This document shows, piece by piece, positions 1 to 64,000 of a stretch of DNA of 64,000 bases. Position numbers and translations under genes: made by a program. The DNA lies in assembly GCA_016432485.1 (NCBI GenBank), contig CP066691.1, forward strand, positions 77,466-141,465. The letters are read 5' to 3'. Within the stretch, counting starts at the first letter, position 1; every line of letters starts with the position of its first letter. This stretch comes from Candidatus Niyogibacteria bacterium (GTDB lineage Bacteria > Patescibacteriota > Minisyncoccia > HO2-45-28). The notes under the pieces were generated by a model that ran no database searches, was not told where the DNA came from, and saw only the letters and a list, made by a program, of their open reading frames with translations.

Positions 1-1164
1 CTTAATTTCGGGACGCTTGTCGGCCACGGCACTTTGAGGCGCGCTTCGGGTATGGACGTGTCGCGGGAAGCAAGTCCGAACGAACTTGAAAAAATGGCCT
101 ATTTGTTAAGCAGAGCTCTGCGGGAAGGAGCTTTAGGGATTTCAACCAGTTTGGGCCGCAGTTACGCTCTGGCCGCCGATGACAATGAAGTGGAAAGTCT
201 TTTATTTTTGATAAAAAAAGCGGGGAAGCTGGCAACGCACCATCTTGAAGATGAGGGAGGCGGCATTGTGGCGGCGGTTTCAAGAATTGTTTCTTTGAGC
301 CGCGCTTCCGGCGCAAGGAGCCACATTTCTCACTTTAAGGTTTTAGGCAAGAAATCCTGGCCGCAGCAAAAAAAAGCTTTAGAAATAATTGAGCGCGCGA
401 TAACCGGAGGAATGGAGATTACCGCGGATTTTTTTCCTTACACCGCGACCGGCTCCGATCTTTATCTTCTTTTACCGGAGTGGGCCATAATCGGGAAGCA
501 AAATGAAATACTTGGTCGTTTGTCCGATGCCGATATCAGAGAAAAAATTATAAACGCTTTAAAGCTCATGACTCTTCACTACGATAAAATAATCGCGGCT
601 TCAACTTTAAAAGACACTAATGTTGTCGGAAAAAGCCTGGAAGCCGCGGCTAAGGATGCCGGTTTAAGTCCGGAAGAAATGATTATTAATCTGCTTATAG
701 CCAATAATCTGCAGGTCAGTATTTTTAACGAAGTCATTTCGGAGGAAAATATGCTTGAACTGGCTTCCAAGGACTATACGGCTATATCTTCCGACGGTTT
801 TGGTCTTGGGGCGGGCCTCAAATCCCCGCAAAACAACCTTTCGCATCCAAGGTCGTTCGGCGCCTTCCCGCGGGCTTTGAGATGGCTTGTGAAGGAAAAG
901 GGGGTTTTGAGCTGGGAAGAGGCCATACGAAAGATGACCAGCTTGCCCGCGAAAATTTTGGGTATTGAAAAAAGAGGGCAGATTAAAGAGGACTTTTTCG
1001 CGGACATAGTACTTTTTGACCCCGAGACGATCACGGATGAAGCCGACTACAAAAATCCACATCGTTTTTCGAGGGGAGTGGAGCATCTTTTCATCAACGG
1101 ACAGGCCGTTTTATCCGGCGGAGAATTAACGGGAGAAAGACCGGGAAGAGTGATTATGAAATAA
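1..1164 (+). CDS. N-acyl-D-amino-acid deacylase (D-aminoacylase)-like amidohydrolase, C-terminal part; 5' end upstream of window
   Basis: Frame 1 is open from nt 1 to the stop at 1162-1164. The translation (…ADFFPYTATGSDLY…, …RGVEHLFINGQAVLSGGELTGERPGRVI) resembles the C-terminal half of D-aminoacylase-type amidohydrolases. Confidence 0.5.
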   Translation, partial: LNFGTLVGHGTLRRASGMDVSREASPNELEKMAYLLSRALREGALGISTSLGRSYALAADDNEVESLLFLIKKAGKLATHHLEDEGGGIVAAVSRIVSLSRASGARSHISHFKVLGKKSWPQQKKALEIIERAITGGMEITADFFPYTATGSDLYLLLPEWAIIGKQNEILGRLSDADIREKIINALKLMTLHYDKIIAASTLKDTNVVGKSLEAAAKDAGLSPEEMIINLLIANNLQVSIFNEVISEENMLELASKDYTAISSDGFGLGAGLKSPQNNLSHPRSFGAFPRALRWLVKEKGVLSWEEAIRKMTSLPAKILGIEKRGQIKEDFFADIVLFDPETITDEADYKNPHRFSRGVEHLFINGQAVLSGGELTGERPGRVIMK

Positions 1165-1194
1165 AGAAACCTTAAATCGGACAGGCATCTGTCC

Positions 1195-1320
1195 GATTTA
1201 ATAAAATCCCTTAACCCCCTTACTCCCATTTTCTCCCCTTAATCCCTTTTATCCCCTTACCCCCATTTTACTTCCCATTTTCCCCCTTTAGTCCCCCTCA
1301 CCCCTTTTACCGCAGTTGTT
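1195..1320. repeat. Degenerate ~9-10 nt periodic C/T-rich tract (plus strand almost G-free; minus strand carries >=11 runs of G3-G5 separated by A-rich spacers), G-quadruplex-capable
   Basis: Read directly: ttaaccccct tactcccatt ttctcccctt aatccctttt atccccttac ccccatttta cttcccattt tcccccttta gtccccctca cccc. The minus strand reads GGGGTAAAAGGGGTGAGGGGGACTAAAGGGGGAAAATGGG…. Confidence 0.7.
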
Positions 1321-1337
1321 AGAACAACCCGCTCAAA

Positions 1338-1375
1338 ACAACATTCTAACATTCTCAAGAATGTTGGAATGTTGT
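1338..1375. promoter_or_regulatory. 18-bp near-perfect inverted repeat (acaacattctaacattct / agaatgttggaatgttgt) with 2-nt spacer
   Basis: Seen in sequence. Lies in the intergenic region between the deacylase gene and the RM operon. Possible operator or cruciform. Confidence 0.5.
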
Positions 1376-1481
1376 AGGGCGGGGTTTTAGGTTGAAATCA
1401 GGCCAAAAATGCGGGAAAGTAAGGGGAAGATGAGTAAGTCATTCACGATTTATCCAAGGGGGACATCCGGCCTCCCAGAAA

Positions 1482-1511
1482 CCAAAATACCGCTTTCGGG
1501 CGGTATTTTGG
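1482..1511. terminator. 12-bp perfect stem hairpin (ccaaaataccgc-tttcgg-gcggtattttgg) followed by ttt; terminator or attenuator-like
   Basis: Seen in sequence. The short U-tract makes the terminator assignment tentative. Confidence 0.35.
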
Positions 1512-1548
1512 TTTATAATCCCAAATCAGCAATATTTAATAAGCATAT

Positions 1549-1584
1549 TTGACTTGCACCATATTGATGCATTATGATTATAGC
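1549..1584 (+). promoter_or_regulatory. Putative sigma70-like promoter (TTGACT 1549-1554, ~17-18 nt spacer, TtATGAT/TATAGC -10 candidates) feeding a leaderless start at 1585
   Basis: Hexamers read directly. The ORF-track start at 1549 is a TTG that coincides with the -35 box. Confidence 0.3.
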
Positions 1585-1893
1585 ATGTCATTAGAAGAAA
1601 TATCGGGATACAAGGCAATAAAGCGTCTCGCCGTGGAGCGACCAGATTGGCTTCCCATCGTTCGGGAGTGTCTCGCTTTTACGAAAGAATATAAAGCCGA
1701 TTTTGCAGGAGCTTGGATATACCAGCGCTTGCAAGAAAAAGGTGGGCCAAGATTTTCAAATCTCCGCCTACTCGTTAGTTTCGGTATCTTGAAAAAAGAG
1801 GGCACTTCCCGCGCCGGCCGCCGCGCCTATTATTCGTTTGTTGATCCAGTGGGCGTTGAAGAAGCATTAAAAGAACTTTCTCAAGAAATATGA
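1585..1893 (+). CDS. Hypothetical small protein (about 102 aa), first gene of the RM/OLD operon
   Basis: ORF MSLEEISGYKAIKRLAVERPDWLPIVRECLAF…; the first ATG after the putative promoter; its stop overlaps the next start (ATATGA at 1888-1893). No family recognised. Confidence 0.45.
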   Translation: MSLEEISGYKAIKRLAVERPDWLPIVRECLAFTKEYKADFAGAWIYQRLQEKGGPRFSNLRLLVSFGILKKEGTSRAGRRAYYSFVDPVGVEEALKELSQEI

Positions 1894-2369
1894 AAACCAT
1901 TTTTGGGATTATTTTTTTAATAACGATTGGGATGACTGGTTGGTGGTTTGGTTTTTTTGATTTTGTGCCCAAAATCGGCACCCCCTTTGGCGACTTTGTC
2001 AAAAATAAAAGCGGAGAACAAAGTGCCGTGGTAATAATCCCCACAGATCCAATTGATATAGCAGATATCATTGAGAGGATAGAAAACGGCAAGACGGATG
2101 AAGAAGTACAAGATTTGTTGGATATTTATAAAGACACTTTGGTAATGGGGGATGGCAAATATTCAAATAAATGGAGGTCTAATGAGAACGAGGGCCCCAA
2201 AATTGGGATAAAAGTTAACGGTAGAACAGTAAAATGTAATTTTAATCCAGATTGGCAAAAAAGAATTGAGCTGTCGCAATTGGGCGATACTATAAATTTT
2301 TTGGGAACATTCCGTTTTATTGAATCTTGGGGGCGATACTATGTAGAAGATTGTTCCTTAACCAAATAA
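1890..2369 (+). CDS. Hypothetical membrane-anchored protein (N-terminal TM helix, 159 aa)
   Basis: ORF MKTIFGIIFLITIGMTGWWFGFF…; translationally coupled to its neighbours. No recognisable domain. Confidence 0.45.
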   Translation: MKTIFGIIFLITIGMTGWWFGFFDFVPKIGTPFGDFVKNKSGEQSAVVIIPTDPIDIADIIERIENGKTDEEVQDLLDIYKDTLVMGDGKYSNKWRSNENEGPKIGIKVNGRTVKCNFNPDWQKRIELSQLGDTINFLGTFRFIESWGRYYVEDCSLTK

Positions 2370-2377
2370 ATATTTTC

Positions 2378-4642
2378 ATGGAACTATCAGACAACGAAAA
2401 AAGAGATATCGTGAAATATTTGGAAGCGGGAAAACCGCTTCCGGAAAAGTATCGTTTTTTGCTTTTTGATGATGATAGAGAAGTTGAGTTACTTTGGAAT
2501 GGTAAGACAAATGAGGTAACGAATGTTGTCTTACCTTTTCAAGTTATTGAGCAAATAGACGAGCCGAGGAGCGACGCAAAATTTGGCAATCAAAATTCTC
2601 TTTTTGACACCTCGGGACGACAAATAACCGGATGGACGAATAAATTGATTTGGGGAGACAATAAATTGATTCTCTCATCTCTTAAAAATGGACCGCTTCG
2701 CAAAGAAATAGAAGCGCAGGGCGGTTTGAAATTGATTTATATTGACCCGCCGTTTGATGTTGGGGCGGACTTTTCTATGGATATAAAAATTGGTGATGGT
2801 GAGGATGAAGAAAGTTTTACAAAAAAACCGTCAGTGATAGAAGAAATTGCCTATCGCGACACTTGGGGCAAAGGTGCGGATAGTTTTATTGCGATGATTT
2901 ATGAGCGATTGAAACTCATGCACGATTTGCTTGCCGCAGACGGAAGTATTTATGTGCATTGTGACTGGAGAGTGAATAGCTATATGAGGTTAGTTTTAGA
3001 TGAGATTTTTGGTAAGGATAACTTTAGAAATGAAATTGTTTGGAAAAGAACATACTCAACAAAAGCACAGAGTGTTGGTTATGGTAAAACGCATGAGCTT
3101 ATTTTGTTTTACGCAAAAAGTGAGACTACTAAATTAAAGCAACTTTACCAAAAACCAGCTGATGATTATGTAGATAAATATTTTAATAAAACAGATGAGA
3201 ATGGCAAAAAGTACCAATCTTTGAGTTTGACTCAGCAAGGACAGGGTCCCGCTAGATTTTTTGGGGACAGACTAATTGAACCACCCAATGGGATGCATTG
3301 GATTTGGGGGCAAGACCGAATAACAAAAGCTTTTCAGGAAGGTAGAATAGTTTTTACAAAAAACAATTTTCCGAGACTTAAGAAATATCTTGAAGAATGG
3401 AATGAACAAGGTCGTCCGGTTGATGGACTTTGGGTTGATGATGAAGTTGGACCATTAAACTCCTGGCACGGGGAATCGCTGGATTACCCTACACAAAAAC
3501 CGGAGTCAATGCTTGGGCGTATAATTCAATCCTCTTCAAATGAAGGCGATCTTGTTGCTGATTTCTTCTGCGGTTCGGGGACAACGCTTGCGGTTGCTGA
3601 AAAACTCGGCAGAAAATGGATTGGCTCTGACTTGGGGAAATTTGGCATACATACATCACGAAAGAGAATGATTGGCGTACAGCGAGAATTGAAAAAGGAA
3701 AGCAAAAATTTCAGGGCTTTTGAAATCTTAAATGTTGGTAGATACGAAAGAGAAAATTTCCTCGCGACAAATAACGACTTGCGAGCGGAAGAGAAATCAA
3801 AACAAGCCGATAGAAAAGAAAAAGAATTTGTAAAACTCATTCTCTCTGCGTACAAAGCGGAGCCGGTGGAATCTTTTGTAAATGTTATCGGCAAGAAAAG
3901 AGATCGACTTGTGGCGGTGGGACCCATCGATACTCCGGTTTCCTCAAAACTGGTGCAGGACATTGTAAACGAGTGTATAGAAAAAGGAATAACTAAAATT
4001 GATGTGCTTGGTTTCGATTATGAAATGGGGCTTGATTTTTCCCAGTATAAAGATCAGGGCATTGATATTGCTTTCAGAATAATTCCGAGAGAAGTTTTTG
4101 ACAGAAAAGCGGTAGAAAAGGGTCAAGTGAAGTTTTATGATGTGGCGTTTATTGAAGCGAAGCCGATTATCAAAGGGAGGGGAAGCGAAAAAGAAATTTC
4201 TATCGAACTTACCGACTTTTCCGTTTTCTACAATCAAGATGATTCCGGTGAAATAGCCGAGGCGCTTCGGCCCGGTGGTTCTAAGGTTGTAGTGGAAGAT
4301 GGACAAGTGGTGAAAATCACTAAAGACAAGAAAACTGAAGAAATTTCAAAAGAAGTTTTGACTAAAAAATGGAGCGACTGGATTGATTATTGGGCGGTGG
4401 ATTTTGATTTTGCAAGCAGAAAAGAAATCATCAAAATAATTGAGGATGGTGAAGAAAAAGAAGTTTGGACTGGCGACTATATTTTCGACAACGAATGGCA
4501 GAGTTTCCGCACGAAAAAGAACAGAAATCTTGACCTCGTCACTCCTCCCAAGGTGGCTACAAAAGGCAAGCATAAAATAGCCGTAAAGGTCGTGGATATT
4601 TTCGGAAATGACACGACAAAGGTAATAGAAGTAAATATATGA
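2378..4642 (+). CDS. mod: Type III-like restriction-modification methyltransferase (Mod; beta-class N6-adenine/N4-cytosine MTase)
   Basis: Motif IV LIYIDPPFDVGADF comes before motif I DFFCGSGTT, and FRNEIVWKR is present. This order is the beta-class arrangement used by Type III Mod. Start taken at MELSDNEKRD (ATG 2378) after the stop of the upstream ORF. Confidence 0.8.
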   Translation: MELSDNEKRDIVKYLEAGKPLPEKYRFLLFDDDREVELLWNGKTNEVTNVVLPFQVIEQIDEPRSDAKFGNQNSLFDTSGRQITGWTNKLIWGDNKLILSSLKNGPLRKEIEAQGGLKLIYIDPPFDVGADFSMDIKIGDGEDEESFTKKPSVIEEIAYRDTWGKGADSFIAMIYERLKLMHDLLAADGSIYVHCDWRVNSYMRLVLDEIFGKDNFRNEIVWKRTYSTKAQSVGYGKTHELILFYAKSETTKLKQLYQKPADDYVDKYFNKTDENGKKYQSLSLTQQGQGPARFFGDRLIEPPNGMHWIWGQDRITKAFQEGRIVFTKNNFPRLKKYLEEWNEQGRPVDGLWVDDEVGPLNSWHGESLDYPTQKPESMLGRIIQSSSNEGDLVADFFCGSGTTLAVAEKLGRKWIGSDLGKFGIHTSRKRMIGVQRELKKESKNFRAFEILNVGRYERENFLATNNDLRAEEKSKQADRKEKEFVKLILSAYKAEPVESFVNVIGKKRDRLVAVGPIDTPVSSKLVQDIVNECIEKGITKIDVLGFDYEMGLDFSQYKDQGIDIAFRIIPREVFDRKAVEKGQVKFYDVAFIEAKPIIKGRGSEKEISIELTDFSVFYNQDDSGEIAEALRPGGSKVVVEDGQVVKITKDKKTEEISKEVLTKKWSDWIDYWAVDFDFASRKEIIKIIEDGEEKEVWTGDYIFDNEWQSFRTKKNRNLDLVTPPKVATKGKHKIAVKVVDIFGNDTTKVIEVNI

Positions 4643-6288
4643 AGTTTATAAAAAAAATAGAGATTCATTCTTTTAGGTCATGTGAAAATATGCACATTGA
4701 AAATTGTGAAAATTTTAATGTTTTTTTGGGTCTCAACAATTCTGGCAAATCAAATATTCTACGTGCTTTAAATTTATTTTTTAACGGAGAAATTGAGCCG
4801 GGTTTCAAATTTCTTTTGGAAAGAGATGGTAATTTCCCTCCCAAGAAACGTAAAAAGAAAGAAGTTGAAATTAGTATTACTTTTGATACAAGAGAATTAA
4901 AAAAATTACCCCAGTTTAAAAAGGCTGTTGGAAACATTGTTGATGATTATGTAATTACAAAAGTATGGGGTTACCAAGGTTTTTCTGAGGGCCTAATTGT
5001 TGCTAAAGGAAAAGACCAGCTTGATAAGGCCCAAAACCTTCTAAAATTTATAAGATTTCGATATTTAGTTGCTCATCGAGACCCTGCAAAAATCATTATA
5101 GAATCAGAAAAGCGTATACGAAAGGAACTACTTAGAAGGTTTAATTCACGTATTAAAAAGTCGCAAATTTCTGGAGGACAAAATTCCATTACCGAGGTTT
5201 TAAAAATTCTCGAAGATGCTTCAAAGTCATTAATTGACCCAATCGCACTACCCGTTAAAAGCTTATCACCGGAAGTTAAAGACCTTATCCTTTTAACACC
5301 TAAAACATTTCAAGATCTAGTTATTTCCTTGGGATACGCCGTTCAATTAAAAAATGAAAAAATGATTTCCGAAGAATTACAGGGGTCAGGCTTCCAAAGC
5401 CATTTAATGTTTAGAGTTTTGTACTTTGCGGATACGGCGTATAGTTTAGATTTTGGTTGGAAAGGTATAACAATTTGGGCTATCGAAGAACCGGAATCTT
5501 TTCTCCATAAAAATTTAGAGATAGAATTAGGGAAATTTTTTAATGAAATTTCTGAAAAATTTCGTATACAAATTTTTTGCACGACACATAGTGATGTTTT
5601 CCCTCAATATGCAAAAATGTCTTATTTAGCAAAATTTGATGATCTAAAATACTCTCAACTACAATACGATGTATCAAAAAAAATTATTCATGAGTCCTCA
5701 AAATTGGGTATTTCTTCGTTTGTTCATACACTACATTTTCAACAGGGAGTGCCACTTGTTTTAGTAGAGGGTAAAACTGACAAGAAAGTTGTGAATAAAA
5801 CCTTAGAACTTTTAGGTGATGCTGAATTTTTCAGTATTTTTGATAATTTTGATTTGAATCTAGACTCTGGTGGTGTTTCTCAATTATTAAAATATTTACA
5901 AAACAACAAGTTAGTTATTGATAGTAGACAAAAACCCTTTTATATTATTTTAGATTGGAATGAAGAGAATAAAACAGTTAATCAATTTAAAAAGATTAGT
6001 AAAAATATTTTTCCATATAAGTTTGACGAGTCAAAATGTAATCCAAATCTTGACAATAGTTTTAGTGGTATAGAAAGATATTTAACAACAGACTTTATTA
6101 AGAATCCTGCAACAGAAAAGACATTTTCGTATCAAACTGATTCTGTAAATTCTTCTATTTTGTCAATGAAAAAGAGAGTATTGGACGATAATAAAGTTTT
6201 TTTAGCTGATTATTTTGTGAAAAATGCTAGTAAATTGGATTTAAAATTTTTAGAACCAGAAATTAAGAAAGCTTTACACTTAAGTTAA
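4639..6288 (+). CDS. OLD-family ATP-dependent endonuclease-like protein (N-terminal ABC-type ATPase, C-terminal Toprim-like domain)
   Basis: Walker A GLNNSGKSNILRAL, Walker B/D-loop ITIWAIEEPESFLH, H-loop CTTHSD, and a C-terminal PLVLVEGKTDKKVV Toprim-like EGxxD motif. Its ATG overlaps the mod stop (ATATGA). Very AT-rich. Confidence 0.6.
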   Translation: MKFIKKIEIHSFRSCENMHIENCENFNVFLGLNNSGKSNILRALNLFFNGEIEPGFKFLLERDGNFPPKKRKKKEVEISITFDTRELKKLPQFKKAVGNIVDDYVITKVWGYQGFSEGLIVAKGKDQLDKAQNLLKFIRFRYLVAHRDPAKIIIESEKRIRKELLRRFNSRIKKSQISGGQNSITEVLKILEDASKSLIDPIALPVKSLSPEVKDLILLTPKTFQDLVISLGYAVQLKNEKMISEELQGSGFQSHLMFRVLYFADTAYSLDFGWKGITIWAIEEPESFLHKNLEIELGKFFNEISEKFRIQIFCTTHSDVFPQYAKMSYLAKFDDLKYSQLQYDVSKKIIHESSKLGISSFVHTLHFQQGVPLVLVEGKTDKKVVNKTLELLGDAEFFSIFDNFDLNLDSGGVSQLLKYLQNNKLVIDSRQKPFYIILDWNEENKTVNQFKKISKNIFPYKFDESKCNPNLDNSFSGIERYLTTDFIKNPATEKTFSYQTDSVNSSILSMKKRVLDDNKVFLADYFVKNASKLDLKFLEPEIKKALHLS

Positions 6289-6295
6289 AAAGTTT

Positions 6296-8989
6296 ATGGC
6301 ACTACATAAAGACTTTCCAAAAAACCCATACGCGATACTTGACCCGAATATTCGGTGGTTTCCTGCTGACGAAGATTTGCGGGAAAAAGGAGCTATTCAA
6401 AAACTTTTACCTCCTCTTGTCGCGGGTTTGCGGGAAAAAGTAAAAGAATGGCGAGATAAAAATTACGAGGGGGCAAGTAATACTTCTAAATCACTTTTGA
6501 ACTGGTGGTTCAAGGAGGAACATATTTTATATGACCAACACGGAGTATCTTCTCATTTCAAATACTATTTCGCGCAAAGAGAAGCGCTGGAAACAGTCGT
6601 ATGGCTTTATGAGGTGGCGAAAGTAAAAGATAAATACGACCTCATTCGTTACAACTCTACCGGCGTATTAAGTCCGCAAATGTTTACTGAAGAGTGGCTT
6701 CGCTTTGTGATAAAAATGGCGACTGGTGCGGGTAAGACCAAAGTAATGAGTCTAGTTGTCGCATGGGCGTATTTTCATAAAAAGTATGAGGAAGGTTCAA
6801 ATTTGGCAAAGAACTTTCTTTTAATAACGCCGAATGTCATTGTTTTTGAAAGAATAAAGAATGATTTTGAAGGATTGAAGATATTTTTTAGCGATCCTGT
6901 TTTGCCGGATAACGGCTATCACGGACAAAACTGGCAGGATGATTTTCAGATGACTCTGCATTTACAGGATGATTTGCGCAATGTTTCTGACACTGGAAAT
7001 ATATTTTTGACTAACATCCACAGAGTTTTTGAGGGTGATGTGCGCGAAGCGAGTGCAGAAGATGAGGACACTTCTCGATACTTCTTAGGCGATAAACCAG
7101 TCACAAAAACAAGCGACTCTACTGTGGATTTGGGGATGATAGTAAGAGATATCGACGAGCTTATTGTAATCAATGATGAAGCTCACCATTTGCACGATGA
7201 TAAATCAGCTTGGGTTAAATCAATTACCGACATAGACAATCGGCTTAAACAGAAAGGCGCGGGGCTATCTTTACAGCTTGACTTTACGGCTACACCAAAA
7301 AAGAACGATGGCTCCATTTTTGTGCAAACAATTTCCGACTATCCGCTTGTTGAGGCAATTCACCAAAGAGTTGTTAAAAATCCGGTTGTGCCGGACGCGG
7401 CAAGCCGAGGAAAACTGAAAGAAAATCAAAACACACTATTTAGCGAGAGATACCGAGATTATATAAATCTTGGTATTGAAGAATGGAAAAAAACATACGA
7501 AGTATTAAAACCGATGGGTAAAAAATCCATTCTTTTTATTATGACAGACGATACAAGGAATTGTGATGAGGTGGCGGAGTATATTGAAACAAGTTTTAAA
7601 GAGTTGAAAGGGGCAGTTTTGACTATACACACAAACAAGAGCGGAGAAATTTCTGAAAGTGTGTCCGGTAAAAGTAAAGAGGAATTGGATGTGCTTCGCA
7701 AACAAGCGAATGAAATTGATAGTTGGGAAAGCCCGTTCAAAGTAATTATTTCCGTAATGATGTTGAAAGAGGGTTGGGATGTAAAAAATGTAACGACAAT
7801 CGTCGGGCTACGACCTTTCGCAGCCGATTCAAAAATTCTGCCCGAACAAACTCTCGGACGAGGACTCCGTAGGATGTTTTTTGGCAGAGATGATGTTGAG
7901 GAATATGTGAGTGTTGTCGGAACTCCCGCTTTTATGGACTTTGTTGAATCAATCAAGGGCGAGGGCGTTATTCTTGAAAAGAAAGCGATGGGAACGGGAG
8001 CCAAGCCGATAGCTCCGATGGTTATTGAGGTTGATAAGGATAATCCGAAAAAGGACATTGAGAAGCTTGATATTGAGATTCCGGTGATGTCCCCTAGAAT
8101 TCAGAGGGAGTATAAAAACCTAGCCGAGCTGGATGTTTCCAAATTTGGGAATAAAAAGGTCAAAGTAAAAACATTCTCCGAAGAAGAAAAACGAGAAATC
8201 GTGTTTAAGGATGTTGTTGATGAAAAAATCCATCACACAACGATACTTTCTGGCGACATTGAACCTGATTATCAAAGCGTTATCGGATTTTTTGCGCAGG
8301 CAATAATGCGAGAACTACGGCTTTTTGGTTGCTACGATATTTTATTCGGCAAGGTAAGAGAGTTTGTGCAAAATAATATGTTTGACAGTCCCGTGAATTT
8401 ATCAGACCTCAATACTCTGCGAAATTTATCCGAGGTGGAGTATATACGGCTTATAAAAGATTCTTTCAAGAAAGCCATTAACGATCTTACAGTCGAAGAC
8501 AAAGGAGACACAGAGATAAAGAACTACATCAAAATTAGCGAAGCACGTCCTTTTGTCGTTAATGATAAATCGTATTTAATACCCAAAAAGTCTGTTTTCA
8601 ATAAGATTGTTGGCGATAGCGATTTTGAGCTAGTATTTTCTGATTTTCTCGAAAATTGTGATGATGCGATTTCTTTCGCAAAGAATTTTCAAAATAAAGA
8701 AGCGAGCGCGCTTAGAATTGAGTATAAAAATTCGGAAGGATTTATTGCTACCTACTACCCCGATTTCTTTGTTAAGAAAGATGAAAAAACGGTTTATATT
8801 ATTGAAACGAAAGGACGAGAAGAAGATGACGACAAGCTAAAATTTGAAAGACTGCAAAAGTGGTGTGAGGATGTAAATGATCGACAAAATCGGGTCGTCT
8901 ATAAAGCACTTTATATCAAACAAGAAGAATGGAAAAAAGATAAATTCAAGAATTTTGATGAGGTTGTTAGGGTGTTTGATTTAAAATAA
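6296..8989 (+). CDS. res: Type III restriction enzyme Res subunit (SF2 DEAH helicase fused to a C-terminal PD-(D/E)XK nuclease)
   Basis: Walker A MATGAGKTKV, DEAH box VINDEAHHL, motif VI QTLGRGLRR, and a C-terminal nuclease motif YYPDFFVKKDEKTVYIIETKGRE. Confidence 0.85.
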   Translation: MALHKDFPKNPYAILDPNIRWFPADEDLREKGAIQKLLPPLVAGLREKVKEWRDKNYEGASNTSKSLLNWWFKEEHILYDQHGVSSHFKYYFAQREALETVVWLYEVAKVKDKYDLIRYNSTGVLSPQMFTEEWLRFVIKMATGAGKTKVMSLVVAWAYFHKKYEEGSNLAKNFLLITPNVIVFERIKNDFEGLKIFFSDPVLPDNGYHGQNWQDDFQMTLHLQDDLRNVSDTGNIFLTNIHRVFEGDVREASAEDEDTSRYFLGDKPVTKTSDSTVDLGMIVRDIDELIVINDEAHHLHDDKSAWVKSITDIDNRLKQKGAGLSLQLDFTATPKKNDGSIFVQTISDYPLVEAIHQRVVKNPVVPDAASRGKLKENQNTLFSERYRDYINLGIEEWKKTYEVLKPMGKKSILFIMTDDTRNCDEVAEYIETSFKELKGAVLTIHTNKSGEISESVSGKSKEELDVLRKQANEIDSWESPFKVIISVMMLKEGWDVKNVTTIVGLRPFAADSKILPEQTLGRGLRRMFFGRDDVEEYVSVVGTPAFMDFVESIKGEGVILEKKAMGTGAKPIAPMVIEVDKDNPKKDIEKLDIEIPVMSPRIQREYKNLAELDVSKFGNKKVKVKTFSEEEKREIVFKDVVDEKIHHTTILSGDIEPDYQSVIGFFAQAIMRELRLFGCYDILFGKVREFVQNNMFDSPVNLSDLNTLRNLSEVEYIRLIKDSFKKAINDLTVEDKGDTEIKNYIKISEARPFVVNDKSYLIPKKSVFNKIVGDSDFELVFSDFLENCDDAISFAKNFQNKEASALRIEYKNSEGFIATYYPDFFVKKDEKTVYIIETKGREEDDDKLKFERLQKWCEDVNDRQNRVVYKALYIKQEEWKKDKFKNFDEVVRVFDLK

Positions 8990-9031
8990 TTTATGGAACC
9001 CTGGCCAACAAAAAATTAAAAAAATAAATTT

Positions 9032-10264
9032 ATGCCAAAACAAAAGGAGATGTTGAATTTATTCAAGAAAATCAAGGCGGAATTTTTGGGGAAGAAAATC
9101 CTTTTGGTCGGCCTTGGATTGCAGGGCGGGGGAGAGGGTGTTGCGAAATTTCTTTTGAAAGCCGGATCTAAACTCACCATCACGGATTTACGTCCGAAAA
9201 AGGATTTCACCCGATTTTTAAAAAAGTTTGCCAAAAAAAGGGTAAAATTTATCTTCGGGCGTCATCGTTTTTCGGATTTTAAAGCATCCGATATCATCAT
9301 TAAAAATCCCGCCGTCTCCGAGGCCTCGCCTTTCATAAAATACGCCAGAAAAATCGGCAAGCCCGTTTTGACCGAAACCCAAATTTTTTTTGACCTCGTC
9401 CCCAGAGAAAAAATAATCGGCGTCACCGGCACCAAAGGCAAGACCACGACGGCCATGCTTCTGACACACCTGCTTAAAAGCCGTTTTAAAGTTGAACTGG
9501 TGGGAAATATTCCGGGGCGCTCGGCGCTTGAATCGCTTGCAGGTCTAAAAAAATTTCCCGACTTTTTTGTCTACGAACTTTCGAGTTTCAATCTGGAGGG
9601 GCTTCGCGTAAGCCCCAAATACGCGATTATCATCAACATTTTTCCCGACCATCTGAATCGTTATAAAAGTTTTAATGAATACAAAAAAGTTAAAAGCAAC
9701 ATTTTTAAATATCAAAAAAGGGGAGATTTTTTATGGTTTGAAAGAAAAAACAGCTTTTCTTCGGACATCGCCGGGAAAGTCGCCCTGTCTTTCGGGATAA
9801 GCGATAGAGAGGTAAAAAAACGCCTGAAATCCTTTAAGCCGGCCGAGGGACGCCTGGAGAATCTAGGAAAAATAAAAGGAGCGCTCCTGATAAACGATAC
9901 CACCTCCACTAACCCCGGCGCTACTCTTTTTGGCATAGCTCAAATTCAGAAACGCCTTAAGATTAAATCCCGGCGCGTTATTTTGATTGCCGGAGGAGAA
10001 AATAAAAAACTCAAATACGGCGAATTTTCAAAAAAAATCAAAGGGTTGAAGAAAGTTATTTTGATCCCTGGTTCCGCTTCAGACCTTATAAAAGGCAAGA
10101 ATATCTTGCGTGTTAAAACTCTTAAAGATGCGGTTAAAAAAGCGTTTGAAATCGCCAAGAAAGGAGATTCAATACTTTTTTCTCCCGCCTCCGCAAGTTT
10201 TAACGCTTTTAAAAATGAGTTTGAGCGCGGACGAGCTTTCAAAAAAATCGTAAAATCCCTATAA
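9032..10264 (+). CDS. murD: UDP-N-acetylmuramoylalanine--D-glutamate ligase
   Basis: GVTGTKGKTTTAML motif. Sits in the murD-ftsW-murG order. Confidence 0.85.
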   Translation: MPKQKEMLNLFKKIKAEFLGKKILLVGLGLQGGGEGVAKFLLKAGSKLTITDLRPKKDFTRFLKKFAKKRVKFIFGRHRFSDFKASDIIIKNPAVSEASPFIKYARKIGKPVLTETQIFFDLVPREKIIGVTGTKGKTTTAMLLTHLLKSRFKVELVGNIPGRSALESLAGLKKFPDFFVYELSSFNLEGLRVSPKYAIIINIFPDHLNRYKSFNEYKKVKSNIFKYQKRGDFLWFERKNSFSSDIAGKVALSFGISDREVKKRLKSFKPAEGRLENLGKIKGALLINDTTSTNPGATLFGIAQIQKRLKIKSRRVILIAGGENKKLKYGEFSKKIKGLKKVILIPGSASDLIKGKNILRVKTLKDAVKKAFEIAKKGDSILFSPASASFNAFKNEFERGRAFKKIVKSL

Positions 10265-10273
10265 TAAATTCAA

Positions 10274-11359
10274 ATGCCGAGAAAGCGGGATTCAATTCTT
10301 TTTGGTATAATTTTGGCTTTTGTCGCGGTTGGCGCGCTTGCTTTAATGTCGGCCTCGCTCGGGCTTTTTGAGGAAAGCTTATCTCCGTTCAAACTCATTT
10401 TACGTCAGCTCGTCTTGGGCCTCGGGCTGGGTTTTTTATTTTTTTATTTGGCCGATAAGGTTCACTACCGTTTTTGGCATAAAACCGCTTTTTGGATTTT
10501 TCTGGCCAGTTTAGCTCTGACTATTTTGGTGTTTGTGCCCGGCATAGGTTTTGAAAGCGGGGGAGCCAAGCGCTGGATAAGCTTCGGGCCTTTATTTATG
10601 CAGCCGTCAGAATTTTTAAAAATCGGCTTCGTAATATATCTGGCCGCCTGGCTTTCATCTCGCGGGCGAGAAGTCGGCTCAATGCAATTCGGAGCGGTTC
10701 CGATATTCGGAATGATACTCGCGATGTCCGCGATTTTTTTTAAACAGCCGGACTTGGGGACTCTGGGAGTGATTATCATCTCAAGTTTGCTTTTATTTTT
10801 TACCGCCGGCGGAAAATTAAAGCATCTTGGTCTGATGGGCGTTGTTATAATGGTTTTGCTGGCCGGGGCGTTTTATTTCAGGCCGTATTCTCTGGAGAGA
10901 ATACAGGTATTTTTAAACAGTGATTACGACCCGCAGGGCGCGGGTTACCAGGTGCGTCAGGCCTCCATCGCTTTTGGTTCCGGAGGAATTTTCGGCAAAG
11001 GTTTCGGCCAGGGACTGCAAAAATATAATTATCTTCCGGAGCCGACGGCGGATGCGATATTCGCGGTAATCGGAGAAGAATTCGGATTCGTCGGCGCCTC
11101 TTTTTTGGTGCTGCTTTTTATATTTTTTCTGTGGCGTTCAACCATTATTTTAAGGAGAACTCCTGATATTTTCGCTAGACTCCTTGGCTCCGGAATTGTT
11201 ATACTGATAGTTGTTCAGGCTTTTATAAATATGTCGGCTCTTACCGGTTTATTGCCGTTGACCGGCCTGACCCTTCCTTTTATGAGCCAGGGCGGATCGT
11301 CTTTGATCGCGCTGCTTGCGGCCGTCGGCGTTTTATCCAACATTTCAAAATATCGATAA
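10274..11359 (+). CDS. ftsW: FtsW/RodA/SpoVE family peptidoglycan glycosyltransferase (cell division)
   Basis: Polytopic membrane protein lying between murD and murG. Family motifs such as FGSGGIFGKGFGQG are present. Confidence 0.8.
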   Translation: MPRKRDSILFGIILAFVAVGALALMSASLGLFEESLSPFKLILRQLVLGLGLGFLFFYLADKVHYRFWHKTAFWIFLASLALTILVFVPGIGFESGGAKRWISFGPLFMQPSEFLKIGFVIYLAAWLSSRGREVGSMQFGAVPIFGMILAMSAIFFKQPDLGTLGVIIISSLLLFFTAGGKLKHLGLMGVVIMVLLAGAFYFRPYSLERIQVFLNSDYDPQGAGYQVRQASIAFGSGGIFGKGFGQGLQKYNYLPEPTADAIFAVIGEEFGFVGASFLVLLFIFFLWRSTIILRRTPDIFARLLGSGIVILIVVQAFINMSALTGLLPLTGLTLPFMSQGGSSLIALLAAVGVLSNISKYR

Positions 11360-11360
11360 T

Positions 11361-12491
11361 ATGAGAATTCTTTTGACCGGAGGGGGAACCGGAGGCCACT
11401 TTTTTCCGATAGTGGCCGTAATCCGCGCGCTTAAAAAAATGGCCGAATCCGAAAAATTTGTTGAAATGGAGCTAGTGTATCTTTCGGATAGTCCCTACGA
11501 CCTCGGCATTTTAAAAGAAGAGGGAGTGGAATTCATATCTGTTCCGGCTGGAAAAATCCGCCGTTACTTTTCCTTGTTTAATTTCACCGATTTATTTAAA
11601 ACCGCCTGGGGCATAATCCGCGCGATAATATACGTTTTTGGCAAGATGCCTGACGTTATTTTTGCTAAGGGAGGGTATGCCAGTTTTCCGGCCCTGATTG
11701 CGGCGAGGCTTTTTAAAATTCCGGTAATAATCCATGAATCGGATTCGGCGCCGGGCCGGGTTAACCGCTGGGCCGGATCTTTTGCCAAACGCATCGCTAT
11801 TTCGTTTCCGGAAAGCGCAAAATATTTTCCTTCCTCCAAAACGGCTTTAATCGGAAATCCGGTTCGGGAACGGATTTTGGGCGGGAACATTGAAGAGGCC
11901 CGGTCTATTTTTGGCTATGAAGATGTTCCGACCGTGCTGGTTCTTGGCGGTTCGCAGGGTTCTGCTAAATTAAACGATATTTTAATAGATATACTTCCCG
12001 AAATTTTAAAAGAAGCAAAAATTATCCATCAATGCGGTAAGAATAATTTTGACGATGTTTCCAAGAGGATCTCGGTGGTTTTGGGGCAGAATCAATTTAA
12101 AAACAGGTATAAACTTTTTGCCTTTTTAGATGAAAATATTTTGCGAAGCGCCGTTTTAGTGTCAAATTTAATTGTTTCGCGGGCGGGCGCCGGAGCGATA
12201 TATGAGATAGCCGCGTGGGGTAAGCCGTCTTTATTGATACCTCTTCATAATTCAGCCCAAGACCATCAGCGTCAAAATGCTTACGCTTACGCCCGAGCCG
12301 GCGGCGCTGCTCTGGTGGTTGAAGAAGAAAATCTGGCTCCGAATCTTCTTTTGGCTGAAATACGAAAATTATTAAGCGATAAGCCGCGGCTCGAAAGAAT
12401 GGCCCGGGCGGCTTCCAATTTCGCCAAAATTGACGCCGCCGAAATCCTGGCGCGCCAGATTATATTATTGGCTTTGGAACATGTAAGATAA
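11361..12491 (+). CDS. murG: UDP-GlcNAc--MurNAc-pentapeptide undecaprenol GlcNAc transferase
   Basis: MRILLTGGGTGGHFFPIVAV N-terminus. Start chosen at ATG 11361, just after the ftsW stop. Confidence 0.85.
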   Translation: MRILLTGGGTGGHFFPIVAVIRALKKMAESEKFVEMELVYLSDSPYDLGILKEEGVEFISVPAGKIRRYFSLFNFTDLFKTAWGIIRAIIYVFGKMPDVIFAKGGYASFPALIAARLFKIPVIIHESDSAPGRVNRWAGSFAKRIAISFPESAKYFPSSKTALIGNPVRERILGGNIEEARSIFGYEDVPTVLVLGGSQGSAKLNDILIDILPEILKEAKIIHQCGKNNFDDVSKRISVVLGQNQFKNRYKLFAFLDENILRSAVLVSNLIVSRAGAGAIYEIAAWGKPSLLIPLHNSAQDHQRQNAYAYARAGGAALVVEEENLAPNLLLAEIRKLLSDKPRLERMARAASNFAKIDAAEILARQIILLALEHVR

Positions 12492-12494
12492 ATT

Positions 12495-12539
12495 AACCTA
12501 ATTTCTAATTAACCTAATTCACCTAAAATATTCAATTTC
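12495..12539 (+). promoter_or_regulatory. Upstream region of gltX containing TAATTTCTAATTA and repeated AACCTAATT motifs
   Basis: taaattaacctaatttctaattaacctaattcacctaaaatattcaatttcATG. The TAATTTCTAATT 12-mer recurs at 15608 and 34143. Confidence 0.35.
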
Positions 12540-13979
12540 ATGATTCGCACTCGCATAGCGCCTTCTCCAACCGGAACTTTGCATTTGGGCACAGCTAGAT
12601 CCGCTCTTTTTAATTTTATTTTCGCGCGTCAGCGCCGCGGGAAGTTTATTTTAAGAATAGAGGACACTGATTTGGAACGATCCGATCCGGTTTTTGAAAA
12701 AGACATACAGGAAGGATTAAAGTGGCTCGGACTAAATTGGGACGAGTTTTATCGCCAGTCTGACCGATTAGACCTGTACGAAAATTATTTGAAAAAACTT
12801 TTGGAGCGCGGTTTGATTTTTTGGTGTCCTCATTCCGAAGAGGAATTGGCCGCTGAACGTCAAGAACAGGCGTTAAGAAAAGAAGTATTGCGCCACTTTT
12901 GTCCATATCGTGACGGTTCGGCCGACAGCCGGGGCGGTAAAAGCATTTTAAGGTTTAAAAATGATGTTAAGGAAACAATAGTTTTTAATGATTTAATCCG
13001 CGGGAAAATAAGTTTTGACGGCCAAATCCTGGGGGATTTTTCAGTGGCTAAAAATATGCGCAACCCTCTGTATAATTTCGCGGTGGTGGTGGATGATTAT
13101 GAAATGGCGATATCGCATGTCATACGAGGAGAAGACCATATTTCAAACACGCCCAGGCAGATTATTTTGCAGGACGCCCTGGATTTTAAACGTCCCGAAT
13201 ACGCTCATCTGCCTTTAATTTTGGGCCAAGACCGTTCAAAACTTTCCAAGCGCCATGGCGCTACGTCCGTACTGGAGTATAAAAAATCAGGATATCTGGC
13301 CGAGGCAATGATAAATTTTATGATTCTCTTGGGTTGGCATCCCGCATCTTTGTCTGCGGCAAAGGCGCGGGACAAGTCTCTGGAAAAAGAAAAGGAAGTT
13401 TTTACAACGGATGAAATTATTGAACAATTTTCATTGCAGCGCGTTCAAAAGGGCGGAGCCGTTTTTGATATTGATAAGCTTAATTGGCTGAACCATTTGT
13501 ACATAAAAAAAATGGAAATAAAAGACCTGGCTGAAATACTGAAACATTTTGCCGGAGAACTTGGCCAAAAAATTGAAGCTGATTTTGAAAAATGGTTAAA
13601 AATAACTTCTTTGATGCGGGATCGCCTGACCGTTTTAAACGAGGTAGGGGAGTCGGCCGAATATTTTTACAATGAACCGTATTATCCGAGAGAACTTCTT
13701 TTTTGGAAAGAAAATCAGCCCGCCGAAAATATTTTGCGACATTTAAAACATATCTACAAAACACTGTTAGATATCAAAAAATGGCAAAAAGAAAATCTTG
13801 AAAATAAACTTATGCCCTATGCCGATGAAGCCGGCCGGGGAGAAGTTTTATGGCCCTTGAGGGCGGCTCTTTCCGGAAAACGCGCGTCAGCCGGTCCGTT
13901 TGAGATTGCTGAAATTTTAGGCAAAAACGAATCGCTCAGGCGCGTTGAAAAAGCAATTAAAATTATTGAGCAAATATGA
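12540..13979 (+). CDS. gltX: Glutamyl-tRNA synthetase
   Basis: MIRTRIAPSPTGTLHLGTAR (HIGH motif) and KLSKRHG (KMSKS-like). Confidence 0.9.
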   Translation: MIRTRIAPSPTGTLHLGTARSALFNFIFARQRRGKFILRIEDTDLERSDPVFEKDIQEGLKWLGLNWDEFYRQSDRLDLYENYLKKLLERGLIFWCPHSEEELAAERQEQALRKEVLRHFCPYRDGSADSRGGKSILRFKNDVKETIVFNDLIRGKISFDGQILGDFSVAKNMRNPLYNFAVVVDDYEMAISHVIRGEDHISNTPRQIILQDALDFKRPEYAHLPLILGQDRSKLSKRHGATSVLEYKKSGYLAEAMINFMILLGWHPASLSAAKARDKSLEKEKEVFTTDEIIEQFSLQRVQKGGAVFDIDKLNWLNHLYIKKMEIKDLAEILKHFAGELGQKIEADFEKWLKITSLMRDRLTVLNEVGESAEYFYNEPYYPRELLFWKENQPAENILRHLKHIYKTLLDIKKWQKENLENKLMPYADEAGRGEVLWPLRAALSGKRASAGPFEIAEILGKNESLRRVEKAIKIIEQI

Positions 13980-15214
13980 ATTTACGGCTCGTTTTTTTAA
14001 TTCCGCTGGTTTTGGGGCCATTTATTGTTTTCGGGGCTGATCTTGACGAGTTGCGTTTCCAGATTTCCGAGAAAAATAAGCAGATAGCGGAGCTTGAAAA
14101 GGAAATTTCCGAATTTCAGCAGGAAATAGAAAAAACTTCCGAGGAAGCCGATTCGCTTAAAAATCAGATTAACGCTTTCACTGCCACGATTTCCAAATTA
14201 TCCAGGGAGATAAGCGTGGCCCAGAGAAAAATTGAGACGGCCGAACTTAGTCTGGAAGAACTTGGAATTCAGATTGCCGGCAAAGCTTCTTCCATAGATC
14301 AATTTAAAGATTCGCTCGCCGAAATTATCAGAAATATGGACGAATTGGAGTCCCAAAGTTTAGTGGAAATAATGCTGGCCCACGCTTCGCTGTCTAATTT
14401 TTTCAGCGACGTGGATTATATTGAAAATCTTAGCTCTGAAATGGAAATTCGCCTGGCCGAGTTGAAATCGGCTAAATCTGAGCTTGAATCCGAGAAGAAC
14501 AAAAAAGAAGAATTGCGCGCCCAGTTGCGGGACTTGCAATCCGAATTTAACGCGCGTAAGTCTATTGAAGAAAACGCGCGCCGTCAAAAAAACGACTTGC
14601 TAAAAATTACTCAAAATAAAGAAGCGGAATATCAGGAACTTTTGAAAGATCGCGAAGCTCAAAGAGAAGCCGTGCTGAATGAGATACAGGAAATAGAAGA
14701 CGAGTTGAGGAAGCTTATTGATCCGGAATCGCTTCCGGAGGCGCGCGAAGGTGTTCTTGCCTGGCCGATTAAAGGAGCCGTGCTTACTCAAAGCTACGGA
14801 GTTACTCCTTATTCAGAGATACTATATAACGGCAAACCGCATAATGGCATAGATATTCGGGCGCAGATTGGGACTCCGGTTTACGCGGCCGAAGACGGAA
14901 TAGTTATGAAAATAGGCGATACGGATGCTTTCCCCCGCTGTCTTTCATACGGGAAATGGGTTCTCATTAAACATCCGAATAATCTGGCAACCTTGTACGC
15001 GCATCTTTCTTTGATAAAGGTCAATAATAATGACATAATTAAAAGGGGAGAGCTTATGGGCTATTCCGGGGACACGGGATACGCGACAGGACCACACCTT
15101 CATTTTACGGTGTACGATGCCAATACGGTCGAATTCAGGCCTTCCAGCTTGCCTAAAAGCACCTGTAAGCTCCTGCCTTTTGGCGGCTATTTAAACCCCA
15201 TGGCTTATTTATAA
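13976..15214 (+). CDS. M23 family metallopeptidase with N-terminal coiled-coil (EnvC-like)
   Basis: Long coiled-coil N-terminus. C-terminal HNGIDI…GTPVYAAEDG…HLHF M23 motifs. Confidence 0.75.
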   Translation: MNLRLVFLIPLVLGPFIVFGADLDELRFQISEKNKQIAELEKEISEFQQEIEKTSEEADSLKNQINAFTATISKLSREISVAQRKIETAELSLEELGIQIAGKASSIDQFKDSLAEIIRNMDELESQSLVEIMLAHASLSNFFSDVDYIENLSSEMEIRLAELKSAKSELESEKNKKEELRAQLRDLQSEFNARKSIEENARRQKNDLLKITQNKEAEYQELLKDREAQREAVLNEIQEIEDELRKLIDPESLPEAREGVLAWPIKGAVLTQSYGVTPYSEILYNGKPHNGIDIRAQIGTPVYAAEDGIVMKIGDTDAFPRCLSYGKWVLIKHPNNLATLYAHLSLIKVNNNDIIKRGELMGYSGDTGYATGPHLHFTVYDANTVEFRPSSLPKSTCKLLPFGGYLNPMAYL

Positions 15215-15224
15215 TTTTTATATA

Positions 15225-15518
15225 ATGCCCGATAAAAAAAATAAAAAACAGGGTTTTATACAGTTGTTGGTCATTTTGGCGCTGGTAGTCATAATTTTAA
15301 GTTTGCTCGGGGTATCGCTGTCCGCACTTTTTCAGAACAAGGTTTTAAGAGAAAATTTCTCGTTTATCGGAAATATTTTTGACGCGATTTGGAATAGCTG
15401 GCTTGGACGCATAGTTAATGTCGTTTGGAATTTTGCCTATAATTTTTTCACGGATTTTATCTGGGGCGCTTTTATTGACGCGATGAACGCCATTAAGGCC
15501 GGCAAAAACCCTATTTAA
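15225..15518 (+). CDS. Hypothetical small membrane protein
   Basis: ORF with one TM helix. No similarity recognised. Confidence 0.3.
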   Translation: MPDKKNKKQGFIQLLVILALVVIILSLLGVSLSALFQNKVLRENFSFIGNIFDAIWNSWLGRIVNVVWNFAYNFFTDFIWGAFIDAMNAIKAGKNPI

Positions 15519-15589
15519 GTATAAATAGGTCGGAAAAGGTATCTTGGGCGACCTACTCTATATTGTCCCCCGTCAATTAGAGCTAACCA

Positions 15590-15652
15590 AATAAAATTAT
15601 TCTAATTTCTAATTGCTCTAATTATTCTAATCAATTAGAATAATTAGAAATT
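15590..15652. promoter_or_regulatory. Array of TTCTAATT/AATTAGAA 8-mers forming overlapping palindromes (includes the perfect IR ttattctaat-ca-attagaataa) immediately upstream of the nuclease gene
   Basis: taaaattattctaatttctaattgctctaattattctaatcaattagaataattagaaattATG, read directly. Confidence 0.5.
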
Positions 15653-16837
15653 ATGAGAATCTCATATTCGGCCATAGACACATATAAAACCTGCCCGCTT
15701 AAATATAAGTATTCCGAGATTGATAAGATTAAAGCTCCAAAATCTCGCGAGGCTGTTTTTGGAACGGCCCTGCATTCAGCGCTTCGGTTTATGTTTTTGC
15801 GCGATCCTCTGTACCCCGCTCTTGACGAAGTGATTAATTTTTATCGCGAAGAGTGGGCTAGAGTCCGCGAGAGAGTCAGCTGGCCGGACGCGGGGAGCGA
15901 AAAAATTTTAAACGAACACGGAATAAAAATTCTTGAAAAATTTTATAAGAAAAACCTGCCGTGGAATTTTAACGTTCTGGATCTGGAGTCAAGGTTTGAA
16001 CTGCCGATAAAAGACGAATCAACCGGCGAAACGCACACGCTTTCAGGGATTATTGACCGCATAGATAAGCCGGACGACGAAACTTACGAAATAGTGGATT
16101 ACAAAACAGGCAAACGGCTCCCCTCTCAGGAAACTCTTGACCGCAATCTTCAACTCTCCATTTATCATCTGGGACTTTTAAATCGCTGGCCGCATATTTC
16201 AGGCAAAAAAATCCGTTTAACTCTCAATTATCTTCCGCACGGCGAAAATATAAGTACTGAAAGATCTTTGGATGACCTGGAAAAAACTAAAAACAGCGTT
16301 CTTGAAACTATACGAGAAATTGAAAAACGTAAAAATAAAAATAATGATTTTGAGCCTTCCCCGTCCCCTCTTTGCGATTGGTGCGGATATAAGCCGATAT
16401 GTCCTGTCTGGAGACATTTATACGAGAAAGATAAATCCTCTGCTCCGGACGAAGAAAAGATAAAAGAGATAATCGCGGAATATTTTAAGCTGAAAGACGA
16501 ATCAAAAGATACTTCAAGCCGCGTCAAGGAATTGCAGGCGGAGCTGGCCGATTATATGCGCCAAAAAAATGTTTTGCGTCTTTTTGGCGAAGAGGGCTTT
16601 GTGTCAAAAACCATTAAAACAGTTAAAAAATATGATTTAGTAAAAGCTGAGGCTATTTTGCGCCCGATCGGAAAATGGCAGAATGTTCTTAAAGCCGATG
16701 AAAAAAAACTTGAAGAGCTTTTATCTTCCCTGCCTTTGGATACGGTCGGGAAGATAAACGAGGCCGCGACCATAAAAACATCTGAATTTTTGACGGCAAC
16801 CAGGAAAAAGATTCCAAACCCACTTTTCCCCGTTTAA
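15653..16837 (+). CDS. PD-(D/E)XK nuclease family protein (RecB/Cas4-like, with C-terminal Cys cluster)
   Basis: IIDRIDKPDDETYEIVDYKTGKR nuclease core and CDWCGYKPICP Cys motif. Confidence 0.65.
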   Translation: MRISYSAIDTYKTCPLKYKYSEIDKIKAPKSREAVFGTALHSALRFMFLRDPLYPALDEVINFYREEWARVRERVSWPDAGSEKILNEHGIKILEKFYKKNLPWNFNVLDLESRFELPIKDESTGETHTLSGIIDRIDKPDDETYEIVDYKTGKRLPSQETLDRNLQLSIYHLGLLNRWPHISGKKIRLTLNYLPHGENISTERSLDDLEKTKNSVLETIREIEKRKNKNNDFEPSPSPLCDWCGYKPICPVWRHLYEKDKSSAPDEEKIKEIIAEYFKLKDESKDTSSRVKELQAELADYMRQKNVLRLFGEEGFVSKTIKTVKKYDLVKAEAILRPIGKWQNVLKADEKKLEELLSSLPLDTVGKINEAATIKTSEFLTATRKKIPNPLFPV

Positions 16838-16911
16838 TCCACCATTTTACGTTTTTTTAACCTCTCGGCAGTTTGACCTTCTGCCATTTATTTTGCTAAA
16901 ATTTACCCATA

Positions 16912-18252
16912 ATGCCGGATATAGCCCGTATTCCTCCCCAAAATCTTGAAGCCGAGATGTCTGCGCTTGGCGCTTTGATGCTTGACGCTAATGCCGCGTT
17001 TAAAGTTATTGATTATCTGCGCCCCAAAGATTTTTATCGTCCGAATAATAAAACGATATACGAAACAATTCTCGAACTTATTGAGAAAAGAGAACCCGTT
17101 GATATGGTTTCGATCGCAAACCGCCTTCAGGAAAAAAACAATCTGGAAGCCGTCGGCGGGAAAGCCTATTTGACCGATCTTGTTAATTCAATTCCCACGG
17201 CCGCCAACATAGGCCATTACGCGGAAATCGTCCACAAAAAAGGCGTGATGCGTGAATTGTTGGAGGCTTCCCAGCATATAAACGATCTGGGATATAAAGA
17301 GGAAGAAAGCGTTGATTATCTGCTTGACGAAGCCGAGCGCAAAATTTTCTCCATTTCTCAAGCTTCTTTAAAACAGCGGTTCGTTTCTGTGGGGTCGGCT
17401 TTGGGTGAGGCTTGGGAGAGAATAGACCGCCTGCATAAAAATAAAGGAGAATTGCGCGGAGTGCCCACCGGTTTTGCCGATCTGGATAATATTCTTTCCG
17501 GGTTCCAGTCTTCTGATCTCATAGTTCTTGCCTCCAGGCCCTCGCTTGGAAAAACTTCTTTGGCTTTGGATATTGCCCGAAACGCCGCGACAAAGCATAA
17601 TGTTCCGGTAGGCATTTTTTCGCTTGAAATGTCGGCACAGGATTTGATTGACCGTTTTATCGTTGCCGATGCCGATATTGATTTATGGAAATTAAGAACC
17701 GGCCGGCTTTCCGAGGAAAGCGATGATTTCGCTAAAATCGGTTCGGCTCTTGAAAGGCTTTCCAAGGCCCCTATTTTTATTGATGACGAGGCCTCAAACA
17801 ATATTTTACAAATGCGGGCCATGGCCAGGCGTCTGCAGGCCGACAAAGGTCTCGGTTTAATAGTGGTTGATTACCTCCAGCTGATGCAGCCGAGAGTCCA
17901 AAGCGATAATATGGTTCAGCAGATAACCGAAATATCCCGTTCGCTTAAAGCTTTAGCCAAAGAATTGAACGTTCCGGTTTTGGCCTTGTCCCAGCTTTCA
18001 CGGGCCGTCGAACAGCGTCACCCGCCAGTCCCCCGTCTTTCGGATTTACGCGATTCGGGGAGTATAGAACAAGATGCGGACGTTGTTATGTTTATTTATC
18101 GCGAGGATAAATATAAGCAATCAAGCGAACGGCAAAATCAGGCCGATATTTTGATTCAAAAACATAGAAACGGTCCTTTGGGCCAAGTAACCCTTTATTT
18201 CAATCAGCATAAAACCAGTTTTTCAAGTTTTGCCAAGGGAGGGGGATATTAA
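16912..18252 (+). CDS. dnaB: Replicative DNA helicase
   Basis: N-terminal PPQNLEAEMSALGALML; Walker A SRPSLGKTSLAL; RecA-like C-terminal domain. Confidence 0.9.
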   Translation: MPDIARIPPQNLEAEMSALGALMLDANAAFKVIDYLRPKDFYRPNNKTIYETILELIEKREPVDMVSIANRLQEKNNLEAVGGKAYLTDLVNSIPTAANIGHYAEIVHKKGVMRELLEASQHINDLGYKEEESVDYLLDEAERKIFSISQASLKQRFVSVGSALGEAWERIDRLHKNKGELRGVPTGFADLDNILSGFQSSDLIVLASRPSLGKTSLALDIARNAATKHNVPVGIFSLEMSAQDLIDRFIVADADIDLWKLRTGRLSEESDDFAKIGSALERLSKAPIFIDDEASNNILQMRAMARRLQADKGLGLIVVDYLQLMQPRVQSDNMVQQITEISRSLKALAKELNVPVLALSQLSRAVEQRHPPVPRLSDLRDSGSIEQDADVVMFIYREDKYKQSSERQNQADILIQKHRNGPLGQVTLYFNQHKTSFSSFAKGGGY

Positions 18253-18256
18253 AATT

Positions 18257-18862
18257 ATGAGACCCCAAGTTGTTGAGAAATTAACCAGAATTTTTTCCAT
18301 GATGCCCGGTATAGGTCTTAGGCAGGCGTCTCGTTTTGCCTACTGGCTTGTGGATGCCGATAAATCCCTTGTAGAAGGCCTAAAATTGGCCCTAGACGAG
18401 CTGAAAAGCGTTAAAAGGTGCGATACCTGCTTTAGGGCCTATTCAGGGCAAAATTCCTGTTCCATATGCTTGGATGGCTTAAGGGACGATTCTAAGGTCG
18501 CGGTGGTTGAAAAAGACACGGATTTGGAGGCGATGGAAAAATCAGGGATTTATGACGGCCGTTACCATGTTTTGGGCGGGCTTTTATCAGTGCTTGACGC
18601 TCAAAGCCGAGATCGGCTGCGTCTGAAAGAGATTTTCAGCCGTATAAAGAAAGACGGTAGTATTCGGGAGGTTATTCTTGCTTTAAGCGTTACGCCCGAG
18701 GGCGAATTCAGTTCGCGTTACATTGAAAAAATTTTAGAGCCGCTGGCATCTTCCGGGCGCGAAATAAAAATAACGCGGCTCGGCCGCGGGCTTTCGTCCG
18801 GCGCCGAACTCGAATATTTAAATAAAGAAACGCTTAAAAACGCCTTAGAAAACAGGAAATGA
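18257..18862 (+). CDS. recR: Recombination protein RecR
   Basis: MMPGIGLRQASRFAYWL HhH, CxxC…CxxC zinc finger (CDTCFRAYSGQNSCSIC), Toprim. Confidence 0.85.
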   Translation: MRPQVVEKLTRIFSMMPGIGLRQASRFAYWLVDADKSLVEGLKLALDELKSVKRCDTCFRAYSGQNSCSICLDGLRDDSKVAVVEKDTDLEAMEKSGIYDGRYHVLGGLLSVLDAQSRDRLRLKEIFSRIKKDGSIREVILALSVTPEGEFSSRYIEKILEPLASSGREIKITRLGRGLSSGAELEYLNKETLKNALENRK

Positions 18863-19642
18863 TTTGTAAAATGTTTTGTCCCGGAAACGAAGGTCAATGT
18901 AATCCACGTTGCCGAATTTTTCTTTCGGAATATTATTTATGAATATGGCCAGATTTTCGCTTGCGCGGTCAAAATCCGTTTCAGCGTCGACTATAATTTT
19001 AAGCCCGTTTTCAGAATAAAGCCAAAATTCCGGCCCGGTCTTAATTTCAATATTTTTTATTGAAAATCCGCGGTCTTCTTCCAGGCGTCGGACGAAAGCA
19101 TTCAAATTTATAAAAATCTGCTCGTCCATTATTCTTGAACCTAATTCAAGAGCGATTTGGCGCTCATCTTTTATTTTTAACAGCAATTCTCCCAAAAAAA
19201 GAGGCGCCTCCTGGAAAATAATTCCTCCGCTGTCTATGTAAAAACATTTTTGACCGCACCAGACCGCCCAATTATCCCTCTCCCCTATTTGTATTTCCAC
19301 GGATCTCTGCCAGATTTTTCTGGATATTTCAATTTGATTTATGGCCGAGAATTGTTTTTTCAAATCCTCGGCGAGATTTTCAGCGCTGAAAAAAATAATG
19401 TTTTCTTTGGGCCACAAAGACAGAAACCCCCTGTTTAAAATTTGATTGACGTAATTTCTGACATCCTCAGCCGAAATTCGTTCGTTGCCGCGAACCTCTA
19501 TTTTTGTTATACGCAATATTTTGTTTTCGGCGTAAACGAAAATGACCAAAACCGTAATGAGCGCCGCGAGAGTAAATGCAAAACGCCTTAAAAAAAGCAG
19601 GCGTTTATGCCGCTTGAATTTGTGCGCTATTTCGTTAGGCAT
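18845..19642 (-). CDS. FtsQ/DivIB-like cell division protein (TM + POTRA)
   Basis: N-terminal TM helix followed by ITKIEVRGNERISAEDVRNYV, a POTRA-like segment. Confidence 0.55.
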   Translation of the reverse strand: MPNEIAHKFKRHKRLLFLRRFAFTLAALITVLVIFVYAENKILRITKIEVRGNERISAEDVRNYVNQILNRGFLSLWPKENIIFFSAENLAEDLKKQFSAINQIEISRKIWQRSVEIQIGERDNWAVWCGQKCFYIDSGGIIFQEAPLFLGELLLKIKDERQIALELGSRIMDEQIFINLNAFVRRLEEDRGFSIKNIEIKTGPEFWLYSENGLKIIVDAETDFDRASENLAIFINNIPKEKFGNVDYIDLRFRDKTFYKSFPVF

Positions 19643-19652
19643 GGATATAAAT

Positions 19653-20924
19653 TTATTCTTTGGGGTTTATTGAATCAAAACCGGTATATTTTTGTAAAAC
19701 TTTCGGCACTGCCACCGATCCGTCTCGGCGCTGATTATTTTCTAAAATAGAAATCAAAATTCTGGGGGTTGCGATGGCGGTGTTGTTGAGCGAATAGCAA
19801 AATTTTGTCTGATTGTTTCCTATTTTATAGCGTATGCCAAGCCGGCGCGTTTGAAAATCATGATAATAGGAAGATGAATGCGATTCGCGATAACGCCGTT
19901 CCGAAGGAATCCAGACCTCGATATCGTAAGTTTTGACATGCGCTCTGCCTATATCGCCTCCGCTAAGAGTAATAACTCGGTAAGGCAGATTTAGAGACTG
20001 GACCATTTCTTCCGCGTTTAAAGTCAATTCTTCGTGGAGTTTCACTGAATCCTGGTGGTCGGCGGCGCTCAAGATAAGCTGTTCTATTTTATAAAATTCG
20101 TGCAGCCGATATACGCCTTTTACGTCTTTGCCGTAAGAGCCGGCCTCTCTCCTGAAACACGGCGAAAAAGCAACATATTTTTTCGGTAATTCTTCTTCAG
20201 ACAGGATTTCGTCTGAATGCATGCCCATCATCGGAATTTCGGCGGTGGCCGAGAGATAAAGTTCGTCCTGCGTTTTATAAACATCTTCCCTAGATTGCGG
20301 AAAATGCCCCGACCCGTAAAAATTTTCTTCTTTTATCAGCGTTGGCGCGAGAATCGGCGTATATCCTTTGTTTCTGATTTTATCCAATACAAAAAGCCAA
20401 ATGGCCTGGGACAGCAAAACCGCTTCATTTTTTAGAAAATAACCTCTGAATCCGGAAACTTTGGTGCCTCTTTCAAGGTCAACCAAATCAAGCTTTTCCA
20501 TAAGGACGAGGTGGTTAAGGGGCTCAAAATCAAAGACTGGAATGTTTCCCCATTTTCGTTCTTCTCTGGCGTCCCTTTCATCAACGCCTTCGGGGACGGA
20601 GGGGTCGGGGATATTCGGGACGTCATACATCAGGCGGCGCCATTCTGAATCCAATTTTTTGAATTCATATTCTTTTTTAGAAAGTAAGTCCTTGAATTCC
20701 CGCAGATTTTTGATTGCCGATTCTTTTTCGCCCTCATCTTCTATGGTTGCTATGTGGTCGGAGGCTTTGTTTTGTTTGGCCCTAAGCTCCTCTGTTTCGG
20801 CCATTACCTTCCGTCTTTCCTCGTCTAAGGTCAGGAATCCGTCAATATCAAATTCAAGACGCTTTTTTCGCGCGGCCTGTTTTATTAAATCCGGGTTTTC
20901 GCGGATAAACTTGATGTCTAACAT
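19653..20924 (-). CDS. serS: Seryl-tRNA synthetase
   Basis: N-terminal coiled-coil arm (MLDIKFIRENPD…) and class II core motifs. Confidence 0.9.
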   Translation of the reverse strand: MLDIKFIRENPDLIKQAARKKRLEFDIDGFLTLDEERRKVMAETEELRAKQNKASDHIATIEDEGEKESAIKNLREFKDLLSKKEYEFKKLDSEWRRLMYDVPNIPDPSVPEGVDERDAREERKWGNIPVFDFEPLNHLVLMEKLDLVDLERGTKVSGFRGYFLKNEAVLLSQAIWLFVLDKIRNKGYTPILAPTLIKEENFYGSGHFPQSREDVYKTQDELYLSATAEIPMMGMHSDEILSEEELPKKYVAFSPCFRREAGSYGKDVKGVYRLHEFYKIEQLILSAADHQDSVKLHEELTLNAEEMVQSLNLPYRVITLSGGDIGRAHVKTYDIEVWIPSERRYRESHSSSYYHDFQTRRLGIRYKIGNNQTKFCYSLNNTAIATPRILISILENNQRRDGSVAVPKVLQKYTGFDSINPKE

Positions 20925-20933
20925 TTATTTAAA

Positions 20934-22085
20934 TTATACCAATTTTTTTAACGCAATTTCCATAGCCGCTTTGCGGGGGCTGATTTTTCTTCTTATGGAC
21001 GTTTTTAAGACCAAATCCACTCCGCCACCTACTTTTTCTTTGACCAATTTAAACATTTTTTCAGCATTGTATCCTTTATATTCGGAATATGAGGATATGA
21101 CCCCGCCGGCATTGGCAATGATATCGGGCACGATTAGAACTCCCCTTCTCCAAAGTTCTTCCTCAATGTTTTCGCGCATGGGAATATTCGCGCCCTCAAC
21201 TATTATTTTGGCTTTTATTGATTTTTTATTTGTGTCGTTGATAACATCCGTAACCGACGCCGGAATTAAAATATCAATTTTTAAAGCGAAAAAACTTTTG
21301 CGTGAAATCGGACGGCCCTTTTCGCATTCTTCAAGCGATTTTCCGCAGAACTTCACTTTTTTAATGTCATTTTCATTGAGTCCCCTATCGTTATATATCG
21401 CGCCGTGCCTGTCGGCTACCGCAATTATGCGGGCTCCCATAGCGCGTAAATGTTTGAAAGCGAAACTGCCTACGTTTCCGAACCCGTCAATCGCGACCGA
21501 AGCGTCTTTTATATTCAGGCCTCTTATTTTTGCGGCAATCCGCGCGGCTTCAGCCACTCCAAATCCCGTGCTGCCCAATTCATGCGGAAGTCCGCCGAGC
21601 TCGGCCGGCTTCCCGGTAGCCGATTTTTTGTCGCGCGCGGCTTCAACGAACCAGCGCATTTCCCTTTCGCCTGTATTTATGTCCGGCCCCGCGATATATT
21701 TTGAAATTAAAAATGGTTTAATCGCCCGAGCGAAGTTTTGAACAAATTTCTTTTTTAACGCTTTTTGCCCTTTTTTGGACAAAGTCCGACTTTGTCCACT
21801 TTGTCCGGATGGAGGCCAAACGATGCCGGCTTTGGCTCCCCCAAACGGCAAACCGGCCAATGCGTTTTTAAAAGTCATGGCGCGCGCGAGCCGAAAGACC
21901 TCTTCTTCCGAAACATCCGGCGTCATTCTTACGCCTCCCTTCCCCGGTCCGAGTTTCGTATTATCTATAACCAAAAATGCCCGCATATTTATTTTCGGGT
22001 CATAAATTTTAACTACATATTCCGGACCGATATTATCTTTCTCTGTTTTCATTTGAAATAATAAGTTTTTTAAATTCTTCGACAT
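20934..22085 (-). CDS. Glu/Leu/Phe/Val dehydrogenase family protein (Leu/Val-dehydrogenase-like); carries an in-frame 9-bp tandem repeat
   Basis: GPGKGGVRM and GGAKAGIV motifs. The SGQSGQS insert is encoded by (GGACAAAGT)n at 21777-21809. Confidence 0.75.
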   Translation of the reverse strand: MSKNLKNLLFQMKTEKDNIGPEYVVKIYDPKINMRAFLVIDNTKLGPGKGGVRMTPDVSEEEVFRLARAMTFKNALAGLPFGGAKAGIVWPPSGQSGQSRTLSKKGQKALKKKFVQNFARAIKPFLISKYIAGPDINTGEREMRWFVEAARDKKSATGKPAELGGLPHELGSTGFGVAEAARIAAKIRGLNIKDASVAIDGFGNVGSFAFKHLRAMGARIIAVADRHGAIYNDRGLNENDIKKVKFCGKSLEECEKGRPISRKSFFALKIDILIPASVTDVINDTNKKSIKAKIIVEGANIPMRENIEEELWRRGVLIVPDIIANAGGVISSYSEYKGYNAEKMFKLVKEKVGGGVDLVLKTSIRRKISPRKAAMEIALKKLV

Positions 22086-22124
22086 TTTTTATTGCTTCAA
22101 ACATGGCCATAAGCGTTTTGACTG

Positions 22125-24554
22125 TTATATTTTATGCCCGCCGAATACGGCGCGGAGCGTTGAAAGAATTTTTCCGGTAAATGACGGGCTCTTTTTTGAG
22201 CGTACACGGAAAAGATAAGACCTCTTGATAATTGGCGCGGGAACGCCGAGTTCTTTGGCGGTTTTTACCGTCCATTCTCCTTCTCCTGTTTGAGCCACCA
22301 CGCCAGACGCTTTTTTTAAGTCCTCTCCATACTTTTTGAATCCTTCCTCCAGCCACCCCGTAAGCCGCGAGGTAATAATGCTGTTTTGGTTGTACACACT
22401 CGCGACATCTTTAAGATGAAACTCAAACGGCGCCTTTTTTAATACTGAAAATCCTTCGGCCAGCGCCTGCATCATTCCGTACTCAATGCCGTTATGAATC
22501 ATTTTTGTAAAATGCCCGGCCCCAATTTTTCCCATATATCCGGAGGTCGTATCCGACATGGCGTCAAAAATCGGTTTGATTTTTTCATATATTTTTTTAT
22601 TTCCTCCCGCCATAATAGCAAATTTCCCAAGCTGAATGGAAGTCGGCCCGCCCGATACGCCAACATCAAGAAAATGAATTCCTTTTGCTCCCAATTTTAT
22701 TCCTCGGCGAACAGAGTCCTTATAGAAAGAGTTTCCTCCGTCAATTATTATATCCCCTTTCTTGAGTATCCGCGCGAGGCCTTCTTTTCCGAAAATGATT
22801 TCGTCTACGGGCTTTCCCGCGGGCCTGCCCGCCGTAGCTTTACTTTGCCCGTCCGAAGTCTTTGACGAAGGCGGGGCGGAGGCGGGAACCATAAGCCATA
22901 TAACGCGCGGAGTGGAAAGTTTCTTAACAAATTCCGGAATAGAATACGCGCCGATAATTCCATTTTTTTCAAGTTTTTTCGTAGTATCGGGAAAGTGGTC
23001 CATGCCGACAACGCGCCATCCTTTGGCTGAAAGTCGTATCGCGAGATTAGCGCCCATTTTCCCCAAACCGATAATACCGATCTCGCTCATGCGCGTTTCC
23101 GCGTTTTTATCCCTGACGCTCTGCGTATTTTGCAAGATTGCCGGCCGAGGAGTGGTCCCGGGCTTATATTTTGCGAGCGAAACGGTATTTTTATCCCACG
23201 CGCTTTCGATCGGATCGATAAATTTCCATAGCGCCGCCACCTCCCCGGGCGCTATAAAAAATGCCCGATTGCCTTCCATGGCTGCGTTGAAAATTTTTGC
23301 GTATTCTTCCACATATTGCGCCTTTTCTTTTTTTTCGTACAAAAAGAAAGAGAAGGCGCGCCTTTCAAGGGTTTGTTCAAAACCGGGTTTTTTCATCCAA
23401 AAGTAAATAATTATTTCATCATTTGGTTCAAGCCGAAAAACTATTTTATTTGGCTCGTGCGGTCCGACCTCGCAAAGATGACAAATAGCCGGATGTTTTA
23501 GCGTGAGCACTATTTCTTTACGCGCCTCGGCCATCCGTTTCCCCGCTTCCATGAATATCGGGATTCCTTTCCATCGAGGATAGCGGAGCTCGGTTTTGAG
23601 CGCAAAATATGTATCGGTGTTTGAGGCGGGACGAACTCCTTTAATATTCTCATAACCCCGATATTGCGCGCGATAGGTATTGTTTCGGACTGTTTCGGTT
23701 GTCCAGGGTGCTAAAGTTTCTAAAATTTTTGCGCGGTTTTGCCGGATAGAGTCCGCCTCTTTATTTTTAGGATATTCCATGGCAAGTACCGCAAGCATGA
23801 TTAAAAGATGATTTTGTCCGACATCGCGCAGCGCCCCGACAGCGTCGTAAAAACTCCCGCGCTCTTCCACGCCGATTGATTCATAAAGGCGAATATCAAT
23901 TCGCTCAATCATCGTATTATCCCACGCATTTTCAAAAAGGTTATTGGAAAATCTGAAATTTTCTATTCCCTGCAATATTTCTTTAAAAAGATAGTGGTCA
24001 ATTCTGTAAATCTGTTCCTCTTTGAAATATGAGGAAAGAAGCGACTGGAGCTTCCTCGCGCTTTCGGAGTCCTTTCCAAAAGGTTTTTCAATAAGCAGGC
24101 GGCTCCAGCCAAGATTTCCTCCGCAAGGAAGGTTTAATTTTACTGAGGCGAGATTCTTAAAAATTATCTCGTAAGATGACGGAGGAACGGCAAGATAAAA
24201 TAATTTATTGGCGCAAACACCCCAAGACGATTCGGCGCCCGCTATTTTTTCAAAAAGAATCCGAAAGGATTTTTTGTCCTCAAAAGTTCCGGCATGATAT
24301 GAAAATGTTTCAAAGAAACGCGAAAAATCTCTCTCTTTTATTGCCGCCCCTCCGCGCTTTATAAGGGTTTTACGGATAAATTTTTTAAATTCTTCGCGGG
24401 AAAGATTTCTTCGCGAAAATCCCATCACGGAAAAGCGGTCCGGAAAACGGCCTTGTCGGAAAAGGTGCCATAAAGAGGGAATAATTTTTTTAGCCGCAAG
24501 ATCGCCGGTCGCGCCGAATATGGTTAATATGGTCGGCGAATTTTTAATTATCAC
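22125..24554 (-). CDS. Glucose-6-phosphate dehydrogenase fused to a short-form 6-phosphogluconate dehydrogenase-like domain (zwf-gnd fusion)
   Basis: N-terminus has FGATGDLAAKK and RIDHYLFKE (G6PD). The C-terminal ~320 aa have IGLGKMGANLAIRL and the 6PGDH NAD-binding fold. One continuous ORF of 809 aa, including a ~24-aa palindromic-element insert at 22824-22886. Confidence 0.75.
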   Translation of the reverse strand: MIIKNSPTILTIFGATGDLAAKKIIPSLWHLFRQGRFPDRFSVMGFSRRNLSREEFKKFIRKTLIKRGGAAIKERDFSRFFETFSYHAGTFEDKKSFRILFEKIAGAESSWGVCANKLFYLAVPPSSYEIIFKNLASVKLNLPCGGNLGWSRLLIEKPFGKDSESARKLQSLLSSYFKEEQIYRIDHYLFKEILQGIENFRFSNNLFENAWDNTMIERIDIRLYESIGVEERGSFYDAVGALRDVGQNHLLIMLAVLAMEYPKNKEADSIRQNRAKILETLAPWTTETVRNNTYRAQYRGYENIKGVRPASNTDTYFALKTELRYPRWKGIPIFMEAGKRMAEARKEIVLTLKHPAICHLCEVGPHEPNKIVFRLEPNDEIIIYFWMKKPGFEQTLERRAFSFFLYEKKEKAQYVEEYAKIFNAAMEGNRAFFIAPGEVAALWKFIDPIESAWDKNTVSLAKYKPGTTPRPAILQNTQSVRDKNAETRMSEIGIIGLGKMGANLAIRLSAKGWRVVGMDHFPDTTKKLEKNGIIGAYSIPEFVKKLSTPRVIWLMVPASAPPSSKTSDGQSKATAGRPAGKPVDEIIFGKEGLARILKKGDIIIDGGNSFYKDSVRRGIKLGAKGIHFLDVGVSGGPTSIQLGKFAIMAGGNKKIYEKIKPIFDAMSDTTSGYMGKIGAGHFTKMIHNGIEYGMMQALAEGFSVLKKAPFEFHLKDVASVYNQNSIITSRLTGWLEEGFKKYGEDLKKASGVVAQTGEGEWTVKTAKELGVPAPIIKRSYLFRVRSKKSPSFTGKILSTLRAVFGGHKI

Positions 24555-24569
24555 GGTTTATATATTCTC

Positions 24570-25340
24570 CTAGAGATAATCCAATAAACGGTCATAATCT
24601 ATAAATTGAAAAATCTTATAACCGTAAGAAATAAGAAGGCCGATATTGCCAGAAACCAAAAGTATGCCGAGGAAAATAAGAAAGATGCCGCCGATTACGG
24701 AAACGATATTAAGATATTTAGATATATTTTGGACATAACGGGAGGCCGATCCAATGCCTGCGGCAATAAGTAAAAATGGTATCGCGAGTCCCGCCGAGAA
24801 AATAGTAAGCAATAATCCGCCCTGGAGCGCGCTGGTTGAGGTTGAGGCCAATAAGAGCACCGAGCCTAAGATCGGGCCAACGCACGGCGTCCACCCAAAC
24901 GCAAAAGCGCTGCCTAAAATGAACGAGTTGGACGCGCGCCCTCGTTTCAGCAAAGCGGGAGTCTTAATTTGAAATTCGCGCTGTAAAAAAGGCAATTTCA
25001 AAATATTGAGCATAAACAGTCCGAAGATGATAACGAAAATTCCGCCGATTCTTCCAAGCCATAATCTATAAGGAGCAAGAAACCTGGCGCCGACAAAACC
25101 GATGAGCGTTCCCATAACGATAAAAACCGCGCTAAACCCAAGCATAAAGAAAAAGCCGTTGAGAAAAATTTTCCATCGGGCCTGCTTGGCTTTAGCCGGG
25201 TCCTTGAGGTCTTCTAAAGAGGAGCCGCTGATGAAACCCAAATATCCCGGCACCAAAGGAAGGGTGCATGGGGCAAGAAATGTAAGAATGCCGGCAATAA
25301 AAGCCGGAACTATTAACGCGGCAATTGAAAGCTCAAGCAC
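24570..25340 (-). CDS. ccdA: Cytochrome c biogenesis/thiol-disulfide transporter CcdA/DsbD-family membrane protein
   Basis: TFLAPCTLPLVPGYLGFISG and a second conserved Cys (WTPCVGP). Confidence 0.75.
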   Translation of the reverse strand: MLELSIAALIVPAFIAGILTFLAPCTLPLVPGYLGFISGSSLEDLKDPAKAKQARWKIFLNGFFFMLGFSAVFIVMGTLIGFVGARFLAPYRLWLGRIGGIFVIIFGLFMLNILKLPFLQREFQIKTPALLKRGRASNSFILGSAFAFGWTPCVGPILGSVLLLASTSTSALQGGLLLTIFSAGLAIPFLLIAAGIGSASRYVQNISKYLNIVSVIGGIFLIFLGILLVSGNIGLLISYGYKIFQFIDYDRLLDYL

Positions 25341-25797
25341 GATGGTTTTTATAAAATTTTATAAGCGCTTTACGTTGAACGGGCTCTAAGTGAATCGAGG
25401 GTCTTTGTTTTTTAATAAATTTTTCTGCATTCGCCGGAGACATCCCGCGTGTTTTTATAAGATATGCCGCCATCATAGTGGGCGCTCTGCCGTGGCCGTT
25501 TTTGCAGTGCAGATATATCTTTTGCTTCATAGCGACCAAATTTTTAAGGGTCAAGACGCCGAATTCCAGTTGTTCCTGTTTGGGAGCGGTGTGGTTTTTG
25601 ACGGGAATCCACGCGTAAAAATAAGCCCCGAAAGGAGAATCAATCTTCTCTTCCTCAAGAGAAACATCGGCCATTATGCCCTTTTTCTTAAGTTCCCCGT
25701 TAAAATGCGTCTGACAGCACAAATTCGTGCCGATATAAATTCCGTCGGTGATATAGTTATATTCAAATTTAGGAGCTCCGTGTTTTTCTTTAGACAT
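25333..25797 (-). CDS. Dual-specificity/tyrosine phosphatase-like protein (HCxxGxxR)
   Basis: HCKNGHGRAPTMMAAYL catalytic loop. Confidence 0.6.
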   Translation of the reverse strand: MSKEKHGAPKFEYNYITDGIYIGTNLCCQTHFNGELKKKGIMADVSLEEEKIDSPFGAYFYAWIPVKNHTAPKQEQLEFGVLTLKNLVAMKQKIYLHCKNGHGRAPTMMAAYLIKTRGMSPANAEKFIKKQRPSIHLEPVQRKALIKFYKNHRA

Positions 25798-25821
25798 ATT
25801 TTTTACACATCTCCCGCTTTT

Positions 25822-26355
25822 TTATTTGTTAATCAGTTCTTCTATTTTACTTTTAATCTCATCCAATTTCATCGGTCCTCTCTTGTGAATAACTATGTTT
25901 TTTTCAGGGTCAACAAATATTGTTTCCGGCATTGAAAATCCGCCGATTGATTTATAAAAAGAATCAGATGGGTCGAGCAAGAAAACCAGCTGGTTGGTGG
26001 TTCCTTGCCGGTCGGTATATCCCTTTGCGACACCCAATGATTCGGCGCGGTCAATAGCGATAATCACGACTTTATCGCCAAACTCCTTTTGTGCTCTTGC
26101 GAAATCAGGAAGCTCTTCGCGGCAAAACGGACACCATGCCGCCCATGAGTTTATAACCAAAGGTTTGCCCGAAAAATCCGTGAGTCGAACGGTATTCCCG
26201 CCGTAATCCTGTAAAGCAAAATCGGGGGCTTTTTCGGATTGAGCCGTTTGAGCCGTTTGTTTTGATTCTTCGGGGGCGTTTTTCGCGCGAATTACAAGCC
26301 ATCCGACGCCCCCCAGAATCAAAAGCCCTATGATTATTGCGAATAATTTATTCAT
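25822..26355 (-). CDS. TlpA/ResA-like thiol:disulfide oxidoreductase (secreted, thioredoxin fold)
   Basis: WAAWCPFCREELP CxxC motif and an N-terminal signal/TM. Start set at MNKLFAII. Confidence 0.75.
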   Translation of the reverse strand: MNKLFAIIIGLLILGGVGWLVIRAKNAPEESKQTAQTAQSEKAPDFALQDYGGNTVRLTDFSGKPLVINSWAAWCPFCREELPDFARAQKEFGDKVVIIAIDRAESLGVAKGYTDRQGTTNQLVFLLDPSDSFYKSIGGFSMPETIFVDPEKNIVIHKRGPMKLDEIKSKIEELINK

Positions 26356-26369
26356 TTTTATTATCGCGG

Positions 26370-26531
26370 CTATTTGCAACCGCAGTCGCAATGGCCGCCT
26401 TCGTGGTGTTCGTGGCCGCAATGCTCGCATTTCTTATGCTCCACTGGATGATTGTGTTCTTTATGCTCATCACAAGGGCACTCGCAAGCCATGCATTTTT
26501 CGTGTTTTTCGTCGTGTGTATCTTCGTGCAT
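26370..26531 (-). CDS. Unannotated 53-aa Cys/His-rich putative metal-binding protein (MHEDTHDEKHEKCMACECPCDEHKEHNHPVEHKKCEHCGHEHHEGGHCDCGCK)
   Basis: Hand-translated from the minus strand; absent from the ORF track because it is under 60 aa. It has 10 Cys and 11 His in CxC/CxxC/HxxH patterns. It sits between the thioredoxin and tlpA genes on the same strand. The two plus-strand ORFs over it look spurious. Confidence 0.55.
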   Translation of the reverse strand: MHEDTHDEKHEKCMACECPCDEHKEHNHPVEHKKCEHCGHEHHEGGHCDCGCK

Positions 26532-26577
26532 ATTATTTTTTTTAATTAATTAATGATTTGTTTCGGGCAGCCCGACC

Positions 26578-26835
26578 TTATTTTGTGCCTGCCCATTCCT
26601 TTAATTCTTCATAGGGGGCCTCTCCGCAGATAAAGGCGTCAGAGTCGGTATTAATGAAAAACGGAACGCCGCCGCACCGGCCCTTATCATATTCTTTCAT
26701 CTTTTTTGCGTTTTCTTCGTTATGCCAAACTTCATATTTTTCAACTTTCAAACCGGCTTCTTTTTCCAGCCGCTCCACCAACGGCATCATCTTAATGCAG
26801 TGCGGACACTCTTTTCCGTAAAAATCTATAAGCAT
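26578..26835 (-). CDS. Thioredoxin/glutaredoxin-like protein (CPHC active site)
   Basis: FYGKECPHCIKMMP. Confidence 0.7.
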   Translation of the reverse strand: MLIDFYGKECPHCIKMMPLVERLEKEAGLKVEKYEVWHNEENAKKMKEYDKGRCGGVPFFINTDSDAFICGEAPYEELKEWAGTK

Positions 26836-26845
26836 AATTGATTTT

Positions 26846-27880
26846 TTATTTTAATAATTCTGTATCAGGGTGAGCGGCAACCCACGAAAACCAAAATGAG
26901 CCAAATGGGTTGATGCGCAGAAGCGTGCCATCAGTTTTTTTCTCGAAAATCCGCACGGCGTCAATTTCTTTTTCGTACTTCGCAATAATCGTTTTTCCCT
27001 CAAAGCTATCTTCAATTTCACCGACTTTTTTCACCGCCTCCGGCCAATATGCCTTAGCTTTTCCATTTATTACGATGCCGAGAACAAAGTCCTTATCGCT
27101 TAAGCGGTCATCTTTTTTACCAACTGGGAAATAAGTTCCCGGGGTGGTGTAGTAATCGCCGTACGGGTCCTGCCCGTAAAACCGCGTTGTTCCCGTATCT
27201 CGCGAGAGCACTTCTCCTGTCGGGTGGAGCTTCCGCCATTCGCCGAATCGAATCTGGTCTGACTGCAAAACGGCGAGATGCGTTCCGGTTTTTTCTCCGA
27301 CAATCGCTTCGCCCAAAATCTGCGACCACAATGAATCGGTTTTTCGGTCATACATTACCAAGTTTGAATTCCATAATTTACCCGAAGTGCCGAATTCCAC
27401 TCGTTCTCCCTCCACAACGGGGTCAAAAACTATTCCGGACAAGCATAGCGGGCAATAGGTTACAAGAACCCGTTTCCCATTTATGGTGTCATTTACAATC
27501 TCGTGCCAGACCAAAATTTGAAACGGATAAAAACGGCTGACATTGCCCATTTCAAGCGCAAGGCCTGGTTCGGCGTCCGATAACTGCTTCGATGCCTCAC
27601 CAACCGAAATAAATTTGGGATTATCAATGGAAGGAATCCCGTCTTTTGGCGGACCTCCGCCGAGGATAGAGTCCAGAGGAACGCTATGTTTTACGCCGTC
27701 AGTAACCATAATTTCTTTTTCTACTTCACTGCCGTTGTTTTGAATCATAATTATTTCTTTTTTAACCTCTCCACCTTGAGGCAAATTAAAGTCGTTTTTA
27801 AATATAACACGGGACAGAACAAGCGCGGCTACAACCGCAACCCCAACCACTATTATAATTGTAATTACCTTTAAATTCAT
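26846..27880 (-). CDS. DUF3179 family protein
   Basis: Conserved TYCPLC motif and an N-terminal TM. Start set at MNLKV to avoid overlap with the upstream gene. Confidence 0.55.
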   Translation of the reverse strand: MNLKVITIIIVVGVAVVAALVLSRVIFKNDFNLPQGGEVKKEIIMIQNNGSEVEKEIMVTDGVKHSVPLDSILGGGPPKDGIPSIDNPKFISVGEASKQLSDAEPGLALEMGNVSRFYPFQILVWHEIVNDTINGKRVLVTYCPLCLSGIVFDPVVEGERVEFGTSGKLWNSNLVMYDRKTDSLWSQILGEAIVGEKTGTHLAVLQSDQIRFGEWRKLHPTGEVLSRDTGTTRFYGQDPYGDYYTTPGTYFPVGKKDDRLSDKDFVLGIVINGKAKAYWPEAVKKVGEIEDSFEGKTIIAKYEKEIDAVRIFEKKTDGTLLRINPFGSFWFSWVAAHPDTELLK

Positions 27881-27884
27881 CTTT

Positions 27885-28418
27885 TTATTCAATAAGCGAG
27901 GCAACGTCTGATTCCCGAATGTCTCCGGGGATGGTGCGGACCAGATTACCGTTTATGTCTATCAAGAAATGCGTGTTGGTGTACTGAATGCCGAAAACAT
28001 TTGAGGCCCGGCTGAAAGGGTCAAGCGCTATCGGAAAATTTATTCCGCGAGATTCTATAAAATCCGCGACGGTTGACTCATTTTCGTGCAGATTAACTCC
28101 TATCACTTCCACTTTGTCTTTATATTTTTCATAAAAACGATTTAGATTCGGCATGTCTCTTCGGCAATTCGGGCACCACGAAGCCCAAAAATCAACCACC
28201 ACCGGCTTCTTGCCCCTAAACTCCGATAGCGTTATGGTTCCTCCGCCCAGCTTTTGCAGCTTAAAATCCGGCGCGGAGCTTTCTTGCAAAGCTGTTCCGG
28301 ACGCCCCCGAATGCACCGAGGCGCTTTGTGAGGCGGTATTGCCGCCATATGACCTCCCAAACGCTATCAGGCCGATTGCGGCAATAATCGCGCCTATAAT
28401 TAATATTTTGTTTCTCAT
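27885..28418 (-). CDS. TlpA-like thiol:disulfide oxidoreductase (redoxin)
   Basis: FWASWCPNCRRDMP. Confidence 0.75.
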   Translation of the reverse strand: MRNKILIIGAIIAAIGLIAFGRSYGGNTASQSASVHSGASGTALQESSAPDFKLQKLGGGTITLSEFRGKKPVVVDFWASWCPNCRRDMPNLNRFYEKYKDKVEVIGVNLHENESTVADFIESRGINFPIALDPFSRASNVFGIQYTNTHFLIDINGNLVRTIPGDIRESDVASLIE

Positions 28419-28433
28419 TTAGATTTAATAATT

Positions 28434-28745
28434 TTATTTAATAATTTGCATCAGCTGTTTGACCATGGAATTATCCTTTTTTAATTTATAACAAACCATT
28501 TGTCCCATTCTTGTTTTTTCGACCAGTTCAAGCATTTCCAGAACTCTCAACTGCTGGGATGCCGCGGATACCGTAATATCAAAAATGTTCGCCACATCGG
28601 TTACGCAAATATCGTGGTTCTCCGAAAGCAATTTGAAAATCCGAAATCTGCCAGGATCTCCCAGCGCGCCAAGAATGAGGGGCATCCGGTCCATATCGCT
28701 TGACAATTCTTTTTTTATCCTGTTTACCTGTTCTTTTGTAAGCAT
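28434..28745 (-). CDS. ArsR/SmtB-family transcriptional regulator (two-Cys type)
   Basis: wHTH VTDVANIFDITVSAASQQLRVLEMLELV. Cys in ICVTD and in C-terminal VCYK. Confidence 0.8.
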   Translation of the reverse strand: MLTKEQVNRIKKELSSDMDRMPLILGALGDPGRFRIFKLLSENHDICVTDVANIFDITVSAASQQLRVLEMLELVEKTRMGQMVCYKLKKDNSMVKQLMQIIK

Positions 28746-28803
28746 GTTAATTAAGTAATTGCATAATTACTTAATCCTACTCCCAAGAAACTTTTGTGTC
28801 AAC
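28746..28803 (-). promoter_or_regulatory. Promoter of the arsR-redoxin operon (minus strand: -35 TTGACA, 17-nt spacer, -10 TAGGAT) followed by an 11-bp inverted-repeat operator attaagtaatt-N4-aattacttaat that overlaps the start codon
   Basis: Read on the reverse complement of 28746-28803. Confidence 0.55.
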
Positions 28804-28835
28804 CCTGCCTGCCGGCAGACAGGTGTGGATAAGCC

Positions 28836-28861
28836 CCGCCACTTAAAAAGAGCGCCCGAAA
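28836..28861 (-). terminator. Rho-independent terminator after the aroE-like gene (stem agagcgc/gcgctct + T-tract on the minus strand)
   Basis: aaagagcgcccgaaaggagcgctct…, read in minus orientation, is followed by ttttaagt. Confidence 0.5.
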
Positions 28862-28877
28862 GGAGCGCTCTATAAAT

Positions 28878-29933
28878 TTAAGAACCCGCGGCTTGCTTCA
28901 TAACTTCGGCCACTTGTTCCTTGGTGATATTTTTTGCTTCCAAAACTTTTTGATTCACGAGCCAGAAGGCCTCTATTGCCTGATTCAAGACCATCGGTTT
29001 GCCGTCAAGCGTGGAAAACCCGGCCAATTTTGCCTCGCGAATGGTTGCGGTATCTTGATTGCGCAGCATTACATCCGAAATAATTGTTTCTCTATGCATA
29101 CTCTCCATAATTTGTTTTGCTTCTTTGAGATTATCGGCAATATGTTCGGGAGTTGCCGGCAACTCAATCGTTCCAAGAGCCGAATATTGGTCAAGGGGTG
29201 ATGTAGGATCATCGATTACGGAAATGACGAGGTCCGCATCGCGCACTTCATCCTGAATTAGTTCTCGTCCTCCAAACCGCGCGATATTTTTGCGGAAGTA
29301 AGTATTGACGCGCTCAGCTAAGTCCTCCGCTTTAGCCGCGGTTCTATTCAAAATCATAAGGTTGGCCCCTTCTTTAGCAAGAGCAAATGAGATTGCATTG
29401 GCAGTACCGCCGCCTCCTAAAATCACAACCTTTTTACCGCCTATTTGTTCTCCTCGCTCGCCTAATTTTTCTTTCACGCTTTGCGCATAACCAAGACCGT
29501 CTGTATTATAGCCCCTCAATATTCCGTTTTCTTCTTTAACCACAACATTTATGGCTTGCATCTCGCGCGCCAAAGGATCGACTTCGTCAATAATTTTCCA
29601 CGCGCGATCCTTAAATCCCACTCCCACGTCGCCACCAAGATACTTTCGGTCTTTTTTGAAAGAATTGAATATTACTTCAGAATTTTCCGGATCGCCGGCT
29701 AAACGAATGTTTCTGGTGTCAAAGCCGAAATGTTCATAGACGGCATTCCAAAGAAATGGCGTTCTTGCCTGGTAATCTTTATTGGCAATGCCAAGCGCAA
29801 ATTCCGGAAAATCAAGCATTTTGGGATTTTCTTTTGCATTTTCCCCGATTTTTACAATGCCCGATTCAATTAAAGTGTGCACTTGTTCCATATGTTGTTT
29901 TTCCTCCGGGTGTTCCATAGAAAATTTTATCAT
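28878..29933 (-). CDS. Shikimate/quinate dehydrogenase family protein (AroE-like)
   Basis: GYNTDGLG motif and GGGGTANAI Rossmann. Confidence 0.6.
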   Translation of the reverse strand: MIKFSMEHPEEKQHMEQVHTLIESGIVKIGENAKENPKMLDFPEFALGIANKDYQARTPFLWNAVYEHFGFDTRNIRLAGDPENSEVIFNSFKKDRKYLGGDVGVGFKDRAWKIIDEVDPLAREMQAINVVVKEENGILRGYNTDGLGYAQSVKEKLGERGEQIGGKKVVILGGGGTANAISFALAKEGANLMILNRTAAKAEDLAERVNTYFRKNIARFGGRELIQDEVRDADLVISVIDDPTSPLDQYSALGTIELPATPEHIADNLKEAKQIMESMHRETIISDVMLRNQDTATIREAKLAGFSTLDGKPMVLNQAIEAFWLVNQKVLEAKNITKEQVAEVMKQAAGS

Positions 29934-30328
29934 AGATACTCAAAATAAATAAGGCTTACCACATCATCGTCTTGAAATGGTTTTTGATAGATCCATTCCA
30001 GTTGTTTTTTGGCGCTATTTTTGTCTTGACAATCCGGCAGACAGAATTGCAAATCGCGCGTTGTCAATTTTTCTATCTTTTTAACAATAATCTTTTGAAT
30101 TCTGACTTTTTGCTGAAAGTCATCAAATATCGGCTGAATTCCCTTGTCTTCTTGTCCGGGCCGAATGATAATTCGCACTGTCGCTATCTCGCCTTCTTGC
30201 GCGCCTTTGGGTTCCGGATAAATCCTAGTCCCCGGGCGCAGCGCCACTCGAAGCGTCCTATTTTTAATGCGCTCTTTATATTGAGCGCGAAACCATAATT
30301 CATAAGGTTTTTTTCTTGCTCCCCTCAT
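29930..30328 (-). CDS. Hypothetical protein (possibly ASCH/PUA-like)
   Basis: ORF overlapping the aroE-like start by 4 nt. No firm family assignment. Confidence 0.35.
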   Translation of the reverse strand: MRGARKKPYELWFRAQYKERIKNRTLRVALRPGTRIYPEPKGAQEGEIATVRIIIRPGQEDKGIQPIFDDFQQKVRIQKIIVKKIEKLTTRDLQFCLPDCQDKNSAKKQLEWIYQKPFQDDDVVSLIYFEYL

Positions 30329-30389
30329 TTATAAAATAATATCACCATTTGAACATACATACAAATAGTGATATTTTAAAACGCGAAAA

Positions 30390-31184
30390 TCAATCCCATG
30401 CCTCTTTTTTAATCAGTTTAACGCCGGCCCCGCTCAACGCTTCTTGTGTGTCGTTCAGCATGGCTTTAAGTCCGCAGACATAAGCCGTGTATTGCTGAAT
30501 ACCGCCAACGATATCGGGAAAGTCGTTGCGAACTATAATGTCGTCTTTGTCGCGAATCACAAATCTGCCCCGGCCCCAATTCCAATCATCGTTTGCGTAT
30601 CTGGTTAGCGTCGGATAATATTTTATGTTGGGTAATCTTTTGGTAATATCCAACAATTCTTCGTGAAAGATAAGATGTTCTGTAGACCGGAAACTTCCCA
30701 ACAGCCAAACATCGGCATCCAAATTTTTGTCTTTGATGTATCTTACCATCCCGATAAACGGCGCGATACCGGTTCCTCCGCCTATAAACAAGAGTTTGCC
30801 TCCATCAATTTCCGCATCGTATAAAGTTATTTTTCCGTGCCTTACCCAATCTTTACTCGAGATCTCTATTAAATCCCTGCCGGAATCAATCTGCTGCAAT
30901 AGTTTGGAAACATGCGGTTCACGATCTTTCTCCACAATGGTTATTTCATAGAACGGCTGGGTGGGAGAGCTTGATAGAGAATAAGCGCGTATTTCCGTTT
31001 TATCGGACAAACTTTTAACCGTGCTGTCGGACTCTTCTTGAGATGCCGGCACGCGTATGTAAAGAAAGTCGCCCGGCCGATAGTCGGCTAACGCCTCGTT
31101 CTCCGGAACAAAACGAACGGCGCGCAGTTTCGGATTAAATTCAATTACTTCGGTGATTGTTGCCGGTACGACCTTAAGACCCAT
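30390..31184 (-). CDS. Ferredoxin-NADP+ reductase-like FAD/NAD(P)-binding oxidoreductase
   Basis: RAYS FAD-binding motif (EIRAYSLSS) and LLFIGGGTGIAPF NAD(P) motif. Confidence 0.7.
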   Translation of the reverse strand: MGLKVVPATITEVIEFNPKLRAVRFVPENEALADYRPGDFLYIRVPASQEESDSTVKSLSDKTEIRAYSLSSSPTQPFYEITIVEKDREPHVSKLLQQIDSGRDLIEISSKDWVRHGKITLYDAEIDGGKLLFIGGGTGIAPFIGMVRYIKDKNLDADVWLLGSFRSTEHLIFHEELLDITKRLPNIKYYPTLTRYANDDWNWGRGRFVIRDKDDIIVRNDFPDIVGGIQQYTAYVCGLKAMLNDTQEALSGAGVKLIKKEAWD

Positions 31185-31283
31185 GCTCGCCCCCCTTTTT
31201 GAAATGTCAAAAAACCACTTGAATACCTATTCAAATGATAATCCGAAAGCGAGAATTTGTCAAGCGTCTTAAAAATTTTAAAT

Positions 31284-31916
31284 TTATTTTGAAGCTCGCT
31301 CTCCAAGCGTGCCTCCGGGATGAAATTTGGCAAAATGTTCCTGCTTAAATCCTTTCATCTCCTGAAGTGCGCTTGATATCGCGTCCCCCAAGGCCGACTC
31401 AACTAGCGAGCTCGTGGTCGGAGCCAGATTAAAAGTGGTGCAGATTTTGCAGGCCTCTTCCCTGACATGGGTTAAAAGAATTATGTCCGCGAACTTCCCA
31501 AGCGCTGATTTTTCACCTGAGGTGATTGCTATAATCTTATTGCCGAATTTTTTTACAATATTCGCAAAATTAATAACCTCCGGCGTCCCGCCGCTATTAG
31601 AAATAATTATAATGACATCATCTTTCCCGAGCATGCCGAAATCGCCGTGGAGCGCCTCCACCGGATGGACGAAAAGACTGAAAGTGCCGGTGCTGGAAAG
31701 AGTGGCCGCGATTTTTCGCGCCACAATTCCGGATTTGCCTATGCCGGCAAGGACTATCTTTCCCTTCGCGCGATATAACAGCTCAACCGCTTTTACAAAA
31801 GACGAACCGAGTTTTTTCCCAACAACTTGAATCGCGCCCGACTCGTTCTTGAGGACTTCTTTCCCGATTTGTAAGACATTGATTTTGGGCTTTAATTTTA
31901 CAATTTTAGTCGGCAT
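31284..31916 (-). CDS. SIS-domain phosphosugar isomerase (KpsF/GutQ-like)
   Basis: KIVLAGIGKSGIVARKIAATL and VIIIISNSGGTPE. Confidence 0.7.
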   Translation of the reverse strand: MPTKIVKLKPKINVLQIGKEVLKNESGAIQVVGKKLGSSFVKAVELLYRAKGKIVLAGIGKSGIVARKIAATLSSTGTFSLFVHPVEALHGDFGMLGKDDVIIIISNSGGTPEVINFANIVKKFGNKIIAITSGEKSALGKFADIILLTHVREEACKICTTFNLAPTTSSLVESALGDAISSALQEMKGFKQEHFAKFHPGGTLGERASK

Positions 31917-31928
31917 ATTATTTTTTTA

Positions 31929-32441
31929 TCAAACCAGTCCCTTATTTTGCTTTAATTTATAAGTTGATATCAATATGAGAAACGCACCGATTGCGGCTAA
32001 CATAAAAGTCAGCGCAAACGGCCAATACATTAAACTTATCAGAACAAGATAAAGAGCGTAAGAAACATGGTCAATCGGCCGACGAGGAAAAATAATTTTT
32101 TTCTCAATAATCATTCTTTTCATAAGCATTACTGCGCCCCAGATTACACCCGGCAAATACAGTAAAGCAAAAATAATATATTCCGATTTTAAAAACATCA
32201 CGAAATAAACTCCGATAAAAAACGCGAGGTCGGCCACGGTATCCAACATTTTTCCCTTAACGCTTTCTACGCGCCAATGCCGAGCCAAATATCCGTCTAA
32301 ACGGTCGCCGACTGCCTGAAATATAATAAAACCCAGAAACAAACCGCTTGCTCCTATCCAAAAATAGGCCGCGGCCGGTACGGCCAATATCAACCTCGCT
32401 AAACTAATGGTGTTGGGAATATATTTTTTAACTTTGTTCAC
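31929..32441 (-). CDS. CDP-alcohol phosphatidyltransferase family protein
   Basis: GDRLDGYLAR…G…DTVAD motif. Confidence 0.7.
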   Translation of the reverse strand: MNKVKKYIPNTISLARLILAVPAAAYFWIGASGLFLGFIIFQAVGDRLDGYLARHWRVESVKGKMLDTVADLAFFIGVYFVMFLKSEYIIFALLYLPGVIWGAVMLMKRMIIEKKIIFPRRPIDHVSYALYLVLISLMYWPFALTFMLAAIGAFLILISTYKLKQNKGLV

Positions 32442-33874
32442 CGGATGTAATACAAAATCTTTAACAATTTTTTAACAAACGGCGTAAGACGGCCGGCCAT
32501 ATGTTCACTGGCGGCTTTTCGATTGATTCGAGAAGCGACAGGATAGGGATATATTTTATCAAACAGGGCGTTAATTTTCAGTCCGGCGCTGTTGGCCAAG
32601 ATTAATTCCTGGACCATTTCTCCGGCATTTTTAGCTGCCATAGTGCCGCCGAGAATTTTTTTGTCAGAAGATAAAAACAGCTTAAGCATTCCGTCCGTGG
32701 ACTCGTCCACAATCGCGCGGTCGTCGTTTTTAAAAGATTTTCTTATCGTAGAATACTTTATCCGTTTTTTGTCTAAATCTTTCTCGCTTAGCCCGAATGT
32801 TGCTATCTCCGGGTCGGTATAAGTAACCCAGGACATTTTGTCGGTTTCCAATCTTTTCTTAAATGGCGAGAAAAAGTTCTTTAAAACAAGTTTTGCGTGC
32901 AATTCCGCCGCGTGGGTAAATTGGTGTTGTCCGGCAACATCGCCCACCAAGTAAATATTTTTATTTGTGGTTTTAAGATAAGAATCAACTTTTATTTTTC
33001 CGTTATCCATTTCAACGCCGGCTTTTTCAAGATTCAGCCCCTCTGTATTTAAAGATCTGCCCATAGCGACAAGCAGAGCGTCAAATTCCAAACTGATTTC
33101 TTTGCCGGTTCCGTCTTTAATAACAATTTTATTCCTATCCACAATCTTTTCCGGCCGGCTGTTCATATAAAACCTCATACCGTCCTCAGAGAGCTGTTTA
33201 AAAATAAAATCGGAAACTTCAGGATCTTCTTTATTTAAAATTGAATCGCCCCGAACCACGACCGAAACGTCTGAACCAAGATATTTAAAGGCCTGGCCGA
33301 GTTCCATTCCAATAGGACCGCTGCCAATAACCACCATTTTTTTAGGAAAGAAATTAATGTCAAAGATTGTTTCATTGGTAAATATGTTTGACGCGTCTTT
33401 GACCCCGGGAATATCCAGCTGTTTTGGGCGCGATCCGGTGGCTATTATAATTTTTCTGGCCTCATATTCTTCTCCGCCAAGAACAACGGCATTAGAAGAA
33501 ATAAATTTAGCCAAACCCAACTTAACGGTAATCCCTTTTTTACTAAGGGCTCGAAAATTTTCATCTTCTCTGATAATGCCCTGCTTTTCTTTTATGTACG
33601 CCGTGACCTTGCCGATATCAACTGCGCCGTTTGTTTTAAGCCCGAATCTCTCAACACCCTTTCCGTTTTTTATAATTCTTGCAACATGAATAAGCGCTTT
33701 TGACGGGACACAACCAAAATTCAAGCAATCGCCGCCGATGTTTCTGTCGCTTTTATCAATTAGAAGCGTCTTGAAACCGGCTTTATTCATAAATGAAGCA
33801 ACATTAAGACCGCCTGAACCAGCGCCAATAACAATAATATCAAAGGTTTTGTTTATAAATTCCCGCACGGGCAA
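32438..33874 (-). CDS. Class I pyridine nucleotide-disulfide oxidoreductase (dihydrolipoyl dehydrogenase/MerA-like)
   Basis: IVIGAGSGG FAD motif and redox-active GGDCLNFGCVPSK. No C-terminal Cys pair. Confidence 0.75.
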   Translation of the reverse strand: MPVREFINKTFDIIVIGAGSGGLNVASFMNKAGFKTLLIDKSDRNIGGDCLNFGCVPSKALIHVARIIKNGKGVERFGLKTNGAVDIGKVTAYIKEKQGIIREDENFRALSKKGITVKLGLAKFISSNAVVLGGEEYEARKIIIATGSRPKQLDIPGVKDASNIFTNETIFDINFFPKKMVVIGSGPIGMELGQAFKYLGSDVSVVVRGDSILNKEDPEVSDFIFKQLSEDGMRFYMNSRPEKIVDRNKIVIKDGTGKEISLEFDALLVAMGRSLNTEGLNLEKAGVEMDNGKIKVDSYLKTTNKNIYLVGDVAGQHQFTHAAELHAKLVLKNFFSPFKKRLETDKMSWVTYTDPEIATFGLSEKDLDKKRIKYSTIRKSFKNDDRAIVDESTDGMLKLFLSSDKKILGGTMAAKNAGEMVQELILANSAGLKINALFDKIYPYPVASRINRKAASEHMAGRLTPFVKKLLKILYYIR

Positions 33875-33877
33875 ATT

Positions 33878-34120
33878 TTATTTTACTCCCAACAAAACAT
33901 CAACTTTTTCTTTGTCAAACCCGACAATTATTTTACCGTCTATTTCCACCGTTGGCGTGGAGAGAAGCCCGCCGTTTTTGGCAATCATTTCTTCTCTTGC
34001 TTTCGCGTCTTCGCCCACATCCTTATTTTCATACCCAAATCCTTTTTCCTGAAGATACGCCTTCAGCATTTTGCAGGAAGGACAGGTGGAAGTTGAGTAA
34101 ATAGTTATTTTGTGTTCCAT
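33878..34120 (-). CDS. Glutaredoxin-like protein (NrdH/Grx, CPSC)
   Basis: ITIYSTSTCPSCKMLK. Paralog of the gene at 37864-38100. Confidence 0.75.
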   Translation of the reverse strand: MEHKITIYSTSTCPSCKMLKAYLQEKGFGYENKDVGEDAKAREEMIAKNGGLLSTPTVEIDGKIIVGFDKEKVDVLLGVK

Positions 34121-34182
34121 AAAATTATATTGATAAGTTTTTAATTTCTAATTGTCGTTAGTTATTTCAGCTCTTCCGGCAT
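34121..34182 (-). promoter_or_regulatory. Upstream region of the glutaredoxin gene containing TAATTTCTAATTG (same 13-mer as at 15608)
   Basis: …gtttttaatttctaattgtcgttagtt…. Confidence 0.3.
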
Positions 34183-34863
34183 TTAGCTCATAGTCGCCTC
34201 TGTGCCGCCCCTGGTACCCACTCTGGCAAAATGCTTCTCCTGAAAAGCTAAGAGTTCGTCCTTGTGGTTTTTTATCAGCATGGCGTAATTCATTAAATTT
34301 CTGGCCGTAACGGCAATCATGGCTTTGGTGGCTTTGTTTTGACGGCGTTTATCCGCGTCTCCATTCATCCCGCCGCCGACTTCGCCCACCCAATACACCG
34401 CGGCTTCGGGCGGTATTACAAATCCAAGCCACTGCAAAAAATTAGACAGATTACCGACGATATGTTGCACACCATCCTCATGTCCCGTTATGACGATACC
34501 GGCCACTTTATGGTAGAGGTCTGATTTGTTGGTCATAACATACGACTCGTCAAAATGAGTCATTCGTTCTATAACGCGCTGAATCAAACTGGATTGCCCG
34601 CCCCACCAAATGGGCGTGGCAAAAATCACGATGTCCGCTTCGCGGATCGCATTAGCCAGACGGGGCCAATCGTCGCCGTCGGACATTTTTTCTAACAAGC
34701 CGACGGGTAAATTCAGATTGGCAAGACGGATTTTCTCTGTGGATATGTCATATTCGTTAAAATGCCTGAACAGGTCGTCAATCAGTTCGTCGGTATTGGA
34801 GGGTTCGTCGCCGGTTTTCAGCGTTCCCAAAAGCGCTAACGCCTTTATATTAAATTTTTTCAT
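34183..34863 (-). CDS. Flavodoxin-like NAD(P)H-dependent FMN reductase family protein
   Basis: IVIFATPIWWGGQSSL motif. Confidence 0.6.
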   Translation of the reverse strand: MKKFNIKALALLGTLKTGDEPSNTDELIDDLFRHFNEYDISTEKIRLANLNLPVGLLEKMSDGDDWPRLANAIREADIVIFATPIWWGGQSSLIQRVIERMTHFDESYVMTNKSDLYHKVAGIVITGHEDGVQHIVGNLSNFLQWLGFVIPPEAAVYWVGEVGGGMNGDADKRRQNKATKAMIAVTARNLMNYAMLIKNHKDELLAFQEKHFARVGTRGGTEATMS

Positions 34864-35289
34864 CTAGATTAATTTTTTAACCTCTTCTTCTAATTGGCCT
34901 TCGACTCCAGGACCAAGAATATTAAAAACAATGTCGCCGTTTTTATCAATTAAGTAATACGCCGGCCAATTTTCCACTTTGTACGCTTTCCAATTTTGCC
35001 TTGCGTTATCGGTAAGCACCGGAAAATCCACTTTCAAAACTTTCATTTGTTTCTTGAGGGCTTCGATGTCCCGCTCAAAAGTTGTTTCCGGAGAATGAAC
35101 ACCAAGCACTATCAACCCCCTGTCTTTGTATTTCTTTTCAATCTCCATAATGCCAGGCAAATCCTGCTGGCACCAAGAGCACATAAAAGTCCAGAATTTA
35201 ATTAAAACCACTTTGCCTTTCAGGTCGGCGAGTTTAAGCGGCTCTGAATTGAGCCATTTTTCGCCATCGGTTATAAATTCCGGCGCCCT
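34864..35289 (-). CDS. Thioredoxin-fold redoxin (AhpC/TSA/TlpA-like, CSWC)
   Basis: KFWTFMCSWCQQDLP. Start set at MRAPEF, 7 nt downstream of the merA-like stop. The longer ORF-track start would overlap merA by ~100 nt. Confidence 0.65.
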   Translation of the reverse strand, partial: RAPEFITDGEKWLNSEPLKLADLKGKVVLIKFWTFMCSWCQQDLPGIMEIEKKYKDRGLIVLGVHSPETTFERDIEALKKQMKVLKVDFPVLTDNARQNWKAYKVENWPAYYLIDKNGDIVFNILGPGVEGQLEEEVKKLI

Positions 35290-35296
35290 CATATAT

Positions 35297-36823
35297 TTAT
35301 TCCGTACAGCAGGAAAGTTTGTTGACATCCTTTCGGAATGACTGCGCGACCCATTTGATTGATTCGGCCATAGTGGGAAAGATAAATGTATTTTCAATTA
35401 TATCATCTAATTTCATACGATGCTTGATAATGAAACTGGCAACGGAAATGATTTCATCGGCTCTGGCGCCCGCCATATGGATACCGACGACTTCCTCGGT
35501 TTTTGAATCAATTACCATTTTAATTAAGCCGTCCGCCGCTTCTAGAATATGCGCCTTTGGCACAAGTTCCAAACTCAAGGTGCGGCAGCTGCATACTAGC
35601 CCCGTTTGCTTGACGATTTGAGCGTCAGTCAGGCCGACGCTCGCCAGCGGCGGGTCGGTGAAGATGGCGTGGGGTGCCGCCCGGAAATCAACTTTGATGC
35701 CCTTATTTTCCAAAAGATTAGACGCGGCAACAAAACCCTCTCTGCCCGCGACGGTTTCCAGTTTAAGATTAACCTCTTCGCCCGACTGATCCACCACATC
35801 GCCGGCGGCAAATATGTGAGGTAGGTCTGTTTGTAGAAATTCATTGGTTGCGACTCCGCCTCTTTCGCCGACACGAACACCGATATGCTCAAGATTTAAT
35901 GATTGGGTATTGGCTCTTACTCCTGATGCAACCAGTATTTTTTCTGCCTCAATAATAATTTCTTTCTTGCCCGCCGTAGCTTTACTGCGTCCTTCCGTAG
36001 CCTTTGGCGAAGGAGGAGCGGAGGCGGGGTCGCCAACCTCGACAGTTGCTTTAATAAGATTGCCGTTATGCTCAACACCCTTGGTTTTAGCGGAAGTATA
36101 AATGGTTGTGCCCTCTTTTTCTAGTTTCTTTTTCAGAAAATCTGAAAGCTCCGGCTCTTCGCGGTCGGCTATTTTGTCCGCATACTGCAAAACCGTAACC
36201 TTCGTTCCGAAACGATTGTAAATTTGGGAAAATTCAAGACCCAACGGCCCCCCGCCCAAAATAATCATTGATTTCGGCAACTCCTTCAAACTCAAGGCCT
36301 CGATATTGGTGAGATACGCGACTTTATCCAGCCCATCAATCGGAGGAATAAAAGTGGAAGAACCGGTTGAAATCAAAAATTTTTCTCCCGTAATTTTCTC
36401 CCCGCCCGCCGTAGCTTTAGCGGAGGCGGGGCCATTTATTTCAACCGTGTGCTCGTCAATAAATTTCGCGTCTCCTTCTTTAAGAGTTACATAAACCAGA
36501 AATTTAAGAGTTCCGGCATACGCCTTTCCCTGAAGTTTGCGGATTAGCGCGTCTTTGGATTCAACGACTTTTTTAAAATCCAAATCCGGCACACTGCCGG
36601 CTACGCCGTCATACTTGCTGTAACGCGCGTTCCAATAGGATTCGGCCACAGTAAGCAATCTTTTTGACGGCATACATCCGACATTAATGCAGGTTCCGCC
36701 CAAAGGAACTTTTCCGCCCGATATCATTAAAGTTTTAATCTTCAAAGAATCCGCCTTGATGGCAGCCGCGAAACCCGCGGCTCCGCCCCCGATGATGATA
36801 AACTGATAGTCGTAATTTTTCAT
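35297..36823 (-). CDS. Mercuric reductase-like pyridine nucleotide-disulfide oxidoreductase (no NmerA domain) carrying two in-frame palindromic-element insertions
   Basis: GGTCINVGCMPSK active site and a C-terminal vicinal Cys pair …KLSCCTE, which is a MerA hallmark. Inserts PASAKATAGG (36402-36432) and ASAPPSPKATEGRSKATAGKK (35969-36029). Confidence 0.65.
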   Translation of the reverse strand: MKNYDYQFIIIGGGAAGFAAAIKADSLKIKTLMISGGKVPLGGTCINVGCMPSKRLLTVAESYWNARYSKYDGVAGSVPDLDFKKVVESKDALIRKLQGKAYAGTLKFLVYVTLKEGDAKFIDEHTVEINGPASAKATAGGEKITGEKFLISTGSSTFIPPIDGLDKVAYLTNIEALSLKELPKSMIILGGGPLGLEFSQIYNRFGTKVTVLQYADKIADREEPELSDFLKKKLEKEGTTIYTSAKTKGVEHNGNLIKATVEVGDPASAPPSPKATEGRSKATAGKKEIIIEAEKILVASGVRANTQSLNLEHIGVRVGERGGVATNEFLQTDLPHIFAAGDVVDQSGEEVNLKLETVAGREGFVAASNLLENKGIKVDFRAAPHAIFTDPPLASVGLTDAQIVKQTGLVCSCRTLSLELVPKAHILEAADGLIKMVIDSKTEEVVGIHMAGARADEIISVASFIIKHRMKLDDIIENTFIFPTMAESIKWVAQSFRKDVNKLSCCTE

Positions 36824-37182
36824 ACTTTTAATCGCCCCTTAAGAATTTGCACCAAGGGAGTTTTCCTTAATTTATAATACACATTGCGGAAATCTCGACG
36901 GCGCTCCACAATGTCCGCTTTTTGTAATTTTTTAAGGGTGTGTGAGACGGCAGAAATGGAAATGCCGACCACCTCGGCAATGTCTCCGACGGACAGTTCC
37001 TTGTGCCGGCACAAAAGATAACAAATTTTCAGACGCGTCGGGTCGCCGACCATATTAAATTCCCGCGCGCAGGCAATAATGGCGTTTTTATCGTTAAGTT
37101 CCTTTTTGAGATTATTTTTATTCCTACTTGAGCTCACGTTCAAATGATAACAAAATAAATATAAAAGTACAACAAGCATCAA
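36820..37182 (-). CDS. ArsR/SmtB-family metalloregulator (CxC in alpha-helix: KICYLLC); start uncertain, may be at MVGDP (37053)
   Basis: wHTH SVGDIAEVVGISISAVSHTLKKL. Overlaps the merA-like start by 4 nt. The N-terminal 43 codons of the ORF contain promoter-like AT-rich sequence. Confidence 0.6.
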   Translation of the reverse strand: MMLVVLLYLFCYHLNVSSSRNKNNLKKELNDKNAIIACAREFNMVGDPTRLKICYLLCRHKELSVGDIAEVVGISISAVSHTLKKLQKADIVERRRDFRNVYYKLRKTPLVQILKGRLKV

Positions 37183-37249
37183 AACTTAGACCCCAATACA
37201 AAAGCCGGGCAAGCTCGGCTTTTTATAAAAATATTCTTAACCTATAGGT

Positions 37250-37837
37250 CTAATTTTGGTGGTATTTGCTTGGTAAATTTTTCCGTCCCCACAGCATTGT
37301 CTCGGCCATCCAGATAAGTTCTTCCAAAAATTCATCAGCGCGTTGATTATACGCGTCGTCTTTCAATTTACCGTCGCTATCAAAAGTATTTTGAACTTGC
37401 GGAAAATTCAGATTGGAGAAAGTGACCGCCAGCCCCAGTTCTCTTACCACCGGAACAAGCGACTCAACGGCCCTGGTTCCTCCCCAGGGACCCGCTGAAA
37501 CACCCACAAGTCCGACTGCCTTATGCACATATTCCCGAAGCACGACATCCAAGAGCGATTTAAGCGTCCCGGGATAAGCGTGATTATATTCCGGAACAAC
37601 AACAACAAGCCCGTCGGCCTTTATTATCGCGTCGCGATATTCGGAGAATTTTCCCTTATCTTTAAGTGCTTGTCCGTAATCATTTGTCGGAAAGTTAAAG
37701 TCGCGGACATCAAAAAGTTTTGTCTCAATCTTTTCATGCCCGTTCATCCTGTCATATAAAAACTTGGCGACATTTTCGCTTTGCCTGCCTTCCCGGTTTG
37801 TTCCAAGAATTACCGGTATAAATAATTTTTCCGTCAT
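37250..37837 (-). CDS. NAD(P)H-dependent FMN reductase / flavodoxin-like protein
   Basis: GLVVVVPEYNHAYPGTLKSLLD. Confidence 0.6.
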   Translation of the reverse strand: MTEKLFIPVILGTNREGRQSENVAKFLYDRMNGHEKIETKLFDVRDFNFPTNDYGQALKDKGKFSEYRDAIIKADGLVVVVPEYNHAYPGTLKSLLDVVLREYVHKAVGLVGVSAGPWGGTRAVESLVPVVRELGLAVTFSNLNFPQVQNTFDSDGKLKDDAYNQRADEFLEELIWMAETMLWGRKNLPSKYHQN

Positions 37838-37863
37838 ATATTTGAGTTTTATTATTTATTAAA

Positions 37864-38100
37864 TTATTTAATTCCCAAAAGGCCGGAGAGCCGTTCTTTG
37901 TCAAAGCCGACCGTGAGTTCGCCGTCGATATCCGTCACAGGCACGCCCATTTGTCCCGACTTTTTAATCATTTCCTCGCGCGCCGCGGCGTCCGAAGCAA
38001 CGTCTTTTTCGGAATATTCAATATTATTTTCCTTGAAGAACGCCTTAGTCATCTTGCAGTAGACGCACGAAGGGGTGGTATAAATTGTTACATTTTTCAT
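37864..38100 (-). CDS. Glutaredoxin-like protein (CVYC)
   Basis: VTIYTTPSCVYCKMTK. Confidence 0.75.
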   Translation of the reverse strand: MKNVTIYTTPSCVYCKMTKAFFKENNIEYSEKDVASDAAAREEMIKKSGQMGVPVTDIDGELTVGFDKERLSGLLGIK

Positions 38101-38122
38101 AATTTTTATTTATTTTTTTAAT

Positions 38123-38404
38123 TTAACTTATAATTTTTAGAATCGATTTTACGACTGAATCGTTTCTTTTGACTTTATAGCATATTTTTTGGCCCATTCT
38201 TTCCCTTTTAACGAGCCCCGCCATTTCCAGAATCCTGAATTGCTGGGAGACCGCTGGAACCGATATTTTAAGGGCGGAGGCGATTTCCGAAACGCAAAAA
38301 TCCTTCTTTTTGGCAATCAGCTCAAGTATGCGAAACCTGCTCGGATCGCCCAATACATTGAAAATAAGCCGGGTTTTTTCTTTTTTTGCCTTATATTTAG
38401 CCAT
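38123..38404 (-). CDS. ArsR-family regulator (paralog of 28434-28745, two-Cys type)
   Basis: GDPSRFRILELI…FCVSEIASALKISVPAVSQQFRILEMAGLV…KICYK. Confidence 0.8.
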   Translation of the reverse strand: MAKYKAKKEKTRLIFNVLGDPSRFRILELIAKKKDFCVSEIASALKISVPAVSQQFRILEMAGLVKRERMGQKICYKVKRNDSVVKSILKIIS

Positions 38405-38470
38405 AGAATATTAAACATTTAAGCAACTACTTAAAGTATACTCCGAGATAAAAGCGGTGTCAACCCCGTT
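38405..38470 (-). promoter_or_regulatory. Promoter of the second arsR operon (minus strand: -35 TTGACA, 17 nt, -10 TATACT) with a ttaag…cttaa operator-like sequence
   Basis: Reverse complement reads cggggTTGACAccgcttttatctcggagTATACTttaagtagttgcttaaatg…ATG. It shares the GGGTTGACAC block with the arsR1 promoter. Confidence 0.5.
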
Positions 38471-38517
38471 TTAGAAAGACCTGTGTATAACTTCCCCTCT
38501 TTTATCTCTGCCCCGTC

Positions 38518-39048
38518 CTATATCCCGCCGCTTGCTCCCGGTATTTTCTCCGGGCCTCTGTTGCTGTAGCGTTTAATAAAATCTTCAATGCGTTGGACGG
38601 GCAGAATGTTATTTTCGATATTAAAAGTATCCAATCGGCCCCAGGCGGCAAGAGCTATGTCGGCATCGTTAGTTTCCCGCGGTTCTATGATGACTTTAGC
38701 GGCTCCGAACTCCTTTAATTGGTTTTTTATTTCGTCCGTAACGCGCGGATGGTAGGCAATCCAAACATCGCCATGCTCAAGATTATGGATAATATGCTGA
38801 TCGGCTATTGATTCGGCGCGAAATCCGGAGCGCGCGGTTTGTCCGTAGTGAGGCCCCGATGTGGGCGGATTTGAAGTATATTCCGGAAGCGGGCCGCCTA
38901 CGGCTATGTGGCTTATATTTTCCATAATAGGAATTTGTCGGCTAAAATCCTCGCCTTCGGGAGTGGCATTTTGTACCAAAAGATATAAACCGAAACTTAT
39001 GGCGGCAATAACAGCAATGATTATAATGTAAAATTTTAATTTGCGCAT
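38518..39048 (-). CDS. DUF3105-like secreted/membrane-anchored protein
   Basis: N-terminal TM. PPTSGPHYG and HNLEHGDVWIAY motifs. Confidence 0.45.
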   Translation of the reverse strand: MRKLKFYIIIIAVIAAISFGLYLLVQNATPEGEDFSRQIPIMENISHIAVGGPLPEYTSNPPTSGPHYGQTARSGFRAESIADQHIIHNLEHGDVWIAYHPRVTDEIKNQLKEFGAAKVIIEPRETNDADIALAAWGRLDTFNIENNILPVQRIEDFIKRYSNRGPEKIPGASGGI

Positions 39049-39096
39049 AAATTATATCGCATTTATTTAACAATAGTTTTTCGACTTAATTATATT

Positions 39097-39525
39097 TTAT
39101 TGGTTTTTTGAATATTCCGCAAGAAGTTTTGAGCTTGAGCGTATTTTTCCGCTTCGGCCGACGTTAAAAACCATTTTCACTCCAAGCTTTTTGCATATTT
39201 TAGCTTCGGGTATTGACGCTTCGTTTTTTCGGTCTCCGCCATTGGCAAATATATCCGGCTTGAATTTTTCTATCGCCTCCCCCACATCATTTCTGTCGCT
39301 TTGAAGCACATAAACATCATCAACATATCTTATGCTTTTTATCAGTTCGGCCCGGTCGTTTTGATTCATAAAAAATTTTCCTTTTTTGCGGACAAGCCAG
39401 TCATCGCAGTTTAAAACCACAAGAAGTTTTCCGCCAAGTTCTTTGGCTTCTTTGAACATCTCAAGATGGCCAACATGTATTGGGTCAAATCCGCCGGAAA
39501 CCATGACCACGCGCCCTTCTCGCAT
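39097..39525 (-). CDS. Cytidylyltransferase-like nucleotidyltransferase (HxGH; RfaE-domain-II/TagD-like)
   Basis: VVMVSGGFDPIHVGHLEMF. The ORF-track N-terminal extension (to 39627) runs into a tRNA gene and is rejected. Confidence 0.65.
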   Translation of the reverse strand: MREGRVVMVSGGFDPIHVGHLEMFKEAKELGGKLLVVLNCDDWLVRKKGKFFMNQNDRAELIKSIRYVDDVYVLQSDRNDVGEAIEKFKPDIFANGGDRKNEASIPEAKICKKLGVKMVFNVGRSGKIRSSSKLLAEYSKNQ

Positions 39526-39570
39526 ATATAAATCGTAATTAATCTCCTTTTTTCCGTCAAACTTGTTTTT

Positions 39571-39641
39571 TGGACCGTGGGAGAATCGAACTCCCGTCTC
39601 CCGGATGCAAACCGGGTGCATTGCCACTGTGCTAACGGCCC
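39571..39641 (-). tRNA. tRNA-Ala (anticodon TGC)
   Basis: Minus strand: GGGCCGT-TA-GCAC…TGCA-CCCGG-TTTGCAT-CCGGG-AGAC-GGGAG-TTCGATT-CTCCC-ACGGTCC-A. It has the G3:U70 Ala identity pair and the UGC anticodon. No encoded CCA. Confidence 0.8.
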
Positions 39642-39725
39642 CCTTTCACAGTTTAAAATTTATAATATAATAAAAACGGTGTTTTCTCAAGCCCTTTAAT
39701 CTATTTCAGCCAATGGAGGCGGCCG

Positions 39726-40436
39726 ATGACGGACAAAAATCCGCCGCCCCTCCGGCGGCGTATATTCTTATATCCGGGTAAAAATTCCAGAAAGGTCTGT
39801 TTCTTTACTCTTACGGCGCTTTGGGTTTTCTTTTTTTGGATGTGGGGGCCTCTGGGGCCGTTTAATCTCGGGGCGGCGGATAATGTTCTTTTTTCATCCA
39901 AGTGGTGGTTTGACACATTGGGACACGCTATTGCCGGAATTATGCTCATTTTTTCCTTCCTGTATATTTACCGAACTCCCCAGCGCGTTCTTGAACTTGA
40001 ACGGGATGAACAAAAACATGAAATTCTGATACTCTCCGCCAAAATCACGGTTTTCGCGATAGCCGTATTATGGGAAGTTTTTGAGATGGCTGTTGACTGG
40101 TATATAAATGACTATACCTTTGCCGAGTTCAAGCACAATATGCAAAAAGGGGGCGCGGACACCACCCTTGATATTGTCGCGACAGGATTTTGCGGCTGGC
40201 TGACGGCCGGGTGCTACGGGCTATATAAAAAAAGATTCAGGATCAGGCATCTGAATGAACATTTTGAAATAGACAAAAAAATAGAATTAATTCAGGCCTT
40301 AACCGGCGAAGTTTTGGATGATTTACGGGTCTTACGCAAAGAAGACCGCAAAGAACGAATGGTAAAATTAAAAAGGAATGCGAGAAAACTAATGAAATTT
40401 TTTAAAAAGAAAAGCCGCTCAATGGGCCGCCCCTAA
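39726..40436 (+). CDS. Hypothetical integral membrane protein
   Basis: ORF with several hydrophobic helices. Start uncertain. Confidence 0.4.
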   Translation: MTDKNPPPLRRRIFLYPGKNSRKVCFFTLTALWVFFFWMWGPLGPFNLGAADNVLFSSKWWFDTLGHAIAGIMLIFSFLYIYRTPQRVLELERDEQKHEILILSAKITVFAIAVLWEVFEMAVDWYINDYTFAEFKHNMQKGGADTTLDIVATGFCGWLTAGCYGLYKKRFRIRHLNEHFEIDKKIELIQALTGEVLDDLRVLRKEDRKERMVKLKRNARKLMKFFKKKSRSMGRP

Positions 40437-41437
40437 AGGACGGCTTTTTTCATGGCAAGTTCCAATAAATGGTCAATCAGTTGATGAAATTCAAGACCGG
40501 CGGCTTCCAGCGCTTTCGGGCAAAGACATTCGCCGGCAAGTCCGGGAAGCGTGTTTAATTCCAAAAAATATATCTTGTTTCCGGAAACTATGAAGTCCGA
40601 GCGCGAATAATGCCGGCAGCCGAGGGCATTATGCGCGATAACGGCAAGAGTTTTTAATTTGCGCGCTGTTTCATCATTAAACCTTCCTGGGCATATTTCC
40701 TGCGTAGAGCCGTCATATTTACATTCATAGTCAAAAAATTCTTTTCCTGTCGGTGGAATAATTTCCACAATCGGAAAAGCGTAGTGAGGTTGCTGCCGAA
40801 AATTATCTACAACCGCGCAAGTTGCCTCGCGTCCCTTGATGAAAGGTTCAACCAGTGCCGTTTTATCGCGTCTAAGCGCGTCAGAGATGCCGGTAATCAG
40901 GTCATAGACGGTGCGGCATACGCTTACGCCTATTGACGACCCACAGCCTGCTGGTTTTACAATTAGCGGTAGGCCGAATTGGCGGATAGCTTCTGCGGAT
41001 TTGCTTTTTATGTCATCTGAAGTTTTTACCGCGATATAAGGCATAACGGGCATAGCGGAAAGCCGGAGCACTTCTCTTGCAAGGTGTTTCTGCATGGCAA
41101 GGGATGAGGCCAGCGAGTCCGAGCCGGTGTAAGGAACGTTGTGCGCTTCAAAGATTTTCTGCGCGGTTCCGTCTTCGCCGTATTCGCCGTGCAGAGCGTT
41201 AAATATAACATCAATGGATTTAAAAATTTTATGCGGCTCGCCTTGTTTTCCGTATAAATGCCAGACGCCGGTTTTATCAATGAAAATATCAACTGGTTCG
41301 TACTTGTCCTGAGCTTGCTTGCCGTGAGCTTGTCGAATCAGTCGAAGGGTTTTAAGCACAGTCTCCCCTGTTTTCAGGGAAACCTCGTATTCCGATGAAG
41401 GCCCTCCGCGCAAAACTCCGACTTTGATTTTAGCCAT
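40433..41437 (-). CDS. ddl: D-alanine--D-alanine ligase
   Basis: MAKIKVGVLRGGPSSEYEVSLKTG N-terminus and ATP-grasp core. Start at MAKIK rather than the extended ORF. Confidence 0.85.
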   Translation of the reverse strand: MAKIKVGVLRGGPSSEYEVSLKTGETVLKTLRLIRQAHGKQAQDKYEPVDIFIDKTGVWHLYGKQGEPHKIFKSIDVIFNALHGEYGEDGTAQKIFEAHNVPYTGSDSLASSLAMQKHLAREVLRLSAMPVMPYIAVKTSDDIKSKSAEAIRQFGLPLIVKPAGCGSSIGVSVCRTVYDLITGISDALRRDKTALVEPFIKGREATCAVVDNFRQQPHYAFPIVEIIPPTGKEFFDYECKYDGSTQEICPGRFNDETARKLKTLAVIAHNALGCRHYSRSDFIVSGNKIYFLELNTLPGLAGECLCPKALEAAGLEFHQLIDHLLELAMKKAVL

Positions 41438-41485
41438 TAACTTTATTATACTGTAATAAGATTGAAGGCAAAATAGGAGACGCCG

Positions 41486-42313
41486 ATGCTCACAAGGCTT
41501 GATTTTTATGGTGGGCTTGAACAGCTCCGCGGTTTTAACAGTTTTCCGGCGCCGCATTTTTTTACAACATTGCAAGCCGGCAATATGTCTTCGGAATGGG
41601 GAGACGAGGAAGAGGTTTATGACAATTTTAAAAATTTTCTTCGTCAGGTGATGCCCCGTAGACCTAAGCCGGTTTTAATGCTCCCCGAGCATTCGCATAA
41701 AATTACTATTTTATCACCTCATCAGTCTTCCGCTTGGAATATCAAATGCGACGGCTTACTCACAGCGTCTCCACATATCGCGCTGGTGATGAAACCGGCG
41801 GATTGTCTTCCGGTCTTGATGACAACAGCCGACCGAAAATTTGTCGGTTTGATTCATGCCGGCTGGCGCGGGACAAATGAAGAAATTGCCAGCAAAGCCG
41901 TAGAATTAGCCGTTAGCGCTTACAAAGTTAAACCCGAAGAAATTTTTATCGGAATCGGACCCGGGATTCATGAGTGTTGTTATGATGATGAAGAATTGGC
42001 TCGTAAACTTTTATCGGATGAACGTTGGCGGCCGTTTATCAGCGGGGGTCCGCTCGGAGCGCGCATTGATTTGCTTGATTTTAACGTAAGACAGCTTTTG
42101 GGCGCCGGAGTTAAGCGTGAACATATAAAAGTCGCCGAAAATTGTACCTGCCATTCGCGGGAAAAAAATGAATATTTGTTTTTTTCTCATCACCGCGTGA
42201 AAAGGCAAAGCGAAGAAAAAGCGCGTTTGGAAAAAGAGGGTCGGTTTGAAGAAGCTGAAAAAATCATTCCGGAACCCGAAGGTCGACATGCCGCAGTCGT
42301 TTCAATGATTTAA
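41486..42313 (+). CDS. pgeF: YfiH/PgeF-family laccase-domain protein (peptidoglycan editing factor)
   Basis: HIALVMKPADCLPVL…GLIHAGWRGT…GIGPGIHECCYD. The start may lie downstream. Confidence 0.7.
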   Translation: MLTRLDFYGGLEQLRGFNSFPAPHFFTTLQAGNMSSEWGDEEEVYDNFKNFLRQVMPRRPKPVLMLPEHSHKITILSPHQSSAWNIKCDGLLTASPHIALVMKPADCLPVLMTTADRKFVGLIHAGWRGTNEEIASKAVELAVSAYKVKPEEIFIGIGPGIHECCYDDEELARKLLSDERWRPFISGGPLGARIDLLDFNVRQLLGAGVKREHIKVAENCTCHSREKNEYLFFSHHRVKRQSEEKARLEKEGRFEEAEKIIPEPEGRHAAVVSMI

Positions 42314-42352
42314 GGATTTAGATTTAAGAGCATAATCTAATATCAGCGGTCG

Positions 42353-42380
42353 CTTGTATTAGATTATCATAAAAAATCCC
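42353..42380. terminator. Bidirectional rho-independent terminator (tcccgac-gcgtt-gtcggga flanked by A/T tracts) between convergent genes
   Basis: aaaaaatcccgacgcgttgtcgggactttactttttag. Confidence 0.55.
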
Positions 42381-42397
42381 GACGCGTTGTCGGGACT

Positions 42398-43120
42398 TTA
42401 CTTTTTAGCCGCGATTTTGTCTTTGATGGCATTGAACACCGCCTCAATTGTTTTATCAAACATTTGGGGCTTTGAAAGTTCAGTTGAGTCAATCAAGATA
42501 ACCGGTTTTCCGGCGCCTTTCATTTCCTCATAACTTTGGCTGAAAATTTCAACTAGTTCACCCGTGGTTTTTAAATCAGTATAGCTCCCCTCTTTTGATT
42601 CAATGATTGTCGGCGCGTCAAGTTTCGCCCGCCTCTTTGCTTCTTCTGGCGAGCAGATTACATACAGGCATAGATCAATAAAGTCAAGTATTAGCGTATT
42701 GGTGAAGAATTTTTGAAATTCAGCCATTTCTTTTTTGCTTAGGTTGCCCCTGCGTTGCCAGAAAATCATCCATCCATGAGCGTCATAAAGCGCGCGGTCA
42801 AGCAAAACGACATCGTGGTCCCGGCCGGTTGCCGCGCTTGAAACATTAATAAGCCCATAAGCGCCGGTAGTCAGGTTATAAAGCGGCGTTTTTCGCGATA
42901 AAGCCCTGAAAACCTCGGCGCCTTCTTGAGGTCTATACACTTTGAAGGCGCTATGTCTGAAAATGGAATCCACGCCGTTAATCAGCGTAGTTTTGCCCGA
43001 GTTAGGCGAACCTGTAAGCTCTATAATGAGCGGTCTTGGGATTTCCTCGCGCAAGTTTCTTTTCAGAAATTCGCGCATTTCCTGTAAAAGTTTTTCAAAT
43101 TCTTTAGTTTGATTGGCCAC
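42398..43120 (-). CDS. P-loop nucleotide/nucleoside kinase-like protein
   Basis: Walker A ELTGSPNSGKTTL and VLLDRAL. Confidence 0.4.
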   Translation of the reverse strand: MANQTKEFEKLLQEMREFLKRNLREEIPRPLIIELTGSPNSGKTTLINGVDSIFRHSAFKVYRPQEGAEVFRALSRKTPLYNLTTGAYGLINVSSAATGRDHDVVLLDRALYDAHGWMIFWQRRGNLSKKEMAEFQKFFTNTLILDFIDLCLYVICSPEEAKRRAKLDAPTIIESKEGSYTDLKTTGELVEIFSQSYEEMKGAGKPVILIDSTELSKPQMFDKTIEAVFNAIKDKIAAKK

Positions 43121-43165
43121 TTCAAACTCCTTGTAAAAAAATTTTTATCTGACTAAAATGCTAAC

Positions 43166-43744
43166 ATGTTAAAAATGACCAAAATAGGTCTTGATTTAGA
43201 TGGCGTCATAATTGATCATACGTCAAGCCGGATTAAAAAGGCCCGCGAGCTTGGCTATGACGTCAAGCCTCGCGAAACTTCGACGCATATCATAAAAAAA
43301 CTTTTATCGCCGGAACATTATAAAGAACTTCAGATGTACGTTTATGGTCCGGCTTCACTTTTGGCGCCCACAATGGAGAGGGCGGCTGAACAGATTAAAA
43401 AGCTTGCGTCTAAAAACGAACTTTTCATAATTTCCCGCCGCAATATTTATGATGAAGGGGATAAGTTAGGCTTAAAATGGCTTGAATCTAACGGTTTATT
43501 TGATTTTATACCAAAAGATAAAATTATTTTCGTGCCTCACGACGAAAAGGGGGCAAAAAATGTTGCTGCCAAAAAACTGGGTATTGAAATTTATCTAGAC
43601 GACCAATTAAAAATTCTTGAAGAAATTCCGGATGTCAAAACCCGCGTTCTTTTTGACCAGCACAATATCTCTTCTCCTCCGCCTCCCTACGCCAAAGTGG
43701 TAAACTGGCTGGAGTTTGCCGATTTTGTATCCAAATTCTCCTAA
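43166..43744 (+). CDS. HAD-superfamily hydrolase (5'(3')-deoxyribonucleotidase-like)
   Basis: N-terminal IGLDLDGVIIDH (DxDxV/T motif). Confidence 0.55.
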   Translation: MLKMTKIGLDLDGVIIDHTSSRIKKARELGYDVKPRETSTHIIKKLLSPEHYKELQMYVYGPASLLAPTMERAAEQIKKLASKNELFIISRRNIYDEGDKLGLKWLESNGLFDFIPKDKIIFVPHDEKGAKNVAAKKLGIEIYLDDQLKILEEIPDVKTRVLFDQHNISSPPPPYAKVVNWLEFADFVSKFS

Positions 43745-43880
43745 AAAACTAAACACCGAGTGTCTAGTAAAAATTGATAAAAAATAAAACCCCGCTTTAT
43801 AAAATACTCTTATCCTTGACGTCAACCCCATAAGCAAAGCAGAATTTAACTAAAGAACCTTGTTTTATGGGGGCTTCGAA

Positions 43881-44492
43881 ATGCTGCGAATAGCTATTTT
43901 GGGAGCGACCGGCGTCGGTAAGGACACCCTTTGCCGTCTGCTTGCCAACGATCTGGCGCGATATTCTCTCGCTCGGAAAAAGCTGGTTAAAATCCGAGAA
44001 ATTCAGGAGTACTCGGTTTTGTGGACGGATAAAACCGGCGGAACAAAAGAATTTTTTGAACAATTTTGGATTTATCAGATGCAAAGGGAATGGGACCATG
44101 ATTTTGACTCGCGCTCAAACGATGACTTTTGCGCGGTTATTTTACGAGCACCCGCTCCACTGGCATACTTTTTTGCTCTCGCTTTCGCCGATATTAAAGA
44201 CGAAAAGCATCGCGAGGCCCTTGCCGACCTCTACAAAGAGGCGTTGGGCGAACTTTTGAAATACGATCTGATATTTTTCCTTCCCATTGAATTTAATGTG
44301 CCAGAGGGAGACCGTTTGCGTAAAAAAGATTTCCGTTTTAATGTTAACGCGTCAATCAGGTCATTTCTTCCCCTGCATAAAATACCTTTTATTGAAATAC
44401 GCGGCACGGAAACTGAAAGAGCCAAAAAAGTTGCAAGAGCAGTTAAAGATATGTTTAAAGCCAAAGTCGCCCAAGAGACGCAAAAATCTTAA
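43881..44492 (+). CDS. P-loop NTPase, hypothetical
   Basis: MLRIAILGATGVGKDTL Walker A. Confidence 0.4.
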   Translation: MLRIAILGATGVGKDTLCRLLANDLARYSLARKKLVKIREIQEYSVLWTDKTGGTKEFFEQFWIYQMQREWDHDFDSRSNDDFCAVILRAPAPLAYFFALAFADIKDEKHREALADLYKEALGELLKYDLIFFLPIEFNVPEGDRLRKKDFRFNVNASIRSFLPLHKIPFIEIRGTETERAKKVARAVKDMFKAKVAQETQKS

Positions 44493-44494
44493 AA

Positions 44495-44520
44495 GTCCCG
44501 CTGTTGTCGGGACTTTTGTT
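44495..44520 (+). terminator. Rho-independent terminator (agtcccg-ctgttg-tcgggact + tttgtttt)
   Basis: Seen in sequence. The stem is related to the one at 42353. Confidence 0.5.
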
Positions 44521-44551
44521 TTGAGTGAAAAAATGTATAATAAATAATTAA

Positions 44552-44664
44552 GGGCGTATAGCTCAGTGGGTCAAAAGCGTTTAAATAGCTTTTGACGGGC
44601 GATTACAATAATTTAAATATAAATTTAGGTCGCCCAGGGAGAGCGCAGTCCTGACCCCAGTACC
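44552..44664 (+). other. tRNA-like 5' fragment (GGGCGTATAGCTCAGTGGGT…GGAGAGCGCAGTCCTGACCCCAGTACC) interrupted by two AT-rich hairpins; not a complete tRNA
   Basis: tRNA-like acceptor/D-arm sequence, but no complete cloverleaf can be folded. Its 3' end, CCCCAGTACC, is complementary to GGTACGGGG at 44781-44789. Confidence 0.35.
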
Positions 44665-44673
44665 AAAAAATTT

Positions 44674-44747
44674 GCGGCTATAGCTCAGTTGGTTAGAGCG
44701 CGTCACTGATAATGACGAGGTCCTTGGTTCGAGTCCAAGTAGCCGCA
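44674..44747 (+). tRNA. tRNA-Ile (anticodon GAT)
   Basis: GCGGCTA-TA-GCTC-AGTTGGTTA-GAGC-G-CGTCA-CTGATAA-TGACG-AGGTC-CTTGG-TTCGAGT-CCAAG-TAGCCGC-A. A perfect cloverleaf. Confidence 0.9.
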
Positions 44748-44780
44748 CTAAATGTAGAGCAAATTTTTGGTACGGGGCAA

Positions 44781-44820
44781 GTAATGACGAGGCCGGAGGT
44801 TCGATCCCTCCCATGCCCAC
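44781..44820 (+). other. tRNA 3'-half-like fragment with T-arm, acceptor 3' strand and encoded CCA (…TGACGAGGCC-GGAGG-TTCGATC-CCTCC-CATGCCC-A-CCA)
   Basis: The T-arm carries compensatory changes relative to tRNA-Ile. No matching 5' half lies adjacent. Acceptor pairing with 44552-44558 is partial. Confidence 0.35.
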
Positions 44821-44828
44821 CAGAATAG

Positions 44829-44911
44829 AACTCAAAGGGTTTTGAGAGACCGAATTGTGGGCGGCGCAAAGCGCCGCCCACCAAATGGCTCTCAAAAAGC
44901 CGTTGAGTTTT
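44829..44911 (+). other. Cluster of three nested hairpins, including the 11-bp GC stem gtgggcggcgc-aaa-gcgccgcccac, directly after the tRNA region
   Basis: ctcaaagggttttgagag / gtgggcggcgcaaagcgccgcccac / ctctcaaaaagccgttgag, read directly. Confidence 0.5.
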
Positions 44912-44949
44912 ATCATGGTGTATTTATACGACCAAGCTCGAACCTATTT

Positions 44950-45420
44950 TAGCAGAAATTTCTGACACTGACGAACGCCCCGCCGCCCGCCTCCGCTAAC
45001 GCTCCGGCGGCAACCTCGCAGAAAAATATCCTCCGCAATTCTTTTTTTGCGCGCGCCCGATTTTTTCCTAAACAAGGAAGAGGATATTTTCTGCTCGGTT
45101 CCGCCCTCCAAGTATTTGGGCGGAGCGGCGGGGCTTCCATTCGCTTGGACGGCGCGGAATTCCCCCCTTGAACCCCCCTTCCGCCGCGCCCGAGCCGAAG
45201 CGAAGCCCCGTCGCCTGCTCTTTTAAGAGCAGAAGCCAGCAAAAAAGTTTTCTTCACCTTTTAGAAGAAAAAATTTATGGCGCGCGAAAATCAAAAATTG
45301 AGAAGAAAACTTTTTTGCTGGCTGGCGAGCGTCAGCGAGCGGCGGCGGGGCGAAGCGTCAGGCGTTCCGTTCAAAATAGGTTCGGATTATTTTCAGAGTA
45401 CTCCACAAGACTCCAAAATT
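44950..45420. repeat. GC-rich block containing several degenerate copies of the CCGCC…GGCGG palindromic element family
   Basis: For example, ccccgccgcccgcctccgctaacgctccggcgg (44988-45010) is approximately the reverse complement of the 36402 copy. ggagcggcggggc is repeated at 45122 and 45333. The ORFs predicted here (44949..45257, 45168..45437) look spurious. Confidence 0.5.
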
Positions 45421-45493
45421 ATCGACTTTACATTTAGAACTTTGCCGACTAGACTGGTTAATAGTTCTGAATATAGGGTCGTGGAGGGTTATT

Positions 45494-45805
45494 ATGCCTA
45501 AAGCCGATGTGGTTCTTGAAATCGATTTTGACGTTAACAGTCCGGAAAAAAGTGTAATAAGAACTAACGCCAAAAAAGAAAAACTTGGAGAGACACTTGA
45601 AGCGTGGCTGTCTTGCCAGTTTGGACTGGGTGAAGATGAGAGCGAGTTAGACAAAAAGGATATATATAAAATAAAAATCCAATTGGATTTAAGCGACGAC
45701 TCTTTCTATACCAACAGCGATACGGGGAATAAGGGACTTACTTGCGGAATTATTATATGCGTACTCGATAACTTGAGCCGGATTGAAGTTGTTGATCTTT
45801 CATAA
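45494..45805 (+). CDS. Hypothetical protein
   Basis: ORF only. Confidence 0.3.
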   Translation: MPKADVVLEIDFDVNSPEKSVIRTNAKKEKLGETLEAWLSCQFGLGEDESELDKKDIYKIKIQLDLSDDSFYTNSDTGNKGLTCGIIICVLDNLSRIEVVDLS

Positions 45806-45903
45806 ATCTGAAAGATAAAAAGTTAAGGCCGACGCATGTCGGTCTTTTTCTTTTAAATTTGTTGTCCTATGATATTTATGGGTGTTCTTACGGGAGGTCG
45901 GCC

Positions 45904-46701
45904 ATGGATTTACAAAAAATTATATTGACTCGATTGGATGAATATTTATTCGTGAATTTGGCAAATCCTCCGGTAAACGCGTTAAGTCGCGAGGTAATTG
46001 AAGAACTTCACGCAATGCTTGATTACGCTCAGAAAGAAGATTCAATACGGCAAATATTCATTGGCCACGGCGGAAAATTTTTCAGCGCCGGAGCCGACCT
46101 TGAGGAGTTACGCGAAGTGATTATGTCTGCGGATTGTTATATTAAAGCGGGAATGTTTTCCCGCCGCGGACAGATGCTTACTATGCGTATTGCCCGTTTT
46201 CCCAAAAAAATTATCGCGACCGTTAATGGGTATTGTCTTGGAGGAGGGCTTGAACTTGCGCTGGCATGCCATGAACAAATTTTTTTAAGTCAAGCTAAAA
46301 TTGGCTTGCCCGAAGCAACTCTTGGAATTATCCCCGGCTGGGGCGGTACGGCGTTAGCGCCCTTGAGGATTAAAGGCGCGCATAAATCGTTTCTTTCACG
46401 CGCTCAGATCGCGGCTCCCAGCGCGCTTTCTGACGGCGATATAAAAACAGAAACAAAAACTCCATCGCCTCTCGCGTTGAAATGGACAGAACTTCTGATG
46501 ACATTTGCCGCGCGTAGACATAAAGCGCTTGAATGCGACCTTGAATATCATTTCGCGATGGAAGCCGCGATATTCGCTTTTCTTTGCTCGGAAAGCGACG
46601 CGCGCGAAGGCCTAAGCGCGTTTTTTGAAAAAAGAAAGACTAATTTCAGCGCGGCTTCTCCGTCAACCGCGTTTGACCATATGGTCAAAATTTTTCGATA
46701 G
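45904..46701 (+). CDS. Enoyl-CoA hydratase/isomerase (crotonase) family protein
   Basis: FSAGADLEEL and GYCLGGGLELALACHEQIF…GIIPGWGGT. Confidence 0.75.
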   Translation: MDLQKIILTRLDEYLFVNLANPPVNALSREVIEELHAMLDYAQKEDSIRQIFIGHGGKFFSAGADLEELREVIMSADCYIKAGMFSRRGQMLTMRIARFPKKIIATVNGYCLGGGLELALACHEQIFLSQAKIGLPEATLGIIPGWGGTALAPLRIKGAHKSFLSRAQIAAPSALSDGDIKTETKTPSPLALKWTELLMTFAARRHKALECDLEYHFAMEAAIFAFLCSESDAREGLSAFFEKRKTNFSAASPSTAFDHMVKIFR

Positions 46702-46738
46702 TCTTGTGGATTGGATATGACAGAAAAAAGAAACGCGC

Positions 46739-47299
46739 CTAAGGCGCGTTTTTGAACTCTCTCCAGCGATCTGCCGTAAGTTCGTATCGTACAAAATCCA
46801 ACCATTGGCCCTTCCAAAAATACTCGTTTTTAAGAACGCCTACTTCACAATAGCCGAATTTTTCCGTGACATGGCGCATTCTTGCGTTATCAACACGGAA
46901 GTTCATATAAACCTTGTTCAATTTCAGATATTCAAAAACCCACTTATGCAGAATTTCCAACATTTCCTGAGCGTATCCTTTTCCGGTAAAATCTTTGTTT
47001 ATAATCATAATTCCCACACGGGCATTTCTGTTTATATCATCAATATCATGAATTCCAACCGTCCCGATTAAAACGTCTTTTTCGAGCGTTTCAGCGACAA
47101 ACACGAATTCTCGATACGGTCTTTTTGTCACGGCTTCTATCCACGCAGCTTCCCGCTCCAATGACGGCGCGCCGTCGGAAAAGAATACTAAATTGGATGC
47201 TATTCCAGGATTGTCCCCGAGAAGGGTTATAATAGGTAAAGCGTCTTTTATTTGAATCTGTCTTAACCTGATTCTTTTACCAGGAAGAAATTTGGCCAT
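46739..47299 (-). CDS. GNAT-family N-acetyltransferase (RimJ/RimL-like)
   Basis: GNAT core (…IGIMIINKDFTGKGYAQEML…). Confidence 0.7.
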   Translation of the reverse strand: MAKFLPGKRIRLRQIQIKDALPIITLLGDNPGIASNLVFFSDGAPSLEREAAWIEAVTKRPYREFVFVAETLEKDVLIGTVGIHDIDDINRNARVGIMIINKDFTGKGYAQEMLEILHKWVFEYLKLNKVYMNFRVDNARMRHVTEKFGYCEVGVLKNEYFWKGQWLDFVRYELTADRWREFKNAP

Positions 47300-47374
47300 G
47301 TCGTTTTCTCTCCCGTGAATTTTACAAAACCATTATTTATATAGCATATCTATATTTAGACGTCAAATTCAAAA

Positions 47375-47407
47375 ATCCCCCGCCAACTGCGGGGGATTTT
47401 TGATTAA
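47375..47407 (-). terminator. Rho-independent terminator of the SWIB gene (aaaaatcccccgc-caact-gcgggggattttt)
   Basis: Perfect 8-bp GC stem flanked by A/T tracts on both sides. Confidence 0.65.
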
Positions 47408-47460
47408 GAAAATTTTCCTACTTGGCACGCCGAAGCGAATTTTAATTCGCGAAGGCAGGC

Positions 47461-47760
47461 CTAACTCATATGTTTTGAGACGAGTTTGGTCATCTCAAAC
47501 ATGTTGACTTCTCCTTTGCCGTCAAATAGCGGCCGGAGTTTGTCGTCGGCTTTGATGTTTCTTTTATTCTGGGGATTTTGCAGGTCGTGCTTTTTTATGT
47601 ACTCCCAGATTTTCTTAACGACCTCTCCTCTTGACATTGGGCCTTTACCGACAACGGCCTCGAGTTCCGAGGAAAGATTTAACGGCTTTAGTAAAGCCGG
47701 ATTTGCTTTTCTTACCATAGACTTTTGGATTAGATTAGTTATTAACATAATTCGACGCAC
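47461..47760 (-). CDS. SWIB/MDM2-domain protein
   Basis: …GKGPMSRGEVVKKIWEYIKKHDLQNPQNKRNIKADDKLRPLF…. Confidence 0.65.
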   Translation of the reverse strand: MRRIMLITNLIQKSMVRKANPALLKPLNLSSELEAVVGKGPMSRGEVVKKIWEYIKKHDLQNPQNKRNIKADDKLRPLFDGKGEVNMFEMTKLVSKHMS

Positions 47761-47804
47761 TTACATTATAGCATATTGAGCTTTATTTTGTCCCGTTCCC
47801 TTGT

Positions 47805-47832
47805 CCGCCATAGCTTTAGCGACGGCGGAGCC
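47805..47832. repeat. Copy of the palindromic element (gtccgccatagctttagcgacggcggag) in the 16S 3' trailer
   Basis: Same CCGCC-[AG]TAGCTTTAGCG-GGCGG architecture as the in-gene copies. Confidence 0.5.
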
Positions 47833-48140
47833 CCGATTTAAGGCTCTATGGGCGATACCTTATCCGCCAATGAGGCGGAAACGACCTTGCTAACAGCTAA
47901 AAGCTATAAGCTAAAAGCTGTGTTAGCTAAGTAAATAATCCACGACCAGCTTCCGCTAGCCGTGCCTTGTTACGACTTAGTCCCTGTCACCGAGCTCACC
48001 TTAGCCGAGCACCACTTTTACAACTATTGTTCTTACAAAAGAACGAGTTATGCAGTGCTACTTGGCGCTTATATTACAAGCGCTTTTCGCAAAAGTGGTG
48101 CTCGGTTTCGGGTGTTCCCGGCTTCCTTGACTTGACGGGC

Positions 48141-49122
48141 GGTATTATGGTCTAATATCTTTTCAAATATTTAGCCATGCACCACTGGGCAAGCAGTTTT
48201 CCTGCACCCTAGCGGTTTTCGTAGGTTCGGGCTTTTTTGCCTCGAGCCCTGATTTCTTCGCGTATTTTGATAATTTTCTTAAATCCTTTGTCCGTTAAAT
48301 GCTCTTTCTGTTTTACTTTCAAAACAATTGTTTTGAATCTTTTGTAGACCTCCGCCTTTTTTGCCTGTAAAGGACATTTATCAAGAAACGGAAAAAGAAA
48401 TTCTGTTAAATCCTTGTTGTTTGTAATTTTATATTTTACATGCGGATACCATCCATACCTTTCGTATGAAAGATCATAAATTCGTCCGCACCCAATTGTG
48501 ATTAAGATTCGTTCCAATATTTCTCTGTCATCGGCCCGAACTTCTATTTCAAACTCCGGCCTTATTTCAAGGCCGCGTTTAAGAGTTTTGTGTCTGCCAA
48601 TGCTTACTGAAAACGATCCCTCACCGTCAATAAAACCCGCAACATAGTTAGGATCAAGTTTTTTCCTACGAATTCGTTCCTTCCCAAACGGCGCTTTTAA
48701 TAAGCAGTTTTTGTGGTCGTCATTTTCAGACGACTTTCGTTTGGTACTACGAACTTTGCTGACTTCTTGCGTTGTTTTTGGACGATTGCTCGTTTTCATA
48801 CCTCGAGGTTATTATACCACGAGGACAACGCAAGATCTCCCACGGTAACCCATATATCTGTGTGTATCTATCTCGATGCCACTACACGCGTTATGCATTT
48901 TTTGCGGCGGGATTCTTCCTGTACTCGAGGAATCTCCCGCATAACGCGCCACAAACTGGCATTCAAGCTAAATACTGCTAATTTCACCCTTCGCCACGGC
49001 TCCTCGCGGAGACGGGCTGTGATTTTGCTTCGTTTCTACCGCAAAGAAACGGCTGGACTTCCGAGCGCATAAAACGTTATGTGCTTCGGTCACCAGCTAG
49101 ATACACGGATCGCATGGCGACC
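48141..49122 (-). mobile_element. ~1 kb intron in 16S (E. coli position ~1390-1400) encoding a LAGLIDADG homing endonuclease; probable group I intron
   Basis: The conserved GTACAC|ACCGCCCGTC block is split by ~980 nt containing a sense-strand ORF. Confidence 0.75.
48209..48799 (-). CDS. LAGLIDADG homing endonuclease (intron-encoded)
   Basis: YVAGFIDGEGSF motif. Same strand as the rRNA. Confidence 0.8.
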   Translation of the reverse strand: MKTSNRPKTTQEVSKVRSTKRKSSENDDHKNCLLKAPFGKERIRRKKLDPNYVAGFIDGEGSFSVSIGRHKTLKRGLEIRPEFEIEVRADDREILERILITIGCGRIYDLSYERYGWYPHVKYKITNNKDLTEFLFPFLDKCPLQAKKAEVYKRFKTIVLKVKQKEHLTDKGFKKIIKIREEIRARGKKARTYENR

Positions 49123-49630
49123 CGAGTACAAGACTCGAGAACGTATTCACCGCGGCGTTCTGATCCGCGATTACTAGCGATTCCGGCTTCACGAGGTCAG
49201 GTTGCAGACCTCGATCCGAATTGGGGCCGGCTTTGATGGGATTAGCTCCGCCTTACGGCTTGGCGACCCTTTGAACCGGCCATTGTAGCACGTGTGTAGC
49301 CCAGGGCATCAGAGGGCCATGCTGACTTGGCGTCATCCCCACCTTCCTCCCCGCCCTCTAAGCTCTACTTTAAATCCTCTTTACAAACTTATTGTGTTGA
49401 AGATTTACAACGACCGACGCGGTCATTGTTAAAGCATAGAGGGCGGGGCAGTTTCGCCTGACATATATAACAGGCAATGGGGGTTGCGCTCGTTACCCCA
49501 CTGAAGGGAACAACTCAAGCCACGAGCTGACGACAGCCATGCAGCGCCTGTCCAGCCGTCCTTGTGAGAAAACCTGCCTTTCGGCAAATTGTCGTCTGGA
49601 TTTCAAGCCCTGGTGAGGTTCTTCGCTTAC

Positions 49631-49665
<35 letters not shown>

Positions 49666-49676
49666 AGTCCCCGTCT

Positions 49677-49718
<42 letters not shown>

Positions 49719-49813
49719 GAGGCTTAACGCGTTAGCTTCGACACTCAAAGGGTCGATACTTCGAATATCTAGCCTCCATCGTTTAGGGCGCGGAGTACAA
49801 GGGTATCTACATC

Positions 49814-50200
49814 ATTGTTACTTAAACCGAACTTATTAATCATCGGTTAAGGAGCGAACATTTCTGCCGCTCTCTCCGTGTTACCACGAAGATCGGACTA
49901 TATCATCCCGCCAACATCTATAAAGTTGTGGCGGGCTCGGCGTATAGTCTCTACGGGGTTACTGGAAACTTATACTTGTATTTAGGCAATATATATTTTT
50001 TAACTGCAAACCACAATTTTTTAATTATCGTATATTTGCCATAAACACACGTATAAGTTTCCAGAACTTCCCTCGGTATTTTCCGTTTTTTAAAAACGGA
50101 TTTCTACCGATATAGCCGAGTTTGCATTCCATTGTCGCCAATGGAAGGGACTAGCAGCCAACTTTAATTATATCAATAAAGTTGGATACCCATGCCAATC
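49814..50200 (-). mobile_element. ~390-nt ORF-less intervening sequence in 16S (E. coli position ~790-800); probable intron
   Basis: GGGTATCTAATCC…CGCTTTCG is interrupted. No ORF longer than 60 aa on the rRNA strand. Confidence 0.55.
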
Positions 50201-51042
50201 CTTTTCCATACCCGCGCTTTCGTGTTTCAGAGTCAGGAACGCGCCAGTAGACTGCCTTCGCCTTTGGTGTTCCCCTGGATATCAATGGATTTCACTCCTA
50301 CACCCAGAGTTCCGTCTACCTCTCGCGTCCTCCGAGTTCAATGGTATCCCCTGCATTTTCGCCGTTGGGCGGCGATATTTAACAAAAGACTCATTAAACC
50401 TCCTACACACCCTTTACGCCCAGTAAATCCGGATAACGCTTGGGCTCCTCGTATTACCGCGGCTGCTGGCACGAGGTTAGCAAGCCCTTATTCATGGGAT
50501 ACTGTCACTTGCGTTCATCTCCCATAAAAGCAGTTTACGTCCCGAAGGATTTCTTCCTGCACGCGGCGTCGCTCGATCAGGCTTTCGCCCATTGTCGAAT
50601 ATTCTCGACTGCTGCCACCCGTAGGTGTATGGCCCGTGTCGCAGTGCCATTGGTGGGGGGCGAGCTCTCACTCCCCCTAGCCGTCATAGCCTTGGTAGGC
50701 TTTTACCCTGCCAACAAGCTGATAGCCCGCAGACCTTTCCCAGAGCGTCTTACGACTTTACCCTCACGGGAACTATCGGGAATTAGCCCCGCTTTCGCGG
50801 GGTTATGCCCGTCTCTGGGGTAAGTATCTACGTATTACTACCCCGTCTGCCACTCGCCAACGCTTCGCGTTGGAAGCACGAAATCCTAAATCCGAAATAC
50901 GAAACAAACTCAAAATTACAATACTCAAATTCCAAATGTTTTTAGTTTAGAATTTCGAGTTTGGATATTGTTTCGGATTTCGATATTCGAATTTCGAATT
51001 TCCAGTGCGAAGCACTGGCTCGTACGACTTGCATGCCTTATC

Positions 51043-51145
<103 letters not shown>

Positions 51146-51249
51146 TGAACGGGACAAAATAAAACTCACATGTTTTCCATACGAAATAAAAAACTTTAGT
51201 TTTTATAAATTTCGTATGGGATGCGTATAATGTGTATTAAATTTTCAAG

Positions 51250-51310
51250 GTTCTTGGGGGTTTCTATGAAAAGAAACCCGCGGCTGCCTTCTTTTTCCAA
51301 AGACAGCCGC
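51250..51310. terminator. Bidirectional terminator hairpin (ccgcggctg…cagccgcgg, T-tracts on both strands) between the gtrA-like gene and the rRNA promoter region
   Basis: aaacccgcggctgccttctttttccaaagacagccgcggacttcttttt. Confidence 0.5.
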
Positions 51311-51428
51311 GGACTTCTTTTTAACTTTTCAATTTATTTCGTTTATCTACTTACGGGCCACATATTTCAATCTATTAACTAATAGTAATTTTCTATTAAG
51401 TCGATAATGATTCCATTATATCCATCCT

Positions 51429-52061
51429 TTAAACGCTGTCAAGTCCTCTATTCACAGGGTTGTTTGGGACTTTAAACACTATAAATTTGTATCCCAAAAA
51501 GTTCCAAATTAGACTGGCTCCAACGCCCGCGGCGGCCCCGACATTAGCCCATAGAGTTGGCGTCAGTCCCAATTGCGCGGGAATAAAATTTACCACCAAA
51601 GAAGCAATGCCAACATTTACGATAATACCAATAACGCTGACCAAAAGAAACTGGGCGTATTCTTTTCCGGCGGCCCTTTCTCCGCCTTCGGCAAAGAAAA
51701 CCCAAAAGCGGTTCCAGACATAGCTATTTATATTGGCAACGATAAAACTCACGGTTTTAAAGAGCGAGAAATAAAGGCCGGACGGGATGCCCGTTATAAA
51801 AATTAAAAAGTTCAAAACGCCGAAATCAATGGCGGTATTTAGAAATCCGACTTCCGCAAATTTCGTCAACTGCCAAAGCCATAAAAAACGCCGTCTTAAA
51901 AAATGAACCAGCCATACTCCTAAAACAAAAATAGCCGGCCAAATAACAATGAATAAAAATTCCCCGTAGGGAATTTTTATTCCCAGATTGCGTACGGTGG
52001 GAATAAGAAGTGCTCCCGTAATCAATCCTGCGATAATCGCGAAAAAATAATCTTTTTTCAT
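51429..52061 (-). CDS. GtrA-family membrane protein
   Basis: Four TM helices and a GtrA-like pattern. Start set at MKKDYFF. Confidence 0.55.
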   Translation of the reverse strand: MKKDYFFAIIAGLITGALLIPTVRNLGIKIPYGEFLFIVIWPAIFVLGVWLVHFLRRRFLWLWQLTKFAEVGFLNTAIDFGVLNFLIFITGIPSGLYFSLFKTVSFIVANINSYVWNRFWVFFAEGGERAAGKEYAQFLLVSVIGIIVNVGIASLVVNFIPAQLGLTPTLWANVGAAAGVGASLIWNFLGYKFIVFKVPNNPVNRGLDSV

Positions 52062-52062
52062 T

Positions 52063-54480
52063 TTAAAATTGAGGATAGCGTTTTTTAATTTCGGCTTCAA
52101 TTTCGGCAATGGGACGGCCGTATTTATTGGCGGATAATTTTTTGAGTAATACAGCGCTTGTTTCATTGCCCGTCTCCCTGGGCATAATTTTTATGTTAAA
52201 GGGTTTAATGGTCTGTCCGCGCACCAAAAGTTTGAGATAGCAGTTGAAGTTTTCAATGTTCATTAAATCTCTGGCTCCAAAAACCGGTTCAAATTGCTTC
52301 TCCATAAATTCCGCGTCATCCGCTCCGATTCTGAAAGAAGCGATTGAGCCGACGTTCCCGAAAACGGAAAGCCGTATGGGCTCGGTCAGCTGTCCTATAA
52401 ATTGGTGCGCCATCGTGAGGTCTAGGCGGTATTTTCTGGCTTCTGAAAGAATGGTGGCTATTGAAGGGGTTGTCACGTTTTGAAACTCGTCAAGATAGAG
52501 ATAAAAATCCCGTCTTTTCTCCTCCGGTATATTAACGCGGGAAAAGGCAGCCATCATAATTTTTCCGACTATTATCAATCCCAATAGCGACGAATTTGTC
52601 TCTCCTATTCTTCCTTTTGATAAATTAACGATTAAAATTTTTCCGCTGTCCATAATTTCTCGGAATTTCAGCGACGACTTTTCCTGCAAAAGAACGGGCC
52701 TCATAAATTCATTGCTTAAAAAGGCGTCAAACTTGGAGGTGATATAAGGCGTCATATTTGCAAGCGCCGCTTCTCCTCCGGCTTTTTCGGCTACATCGCG
52801 CCAGAAAGCGTTGATCACCGGATTTCTGGAACGGGAGAGTTTTAATCTGCGAAATTCCGGATCGGACATAACCCGTTCTATTTCAAAAAGCGTATTGCCG
52901 GAAGGCGGGTCTTCCATTACTAAGAGCGTTGAATTTCTAAAATAAGTTTCAAACATCGGGCCCAGCGCCTCCGGAACGTCCGCGTAAAGTTTGCGGAATA
53001 TCTCCAAAAGCTCGTTGACTATGAAAGTTTTTTGTTCGGGATAGGCCGGGTCATATTCCAAAAAATTAAGGCCCATAGGTCTGGATGTGTTTGCGGGGTC
53101 AAAATATACGACATCTCCTAAGCGATTTTCCGGAATATAACCAAGCGCTGTTTCGGCCATATCGCCATGCGGGTCAATAACGCATAAGCCCTCTCCGGAT
53201 TCAATATCTTGTTTTATCATATTTTGCAGGAAAGTCGTTTTGCCGGTGCCGGTCTGTCCTATTATATATAGGTGTCTGCGCCTGTCGTCTTTAGACAGTC
53301 TGATTGGCGCGCTTTCGCCTCGGTAAATATTTTCTCCCAAAAGAATTCCTTCCGTAGGCAGTCCGGGCGGCGCGGGCGCGTCTTTAGCTTTGAGAAATTT
53401 CAGTTTCGGAGCAGTCGTAATAACGGACGGAAAATGATATACGCTTGTCAGTTCTCGGCTGTTTAGCGCCATAGTTTTCGCCGCGTCCGGCGTCCTAAAA
53501 GAGAAACGATATATAAAATTATTTAAATCCCTTGGTTTAATTTTTTTGAAAACAAAACTGTTTCCCCTTGTCTCGGCAAATTGAATAAAGGCGCTGGCCA
53601 ATTCCTGAAGAATTCTTTCGGCTTCCTCCGGTTCTGAAGCCGAAGTTACAAGGCGTATGTTGACGCTAAATACCGGGAAAGCGGCTTTTTCTTCAAGAAG
53701 TTTGGCGGTTTCTTCGTCAACTACGGCCGGGCCGTCTTTTTTGGGCCCTTCTCCCCTGCCCGTTAATAAAAATTTGATGGTCTCTTTCGTTTTGTTTAAT
53801 CCTTCGCCGGTTTGGATTTTTTTACCTTCGCGAACGGACTTAATGGCGCCCTTCAGCTTTTTGATAAAATTTTTGGGTCCGCGGCTGACTATTATTTGAA
53901 GCGCGGCTCCCTCGCCTTCTTTTTTAAGTTTGGCAAAAGCGTTGGCAATAACTTCAAGAGGGTCGGCGTCAAGCCGCTGATAGGTTCGTATGGATAAAAG
54001 CGGAGAAACGGCTAAAGAAAAATAACCTCCGGCGCTCGCGCCCTCGGCATTAAAAATATTATAATCCTCTTTTTTTTCCTCAATTTTGGCGTAGGGGTAT
54101 AAACCCTGCAGATGTTTTTCAAAAAGCCGCGCCTTTTTCCTTGGAACCGCCGCATAAAAAACGGCTTCTTCTCCGGCTGAAGGCAGGGCCAGCTCCAGAG
54201 CAAAACCGGAACGGCCGAACCATCGGTCTTCAAAAATAGCGGCCAGTCCCGCGTAAAATTGCTCCATAGTTGAAATCAGGTCCTTGAAAGAAAGATTTTC
54301 TTTTGGGGGTTGGCCGCCAAAAGGCAGAGTCACTTCATAGAGAGCGAATTCAAGAGAAGATAAAATCTCGCGCCGCTTTTTAATCCTTCTTATAAAAAAA
54401 AATAAAGCGCCGCCCAGGATTAAAAACAAAGCCGCGCCGATATATATAAAGAAAAGCTGTTGGAAAGTGAGAAGAATCAT
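52063..54480 (-). CDS. VirB4/TraC-like (DUF87-type) membrane-anchored P-loop ATPase of a type IV secretion/pilus-like system
   Basis: N-terminal TM; Walker A IIGQTGTGKTTFL; DPHGD; Walker B FYLYLDEFQNV. Confidence 0.45.
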   Translation of the reverse strand: MILLTFQQLFFIYIGAALFLILGGALFFFIRRIKKRREILSSLEFALYEVTLPFGGQPPKENLSFKDLISTMEQFYAGLAAIFEDRWFGRSGFALELALPSAGEEAVFYAAVPRKKARLFEKHLQGLYPYAKIEEKKEDYNIFNAEGASAGGYFSLAVSPLLSIRTYQRLDADPLEVIANAFAKLKKEGEGAALQIIVSRGPKNFIKKLKGAIKSVREGKKIQTGEGLNKTKETIKFLLTGRGEGPKKDGPAVVDEETAKLLEEKAAFPVFSVNIRLVTSASEPEEAERILQELASAFIQFAETRGNSFVFKKIKPRDLNNFIYRFSFRTPDAAKTMALNSRELTSVYHFPSVITTAPKLKFLKAKDAPAPPGLPTEGILLGENIYRGESAPIRLSKDDRRRHLYIIGQTGTGKTTFLQNMIKQDIESGEGLCVIDPHGDMAETALGYIPENRLGDVVYFDPANTSRPMGLNFLEYDPAYPEQKTFIVNELLEIFRKLYADVPEALGPMFETYFRNSTLLVMEDPPSGNTLFEIERVMSDPEFRRLKLSRSRNPVINAFWRDVAEKAGGEAALANMTPYITSKFDAFLSNEFMRPVLLQEKSSLKFREIMDSGKILIVNLSKGRIGETNSSLLGLIIVGKIMMAAFSRVNIPEEKRRDFYLYLDEFQNVTTPSIATILSEARKYRLDLTMAHQFIGQLTEPIRLSVFGNVGSIASFRIGADDAEFMEKQFEPVFGARDLMNIENFNCYLKLLVRGQTIKPFNIKIMPRETGNETSAVLLKKLSANKYGRPIAEIEAEIKKRYPQF

Positions 54481-54878
54481 TTTTTTCTTGCGGCGAGTTC
54501 AAGCGCCAGCCGGTCGTGAAAATCATCCAGAAGATGCGGATTTTTCAGATGTCTGGCCACTTCAACCGCGTAAATTATTCCGTTTTTTTGGGCAATATTT
54601 AAAAGTTCGCCGATTTGTTTGGCGTGCGGTTCGTTTTGAAGAATTTGAGCCGCTTTTTTGGTTTCATCGCTTGAGGCGTCTGCGGAAGTGGTCGGAGTTT
54701 GAGCGGTGTATTCTTTAATCACTTCTTTGGCCGTTTCTTCTTCTTTAAACTCCGTGCCGGATTCGGTCAGTTCTTTTTTCTTTTCGGCCAGTGCCCCTTC
54801 TAATTTTCTTATTTCTTCTTGAATTATATTCGGAGATTCTATTTCAGTCATTGATTTTATAATATTCCATATTGCCAA
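54477..54878 (-). CDS. Hypothetical coiled-coil protein
   Basis: ORF overlapping the ATPase gene by 4 nt. Confidence 0.4.
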   Translation of the reverse strand: MAIWNIIKSMTEIESPNIIQEEIRKLEGALAEKKKELTESGTEFKEEETAKEVIKEYTAQTPTTSADASSDETKKAAQILQNEPHAKQIGELLNIAQKNGIIYAVEVARHLKNPHLLDDFHDRLALELAARKK

Positions 54879-54898
54879 TTATAACAAAATAACAAGAT

Positions 54899-56536
54899 TT
54901 GGGATATGATATAAATATGCACAATTCCAGGAAAGCCGTTTTTATAGCCGTGGTTATTTTTTTAATCGCCGTTTTTTTCAGATTTTGGATGTTGGGAAGT
55001 TCTCCCCCGGGGCTTTATCCGGACGAAGCAATGAACGGCAATAATGCTTTGTACGCCGGGAAAATCGGCAACTTCTCGGCTTTTTATTCTGAAAATAATG
55101 GCCGTGAGGGGCTTTTTATGAATATAATTGCGGCTTCTCTTTGGTTTTTCGGCAATGAACCCTGGGCAATTCGGCTGGTTTCGGCGATTTTCGGGGCGCT
55201 GACGGTTTTGGGTGTTTTTTATCTGGGACGCGAACTTTTCCGCTCCGTTTCTTACGGTAAAAAATTAGTCGGAATTTCGGCGGGCGAAATAATAGCTCTT
55301 TCGGCGTCCTTTTTTATGGCCGTAAGCTTTTGGCACATTAATTTTTCACGCATCGGCTTTCGGGCGATAATGGCGCCGTTCTTTTTGGTCTGGGGACTAT
55401 ATTTTTTGTGGCTTGTTTTTAGAGATAACCTTTCGGAAAAAAACAAATACCTGACGGTGCTGGCCGGCGGATTTATTTTTGGGCTCGGCGCCAATTCTTA
55501 CATTGCTTATCGCGTCGCTCCCCTTCTTCTTATAGCGCCGTTTTTAAAAATGGCGAAACTGCGTTTTGGTTATAAAAAAATCGCCGTGTTTTTGGCCGCG
55601 GCTCTAATCGCTTTTTTGCCGCTGGGTCTGTATTATTTGCAAAATCCGGGTGATTTTTTGGGCAGAACAAGCCAGATTTCAATTTTTTCAGAAATTTCTC
55701 CGGTCAAATCTTTAGCGCTGAATTCATTGAAAACTTTAGGCGCCCTGTGGTTTTCGGGCGACCAAAATCCCCGCCATAATTTGCCGGAAGCCGCGCTTCT
55801 TTGGTGGCCGGTCGGAATATTATTCGCCGTCGGACTTATTTTCAGTATCGGAAAATATCGCAGAGAATATTCGGCAGGGTTTTTTTGGCTTTGGATAGCG
55901 GTTTCCTTGGCGCCGGCGGCTTTTTCTTCGGAGGGCGTTCCGCACGCTTTACGTTCAATTATGATGCTGCCGGCGATAATGTATTTTGCCGCTATTGGTT
56001 TTTGGGAAATTTTGTCCCGGATTGCCGGCTGGCTCGATTCGCGTCTTGAATATTTTCCGAAACTTATATTTTTAATCGCGGCCTTTTTTGCCTCTAACAT
56101 TATCATAACTTACTCCGATTATTTTACGCGCTGGACGAACTTACGAGAAACCTATTTCGCCTTTAACGCCAATTATGTTGAAATCGGCCGATGGCTCAAC
56201 CGTCAGCCCGAGGACATAAAAAAATATGTGGTGGTTAACGCCGCGGGCGTTCCGGTCTCCGCGCCCGACGATTACGGCTCAAAATCTGTCCCAATGCCGT
56301 CCCAAACCGTTATGTTTTTAACCGATACCTGGCCTCAAAGCGAAAGAACGAAAAAGAACTTTTATTATATTTCGCCCCAGGATTTAGATTTGATTGATTG
56401 CAAGGTTCGCTGTCTGATAATCCCTCTTGAAAACGACCCGAAGTTAAATTCCAGGATAAGATTGATCGCGGACGCACCAAGATTAAGCGTGCGGCCCGGC
56501 TTCATTTTGTTTTACAAAGGGATGGATATAAAATAA
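54899..56536 (+). CDS. Family 39/83 glycosyltransferase (ArnT/PMT-like, lipid-carrier dependent)
   Basis: Polytopic membrane protein with the PMT_2-like N-terminal pattern (…YPDEAMNGNNAL…). Confidence 0.6.
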   Translation: MGYDINMHNSRKAVFIAVVIFLIAVFFRFWMLGSSPPGLYPDEAMNGNNALYAGKIGNFSAFYSENNGREGLFMNIIAASLWFFGNEPWAIRLVSAIFGALTVLGVFYLGRELFRSVSYGKKLVGISAGEIIALSASFFMAVSFWHINFSRIGFRAIMAPFFLVWGLYFLWLVFRDNLSEKNKYLTVLAGGFIFGLGANSYIAYRVAPLLLIAPFLKMAKLRFGYKKIAVFLAAALIAFLPLGLYYLQNPGDFLGRTSQISIFSEISPVKSLALNSLKTLGALWFSGDQNPRHNLPEAALLWWPVGILFAVGLIFSIGKYRREYSAGFFWLWIAVSLAPAAFSSEGVPHALRSIMMLPAIMYFAAIGFWEILSRIAGWLDSRLEYFPKLIFLIAAFFASNIIITYSDYFTRWTNLRETYFAFNANYVEIGRWLNRQPEDIKKYVVVNAAGVPVSAPDDYGSKSVPMPSQTVMFLTDTWPQSERTKKNFYYISPQDLDLIDCKVRCLIIPLENDPKLNSRIRLIADAPRLSVRPGFILFYKGMDIK

Positions 56537-56546
56537 AGAAAATAAG

Positions 56547-58406
56547 ATGACTAATCGCCGCGTTTCAAATATTATCGCTTTTCTGATGCTCGTGGTTATG
56601 TTCGTTTTGATGTTTTTTTCTTCTCTGAATGATTCTGCGGTTATGGACGAGCTGGCCCATATTCCGGCGGGCTATTCTTATCTTACTCAAAAAGATTACC
56701 GGCTTAATCCGGAACATCCGCCCTTGATAAAAGATTTGGCCGCCTTTCCGCTGTTATTTTTGAATCTTAATTTTCCAACCGATGTCCGGGCTTGGACCGA
56801 AGACATAAACGGCCAATGGGATATGGGGCGCATTTTTCTTTACGAATCGGGAAATAATCCGGACCGGATTCTTTTTTGGTCAAGACTGCCGATGATGCTT
56901 TTGGCGCTGCTCTTTGGCTGGCTGATTTTCAGCTGGTCGCGGCGCATTTATGGTGATAAAGTCGGACTGCTTACTCTTCTTTTTTTCAGCTTTTCGCCGA
57001 CATTCATAGCTCATTCCAGATACGTGACCACCGACCTGGCCGCGTCTTTCGGTTTTTTTATAGCCATAGTTTCTTTCGTGCGTTATCTTGAATTGCCGGA
57101 CATAAAGCGCTTAATTATTGTCGGCGCATCCTTGGGAATAGCGCTTCTTTTAAAGTTTTCTCTGGTTATTTTAATTCCCCTATTCGTTATTATAGGTGTG
57201 CTGTGGGTTTTTCTTTCCAGGCTTGATATTTTGCGTTTCGCCGAAAACAATTACAAGCGCCTGAAACTTCTTTTGGCCGGATGGCTCGGCTTATTTTTAA
57301 GGCTCGCCGTTATTTTTGCCATCGCGGGTTTGATAATCATTTTAGTTTATCAATTCCATGTTTGGAATTATCCGCAAGAGCGCCAGATCAATGATTCGGC
57401 TTTCATTTTAAGTTCCTTCGGCTTCAGGTCTGCGGTTGATCTGACTTTGTTCATGGCGGAAAAACCGATTTTAAAGGCTCTGGCTGAATATTTCCTGGGG
57501 CTTTTGATGGTTATTCAGCGCGCGGCTGGCGGAAACACCACTTATTTTTTGGGAGAGGTCGCGTCAAGCGGCTGGTGGTATTATTTCCCGATCGCCTACA
57601 TATTGAAGGAACCGCTGGCGTTTTTGTTTCTTGCGGCCATTTCTGTTTTTGTTGCCATAAAATCACTTCGCCAAAGTTGTGAGAAATCGTTTGGTATCGC
57701 TCTTGAGTGGATGCGCGATAATTTTTTTCTGACAGCAAGCTTTATATTCATTGCCGTTTATTGGCTGCAATCAATGCAAAGCACCTTAAATATAGGCGTG
57801 CGCCATGTTTTGCCGACGTTCCCGTTTATTTATCTTCTGGTGTCCCGCGAATTAATGCGCTGGACCAGGTCCTATTCTTTTAATGAACCGAGGAGTTTCG
57901 GCGAATGGATTTTTTCCGTTTATGAACGCTATGTGAAATCACTGCCGCGGTATTTTTTGATAAGCTTTCTTTTATTTTGGATGATTTTAAGCGCGTTTAA
58001 CTCTTTCCCGAATTATCTTTCTTACTATAACGGACTGGCTGGCGGAACAAAGCAGGGCTATAAGTACATAACGGATTCAAATTATGATTGGGGACAGGAT
58101 TTAAAGCGCCTGGGCGATTTCATAGAAAAAAATAAAATAGAAAAAATAGCCGTGGATTATTTCGGCGGAGGGTCTCTTGAATACTCTCTCAAAGAAAAAT
58201 TCGTGCCTTGGCAATCGGCTCTGGGAAAACCGAATATTAAAACCGGAGACCCCGAATGGTTTGCCGTATCAGCCACGATTCGACAGGGCGCCTTCGGTCA
58301 GCCGGTCAAAGGTTTTGTAAAAAAACCGGAAGATTCTTATGTCTGGCTTCAGGGCGTTGAACCGGTGGCCCGCGCGGGACAATCTATTTTTATCTATAAA
58401 TTTTAG
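56547..58406 (+). CDS. Family 39/83 glycosyltransferase (second paralog)
   Basis: MDELAHIPAGYSY…PPLIKDLAAFPL, polytopic. Confidence 0.6.
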   Translation: MTNRRVSNIIAFLMLVVMFVLMFFSSLNDSAVMDELAHIPAGYSYLTQKDYRLNPEHPPLIKDLAAFPLLFLNLNFPTDVRAWTEDINGQWDMGRIFLYESGNNPDRILFWSRLPMMLLALLFGWLIFSWSRRIYGDKVGLLTLLFFSFSPTFIAHSRYVTTDLAASFGFFIAIVSFVRYLELPDIKRLIIVGASLGIALLLKFSLVILIPLFVIIGVLWVFLSRLDILRFAENNYKRLKLLLAGWLGLFLRLAVIFAIAGLIIILVYQFHVWNYPQERQINDSAFILSSFGFRSAVDLTLFMAEKPILKALAEYFLGLLMVIQRAAGGNTTYFLGEVASSGWWYYFPIAYILKEPLAFLFLAAISVFVAIKSLRQSCEKSFGIALEWMRDNFFLTASFIFIAVYWLQSMQSTLNIGVRHVLPTFPFIYLLVSRELMRWTRSYSFNEPRSFGEWIFSVYERYVKSLPRYFLISFLLFWMILSAFNSFPNYLSYYNGLAGGTKQGYKYITDSNYDWGQDLKRLGDFIEKNKIEKIAVDYFGGGSLEYSLKEKFVPWQSALGKPNIKTGDPEWFAVSATIRQGAFGQPVKGFVKKPEDSYVWLQGVEPVARAGQSIFIYKF

Positions 58407-58424
58407 CCCCCGAAAGACGGTTTT

Positions 58425-58748
58425 TTACTTGCCAAAATTTATATCCTTAATTAAGAGTTCGCTGAAATGCTGGCGGTGGCCTCTTTTGGTGCGCGCCCGG
58501 GTTTTTGATTTGTAACGAAAAACTATCACCTTTTTGGCTCTTTTTACGCCCAAAAACTCGGCTTTGACTTCGGCTCCCGCCACCTTAGGACGGCCCACTT
58601 CTATTTTTGAACCGTCGCCGTATAAGAGCACATCGCCAAATTTAATTTCGTTCCCTTTTTCGGGGGCCTCAATTTTTTCCGTTTTTATTTTTTTGCCCGG
58701 CTCCACAAAATATTGTTTTCCGGCGATTCTGACTATCGCGAATTTCAT
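58425..58748 (-). CDS. rplU: 50S ribosomal protein L21
   Basis: MKFAIVRIAGKQYFVEPG…. Confidence 0.85.
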   Translation of the reverse strand: MKFAIVRIAGKQYFVEPGKKIKTEKIEAPEKGNEIKFGDVLLYGDGSKIEVGRPKVAGAEVKAEFLGVKRAKKVIVFRYKSKTRARTKRGHRQHFSELLIKDINFGK

Positions 58749-58759
58749 ATTATAAAATT

Positions 58760-59797
58760 TTATTCCTCGGCGTCCGGTTTGTCAATGGCTATGGGTTCAA
58801 AATCCGAGGACTCCCCGGTTATTTTCAAAAGGTCCTTATCAATTTTTTTGAATTCCGCCGACGATTTATCGTACATATTAACCGCCGTCAAAAGATGGCC
58901 GCCGAGTTTTTGGTGAAAGGTTTGATAGCTTATCAGATGCTTGGTGAGATTTCTGACCCTTTCGCCGATCATTTTCGCGGCTTCCTCGATTTTTAAAGCC
59001 CTTAATCCCTGAAGCACTGTTTGAAGGTAAGCGAGAAAGGTAGTGGGAGAGACGATTATCACTTTTTTCTGTCCGGCGGCGTATTCCACGAGATTCACGG
59101 TGTTCGCTTTTATAGAGCCGACTTTATTTATTAAAAGATCGTAGTAGACGGCTTCAGACGGTATGAACATAAAAGCGAATTCCAGCGTGCCTTCTTCCGG
59201 ACGGATATATTTTGAGGTTTCCTCCACTCTTATTTTAAGGTCGTTGTAAAAAGAATTTTCATAGCGCTGTCTTTCATCCGCGGTGGAGGCCTCCAGAATG
59301 CGATTATAGTTTTCTAAACTGAATTTGGAATCAATCGGTATCAAGCCCTGTTTGGTCTTGATTATGGCATCCACCCTGCTTCCGTCCCGAAATTCGTATT
59401 GCAATTCAAAAGTGCCCGGAGGCATGACATTTTTCAAAACGGTCTCAAGATAGTATTCTCCCAGAACTCCGCGCTGTTTGGGGTTTTTCAGAATATCCTG
59501 CAAGTTTCTCAGTTGATCGGTAACGCTCATCACTTGTTTTTGCCCCTCGCTCACCTTGGTCAGTTCTTTGGTTATGTCCTGAATGAGTTTCGCGCTTTGA
59601 TTTAATTGATCTCGCATGGCTTTGGTTGAATCGCCCATCTCGCCTCTTAACGCTCGCGTAAGTTCGTTTATCTGATTTTGCAATACCAAAACCGCGCCGT
59701 CGTTCTTGCCCGCGCGCTTAAAAATAAAAACCGCAATCGCTCCGAGCACTGCCCCCGCAAGAATCGCGATAACGCCAATTAAGACCGTCTGGCTCAT
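58760..59797 (-). CDS. rmuC: DNA recombination protein RmuC
   Basis: N-terminal TM plus coiled-coil. VDAIIKTKQGLIPIDSKFSLENY RmuC core. Confidence 0.75.
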   Translation of the reverse strand: MSQTVLIGVIAILAGAVLGAIAVFIFKRAGKNDGAVLVLQNQINELTRALRGEMGDSTKAMRDQLNQSAKLIQDITKELTKVSEGQKQVMSVTDQLRNLQDILKNPKQRGVLGEYYLETVLKNVMPPGTFELQYEFRDGSRVDAIIKTKQGLIPIDSKFSLENYNRILEASTADERQRYENSFYNDLKIRVEETSKYIRPEEGTLEFAFMFIPSEAVYYDLLINKVGSIKANTVNLVEYAAGQKKVIIVSPTTFLAYLQTVLQGLRALKIEEAAKMIGERVRNLTKHLISYQTFHQKLGGHLLTAVNMYDKSSAEFKKIDKDLLKITGESSDFEPIAIDKPDAEE

Positions 59798-59802
59798 TTG
59801 AT

Positions 59803-60771
59803 TTATTTTAAACCGTTTTTAAACCAAAATTCCAGAAATATGAATATCGCGTATACCGCTATCAAAAATACGCCTTCGCGCCCGGAAATAAAAGTTCGGC
59901 TGTAGACGAAAATATTGAAAAGCAAAAAGGCGACAATAAAGGCGCTGGCCACGAAAAAGAACTGGCTAAGCCCGCTTATGGTTATCGGGCGTATTACGCT
60001 CACCACGCCTATGATGAAAGCCGAATTAAAAGCTATTGACCCCAGCGAATTGCCGACGGCCATTGAACCGTGTTTGGCGAGCGCGGCGCGTATGCCGAAA
60101 GCCATTTCCGGAAGAGTGGTGCCTAGAGCTACGAATACGGCTCCGAATGAAAAAATCGTAAAAGTTGCCATCGCGGCTATTTTGGTCCCCGTCCAGACTA
60201 AAGCGGCCGAACTTGCGAGGAGTACCGTAACAGCGGCAAAGAAAATTATAATATCGCGCGCGGTTCCGGTAACCGCGGCAATTCCTTTAGGCCGGTGATT
60301 GACTGTTTTGGTAAAATATTCTTTTTCGCCCAGGACATGCCAGATATATATGAAAAAAGAGATGAGCAATATCGCGCCGTCGGCCCTTGAAATTACGCCG
60401 TCCGCGCCAAGCAATAGAGGAAATAGCGAGATGATAAAAATAAGCCAGAAGTTGACCCGCGAAATCTTGCTTTCAAGTTCCACCCCCTTATGTATCAGAG
60501 ACGCTATGCCTATTACCAAGGTTATATTCAAAAGGTTTGCTCCGAAAATGTTTCCGAGCGACAAACTCGGCGCGTTGCTGACCGCCGAACTTATTCCGAC
60601 GAAAAGCTCGGATATGGAAGTGGCAAAACTCATCAAAATGAACGCGACCATATACTCCGAAAAACGCAGAAGTCTGGCAATGCCGGTCAGAGATTTAACC
60701 AAGGCCGAACTTGACTTTACCAAAAACAGAAATGATGCGAGGAATATGATTATCAGCCAGATTGGGTTCAT
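59803..60771 (-). CDS. Ca2+/Na+ antiporter (CaCA family)
   Basis: Two alpha-repeat motifs (GNIFGANLLNITLVIG / GNSLGSIAFNSAFIIG). Confidence 0.75.
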   Translation of the reverse strand: MNPIWLIIIFLASFLFLVKSSSALVKSLTGIARLLRFSEYMVAFILMSFATSISELFVGISSAVSNAPSLSLGNIFGANLLNITLVIGIASLIHKGVELESKISRVNFWLIFIISLFPLLLGADGVISRADGAILLISFFIYIWHVLGEKEYFTKTVNHRPKGIAAVTGTARDIIIFFAAVTVLLASSAALVWTGTKIAAMATFTIFSFGAVFVALGTTLPEMAFGIRAALAKHGSMAVGNSLGSIAFNSAFIIGVVSVIRPITISGLSQFFFVASAFIVAFLLFNIFVYSRTFISGREGVFLIAVYAIFIFLEFWFKNGLK

Positions 60772-63437
60772 AATTCCATATTATATTTATGACGGCGGCG
60801 AATAAAGAGGTATTTGGCCGTTTCTATGAGAGTCAGGTTGAAAAGACCGATTAAAACAAGCACCCCCAGGTCAAAAGGCGTTAATTTCACAACCTGAAGC
60901 AGACCGGCAATCGGTCCGAAATATAAAGCCCCGACAAGCAAAATAAGACTTATGGCGAAAGCAAAAAGCAAATAAGGATTGCTGAAAATATTTATATGCC
61001 AGAGGGATTTGCGCAGGCTTTTAAAAGAAAAAGCGAAAAAAAGAGCGTCAAGCGAAATGCCGACAAACATAATGGTTCTCAATTCTTCCAAAGGCAGTCC
61101 GTAATTATAAAGGAGTAAAAATAAAATTAAGAGAAATAAAGAAGTGATAATTCCGACCCCCAGTATTATATAAAGCATTTCTTTGTTTAAAATTCGGCGG
61201 GAGGAATTCGTCCGCGGATTTCTTTTTAAAACGTCGTTTTCTTTGGGTTCAAACGCGAAGGCAAAATTCATAAAGCCCTCTTGCACTATATTGGCCCAGA
61301 GAATTTGCGCGGGCAGTATCGGTAGAGGCAGACCGAAAACCAAAGCTCCGGAAATAAGAACTATCTCGCTGAAATTTGCGGCCAATAAATACGTGATTAT
61401 CTTGCGCAAATTATCCAGAATTACCCTCCCCTCTTCTATCGCGTGGAAAATAAGACCAAAGTTGTCGTCAGTCAAAACTATTCCCGAGGATTCTTTGGCT
61501 ACATCCGTTCCCGACCCCAGCGCTATGCCTATATCGGCTCTATGCAGCGCCGGAGCGTCGTTTACGCCGTCGCCGGTCATAGCCACCACTTCGTCAAGCG
61601 ACTGCCACGCGCCGACAATCGCTGATTTTTGATGCGGAAGAACACGGGCAAAAATAGCGACATCCGGCACGATTTCTCTAAGTTCTTTTTCAGACATATT
61701 TTCTATTTGTCTGCCTTCAACAATTTTTACTTTGGACCAATCGTCAACCAGCCCGGCCGATTCAGCTATGGATTTCGCGGTGGAAGCATGATCTCCGGTC
61801 AGCAAAACTATTTTTATACCGGCCTCTTTCGCGCCTTTTATGGTTTTTTGGACATCCGGCCTTAAGGGGTCGCTGAAACTGATGAGTCCGAGAAACACTG
61901 TTTTTTCAAACATATGGTCTTTTTGCCTCGCGATTTCCGACCAGTGATCCCGACGATAAGCTGCCGCCAGCACTCTTTCTCCTCGCCCCGCGGATTCAAG
62001 ATATATGGATGTTAATTTTTCTTTAAGTTCTTTGGTAAACGGTCCGGGCGCGCCGCCGGTAAATATTTCCGCGGACATTTCTATCAGTGTTTCCGGCGCG
62101 CCGGCGATATAAATTGCGGTTTCGTTTCCTGATTTATGCAAGGAGGCGCTGTATTTTCTTTCGGCTTCAAACGGAATAAAATCAATCCTCGGCTCGCTTT
62201 CCAAAAGTTCGCCCGGGTTTAATCCCGCCTGTATTCCGGCCTCAAGCAATGCTTTGTCTGTTGATCTCCCCTGAACGCGCCACTGATTTCGCGGGTCATC
62301 GGGATTTTCAATGAACGCCGCCGAAGCCATTATTGCTCCCTTCAGCGTTTCAAAAACGCCCCCGGAAAGATCCATATCAGTCTTGGTCGCTATTTTATCG
62401 CAAGTAGCTATTTCCACCGCCTCCATTTTCGCCTGGGTCAGAGTTCCGGTTTTATCGGTCAAAATAATACTTGTCGAACCAAGAGTTTCGGCGGCGGCAA
62501 GTTTTCGCGTAAGTCCTCCTCTACGCATAATTCTGTACATTCCCACGGCAAGCACCACGGTTACCGCGACCGGCAGTCCCTCGGGAATAATTGAAACCGC
62601 GACGGCCACGGATATAAAAAACATTTCTCCGAAATTATGCCCGCGAATAATTCCCAAAATAAAAATGGCTAAAATAACGAGGGCCGCAAACGCGCCTATC
62701 AACATTGCTATTTTTTTAATGCCTTTTTGAAAGGGCGTGGGCGATTCTTTAACCTCTTTTACCAATTTCGCTATTTTCCCGAGTTCTGTTTTTTCGCCTG
62801 TTGAAACTATGACTGCCTTGCCCCAGCCTTCGCTGACCGAAGTTCCCATCCAAATCATTGAGTTTCTTTCGGTCAAAACGGTTTTTTCATCCACGCCCTC
62901 CGGATTTTTGGCAACTGCCGCCCATTCTCCCGTCAGAATTGCCTCATTGGCTTCCAGGGCTTTTGATTCAATAATTCTTGAATCTGCCGGAATGCGGTCG
63001 CCGGATTGGACCAGTATGATATCCCCAGGCACGAGCATTGCGGTATCAATTTTTTGTTTGCGTCCGCTTCTGATAACCGTAGCGCTGGTTTTCGTCGCCA
63101 GTCTTAACTGGTCAAAAGCCAGCGAGGCGCGCCCTTCCTGAATGGCGCCGACAACGGTATTAATGGCAACCGCGATAAAAATAACGGCGGCATCGGCCTT
63201 GTTTTCAAGTAATAACGAAATAAAACCCGCGATAATAAGTATAAAAACCAGCGGGCTTTTAATTTGAGCCGATATTATTTTATAGAGTCGGAATGACGGG
63301 CGTTTTTCAAAATCATTGGGGCCGAATTTTTCAAGACGCGCCTTTGCTTCGGCCGTCTGTAAACCGTGTTCTGTGTCGGTTTCCAAAGCCGCCGCGGTTT
63401 CTTTTGGGCTGATCGCATGCCAAATTTTTTCCTGCAT
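60768..63437 (-). CDS. P-type cation-transporting ATPase (Ca2+/Mg2+ type IIA/IIB-like)
   Basis: DKTGTLT, TGDHASTAKSIA, MTGDGVNDAPAL. Confidence 0.85.
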   Translation of the reverse strand: MQEKIWHAISPKETAAALETDTEHGLQTAEAKARLEKFGPNDFEKRPSFRLYKIISAQIKSPLVFILIIAGFISLLLENKADAAVIFIAVAINTVVGAIQEGRASLAFDQLRLATKTSATVIRSGRKQKIDTAMLVPGDIILVQSGDRIPADSRIIESKALEANEAILTGEWAAVAKNPEGVDEKTVLTERNSMIWMGTSVSEGWGKAVIVSTGEKTELGKIAKLVKEVKESPTPFQKGIKKIAMLIGAFAALVILAIFILGIIRGHNFGEMFFISVAVAVSIIPEGLPVAVTVVLAVGMYRIMRRGGLTRKLAAAETLGSTSIILTDKTGTLTQAKMEAVEIATCDKIATKTDMDLSGGVFETLKGAIMASAAFIENPDDPRNQWRVQGRSTDKALLEAGIQAGLNPGELLESEPRIDFIPFEAERKYSASLHKSGNETAIYIAGAPETLIEMSAEIFTGGAPGPFTKELKEKLTSIYLESAGRGERVLAAAYRRDHWSEIARQKDHMFEKTVFLGLISFSDPLRPDVQKTIKGAKEAGIKIVLLTGDHASTAKSIAESAGLVDDWSKVKIVEGRQIENMSEKELREIVPDVAIFARVLPHQKSAIVGAWQSLDEVVAMTGDGVNDAPALHRADIGIALGSGTDVAKESSGIVLTDDNFGLIFHAIEEGRVILDNLRKIITYLLAANFSEIVLISGALVFGLPLPILPAQILWANIVQEGFMNFAFAFEPKENDVLKRNPRTNSSRRILNKEMLYIILGVGIITSLFLLILFLLLYNYGLPLEELRTIMFVGISLDALFFAFSFKSLRKSLWHINIFSNPYLLFAFAISLILLVGALYFGPIAGLLQVVKLTPFDLGVLVLIGLFNLTLIETAKYLFIRRRHKYNMEL

Positions 63438-63482
63438 TGTCTTATTTTAACAATTTTAACTCAATTCGATAATCGCATTTAA

Positions 63483-64000
63483 TCAGTTTCTTATTTTCCC
63501 AGCCAGTTTCCGGGCAAATTGCCAAAGGTCTCCCGCGCCCATGGTTATTATCAGCCGTTTGCCTTTGCCGCCGGCAAGCGTTTTTTCAGATGGCAGGCCT
63601 TTAAAGCAATTTTTATTATTTTTTTTAACGGCCCCGTAGAGCATTTCATCCATACCCTCTCCCCCTTCTATGTTTTCTCTTGCCGAAGAATAAGTGGGAA
63701 CTAGAAATATCTCGTCGGCGTCCTTAAAAGCGGCGGCGAATTCGGAGAGAAGAGCTTTGGTGCGGCTGAAAGTGTGCGGCTGAAAAATAGCCGTAATTTT
63801 ATGGCGCGGCCAGCGCGCTCTCACTGCTTTTAATGTCGCTGAGATCTCGGCCGGATGATGGGCGTAGTCATCCATTATCACCATATTGCCGCTTTGAGCG
63901 TAAATTTCCATTCGTCGGCGAACTCCCCGAAATTCAAGCAGCCCCTTTTTAATATTTTCATCGCTTATGTTCAATTCTTGAGTCGCCGCCAAAACCAATG
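63483..64000 (-). CDS. murC: UDP-N-acetylmuramate--L-alanine ligase, C-terminal domain; N-terminus beyond window end
   Basis: DDYAHHPAEI motif and the Mur ligase C-terminal domain. The ORF is open to the window edge. Confidence 0.7.
   Translation of the reverse strand, partial: LVLAATQELNISDENIKKGLLEFRGVRRRMEIYAQSGNMVIMDDYAHHPAEISATLKAVRARWPRHKITAIFQPHTFSRTKALLSEFAAAFKDADEIFLVPTYSSARENIEGGEGMDEMLYGAVKKNNKNCFKGLPSEKTLAGGKGKRLIITMGAGDLWQFARKLAGKIRN

Follow-up and report, generated by a model that had tools for sequence, protein, structure and literature searches.

A conserved Cys/His-rich micro-protein with metallothionein-like features encoded in a thiol-redox operon of a Candidatus Niyogibacteria bacterium

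Results

The window, which is the whole stretch of 64,000 nucleotides analysed here, carries on its minus strand a thiol-redox operon headed by an arsR-family gene. The initial annotation had described a small Cys/His-rich ORF as tightly spaced within this operon, and tight packing of the genes was found here, with the arrangement kept in relatives. The first gene (28434..28745) encodes an ArsR/SmtB-family regulator (NCBIfam HTH_metalloreg, 66.2 bits, above the cut-off of 55; Pfam HTH_5, 4.2e-10). It is followed by one of two membrane-anchored TlpA-like oxidoreductases of the operon (27885..28418, Pfam scan), a membrane-anchored DUF3179 protein with a CPLC motif (26846..27904; Pfam DUF3179, 8.6e-88), and a small cytoplasmic thioredoxin-like protein of 85 aa with a CPHC motif (26578..26835; Pfam Thioredoxin, E=5e-5, with 23.7 bits just above the 23.5 cut-off). 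Downstream of the small gene studied here (26370..26531) are the other membrane-anchored TlpA/ResA-like thiol:disulfide oxidoreductase, with the motif WAAWCPFC (25822..26355; Pfam Redoxin/AhpC-TSA, ~1e-20), a cytoplasmic protein of the dual-specificity-phosphatase fold with an HCX5R motif (25333..25797; Pfam DSPc, 2.3e-14), a CcdA/DsbD-type transmembrane electron transporter (24570..25340; Pfam DsbD_TM, 1.7e-16), and, 15 nt downstream of ccdA, a fused glucose-6-phosphate dehydrogenase and 6-phosphogluconate dehydrogenase as a source of NADPH (22125..24554). All of these genes lie on the minus strand.

A canonical promoter, TTGACA-17-TAGGAT (28802..28774, minus strand), is located in front of arsR. 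A perfect 11-4-11 inverted repeat, ATTAAGTAATT-N4-AATTACTTAAT (28750..28775, minus strand), overlaps this promoter and abuts its -10 element, and it is the presumed ArsR operator; it occurred a single time in the window, where none was expected. Promoter and inverted repeat were both kept upstream of the arsR orthologues in five related loci (L021, L024, L034, L044 and L056), which is consistent with ArsR control of the operon. In the alignment of orthologues, ArsR had two conserved cysteines, C47 at the α3-equivalent position (ICVTD) and C85 in the wing, and the recognised metal sites of the family, α3N CxC and α5 DxHx10HxxE, were absent. With the classical metal sites missing and only the two conserved Cys present, ArsR might respond to an oxidant or a sulfur species instead of a metal.

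The small gene starts with ATG, stops with TAG and encodes a protein of 53 aa, MHEDTHDEKHEKCMACECPCDEHKEHNHPVEHKKCEHCGHEHHEGGHCDCGCK, with a computed mass of 6.18 kDa and pI of 5.8. The initial annotation had proposed a Cys/His-rich ORF of this length at this place, and it is indeed present on the minus strand between the thioredoxin and tlpA genes, 46 nt downstream of the former, with 14 nt from its stop to the true tlpA start at 26355. The count of 10 Cys and 11 His given before needed correction to 9 Cys and 12 His, with the sum of 21 unchanged, and the motifs quoted with it were all found, namely CMACECPC (residues 13-20), CEHCGH (35-40) and HCDCGC (47-52). The protein also contains 14 Asp and Glu and 6 Lys; Phe, Trp and Tyr are absent, as are Leu, Ile, Ser and Arg. 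The composition had been called strongly non-random, and the comparison with the 1183 open frames of 30 codons or more in the whole window bore this out: the next-richest 53-residue stretch had 9 Cys and His, and the binomial probability of at least 21 in 53 was ~2e-16 at a background of 3.9%. An identical protein was called on two Logan contigs.

No Shine-Dalgarno sequence precedes the small gene, and its leader is A/T-rich; arsR, tlpA and the thioredoxin-like gene of the same operon likewise had none. A conserved intercistronic motif, TAAGGTCGG (26572..26580, minus strand), spans the TAA stop of the thioredoxin-like gene and lies 41 nt before the ATG of the small gene. The hexamer AGGTCG was present in 32 of 60 distinct 90-nt regions upstream of the small gene, with an expectation of 0.027 per region. 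Neither a sigma-70 promoter nor a Shine-Dalgarno sequence nor a hairpin fitted the AAAGGTCGA motif. A half-site for ArsR upstream of the small gene was also considered and rejected, since the only match, with one mismatch, lay in the low-complexity sequence TTAATTAATT and was no better than chance.

A short ORF without Shine-Dalgarno sequence, overlapped by two plus-strand ORFs (26330..26545 and 26337..26549), could be a chance or antisense frame or the remnant of a larger gene, with the true feature being a plus-strand ORF or a non-coding RNA. However, the openness of the plus-strand frames is due only to the composition of the sense strand: since Leu and Ser codons are missing from the sense frame, no stop can arise in the antisense frame aligned with its codons. 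These two are shadow ORFs and not genes, as the initial annotation had supposed. A Rfam scan of 24000..29500 gave a single match up to E=1, CrcZ, whose 18 bits lie far below the gathering score of 95 and are noise. The minus-strand frame itself was intact in all 72 loci collected and in 122 protein clusters at 90% identity (24 clusters at 50% identity), which are stand-alone proteins. The median dN/dS was 0.13, indicating purifying selection, and the mean pN and pS of the family were 0.25 and 0.82 (saturated). Variability at codon positions 1, 2 and 3 was 0.165, 0.163 and 0.388, so that the third position varied 2.4 times as much as the other two. Loss of the frame in relatives, which had been set beforehand as the observation that would speak against the gene, was thus not seen. 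The small ORF is a real, conserved gene, and it is most probably translated; the reading as a chance or antisense ORF is effectively refuted by the selection, the shadow-ORF and the cluster evidence.

Members of the family were 40-88 aa long, and every named member was annotated as "hypothetical protein". Nearly all of the named members belong to CPR/Patescibacteria, with two non-CPR MAG labels, Gammaproteobacteria (L010) and Neomarinimicrobiota (L011), and the family is so far almost confined to these ultra-small groundwater bacteria. Its composition was C 14.7%, K 12%, E 11.8%, H 9.8% and Arg 0.5%, and hydrophobic residues were scarce (F+W+Y 0.5%, L+I+V 3.7%).

The alignments divided the protein into two modules, a linker and a tail. 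The N-terminal tail (residues 1-12, MHEDTHDEKHEK; 26496..26531, minus strand) varies in sequence among relatives and has three additional His spaced i, i+4, i+8. Module A (residues 13-28, CMACECPCDEHKEHNH; 26448..26495, minus strand) contains 4 Cys and 3 His and has the family consensus C-M-A-C-[SE]-C-P-C-[ED]-[ME]-H-K-E-H-[NT]-H, in which C13, A15, C16, C18, P19, C20, H23, E25, H26 and H28 were at least 90% conserved among 120 sequences. The last position of module A was His in 164 of 172 copies, Cys in 7 and Arg in 1, and the replacement of His by Cys represents a swap of ligand type. The variable linker (residues 29-34, PVEHKK; 26430..26447, minus strand) ranges from 1 to 24 aa across the family, whereas the modules themselves are fixed. 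Module B (residues 35-52, CEHCGHEHHEGGHCDCGC; 26376..26429, minus strand) contains 5 Cys and the conserved His40 and His42, with the consensus C-x2-C-G-H-x-H-K-x-D-G-x-C-D-C-G-C and an internal spacing of 9 residues in 60 of 89 members. The modules were arranged as A-B, A-A, A-A-B and A-A-A-B. Among the A-B members, all 9 Cys together with H23 and H26 were invariant or nearly so, and H28, H40 and H42 were in the majority consensus, giving 14 conserved ligand positions within ~40 residues. This number is far beyond one structural zinc site and implies multi-metal thiolate/imidazole sites.

The small protein matched no described family. Pfam (E<=1) and NCBIfam scans found no family for it, and the same scans of 16 and of 120 family members gave only scattered sub-threshold zinc-ribbon noise; a profile search against every PDB sequence found nothing up to E=10. 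Alignment of the family with SmtA of Synechococcus by hhalign had a probability of 0.1%, and homology argued from the shared layout of nine Cys in groups of 4+2+3 with similar gaps was rejected as resemblance only. MymT of Mycobacterium tuberculosis was absent from the matches of the searches with the family profile, and homology to Hpn was not detected in any search. Literature searches on the motif strings, on metallothionein and Patescibacteria, and on CcdA/TlpA in CPR returned nothing about the family. Judged by these comparisons, none of the known metallothionein families is homologous to the protein. The pLDDT of the AlphaFold models was 66.6 with 16 sequences and 64.9 with 120, and Foldseek of the low-confidence model against the PDB gave one meaningless match (E=8). 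Without an aromatic, Leu or Ile core, the fold would have to be organised by bound metal, and the low confidence of the models fits such a metal-dependent fold.

A structural zinc-finger or zinc-ribbon micro-protein was considered, which would bind one or two structural Zn ions and, instead of storing metal, would work through contacts with a partner protein, serving for example as adaptor or regulator for the thioredoxin-like protein, CcdA or ArsR. Module B looks like a pair of zinc knuckles (CxxCG ... CxCGC), the sub-threshold matches among the 120 members included zf-like (5), YnfU (2) and the HVO_0758 μ-protein (1), and the 3-14 nt that separate the gene from tlpA in many loci suggest co-expression in stoichiometric amounts. 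However, seven conserved ligands in each module of 16-18 residues exceed the need of a zinc knuckle, and a copy number of 1-3 for A and 0-1 for B, joined by linkers of 1-24 aa, would be unusual with one fixed interaction surface. No zinc-ribbon or zinc-finger model matched the window protein, and we regard this account as unlikely. The CxxCG...C-x-C knuckles of module B also loosely recall rubredoxin, and since the operon is an electron-transfer pathway, a small iron-containing electron carrier, with either a rubredoxin-like Fe(Cys)4 site or a small Fe-S cluster, that feeds the Trx/CcdA pathway was weighed. It is very unlikely, because rubredoxin and ferredoxin models gave no match at E<=1, module B is missing from the A-A forms, and the aromatic residues conserved in rubredoxins are missing from the small protein. 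To our knowledge, the Cys spacing CxxCxCxC is that of no known Fe-S motif.

The gene order that recurred around the small gene was ArsR, TlpA, DUF3179, (Trx), small gene, TlpA, phosphatase, CcdA and fused Zwf-Gnd. Of 60 related loci, 40 had a TlpA orthologue as the immediate downstream neighbour of the small gene, and 31 had a DUF3179 or thioredoxin-like gene upstream of it, DUF3179 being the nearest recognised upstream gene in 23; all of these neighbours share its strand. The fused Zwf-Gnd was also linked to the cluster in seven loci (L009, L013, L023, L055, L059, L064 and L072). Selenoprotein forms of DUF3179 with UxxC/T are on record (PMC9312934). Other contexts of the small gene (L065, L048 and L062) again had ArsR and Trx/Grx genes, and in L041 a fragment of an ABC-3 (Pfam PF00950) transporter permease was followed by ArsR, the small gene and ArsR. 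The neighbours of the small gene are redox genes, not metal transporters, and the sole P-type ATPase among ten large ORFs screened belongs by its Cation_ATPase_N/C domains to the alkali/alkaline-earth type and not to the heavy-metal one.

This redox neighbourhood bears on a reading in which the protein is a redox-active thiol or zinc-thiolate buffer or switch, with the nine Cys as a sacrificial or signalling target of an oxidant, an electrophile or sulfane sulfur, re-reduced by the adjacent thioredoxin-like protein, and with metal release or uptake as a secondary matter. The window, L065, L048 and L062 all have a Trx or Grx gene immediately before the small gene, TrxB, DoxX, DsrE and rhodanese genes occur in related clusters, and ArsR has a conserved Cys pair as in thiol-based sensors. 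The invariant His and the His-to-Cys swap point instead to metal coordination and not to thiol chemistry alone, and we consider the reading quite improbable in this form. It overlaps the metallothionein-like reading and is not exclusive of a metal binder. As a small, Cys-rich peptide, the product could also be the precursor of a ribosomally made, post-translationally modified peptide, but radical-SAM, cyclodehydratase, lanthipeptide synthetase, peptidase and exporter genes were absent nearby in the window, no such enzymes were among the recurrent gene clusters of the related loci, and the highly charged, His-rich sequence is without leader/core organisation, all of which makes such a precursor highly improbable.

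A mercury-specific role was considered too. A genuine MerA (NmerA-less core) is located inside the window, 9 kb from the small gene, but MerA orthologues were absent from the 74 related loci checked, where only distant flavoprotein disulfide reductases were seen, in L014, L061 and L062. Synteny therefore gives a mercury-specific role no support.

Discussion

The initial annotation had called the small protein metallothionein- or metallochaperone-like, and the 14 conserved ligands, the His/Cys swap, the missing hydrophobic core and the duplication of modules agree with that description and make metal binding probable. Metallothioneins are smaller than ~10 kDa, contain ~15% or more Cys in CxC and CxxC arrangements, and have few aromatics and more Lys than Arg; the protein has a mass of 6.18 kDa, 9 Cys in 53 residues (17%) arranged as CxxCxCxC, CxxC and CxCxC, no aromatic residue, and 6 Lys with no Arg. 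Bacterial metallothioneins have ~16% Cys (PMC13578184, Table 1). The thioredoxin-metallothionein chimera described in the same paper was not taken as biological support for a link between thioredoxin and metallothioneins, since one half shares 96% identity with enterobacterial TrxA and the other 98% with SmtA of Synechococcus.

Comparison with known systems showed both likenesses and differences. SmtA/BmtA of Synechococcus (PF02069, PDB 1JJD) is, like the small protein, a cytosolic protein of ~55 aa with 9 Cys and His ligands and with more Lys than Arg. The Cys of SmtA are grouped as 4+2+3, with gaps similar to those of the small protein. Each gene is also linked to a repressor gene of the ArsR/SmtB family, for which the operator is an inverted repeat (PMC7387436 for SmtA; presumed for the small gene). 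Unlike SmtA, the small protein has no aromatic, Leu or Ile residues for a zinc-finger-like core and no fold match, has far more His and acidic residues, and is modular with a varying copy number; its gene lies inside a long redox operon, whereas smtA is in a divergent two-gene unit, and the ArsR of the operon, unlike SmtB, is without the α5 site. The copper metallothionein MymT, which is stress-induced, is likewise small, Cys-rich and cytosolic; it is 53 aa long, and its regulator is of another type than the ArsR of the small-gene operon. Hpn and Hpn-like of Helicobacter are small cytoplasmic nickel-storage proteins, mostly of His, with few Cys and few acidic residues, and their poly-His character differs from the fixed, spaced Cys/His motifs found here. 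The C(P)xCG zinc-finger micro-proteins (Haloferax HVO_0758, PF23137) are below 70 aa and have CxxC-type knuckles, of which module B has one as CxxCG, but only 1 of 120 family members matched the HVO_0758 model (E=0.015), and the ligand density of the small protein is about twice that of a zinc finger. As for the operon, the pneumococcal CcdA-Etrx-MsrAB and the Scs systems also combine CcdA with surface TlpA-like proteins fed by cytoplasmic thioredoxin, and Scs (CcdA/ScsB-TlpA type) is tied to copper stress and tolerance. We know of no described CcdA/ScsB-TlpA-type system that includes DUF3179, a fused Zwf-Gnd or a Cys/His-rich micro-protein of the cytoplasm.

On these grounds we favour, at slightly better than even probability, a small acidic cytoplasmic metal binder of the metallothionein kind, co-expressed with an envelope thiol-reducing pathway. 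In this metal binder, two autonomous ligand modules would hold the metals, A with 4 Cys and 3 His in 16 residues and B with 5 Cys and 2 His in 18 residues, and the candidate ions are thiophilic or borderline, for example Zn(II), Cu(I), Cd(II), Hg(II) or Ni(II). Transcription of the small gene would start at the promoter near 28800, under ArsR control, and would also cover the genes of a complete reductive pathway, in which NADPH from the fused Zwf-Gnd, the cytoplasmic thioredoxin-like protein and CcdA may supply the surface-anchored TlpA-like and DUF3179 oxidoreductases. Thiol-reactive stress would take ArsR off its operator, so that the envelope thiol-reducing machinery is made, and the same induction would provide the small protein as a cytosolic sink or buffer capturing thiophilic metal ions, which if uncaptured would poison the CxxC relay. 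The adjacent thioredoxin could hold the thiols of the small protein reduced. The repression of SmtA by the ArsR-family SmtB is a precedent for such control (PMC7387436).

A further-reaching version is that the family is a new, CPR-centred metallothionein lineage, built from repeatable Cys4His3/Cys5His2 modules, which is a working part of the CcdA-TlpA-DUF3179 pathway and is expressed via its own AAAGGTCGA signal. As such a working part, the protein might, for example, bind thiophilic metals (Hg, Cu, Cd) on the cytoplasmic side and pass them on to a detoxifying enzyme like MerA, or it might gate the export of reducing power by metal status. We consider this version rather doubtful.

The peptide is short enough for synthesis, so a cheap test of the central claim is possible. 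The small gene is a concrete case of a conserved micro-protein overlooked by length cut-offs, and its family, without a Pfam or NCBIfam model, is embedded in a conserved envelope thiol-reducing operon and is apparently CPR-centred. Bacterial metallothioneins are rare, and SmtA and MymT were, as of 2020, the only two whose function had been studied (PMC7387436). If the reading is true, this picture would be broadened by a third family, which is modular and unrelated to them, and a first approach would be gained to the homeostasis of metals and thiols in CPR organisms that are not growable alone.

The small gene and its conservation

The small gene at 26370..26531 on the minus strand runs from ATG to TAG over 53 codons, at the position claimed in the initial annotation, and its product is MHEDTHDEKHEKCMACECPCDEHKEHNHPVEHKKCEHCGHEHHEGGHCDCGCK. 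The small protein contains 9 Cys and 12 His, so that the counts of 10 and 11 claimed there were each off by one, and all three Cys/His motifs quoted with them were found. The claim of a non-random composition held: the protein has 21 Cys+His, no other 53-residue stretch in the window's 1183 open frames of 30 or more codons exceeds 9, and the binomial tail is ~2e-16 against the window background of 3.9% Cys+His. Such a composition cannot be chance. The protein (6.2 kDa, pI 5.8) contains no aromatic residues, Leu, Ile, Ser, or Arg, and since it has neither a signal peptide nor a hydrophobic segment, it would stay in the cytoplasm.

A single-sequence search of 5.8 billion proteins hit the identical protein, carried by two Logan contigs, and also returned two relatives. 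Profile searches found 24 clusters among 1.84 billion cluster representatives and 122 clusters in the 5.8-billion protein set, every one of 40-88 aa, and DNA scans yielded 10 loci from GTDB species genomes and 58 from JGI metagenomes. Conservation of the frame in relatives, on which the initial annotation had staked its claim, was observed: an intact frame with the motif was present in 72 of the 74 fetched loci (the DNA-scan loci, four belonging to the relatives found first, and the identical pair from Logan), and the minus-strand frame is under purifying selection. In 28 distinct A-B coding sequences (those with one module A followed by one module B, described below), mean pS was 0.82, with synonymous sites saturated, and mean pN was 0.25; the median dN/dS was 0.13 across 29 unsaturated pairs, and variability at codon positions 1, 2, and 3 was 0.165, 0.163, and 0.388. 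A chance ORF has little or nothing in its favor and deserves practically no credence; the small gene is almost certainly a real protein-coding gene and is presumably translated.

The two plus-strand ORFs over the small gene proved to be shadows, as had been suspected. The codons TTA, CTA, and TCA are absent from the sense frame, and therefore the codon-aligned antisense frame is stop-free; the antisense frames were open in 31/55 and 47/55 relatives because of the same compositional bias. The mechanical 202-aa ORF at 25822..26430 (minus strand) extends tlpA too far upstream, into the 3' end of the small gene; the true start of tlpA is the ATG at 26355 (177 aa) according to the gene call on the identical Logan contig L005 and the sequence.

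The named members almost all belong to CPR bacteria (Azambacteria, Spechtbacteria, Sungiibacteriota, Harrisonbacteria, Yanofskybacteria, Magasanikbacteria, Parcubacteria, and Saccharibacteria), and two MAGs with non-CPR labels (L010, L011) also carry the gene. Wherever a source names the protein, the label is "hypothetical protein". Pfam and NCBIfam held no model for the family and literature searches did not find it, leaving it without a name; by its sequence, the small protein is a member of no described family.

Modular architecture and predicted fold

The family is built from two ligand modules. Module A has the consensus C-M-A-C-[SE]-C-P-C-[ED]-[ME]-H-K-E-H-[NT]-H, and of its 172 copies, 164 end in His, 7 in Cys, and 1 in Arg; a His/Cys exchange at this last position is a swap of the kind expected at a candidate metal ligand. 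Module B has the consensus C-x2-C-G-H-x-H-K-x-D-G-x-C-D-C-G-C, with an internal gap of 9 residues in 60/89 members, and the linker between A and B varies from 1 to 24 residues. A-B, the order in the window protein, is the commonest architecture; A-A, A-A-B, and A-A-A-B also occur, and some members carry an additional N-terminal CxxC element (MSCGSCGT... or FVCKSCGS...TCCG). The sub-family with N-terminal FVCKSCGS...TCCG and module A comprised L012-L014, L016, L063, L064, L067, L068, and L071-L074.

The family is composed of 14.7% C, 12.0% K, 11.8% E, and 9.8% H, with only 0.5% F+W+Y and 3.7% L+I+V, so that no hydrophobic core can be buried by the chain as predicted. The A-B members share about 14 conserved ligand positions within about 40 residues, and therefore the predicted fold must be organized by metal ions, and by more than one or two. 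The low confidence of the AlphaFold models (pLDDT 66.6 with 16 aligned sequences and 64.9 with 120) would agree indirectly with such a fold, and Foldseek returned nothing from the PDB for the predicted model. Metal binding through the conserved residues is graded as very probable, and the Cys/His mix, the conserved Met beside the first Cys, and the acidic charge would pick out no single metal. A structural zinc-finger micro-protein working via protein contacts would account for the resemblance of module B to two knuckles and for the few family members that brush zinc-ribbon models, but the ligand density and the variable module number make it a rather unlikely reading. A small iron electron carrier, with little or nothing in its favor, is very improbable, and a precursor of a modified peptide, equally bare of favorable evidence, is still harder to credit.

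Operon, promoter, and intercistronic motif

The tightly packed same-strand unit described in the initial annotation was recovered, with the small gene as the fifth gene of a minus-strand operon. It is preceded by the genes for an ArsR-family regulator (28434..28745), a membrane-anchored TlpA-like oxidoreductase (27885..28418), a membrane-anchored DUF3179 protein with a CPLC motif (26846..27904), and a cytoplasmic thioredoxin-like protein of 85 aa with CPHC (26578..26835), and is followed by those for a second TlpA-like protein (25822..26355), a dual-specificity-phosphatase-fold protein (25333..25797), CcdA (24570..25340), a fused Zwf-Gnd (22125..24554), and glutamate dehydrogenase (20934..22085), all on the minus strand. 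The spacing ranges from an 8- or 20-nt overlap up to 46 nt. The Zwf-Gnd fusion (809 aa, glucose-6-phosphate dehydrogenase plus 6-phosphogluconate dehydrogenase) starts 15 nt downstream of ccdA and is linked with the redox cluster in several of the related loci too, so the reducing pathway may have an NADPH supply of its own.

The gene upstream of arsR ends with a terminator-like hairpin, and a canonical promoter, TTGACA-17-TAGGAT, lies between this hairpin and arsR. A perfect 11-4-11 inverted repeat (28750..28775), unique within the window with 0 expected by chance, abuts the -10 element, and five other loci keep both promoter and repeat ahead of their arsR orthologues. The operon is probably under ArsR control. 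The regulator has two conserved Cys, one at the alpha3-helix-equivalent position and one in the wing, and lacks the classical alpha5 site, so that its effector need not be a metal.

No Shine-Dalgarno sequence precedes the small gene, arsR, tlpA, or the thioredoxin-like gene. A conserved motif, (T)AAAGGTCG(A/G), directly follows the stop codon of whichever gene is upstream or overlaps it, as the window copy at 26572..26580 (minus strand) does. Its distance to the small-gene ATG, taken up by an A/T-rich spacer, is mostly 35-41 nt among 33 distinct upstream regions. AGGTCG occurred in 32/60 distinct small-gene upstream regions, against 0.027 expected per region. The motif also precedes DoxX, glutaredoxin-like, and 122-aa membrane-protein genes in related clusters and showed no enrichment across the window. 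Neither a sigma-70 promoter, a Shine-Dalgarno sequence, nor a hairpin fits it; it may serve in RNA processing, as a standby site, or as an alternative promoter element.

Gene neighborhoods in relatives and in the window

In 40 of the 60 loci with at least 600 nt of downstream sequence, the next recognized same-strand gene was the orthologue of the downstream tlpA, often at a gap of 3-14 nt. The nearest recognized upstream gene was that for DUF3179 in 23/60 and for a thioredoxin-like protein in 8/60 loci with upstream sequence. The complete ArsR-TlpA-DUF3179-...-TlpA-phosphatase-CcdA set recurs among relatives, with the addition of DoxX (24 loci), glutaredoxin-like protein (12), thioredoxin reductase (10), DUF3105 (10), and DsbA (7), as well as weak MerT-like and MerC-like membrane proteins, both under the Pfam cut-offs. 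Even in the non-canonical contexts of L065, L048, and L062, the small gene adjoins ArsR and Trx/Grx genes. In L040, L041, and L043, whose near-identical contigs count as one independent observation, it lies between two ArsR genes in the order ArsR-like, small gene, secreted 143-aa protein, second ArsR, and 83-aa His-containing membrane protein; L041 has a fragment of an ABC-3 (PF00950) transporter permease upstream of the first ArsR-like gene.

A DUF3105 protein directly follows the small gene in 10 loci. In 13 loci, an uncharacterized membrane protein of 122 aa with two passes (MQNMKSM...) and no Pfam match is encoded about 40 nt before the small gene, and the examples inspected were all from the FVCKSCGS...TCCG sub-family.

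Elsewhere in the window, on the minus strand, a second ArsR-family gene (36820..37182) is followed by merA (35297..36823) and a gene for a third TlpA/ResA-like protein (34864..35397). The merA product is a genuine core mercuric reductase: it scored 472.7 bits on TIGR02053 (cut-off 454.45) and has the GGTCINVGCMPSK active site and the C-terminal LSCC pair, without the NmerA domain. Among the related loci, none linked a MerA orthologue with the small gene. The region 2327..8989 (plus strand), encoding an N6/N4 DNA methylase (771 aa), an AAA_15/AbiEii-like ATPase (549 aa), and a ResIII helicase-nuclease (897 aa), is likely a restriction-modification or defence block, and a HerA/TrwB-like type IV coupling ATPase (805 aa) is encoded at 52063..54480 (minus strand). 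The P-type ATPase at 60768..63437 (minus strand, 889 aa) has Cation_ATPase_N/C domains and is not of the heavy-metal P1B type; no heavy-metal exporter was found among the ten large window ORFs screened.

Comparison with metallothioneins

The functionally closest known system is SmtA/BmtA with its ArsR-family repressor SmtB. The proteins are similar in size, both have 9 Cys plus His, and the 4+2+3 Cys layout of SmtA is similar to that of the small protein. The aromatic core of SmtA is absent from the small protein. None of the tests run placed the small protein in the SmtA/BmtA family: there was no Pfam match at E<=1, the hhalign probability was 0.1%, and a PDB profile search with the small-protein family gave no match at E<=10. 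The sequence-level traits of the metallothionein class were evident, namely small size, ~17% Cys in CxC/CxxC, no aromatics, and more Lys than Arg. Multi-metal thiolate clusters are the defining property of the metallothionein class, and as far as sequence can tell, the small protein would work like a metallothionein. A "thioredoxin-metallothionein chimera" has been described in Runella aurantiaca (PMC13578184), in which a 56-residue linker separates an N-terminal half 96% identical to enterobacterial TrxA from a C-terminal half that shares 98% identity with Synechococcus SmtA. An expression-vector fusion contained in the assembly would give such a pattern as well.

Proposed role of the small protein

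Because of the established knowledge of CcdA/DsbD-TlpA systems, the operon may be read as a complete route for reducing power, from NADPH (Zwf-Gnd) through thioredoxin and CcdA to surface TlpA-like/DUF3179 oxidoreductases. It is improbable that the small protein itself takes part in the work of the CcdA-TlpA-DUF3179 pathway or that it hands metal on to the core MerA encoded nearby. A reading as a redox-active thiol or zinc-thiolate switch, kept in service by the neighboring thioredoxin, overlaps with the explanation we prefer and is also regarded as distinctly doubtful.

We somewhat favor a metallothionein-like protein made together with the reducing machinery once ArsR is released from its operator. 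It would buffer or sequester metal ions of the thiophilic or borderline kind, and the adjacent thioredoxin could keep its thiols reduced. In this role, the small protein would keep metals from poisoning the CxxC relay or retain zinc freed from oxidized thiolates.

What the first reader, a model, noticed from the sequence alone, without database searches (positions are those of the whole stretch)
35969..36432. Two further in-frame copies of the same palindromic element inside the merA-like reductase gene (a long and a short form)
The long form (35969-36029) encodes ASAPPSPKATEGRSKATAGKK. The short core form (36402-36432, cccgcccgccgtagctttagcggaggcgggg) encodes PASAKATAGG. Both are in-frame, so translation of the palindrome in this frame yields an Ala/Ser/Pro/Lys/Thr/Gly-rich linker. 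The long forms carry an internal secondary hairpin, suggesting a nested (core plus insert) element family.
Basis: seen in the sequence. Interest (0 to 1): 0.75.

Follow-up and report, generated by a model that had tools for sequence, protein, structure and literature searches.

The report
Tiny hairpin repeats inserted in merA
Two copies of a very small GC-rich hairpin repeat (30 and 63 bases) sit in-frame inside a mercury-reductase gene of a Candidate Phyla Radiation bacterium. The same 27-30-base hairpin recurs almost letter for letter in genes, at tRNA borders and in RNase P RNA of many bacterial phyla, so it looks like an unusually small, widespread and apparently undescribed insertion element.

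Summary
Window 36401-36430 (30 nt, PASAKATAGG) and 35966-36028 (63 nt, PASAPPSPKATEGRSKATAGK) are in-frame insertions in a 508-aa gene that passes the MerA equivalog model. Most close orthologs (477-481 aa) lack both. In the structure model they are disordered tips of two beta-hairpins.

The unit is 30 nt: CCCGCC-TYC-GC-TRAA-GC-TWC-GGCGGG-C-ARG. That is a 6-bp GC stem, a conserved 3x3 internal loop and a small apical stem-loop.

The long form is a 33-nt relative of the same hairpin nested in the apical loop of a 30-nt unit. Three such inner units keep every pair through compensatory changes.

There is no target duplication, no target motif and no linked gene.

An exact-pattern scan found the core in more than 120 genomes of many phyla. 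It lies:
- inside unrelated enzymes, mostly in the same reading frame;
- abutting tRNA-Gly/Pro genes;
- as the P12 hairpin of RNase P RNA;
- in tandem 30-nt arrays.

Best reading: a miniature palindromic insertion element that survives only where it is tolerated. It resembles Rickettsia RPEs, REPs and Nostoc SDRs. How it moves is unknown. I found no description of it in the literature I could search.

The parts
35297..36823 (-). Host gene: 508-aa mercuric-reductase-type flavoprotein disulfide reductase. It has no N-terminal metal-binding domain.
   Evidence: ORF. Pfam Pyr_redox_2 plus Pyr_redox_dim. NCBIfam TIGR02053 MerA equivalog scores 472.7 bits against a cut-off of 454.45. C45 and C50 (CxxxxC) and the C-terminal C505-C506 are invariant in alignment A1. 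The three best PDB matches are mercuric reductases. It is 100% identical to an NCBI 'Candidatus Niyogibacteria' protein seen on 7 contigs.
36401..36430 (-). Short form: one 30-nt unit, CCCGCCTCCGCTAAAGCTACGGCGGGC+GGG, encoding PASAKATAGG (residues 131-140). It is inserted between the Gly and Glu codons of a conserved ...VNG|EK... turn.
   Evidence: Empty site AAC GGT|GAG AAA in P0010, P0004 and P0014; filled in the window gene, P0003 and P0048. Covariance-model hit of 49.8 bits. pLDDT < 50 at residues 133-139, between strands 126-130 and 142-151.
35966..36028 (-). Long form: a 63-nt composite encoding PASAPPSPKATEGRSKATAGK (residues 266-286). It is inserted between ...VGD and KEIII...
   Evidence: Empty site GGC|AAA GAA in P0002, P0003 and P0004. 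P0007 carries a 30-nt short unit at the same site, and P0014 a diverged long one. pLDDT < 50 at residues 267-284, between strands 256-264 and 286-293.
36018..36028 (-). Left part of the outer unit of the long form (CCCGCCTCCGC).
   Evidence: Identical to the first 11 nt of the short form.
35985..36017 (-). Inner 33-nt unit nested in the apical loop of the outer unit: TCCTCC-TTC-GCC-AAA-GGC-TAC-GGaAGGA-CGCAG.
   Evidence: Found as a separate, weak model hit. An ungapped alignment with the inner units of the G6PD copy and of metagenome locus L173 is 100% paired, with 4 of 9 pairs changed on both sides.
35966..35984 (-). Right part of the outer unit of the long form (TAAAGCTACGGCGGGCAAG).
   Evidence: Identical to the short form except for the last codon.
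22824..22886 (-). Second 63-nt nested copy, in the G6PD-6PGD fusion gene 22125-24554 (-). It encodes PASAPPSSKTSDGQSKATAGR, in the same orientation and frame as the merA copies.
   Evidence: The inner unit 22844-22875 scores 21.7 bits, E 0.027.
47800..47829 (-). Intergenic 30-nt family member, TCCGCCGTCGCTAAAGCTATGGCGGACAAG. Its outermost pair is changed from C-G to T-A.
   Evidence: Model hit of 43.1 bits (this copy was one of the 58 seed sequences of the model).
44986..45014 (+). Possible degenerate family member (4 mismatches). It forms one arm of a larger 421-nt compound palindrome.
   Evidence: (19.8 bits, E 0.065). Membership is uncertain.

Best explanation
The two segments are copies of a miniature hairpin-forming dispersed repeat that was inserted into a working merA-type gene.

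The unit is 30 nt: a 6-bp GC stem (CCCGCC/GGCGGG), a conserved 3x3 internal loop (TYC opposite TWC), a small apical stem-loop (GC-TRAA-GC) and a 3' tail (C-ARG).

Shown:
- The blocks are precise 30-nt or 30+33-nt insertions with no target-site duplication.
- They lie at the tips of two beta-hairpins.
- They keep the reading frame and are open in it.
- The host protein keeps every catalytic signature.
- The long form is a second, diverged unit sitting in the apical loop of a first unit.

Inferred:
- The element spreads by copy-and-paste, driven by something encoded elsewhere or by host replication or repair.
- The conserved mismatches, the asymmetric 3' tail, the lack of a duplication and the preference for hairpin loops are what one expects of single-stranded-DNA hairpin recognition, as in IS200/IS605 and REP/RAYT systems, or of template switching. 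Neither was tested.
- Selection then removes every insertion that is not a multiple of three, not open in frame, or not in a tolerant surface loop. That would explain why the same two loops are hit repeatedly.
- In MerA the product is simply a flexible 10- or 21-residue loop with no function of its own.
For: Insertion status:
- Most close orthologs lack both blocks.
- MerA 4ywo aligns with a gap at the first block.

Dispersed repeat:
- The same unit occurs in the G6PD-6PGD gene and in intergenic DNA of the window.
- It lies inside a class I aminoacyl-tRNA synthetase, an ABC-F ATPase, an AMP-binding enzyme, an aminotransferase, a glycosyltransferase and a glucose/sorbosone dehydrogenase of other organisms.

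The element is far more conserved than its host. The insert in P0048, whose protein is 44% identical, matches the window copy at 27 of 30 nt, while the flanking codons differ freely.

Gain and loss:
- The two permissive loops carry this element in some orthologs, other short GC-rich inserts in others, and nothing in most.
- P0019 carries the unit in reverse orientation (LARRSLGEAG) at a third loop.

The hairpin is maintained:
- In 92 distinct copies the outer helix is 98.9% paired. Five of its 6 pairs show changes on both sides, and 0 of 500 shuffles reach that.
- Three inner units are 100% paired, with 4 of 9 pairs compensatory, in an ungapped alignment that was not fitted to the structure.

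Nesting recurs at one loop position, in both orientations, in metagenome contigs; tandem 30-nt arrays also occur.

Tolerated location: pLDDT < 50 within both inserts, at beta-hairpin tips. The protein still passes TIGR02053.

No carrier: no protein family is shared by more than 7 of 120 loci.

Selection filter:
- In loci with GC < 50%, 26 of 54 copies lie in ORFs of at least 150 aa, and 13 of those 26 are in the one frame that gives P-A-F/S-A-K/E-A-S/T-A-G-K.
- One frame on each strand carries a stop in the consensus (read directly from the sequence).
Against: - No mobilising enzyme, target duplication or target motif was found, so mobility is inferred only from distribution.
- Copy number looks low: about 5 units in 64 kb here, and usually 1-2 exact copies per 8-kb locus elsewhere. 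Selfish repeats usually amplify more.
- Near-identity of 27 nt across many phyla, including the unpaired nucleotides, is easier to explain by functional constraint than by neutral selfish DNA.
- In stable-RNA contexts the element has one orientation in 10 of 11 cases. That hints at a role at the RNA level.
- Two merA clades only 44% identical carry it at exactly the same codon boundary. This needs target preference, very strong filtering or ancient insertion with many precise losses.
- The long forms do not fold better than shuffled sequence.
Confidence: 0.62

Rival explanations
1. The hairpin is a functional nucleic-acid module, kept by selection. It could be a binding or processing site for a widely conserved protein or RNase, or an especially stable structural hairpin. 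It would be used mainly in stable RNAs and at their borders. The copies in coding genes would then be by-products, or would act on the mRNA by pausing translation or changing stability.
For: - The unpaired positions (TYC, TRAA, TWC) are as conserved as the stem across phyla, even where the search pattern left them free.
- Diverged subfamilies change the stem by compensation but keep TTC...AAA...TWC.
- In 10 of 11 stable-RNA contexts the transcript would carry the same orientation, GCCCGCC-GWA-GC-UUUA-GC-GAA-GGCGGG. From general RNA knowledge, its internal loop could form tandem G-A pairs. These contexts are: 5 copies overlapping the 5' end of tRNA-Gly/Pro, 2 just after tRNA-Ser, 2 as RNase P P12, and 1 after 16S.
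- Copy number per genome is low.
Against: - A regulatory or structural site does not explain in-frame insertions into the middle of unrelated enzymes in both orientations.
- It does not explain presence/absence among close orthologs.
- It does not explain nesting inside copies of itself, or head-to-tail 30-nt arrays.
- No Rfam family matches.
- Helix 1 shows no G-U intermediates among about 540 cells. That fits DNA pairing or arm-to-arm copying better than selection on RNA, although the numbers are small.
Confidence: 0.25
2. The inserts are lineage-specific protein loops kept for a protein-level reason, such as flexible linkers, interaction or localisation tags, or protease sites. The DNA similarity to other loci would be secondary.
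For: - Frame 0 is preferred among coding copies, 13 of 26.
- It gives a small, polar, flexible peptide.
- All three coding copies in the window use this frame.
Against: - The same DNA occurs in intergenic regions, in RNA genes and in other frames and orientations.
- Within the P0047/P0048/P0059 clade (P0048 and P0059 are 79% identical overall) the 10-residue peptide differs at 4 positions between P0048 and P0059. So it evolves faster than the protein, and it changes exactly at the family's polymorphic nucleotides Y, R and W.
- Both inserts are predicted disordered and lie on hairpin tips.
- Most orthologs do without them.
Confidence: 0.06
3. The blocks are removed before or during translation, by an intron-like or bypass mechanism, so they never appear in the protein.
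For: - GC-rich hairpin insertions that ribosomes bypass are known in yeast mitochondria (my own recollection; not checked here).
- This genome does tolerate self-splicing introns: there is a group I intron in its 16S gene.
Against: - Every coding copy examined is a multiple of three and open in the host frame. That constraint would be unnecessary if the block were removed.
- There is no intron-like structure and no Rfam hit.
Confidence: 0.04
4. Assembly or sequencing artefact, or chance low-complexity similarity.
For: The genome is metagenome-assembled.
Against: - The identical protein is on record from 7 contigs and several sources.
- Orthologs from independent samples carry the element at the same sites.
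- An isolate genome, Chryseolinea serpens DSM 24574, carries it.
- The chance expectation is about 0.
Confidence: 0.01

Closest known systems
Rickettsia palindromic elements (RPEs; Ogata et al. 2000/2002, as summarised in PMC10969869)
   Same: - Palindromic repeats inserted in-frame into unrelated housekeeping genes.
- They are translated, and they sit where the fold tolerates them.
- No transposase or target duplication is evident.
- From my recollection, RPEs are also found in RNA genes.
   Different: - RPEs are about 100-150 bp, encode a conserved peptide of 30-50 residues, and are confined to Rickettsia and close relatives.
- This unit is 30 nt (10 codons). It occurs in many phyla with an almost invariant sequence, nests in its own loop and forms tandem arrays.
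Small dispersed repeats (SDR1-8) of Nostoc and relatives (Elhai et al. 2008, Genome Res 18:1484; cited in PMC3116915 and PMC5861425; the paper was not available to read, so the details are from memory)
   Same: - Size class of 21-27 nt.
- A hairpin supported by compensatory changes.
- Copies found inside copies of themselves (nested insertions).
- No encoded function and an unknown mobilising machinery.
   Different: - SDRs are confined to one cyanobacterial subgroup and have different sequences.
- They are often embedded in heptamer repeats or HIP1.
- In-frame insertion into enzymes and a cross-phylum distribution were not their hallmark.
REP / REPIN elements mobilised by RAYT (IS200/IS605-like Y1) transposases (PMC3116915, PMC3733652)
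   Same: - Imperfect GC-rich hairpins of 20-40 nt.
- They cluster in tandem or inverted groups.
- No target duplication.
- The hairpin plus a short flanking tail is the kind of substrate that HUH enzymes recognise on single-stranded DNA.
   Different: - REPs are extragenic, high in copy number and species-specific.
- They carry a GTAG or CGTC tag at one end, and they flank a RAYT gene.
- Here many copies are intragenic, and copy number appears low.
- The GTAG/GAAG sits inside the hairpin rather than at its foot.
- No associated gene was seen in 120 loci.
Repetitive hairpin-forming elements and GC clusters of mitochondrial genomes (for example sponge RHEs, PMC2800124)
   Same: Small GC-rich hairpins that invade AT-richer genomes.
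   Different: A different compartment, different sequences and different host range. I know of no evidence of shared ancestry.
MITEs (PMC10969869)
   Same: Non-autonomous, short, with inverted-repeat ends. They can create in-frame fusions.
   Different: MITEs are typically 50-500 bp with terminal inverted repeats derived from an IS, and they make target-site duplications. Neither a duplication nor a parent IS is seen here.

Membership tests
Mercuric reductase MerA (host gene) | Scores above the curated cut-off of the MerA equivalog model TIGR02053 | tested here: met
   472.7 bits against a cut-off of 454.45, matched in two stretches split by the inserts.
Mercuric reductase MerA (host gene) | Redox-active CxxxxC in the FAD domain, and a C-terminal Cys-Cys pair | tested here: met
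   C45, C50, C505 and C506 are invariant in A1. The C-terminus ...KLSCCTE aligns with ...SRLSCC of MerA 4ywo.
Mercuric reductase MerA (host gene) | Hg(II) reduction activity | not testable with these tools
   Inferred from sequence only. An ArsR-type regulator gene lies immediately upstream.
Rickettsia palindromic elements (RPE) | In-frame insertion into unrelated protein genes at structurally tolerant sites | tested here: met
Rickettsia palindromic elements (RPE) | Element of about 100-150 bp belonging to one of the RPE sequence families, in Rickettsia | tested here: not met
   The unit is 30 nt (63 nt when nested). The hosts are Patescibacteria and many other phyla. I did not compare it with RPE consensus sequences.
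REP / REPIN | Extragenic location | tested here: not met
   3 of the 4 secure copies in the window (a fifth, at 44986-45014, is doubtful) and 26 of 54 copies in low-GC loci lie inside ORFs.
REP / REPIN | A GTAG or CGTC tetranucleotide tag at one end of the palindrome | tested here: not met
   On the complementary strand, G(T/A)AG lies in the internal loop, 7 nt inside the stem, not at the foot.
REP / REPIN | Association with a RAYT (Y1 transposase) gene in the same genome | tested here: inconclusive
   No protein family recurs in more than 7 of 120 loci of 8 kb. Whole genomes were not available to search.
MITE | Target-site duplication, and terminal inverted repeats related to an IS | tested here: not met
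   Filled and empty sites show a clean 30-nt block with no duplication. There is no conserved upstream target.
Nostoc-type small dispersed repeats (SDR) | Unit of about 21-27 nt with a hairpin supported by compensatory changes | tested here: met
   The core is 27 nt plus a 3-nt tail. For covariation.
Nostoc-type small dispersed repeats (SDR) | Nested insertion into copies of itself | tested here: met
   Window 35966-36028 and 22824-22886; L173, L171 and L163.
Nostoc-type small dispersed repeats (SDR) | Sequence identity to SDR1-8 and restriction to Nostocaceae | not tested
The hosts here are not cyanobacteria, so this would be an analogue rather than a member.

The most novel reading that the evidence does not exclude
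The 30-nt hairpin is a pan-bacterial mobile element, and one of the smallest known.
- It keeps an almost invariant sequence across at least ten phyla, among them Patescibacteria, Pseudomonadota, Acidobacteriota, Bacteroidota, Planctomycetota, Nitrospirota, Verrucomicrobiota and Desulfobacterota.
- It inserts without duplication into the single-stranded loops of its own copies, into surface-loop codons of proteins, and into peripheral helices and borders of stable RNAs.
- It is moved in trans by a conserved but still unidentified machinery.

Its fixed length of 10 codons, and its four or five open frames out of six, would be adaptations that let it live inside genes.
Probability: 0.4. Interest if true: 0.85.

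Novelty: new variant of a known kind. Interest (0 to 1): 0.7.

Why it matters
If the reading is right, three things follow.

1. Annotation. Part of the short, odd, low-complexity inserts that inflate and confuse protein alignments of CPR and other environmental bacteria would have a simple DNA-level origin. These are peptides such as ...PAFAKASAGK..., ...ARRSFSEGG... and ...PPSLKLRRA... They could then be masked or used as markers.

2. Mobile-element biology. This would be a natural example of a 30-nt element that crosses phylum boundaries while keeping its sequence. Its conserved mismatches point to a specific recogniser worth finding.

3. Protein evolution. It would be an experiment of nature on which loops of well-known folds (MerA, aminoacyl-tRNA synthetases, ABC-F proteins) accept 10-21 extra residues.

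For the merA gene itself the consequence is probably nil.

Tried and rejected
- Rfam. A gathering-threshold scan of the whole window, and a permissive scan of 35900-36500, found no family at the elements.
- Literature by sequence. A full-text search for six 12-mers of the element returned only fungal ITS primers, a TnpB probe and an IS target list, none relevant.
- Literature by topic. Searches combining CPR/Patescibacteria/Parcubacteria with palindromic or REP elements found nothing on this.
- A linked transposase or other gene. An all-against-all comparison of 3301 ORFs from 120 loci found no family in more than 7 loci.
- Phage or plasmid carriage. There were only 3 exact hits in 2.9 million viral contigs and none in 50,697 phage records. 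The plasmid hits were partial matches in GC-rich Thermus and Ralstonia DNA, which I do not count as members.
- Target-site duplication or target motif. None was seen at the three merA sites, and there was no base preference upstream of 42 copies in low-GC loci. Downstream, the only signal is the element's own tail, ARG, often followed by CCCGC.
- Folding energy as evidence for the long form. It is not better than shuffles.
- Error on my part. One wrong coordinate (L005:2275-2304) spoiled alignment A2. I rebuilt it as A3.
- Unavailable source. The Elhai 2008 paper could not be read.
- Limit of the count.
Full report
**1. What is there**

The finding lies in ORF 35297-36823 on the minus strand, 508 aa.
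- The protein has the Pyr_redox_2 and Pyr_redox_dim domains.
- It passes NCBI's MerA equivalog model TIGR02053, at 472.7 bits against a cut-off of 454.45.
- Its three best solved relatives are mercuric reductases.
- It keeps the CxxxxC pair (C45, C50) and the C-terminal Cys-Cys (C505, C506).
- It is 100% identical to a protein of a 'Candidatus Niyogibacteria' genome, seen on 7 contigs.
- The window carries a 16S gene with a group I intron, which I recall as common in Candidate Phyla Radiation bacteria.
- An ArsR-type regulator, a redoxin, an FMN reductase, a glutaredoxin and a second disulfide reductase flank the gene.

**2.

On the coding strand the short segment reads CCC GCC TCC GCT AAA GCT ACG GCG GGC GGG (window 36401-36430). 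The long one is 63 nt (window 35966-36028). Both are in frame. The shared arms occur 3 and 4 times in the window against 0.20 and 0.07 expected. A third copy of the long type lies in the G6PD-6PGD fusion gene at 22824-22886, in the same orientation and frame. A 30-nt copy lies in intergenic DNA at 47800-47829.

**3. They are insertions**

- In an alignment of 26 homologs, orthologs of 477-481 aa and 76-81% identity lack both segments.
- Codon alignment with orthologous DNA from eight other contigs gives clean boundaries.
  - Site 1 is AAC GGT|GAG AAA when empty and takes exactly 30 nt.
  - Site 2 is GGC|AAA GAA when empty. It takes 63 nt here, a 30-nt variant in P0007 and a diverged long form in P0014.
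  - No target duplication is visible at either site.
- MerA 4ywo aligns with a gap at the first block and breaks at the second.
- In an AlphaFold model (mean pLDDT 75) the stretches below pLDDT 50 include 133-139 and 267-284. These lie inside the two inserts, each joining two beta-strands.

**4. The element is much better conserved than its host**

P0048 is 44% identical as a protein. It carries the unit at the same codon boundary with 27 of 30 nt identical. P0047, P0048 and P0059 form one clade that shares it; P0048 and P0059 are 79% identical. Between P0048 and P0059 the unit differs only at the positions that are polymorphic in the whole family: Y, R, W and the tail.

P0019 carries the unit in reverse orientation (LARRSLGEAG) in a third loop. 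Other orthologs carry unrelated short GC-rich inserts (STSSGQA, PYGAG and others) in the same or other loops. So a few permissive loops are hit again and again.

**5. Anatomy**

Fifty-eight distinct copies give the consensus CCCGCC TTC GC TAAA GC TWC GGCGGG C ARG. The four central bases were left free by my search pattern, yet they are almost always GCTA or GCTG.

I built a covariance model from these copies. Run over 100 loci, it gave the following on 92 distinct copies:
- The outer helix is 98.9% paired.
- Five of its six pairs show changes on both sides.
- There are no G-U intermediates in that helix.
- None of 500 shuffles reaches these values.

That alignment was fitted to the model, which favours pairing.

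The long forms give a test that is independent of the model. Each is a 30-nt unit split between ...CCGC and TAAAGC... by a 33-nt unit of the form stem-TTC-GYY-AAA-GRC-TWC-GGa-stem-tail. In an ungapped alignment of the inner units of merA, G6PD and metagenome locus L173, all 27 cells are paired. Four of nine pairs are compensatory, and the pairing collapses when the register is slid.

**6. Distribution, the unexpected part**

An exact-pattern scan of one genome per species hit its limit at 120 loci. The hosts include:
- many Patescibacteria;
- Alpha-, Gamma- and Deltaproteobacteria;
- Acidobacteriota, Planctomycetota, Nitrospiraceae, Verrucomicrobia, Methylomirabilis and Anaerolineaceae;
- Bacteroidota, including the isolate Chryseolinea serpens DSM 24574.

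Contexts:
- In loci with GC < 50%, 26 of 54 copies lie in ORFs of at least 150 aa. Thirteen of those are in the frame that gives P-A-F/S-A-K/E-A-S/T-A-G-K.
- Confirmed host proteins are a class I aminoacyl-tRNA synthetase, an ABC-F ATPase, an AMP-binding enzyme, an aminotransferase, a glycosyltransferase and a glucose/sorbosone dehydrogenase.
- Five copies overlap the first 4-5 nt of tRNA-Gly(GCC) or tRNA-Pro genes.
- Two follow tRNA-Ser by a few nucleotides (3-5, depending on the tRNA caller).
- One lies about 80 nt beyond the 3' end of a 16S gene.
- In a Geobacter and a Desulfuromonadales genome the 27-mer forms the P12 hairpin of RNase P RNA.
- In two alphaproteobacteria it sits inside another, larger palindrome.

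A second scan of metagenome contigs found head-to-tail arrays with a 30-nt period. It also found further nested forms, in both orientations, at the same loop position.

The element is nearly absent from viral contigs, with 3 hits, and from phage and plasmid records. No gene travels with it. There is no preferred sequence upstream of it.

**7. Interpretation**

The simplest account is a miniature, non-autonomous, hairpin-forming insertion element. Selection filters its copies. A length of 10 codons never shifts the frame. One frame on each strand carries a stop in the consensus. Only surface loops and peripheral RNA helices tolerate the extra hairpin.

In MerA it would be a passenger that adds two floppy loops. 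I put this at about 0.6.

What I could not show is movement itself or its mechanism. Four features are those of elements handled as single-stranded hairpins by HUH-type enzymes: the conserved mismatches, the 3' tail, the absence of a duplication and the preference for hairpin loops. That is an analogy, not a result.

The main rival, at about 0.25, is that the hairpin is a functional RNA or DNA module. In its favour are the conserved unpaired bases, the low copy number, the cross-phylum identity and a 10-of-11 orientation bias in stable-RNA contexts. Against it are the in-frame intragenic copies, the presence/absence among orthologs, the self-nesting and the tandem arrays. The two readings are not exclusive: a mobile hairpin may be tolerated or co-opted in RNAs.

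**8. Comparison with known systems**

- It behaves like Rickettsia RPEs (in-frame, translated, tolerated sites; PMC10969869) but is about five times smaller and is not lineage-restricted.
- It resembles Nostoc small dispersed repeats in size, compensatory hairpin and self-nesting (from my memory of Elhai et al. 2008, cited in PMC3116915), but it is not cyanobacterial.
- It resembles REP/REPIN hairpins in form. It fails their defining features of extragenic location and a terminal GTAG/CGTC tag, and no RAYT link was seen.
- It fails the MITE criteria of terminal repeats derived from an IS and a target duplication.

My searches found no paper describing it. The library is incomplete, so prior description cannot be excluded. 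I therefore call it a new variant of a known kind.

**9. Caveats**

Total abundance and per-genome copy number are unknown.
- Many host genomes are metagenome-assembled. Long contigs and one isolate argue against mis-binning as the whole explanation.
- ORF-based 'coding' calls were restricted to low-GC loci because high-GC DNA gives spurious long ORFs; L044 is an example.
- The base of RNase P helix P12 is CCGCC/GGCGG in the Rfam consensus. So part of the P12 match is native sequence, and only the apical GAAGCUUUAGCGAA is diagnostic.
- The merA inner unit scores weakly with the model (E 4.3). Its membership rests on the three-way comparison.

Noticed in passing
window 44955-45375: A 421-nt intergenic stretch downstream of the tRNA at 44674-44747 folds as a compound, multiply nested palindrome. 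The RNA minimum free energy is -200.7 kcal/mol against -143 for shuffles (z = -11). No Rfam family fits; only spurious microRNA-type hits appear. One arm resembles the hairpin element (44986-45014). It could be a pile-up of hairpin-in-hairpin insertions or an unknown structured RNA.
   Followed up: partly
L052:1619-2013 and L016:2586-2977 (RNase P RNA of a Desulfuromonadales and a Geobacter genome): The P12 hairpin is the 27-mer GCCCGCCGAAGCUUUAGCGAAGGCGGG. The P3 hairpin (GCCCGCCGUCGCCAAGGCUAUGGCGGG) closely resembles the intergenic copy at window 47800-47829. So both variable peripheral helices of one ribozyme look like members of this family.
   Followed up: partly
L019:6383-6409, L010:2180-2206, L093:7923-7949, L074:5437-5463, L041:847-873: The element overlaps the first 4-5 nt of tRNA-Gly(GCC) or tRNA-Pro genes, so its 3' arm GGCGGG shares bases with the acceptor stem. 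In five of six copies found just upstream of a tRNA gene it has this orientation (opposite strand to the tRNA); the sixth, L090, lies 4 nt upstream of a tRNA-Val on the same strand. These copies are also followed by ARG-CCCG (mostly CCCGC), which could pair with the same arm in an alternative hairpin.
   Followed up: partly
Alignment A1 (merA orthologs P0002, P0005, P0007, P0008, P0013, P0015, P0016, P0018, P0019, P0020, P0003): Other short GC-rich in-frame inserts occupy the same or other loops. Examples are (H/R/P)STSSGQ(A/V), PEGV..PYGAG, VSPVRSRARDEVASPEDRGAATSNG, NLPAGRQG and VNPHTKNFGGG. This suggests that several distinct mini-insert families act in these genomes.
   Followed up: no
window 49012-51088: The 16S rRNA gene is 2077 nt long. 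It holds a group I intron (49874-50189) and further extra sequence. A 60-nt imperfect inverted repeat lies at 50856-51019, near its 5' end.
   Followed up: no
window 32438-37182: The merA gene sits in a redox cluster on the minus strand: ArsR-family regulator (36820-37182), merA, AhpC/TSA-type redoxin (34864-35397), FMN reductase (34183-34863), glutaredoxin-like protein (33878-34120) and a second pyridine nucleotide-disulfide oxidoreductase (32438-33874). None of the others has an exact, gapless 30-nt copy of the element.
   Followed up: partly
L073:4084-4290 (Chryseolinea serpens DSM 24574, isolate): Next to an exact copy lies a cluster of partial or permuted copies (...cttgcccgccgtagctttagcgaaggtgggagctttagcgaaggtgggagctttaagcgaagacggg...). 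This is a cultured organism in which the element could be studied experimentally.
   Followed up: no
L011:6460-6560 and L036:3390-3490 (Alphaproteobacteria): The 27-mer lies at the centre of a different, larger palindrome (...ccttcgagacg[27-mer]tcctcaggatgagg...). That palindrome looks like a common alphaproteobacterial repeat, so this is another case of a hairpin inside a hairpin.
   Followed up: no
L132, L135, L162, L164, L175 (metagenome contigs, GC 0.62-0.68): In a conserved locus the element's loop holds a 30-nt non-family insert (GAAGCCCWTGRTAGGYYCGTC...), with conserved flanks (ccggttt ... gaagcgagg). It may be an orthologous structured RNA or a leader in related high-GC bacteria.
   Followed up: no

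What the first reader, a model, noticed from the sequence alone, without database searches (positions are those of the whole stretch)
44552..44820. Anomalous tRNA locus: an intact tRNA-Ile(GAT) bracketed by a tRNA 5'-like fragment and a tRNA 3'-half ending in CCA, with a 9-10 bp helix (CCCCAGTACC/GGTACGGGG) flanking the tRNA-Ile
The 5' piece (GGGCGTATAGCTCAGTGGGT…GAGAGCGC…) and the 3' piece (…GGAGGTTCGATCCCTCCCATGCCCACCA) each look like part of a tRNA, but neither forms a complete cloverleaf. Their acceptor strands pair only partially. The 3' piece has compensatory T-stem changes relative to tRNA-Ile, so it is not a simple decayed copy. Possibilities are: (i) remnants of integrative-element attachment sites, since tRNA 3'-end duplications are classic att scars; (ii) a split or intron-containing tRNA in which tRNA-Ile is nested; (iii) a tRNA-derived structured ncRNA.
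Basis: seen in the sequence. Interest (0 to 1): 0.55.

Follow-up and report, generated by a model that had tools for sequence, protein, structure and literature searches.

The report
tRNA gene nested inside its own relic
An intact tRNA-Ile gene sits on a long stem inside the anticodon loop of an older, decaying tRNA-Ile gene, and dozens of Patescibacteria (CPR) metagenome contigs carry the same undescribed "Russian-doll" layout.

Summary
Window 44552-44822 (+) holds an outer tRNA-Ile-like gene cut between anticodon positions 35 and 36 (CTGA|TAA). The 127-nt insert is left arm, complete tRNA-Ile(GAT) at 44674-44747, right arm, CAAG tail. The outer D loop carries a second, 66-nt two-hairpin insert.

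The layout is not unique. They show two to four nesting levels, shared insert families, and the same arrangement for tRNA-Phe, Gly, Thr and Ala.

The flanking helix covaries (93% paired, 6 of 12 pairs changed on both sides, 0/500 shuffles). Outer copies are degraded (about 5% of pairs broken against 0.8% for inner copies). The window's outer anticodon stem pairs at only 2 of 5 positions, and no pair of deletions yields a credible tRNA.

In an unbiased scan, 27 of 29 interrupted tRNAs held an intact tRNA inside. The other two held true group I introns.

Best reading: the inner gene is the working one. The outer halves are a disrupted relic transcribed with it as leader and trailer. How the insert got there is unknown. 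Small GIY-YIG nuclease genes adjoin 9 of 54 related loci but are absent here. I found no published description.

The parts
44490..44518 (+). Intrinsic-terminator-like hairpin plus T run. It ends the upstream AAA_28 ATPase gene (43860-44492) and marks the 5' limit of the tRNA unit.
   Evidence: Terminator scan. Pfam AAA_28 for the ORF.
44521..44548 (+). Promoter-like site (TTGAGT, 16 nt, AATAAT). An extended -10, TGTATAAT, lies at 44535-44542. It sits just upstream of the first outer base.
   Evidence: Consensus scan, (9 of 12 matches). TGTATAAT read directly. Consensus match only; function not shown.
44552..44569 (+). Outer tRNA-Ile relic, first 5' segment: acceptor 5' strand GGGCGTA (44552-58), TA, D-stem 5' strand GCTC (44561-64), D-loop AGTGG.
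   Evidence: Sequence. Unique in the window. Same segment in L142, L131 and L122.
44570..44635 (+). 66-nt insert in the outer D loop. Hairpin 1 is GTCAAAAGC/GCTTTTGAC (44570-96). Hairpin 2 is GGGCGA...TCGCCC (44597-635), whose stem is a tRNA-Ile acceptor-stem allele, so it is probably a collapsed older nested tRNA.
   Evidence: Fold -24.6 kcal/mol, z -6.1. The same two-hairpin layout with different stems occurs at the same D-loop position in L142, L131 and L122. Unique in the window.
44636..44654 (+). Outer relic, second 5' segment: AGGGA, D-stem 3' strand GAGC (44641-44), G, degenerate anticodon-stem 5' strand CAGTC (44646-50), and CTGA (44651-54), which is anticodon-loop positions 32-35.
   Evidence: Sequence. 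Relatives have CGTCACTGA at this place.
44655..44673 (+). Left arm of the flanking helix (CCCCAGTACCAAAAAATTT). It also serves as the 5' leader of the inner tRNA.
   Evidence: Inverted repeat I3. Family-wide covariation.
44674..44747 (+). Inner, intact tRNA-Ile(GAT). No CCA is encoded.
   Evidence: ARAGORN. Rfam RF00005, 75.7 bits.
44748..44781 (+). 3' trailer: unpaired CTAAATGTAGA, right arm GCAAATTTTTGGTACGGGG (44759-77), and the conserved 4-nt tail CAAG (44778-81).
   Evidence: The tail C-R-R-G is conserved across the family.
44782..44822 (+). Outer relic, 3' half: TAA (positions 36-38), anticodon-stem 3' strand TGACG, AGGCC, T arm GGAGG-TTCGATC-CCTCC (44795-811), acceptor 3' strand CATGCCC (44812-18), discriminator A, encoded CCA (44820-22).
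   Evidence: Rfam tRNA partial hit, 26.1 bits. Unique in the window. CCA comparison.
44823..44916 (+). Very stable long hairpin followed by UUUUAU, the probable terminator of the unit. Its tip is GGGCGGC-GCAAAGC-GCCGCCC-ACCA, an acceptor-minihelix-like sequence, possibly another collapsed helix-flanked tRNA.
   Evidence: Fold -54.3 kcal/mol, z -10.3. Terminator-like call at 44884-44904. The relic reading is inference.

Best explanation
The locus is one transcription unit holding a tRNA-Ile(GAU) gene nested inside a disrupted older copy of the same gene.

Shown:
- An outer tRNA-Ile-like gene is broken between anticodon nucleotides 35 and 36 by a 127-nt insert: left arm, intact tRNA-Ile, right arm, CAAG tail.
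- The outer D loop holds a second insert.
- The same layout, with homologous arms, recurs in many Patescibacteria-type contigs.

Inferred:
- A promoter just upstream of 44552 drives a precursor of about 270-360 nt that ends at the 44823-44916 hairpin.
- The arms pair into a helix of about 19 bp that presents the inner tRNA at its tip.
- RNase P cuts the 5' end, 3' trimming and CCA addition finish the other end, and RNase III may cut the helix. Together these release the only working tRNA.
- The outer halves are by-products. They cannot decode because the anticodon is split and the anticodon stem is degenerate.
- The arrangement arose when a helix-flanked tRNA cassette was copied into the resident gene. 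It survived because the cassette replaces the essential gene it destroys. A self-splicing group I intron achieves the same result by splicing.
- Repeated events build further layers, and old layers decay or collapse to bare hairpins.
- The helix is kept complementary either because the insertion process needs it or because it keeps relic halves from mispairing with the working tRNA.
- The enzyme responsible is unknown. Small GIY-YIG nucleases next to some related loci are candidates, but none is encoded in this window.
For: - Anatomy.
- Recurrence: L040 and L047 in a species-representative genome scan.
- Insert families: homologous termini; the window's family includes L183, L192, L207, L224, L142, L131, L133 and L206.
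- Deeper nesting: three- and four-level nests with each level's acceptor strands matched, and population variants of one locus.
- Other tRNAs: the same layout for tRNA-Phe, Gly, Thr and Ala, always with the same isoacceptor inside.
- The outer copy is not a tRNA here: anticodon stem 2 of 5, and no two-deletion product keeps an ARAGORN call at 114% of the default threshold whereas real tRNAs hold to 120%.
- Outer copies decay: acceptor 88% paired against 99%, anticodon stem 92% against 100%, T stem 89% against 97.5%. There are 37 pair-breaking single changes against 16 to G-U, as expected without constraint. Small extra inserts fall inside stems at chance frequency, 18 of 38.
- Dichotomy: 27 of 29 interrupted tRNAs contain an intact tRNA. 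The other two contain group I introns (RF00028, 85 and 81 bits).
- Two alleles: 22 of 24 double stem differences are compensated. L147's inner gene is the orthologue of L092's plain gene.
- Helix constraint: 93.4% paired, 6 of 12 pairs with changes on both sides, 0 of 500 shuffles reach the score, slid controls 33-52%.
- Unit boundaries: promoter-like and terminator-like sites bracket the unit.
- Nuclease link: GIY-YIG genes (PF01541) adjoin 9 of 54 related loci.
Against: - No expression or processing data exist. Promoter, terminator and RNase steps are inferred.
- The insertion mechanism is unknown. There is no target-site duplication, no transposase, and no nuclease gene in the window.
- In about 10 loci the outer exons are identical or nearly identical to the inner tRNA despite up to five inserts (L206, L018). 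That requires very recent events, concerted evolution, or some constraint on the outer exons.
- L192 and L224 show pairing-preserving allele swaps in outer acceptor stems.
- The D-loop hairpins and the helix are structurally conserved, which could mean the outer shell has a role of its own.
- Most loci were retrieved with a pattern that requires the nested layout, so frequencies are biased.
Confidence: 0.62

Rival explanations
1. The outer gene is a working intron-containing tRNA-Ile. The D-loop insert and the tRNA-bearing anticodon insert are introns removed by an unknown protein machinery, or by RNase P/Z cleavage followed by ligation. The locus would then yield two tRNA-Ile molecules.
For: - The break lies at 35/36, the site of experimentally spliced group I introns in Patescibacteria tRNA-Asn and tRNA-Asp (PMC13011429).
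- Outer exons are 100% identical to the inner tRNA in L018, L047, L194 and L206 despite one to five inserts.
- Most inserts are self-contained hairpins.
Against: - In the window the outer anticodon stem pairs at 2 of 5 positions and the acceptor stem has an A-C mismatch.
- No deletion pair gives a credible tRNA.
- There is no group I or other ribozyme hit, and the 5' exon ends in A rather than U.
- I could draw no bulge-helix-bulge motif at the junctions.
- Outer copies decay, and inserts hit stems at chance frequency.
- Every interruption lacking a ribozyme is accompanied by an intact copy.
Confidence: 0.06
2. The flanking pieces are attachment-site scars. Integrative elements recombined in the tRNA-Ile gene, duplicated part of it, and were later deleted.
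For: Duplicated tRNA 3' ends are classic att scars. L004 shows a real example: an orphan 3' half right after the end of an ORF whose C-terminus looks recombinase-like by eye (not tested).
Against: - A matching 5' half lies upstream, with an acceptor strand complementary to the 3' piece.
- The 3' piece starts inside the anticodon (position 36) and lacks the anticodon-stem 5' strand.
- Only about 30 nt separate it from the intact gene.
- The spacers on the two sides are complementary.
- Nests have matched layers.
- The ORFs tested next to the locus include no integrase.
Confidence: 0.03
3. The outer shell (tRNA-like core, D-loop hairpins, long helix) is a selected structured RNA in its own right. 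It could be a processing or stability scaffold for the inner pre-tRNA, or a tRNA mimic with an encoded CCA end. It would have started as a relic and then been co-opted.
For: - Helix covariation.
- A two-hairpin D-loop insert conserved in layout across four loci with different stems.
- The outer T arm is intact, with an encoded CCA, although this genome's two intact tRNAs lack CCA. Across loci, outer-only CCA occurs 4 times and inner-only never.
- Pairing-preserving allele differences in outer acceptor stems.
Against: - Outer stems are degraded overall, and single changes look unconstrained.
- Close relatives differ by large inserts in the outer T arm (L018 against L043).
- Hairpin 2 is explained as a collapsed tRNA.
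- Covariation of the arms is also expected if the arms are needed for mobility or only to avoid misfolding.
Confidence: 0.2
4. The inserts are ordinary multi-copy miniature inverted-repeat transposable elements (MITE- or REP-like). They landed by chance in a redundant tRNA gene copy, and the nesting is incidental.
For: - The arms look like terminal inverted repeats.
- Small hairpin families such as CCTGCCTRCCGGYAGGCAGG occur at different positions in different loci.
- A "solo" arm hairpin without a tRNA exists in L224.
Against: - No target-site duplication at any junction.
- No second copy of the arm or the D-loop hairpin in 64 kb.
- Each small insert is unique within its locus.
- The large insert always carries the same isoacceptor as the gene it interrupts.
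Confidence: 0.07

Closest known systems
Group I introns in bacterial tRNA anticodon loops, including the 35/36 introns of Patescibacteria tRNA-Asn and tRNA-Asp (PMC13011429)
   Same: Same phylum and same kind of host gene. The insertion point is also the same: the anticodon loop, at 35/36 in the window and in the largest class of relatives. Both are insertions into an essential single-copy RNA gene that leave the cell viable.
   Different: There is no ribozyme core (no RF00028 hit; two true examples in L028 and L160 score 85 and 81 bits). The insert is only 127 nt and the 5' exon ends in A, not U. Viability comes from an intact replacement gene inside the insert, not from splicing.
Free-standing GIY-YIG homing endonucleases in tRNA gene clusters, such as phage T4 SegB (PMC2330249; also PMC13096335)
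   Same: Small GIY-YIG genes (PF01541) lie directly next to tRNA-Ile genes flanked by partial or degenerate tRNA-Ile copies in 9 of 54 related loci. A nuclease-triggered copy-in would explain repeated layers and co-existing alleles.
   Different: No such gene is present in this window. No cleavage site is known. The nested cassette still carries an intact target sequence. T4 SegB is not reported to produce self-nested tRNA genes.
Archaeal disrupted tRNA genes: multiple non-canonical introns, split and permuted tRNAs (PMC3218864, PMC4390854, PMC3293823)
   Same: tRNA genes interrupted at several positions (D loop, anticodon loop, T loop) by short structured inserts, with complementary sequences holding the halves together. 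Mobile elements are proposed as the cause.
   Different: Those genes are rescued by the bulge-helix-bulge splicing endonuclease and a ligase. No such motif can be drawn here, and bacteria are not known to have the enzyme. In archaea the insert does not contain a second copy of the same tRNA.
Intervening sequences and processing stems of bacterial rRNA operons (RNase III substrates); from general knowledge
   Same: A long helix formed by sequences on both sides of a mature RNA within one precursor, with helix-shaped insertions tolerated in a structural RNA gene.
   Different: The enclosed RNA here is a tRNA, the enclosing gene is a broken copy of the same tRNA, and RNase III cleavage is only inferred.

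Membership tests
Canonical bacterial tRNA (Rfam RF00005 / ARAGORN) | Complete cloverleaf scoring above the curated threshold | tested here: met
   Inner gene 44674-44747: 75.7 bits against a gathering score of 29, ARAGORN tRNA-Ile(gat). This applies to the inner gene only.
Canonical bacterial tRNA (outer gene, with or without intron) | Four paired stems and a 7-nt anticodon loop after removal of the inserts | tested here: not met
   ARAGORN with intron options finds nothing. Of 355,320 two-deletion products, none survives 114% of the score threshold, whereas real tRNAs hold to 120%. Anticodon stem CAGTC/TGACG pairs at 2 of 5. The 3' piece alone scores 26.1 bits, below 29.
Group I intron in a tRNA gene | Group I catalytic core (P3-P9) detectable by RF00028 | tested here: not met
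   No RF00028 hit in 44400-45000 even at E up to 10. Positive controls: window 16S intron 54.5 bits; L028 and L160 tRNA introns 85 and 81 bits.
Group I intron in a tRNA gene | U at the last position of the 5' exon, G at the last position of the intron | tested here: not met
   The 5' exon ends ...CTGA (A35). The last insert base is G (CAAG), but that alone is uninformative.
Archaeal-type BHB intron or split tRNA | Two 3-nt bulges on opposite strands separated by a 4-bp helix at the exon-insert junctions | tested here: not met
   By inspection of the junctions: CTGA/CAAG-TAA forms at most 2 of 4 pairs. The only bulge is a single A on the 5' strand. No motif-search program was run.
Archaeal-type BHB intron or split tRNA | Splicing endonuclease (EndA) and ligase encoded by the organism | not testable with these tools
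   Only a 64-kb window is available. The whole genome would be needed.
Integrase attachment-site duplication at a tRNA gene | Direct repeat of the tRNA 3' part only, flanking an integrated element with a recombinase | tested here: not met
   A 5' half is also present and pairs with the 3' piece. About 30 nt separate the 3' piece from the intact gene. The tested neighbours are AAA_28, NT5C and an ORF with no Pfam hit.
tmRNA (one-piece or permuted) | tRNA-Ala-like domain with G3-U70, tag reading frame, model score above threshold | tested here: not met
   ARAGORN tmRNA mode finds none. tmRNA_permuted scores 11.8 bits against 47. Position 3:70 is G-C.
Homing-endonuclease-associated insertion | Endonuclease gene within or next to the insertion | tested here: not met
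   tblastn of four related GIY-YIG proteins against the window gives no hit better than E = 0.4. The feature is met in 9 of 54 related loci. The window's LAGLIDADG gene (48209-48799) lies next to the 16S gene, 3.4 kb away.
MITE or IS-type transposable element | Terminal inverted repeats plus target-site duplication and multiple genomic copies | tested here: not met
   Inverted arms are present. No duplication at any junction and no other copy in 64 kb.

The most novel reading that the evidence does not exclude
These loci reveal an undescribed class of selfish or semi-selfish insertion in essential RNA genes of Patescibacteria. It is a helix-flanked tRNA cassette that copies itself into the loop-coding part of the resident gene for the same tRNA. 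Because it carries the replacement gene, it needs no splicing. Reiteration builds Russian-doll genes, and old layers collapse into the small hairpin inserts seen in many outer copies. The conserved termini (CCC(C)...GGG(G) plus a 4-nt tail), and the concentration of the large inserts in the anticodon loop (37 of 42 in a retrieval-biased set) with some in the D loop, would then point to a dedicated structure- or sequence-specific enzyme, or an RNA-level step, that has not yet been identified.
Probability: 0.4. Interest if true: 0.8.

Novelty: new variant of a known kind. Interest (0 to 1): 0.72.

Why it matters
- **A second way to survive invasion.** If this reading holds, essential tRNA genes in the smallest bacterial genomes are routinely invaded. 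Besides self-splicing, an invader can survive by carrying a spare copy of the gene it breaks. That is a new solution to an old problem for selfish elements.
- **Annotation.** tRNA finders report only the inner gene. Hundreds of nucleotides of relic tRNA, hairpins and stems are then left as unexplained intergenic sequence or miscalled as pseudogenes or att sites.
- **A natural record of tRNA decay.** The layers show allele turnover and hairpin collapse. They make testable whether long leader-trailer helices guide tRNA processing in organisms with reduced RNA-processing machinery.
- **A possible link to disrupted tRNA genes elsewhere.** The association with small GIY-YIG genes, and the shared 35/36 site with group I introns, suggest a common invasion route. 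This could bear on how disrupted tRNA genes arise in general, including the archaeal cases.

Tried and rejected
- **ARAGORN with intron, low-threshold, mitochondrial and tmRNA modes** on 44500-44950 found only the inner tRNA.
- **Brute-force splicing.** All 355,320 combinations of one D-loop deletion and one anticodon deletion gave many weak calls, because the acceptor, D and T arms are good. None was credible; the best was a "tRNA-Lys" with a 20-nt variable region.
- **Permissive Rfam scan** found no ribozyme, tmRNA or other family. A Plastid-ycf2 hit is simply the antisense strand of the tRNA.
- **Bulge-helix-bulge and hammerhead-like readings** of CUGA...CAAG were considered by eye and dropped. 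The pairing and core motifs are absent.
- **The idea that GGGCAAG (end of the insert) is the true 5' acceptor strand of a minihelix** (the Rfam alignment) was dropped. That pairing is not conserved in relatives (L131, L183).
- **Leader-trailer pairing as a general property of CPR tRNA genes** was rejected. Plain tRNAs average -12.3 kcal/mol against -10.2 for permuted flanks, and many of the strongest outliers were further nested cases.
- **Synteny with the window** was not found, so vertical descent and transfer could not be separated for the window's family.
- **Viral contigs** gave three hits, all unrelated coding repeats, and a family-specific pattern gave none.
- **A column-based covariation count for the D-loop hairpins** was abandoned because MAFFT misaligned one of only four sequences. 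Single-sequence folds were used instead.
- **The look-up of encoding contigs** returned only short contigs of the same organism that stop about 340 nt short of the structured spacer. They gave no independent assembly of the locus and no taxonomy.
Full report
**1. What is at the locus**

- ARAGORN and Rfam call one tRNA here, tRNA-Ile(GAT) at 44674-44747/8, at 75.7 bits.
- Upstream, GGGCGTA-TA-GCTC-AGTGG (44552-69) is the start of a tRNA. A 66-nt block of two adjacent hairpins follows (44570-44635), then AGGGA-GAGC-G-CAGTC-CTGA (44636-54).
- Downstream of the intact tRNA, TAA-TGACG-AGGCC-GGAGG-TTCGATC-CCTCC-CATGCCC-A-CCA (44782-44822) is a tRNA 3' half that begins at anticodon position 36.
- Between these pieces and the intact tRNA lie complementary arms, 44655-73 and 44759-77 (17 nt at 88%, about 19 bp by eye), plus a 4-nt tail CAAG.
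- The upstream gene's terminator (44490-518) and a promoter-like site (44521-48, with TGTATAAT) precede the unit. A very stable hairpin followed by UUUUAU (44823-916; -54.3 kcal/mol, z -10.3) follows it.

The outer pieces are therefore the two halves of one tRNA-Ile-like gene. It is broken between anticodon nucleotides 35 and 36 and again in the D loop. The intact tRNA-Ile sits at the tip of a long stem inside the anticodon break.

**2. Can the outer gene be spliced to a tRNA?**

- ARAGORN finds nothing more with intron, relaxed or tmRNA settings.
- I generated all 355,320 products of one D-loop deletion plus one anticodon deletion. Many get weak calls because three arms are good. None survives 114% of the score threshold, while the window's two real tRNAs hold to 120%. 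The best products are artefacts.
- The reason is visible in the sequence. The outer anticodon stem is CAGTC against TGACG, which gives one Watson-Crick pair and one G-U.
- A permissive Rfam scan finds no ribozyme.

**3. The arrangement recurs widely**

A degenerate pattern shared by the inner tRNA and the 3' piece was scanned against one genome per prokaryotic species. The scan stopped at its 120-locus limit. Most loci came from Patescibacteria, and 96 matches lay in tRNA-Ile(GAT) genes.

Two orphan matches, L040 (Saccharibacteria) and L047, have the same nested layout. In L047 the outer exons are identical to the inner tRNA, and there is also a D-loop insert. L018 and L043 are further cases.

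A pattern specific to the nested layout was then scanned against metagenome contigs and again hit the 120-locus limit.

| Class | Loci | Description |
|---|---|---|
| Window layout | 68 | intact tRNA followed by an orphan 3' half |
| Orphan copy upstream | 21 | orphan copy upstream of the intact tRNA |
| Unrelated | 37 | tandem repeats |

These counts also include the five genome-scan loci and the window that match the same pattern.

Each inner tRNA was aligned to its own flanks with a spliced alignment. This gave clean outer "exons" in 42 loci at score 95 or more. The large insert falls at index 36 (15 loci), 35 (11), 32 (7) or 34 (3), all within the anticodon loop.

**4. Families, layers and other tRNAs**

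The large inserts fall into sequence families.

- The window belongs to CTGA|CCCC(R)GYACYAAAA ... TTTRGTRCGGGGCARG|TAATGACG, with L183, L192, L207, L224, L142, L131, L133 and L206. A variant of this family is inserted at 31/32.
- A second family has CCCGCCTGCC...GGCGGGCAGG.

Other findings on layering:

- L156, L123, L213 and L195 are one genomic locus in different populations, with two to four layers. Each layer's 5' and 3' acceptor strands match each other, and each layer has its own complementary spacers.
- L142 is a three-level nest whose middle layer is orthologous to the window's outer gene.
- Outer copies often carry further small hairpin inserts of 16-45 nt. These belong to families shared between loci but sit at different positions.
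- L224 contains a "solo" copy of the window-type arms with no tRNA in it.
- The window's D-loop insert has counterparts at the same D-loop position in L142, L131 and L122, with the same two-hairpin fold and different stem sequences. The second hairpin's stems (GGGCGA/TCGCCC, GGGCAT/ATGCCC) are tRNA-Ile acceptor alleles. I read it as a collapsed older nested tRNA.
- Nesting is not limited to tRNA-Ile. tRNA-Phe (L095, L228, L173), Gly (L068), Thr (L219, L239) and Ala (L040, L088, L151, L031) show it, always with the same isoacceptor inside.

**5. Is the outer copy constrained?**

Over 48 distinct loci the outer stems are less well paired than the inner ones.

| Stem | Outer pairs | Inner pairs |
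|---|---|---|
| Acceptor | 296/336 | 332/336 |
| Anticodon | 220/240 | 240/240 |
| T | 213/240 | 234/240 |

- Small inserts lie inside stem strands in 18 of 38 cases, about the chance expectation.
- Comparing outer with inner stems pair by pair: 37 single changes break a pair and 16 give G-U, roughly the ratio expected without constraint. Of 24 double changes, 22 are perfectly compensated.
- I read the singles as decay. I read the doubles as evidence that inner and outer often come from two different working alleles. That fits copy-in of a cassette, or allele replacement, better than in-place duplication.
- In the one empty/filled comparison available, the inner gene of L147 is the orthologue of the plain gene of L092.
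- Against a simple decay picture, about ten loci have outer exons identical or nearly identical to the inner gene despite up to five inserts. L192 and L224 also show swapped, pairing-preserving acceptor alleles.

**6. The helix**

Fourteen distinct members of the window's family were aligned and the 12-bp distal helix was scored.

- 93.4% of cells are paired.
- 6 of 12 pairs show changes on both sides; one pair is U-A in 7 sequences, C-G in 6 and A-U in 1.
- No shuffle out of 500 reaches the covariation score.
- Slid controls fall to 33-52% paired.

Complementarity of the arms is therefore maintained. Ordinary tRNA genes in the same loci do not have pairing leaders and trailers, so the helix belongs to the inserted unit.

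**7. A dichotomy that argues against splicing**

An unbiased search looked for a tRNA 5' module with a perfectly complementary acceptor/T-arm module 90-900 nt downstream, outside any called tRNA. It found 29 interrupted tRNAs.

- Twenty-seven contain an intact tRNA.
- The two that do not (L028, L160) contain bona fide group I introns at 85 and 81 bits.

In this sample, interruptions therefore either splice themselves or carry a replacement gene. The sample is small for non-Ile tRNAs and enriched for nests by the way it was retrieved.

**8. Nucleases**

In the loci with an orphan copy upstream, an ORF of about 85-95 aa lies directly downstream of the intact tRNA-Ile. It reads into a degenerate tRNA-Ile copy and stops at the anticodon-loop TAA. 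Pfam assigns it to GIY-YIG, E = 2e-14.

This family is the most recurrent neighbour, present in 9 of 54 loci. In those copies a 14-nt hairpin CCCGCC..GGCGGG replaces CGTCACTGA, with compensated variants CTCGCC/GGCGAG and TTCGCC/GGCGAA.

The window encodes no homologue. Its only nuclease gene nearby is a LAGLIDADG ORF next to the 16S gene.

**9. Context**

- The window's 16S carries a group I intron and is 73-82% identical to Patescibacteria 16S segments.
- The inner tRNA is closest to those of Doudnabacteria and Saccharimonadales MAGs.
- The organism is probably a divergent member of Patescibacteria.
- Neither intact tRNA in the window encodes CCA, but the outer relic does.
- No related locus shares the window's flanking genes.
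- Nothing comparable was found on viral contigs.

**10. Literature**

Five full-text searches found no description of a tRNA gene nested in a copy of itself. The nearest work is:

- group I introns at 35/36 in Patescibacteria tRNAs (PMC13011429);
- T4 SegB, a GIY-YIG nuclease in a tRNA cluster (PMC2330249);
- archaeal disrupted tRNA genes (PMC3293823 and others).

The library does not cover most subscription journals, so prior description cannot be excluded.

**11. Verdict**

Most likely the inner tRNA-Ile is the working gene. The outer halves are a relic transcribed as its leader and trailer. The locus is one instance of a widespread, apparently undescribed way in which Patescibacteria tRNA genes are invaded and replaced from within.

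The insertion mechanism and any role of the helix and shell remain open. Shown steps are the sequence anatomy, recurrence, covariation, decay statistics and the group I dichotomy. Inferred steps are transcription limits, processing enzymes, non-function of the outer halves, and the copy-in origin.

Noticed in passing
window 44917-45352: About 440 nt with no convincing ORF. It is strongly structured (z -6.95) and has nested inverted repeats: 45234-62/45295-323 (29 nt), 45125-43/45196-214, and CGCCCCGCCGCC/GGCGGCGGGGCG 353 nt apart. The GC-rich motifs resemble the insert termini seen elsewhere. There is no Rfam family. Short-read contigs of the same organism end near 45160.
   Followed up: partly
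window 44857-44883, inside the hairpin 44823-44916: The tip of the terminator-like hairpin reads GGGCGGC-GCAAAGC-GCCGCCC-ACCA. That is a 7-bp stem identical to a tRNA-Ile acceptor allele (seen in L151 and L217), followed by discriminator A and CCA, as if a helix-flanked tRNA had collapsed to its acceptor stem.
   Followed up: partly
window 49012-51088 (-) and 48209-48799 (-): The 16S rRNA gene is 2,077 nt long and contains a group I intron (49874-50189, 54.5 bits). A LAGLIDADG endonuclease ORF (PF00961, E = 3e-21) lies about 200 nt beyond its 3' end. No 23S gene is in the window, and tRNA-Ile and tRNA-Ala are unlinked from the 16S.
   Followed up: partly
L170 7815-8361; also L187, L174, L046, L200, L001: Small GIY-YIG genes sit directly after an intact tRNA-Ile. 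Their last codons (…GRxWLERARxGG) are encoded by the D arm of a degenerate tRNA-Ile copy, and the stop codon is the anticodon-loop TAA. In these copies a hairpin CCCGCC..GGCGGG replaces CGTCACTGA. Partial copies are tandemly repeated upstream (L170) or the whole unit is repeated with a 302-nt period (L001).
   Followed up: partly
L206 (outer tRNA-Ile), L192 (tRNA-Phe copy near 6202-6275), L052 (tRNA-Val): Disrupted tRNA copies carry up to five separate hairpin inserts of 20-37 nt while their exons stay identical to the intact copy. One family, GCnTGCCCCGTAGCGAGCTnTGCTCTGCTryGGG, recurs at position 28/29 in L183, L206 and L207 and also at position 45 in L183.
   Followed up: partly
L004 about 6860-6900: An orphan tRNA 3' half lies immediately after the end of an ORF whose C-terminus looks like a tyrosine recombinase by eye. 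This looks like a conventional att-site scar and is a useful contrast to the nested loci. The ORF was not tested against Pfam.
   Followed up: no
L028 1559-1875 and L160 1274-1968: tRNA genes interrupted in the anticodon loop by true group I introns (RF00028, 85 and 81 bits). By eye, the L028 intron sits at 33/34 of a tRNA-Phe-like gene. ARAGORN misses both host genes.
   Followed up: partly
window 47461-47760 (-): A 99-aa SWIB-domain protein (Pfam family listed for the identical product). This domain is uncommon in bacteria outside a few lineages, and it is the only window neighbour with a homologue (56% identity) in another fetched locus, L016.
   Followed up: no
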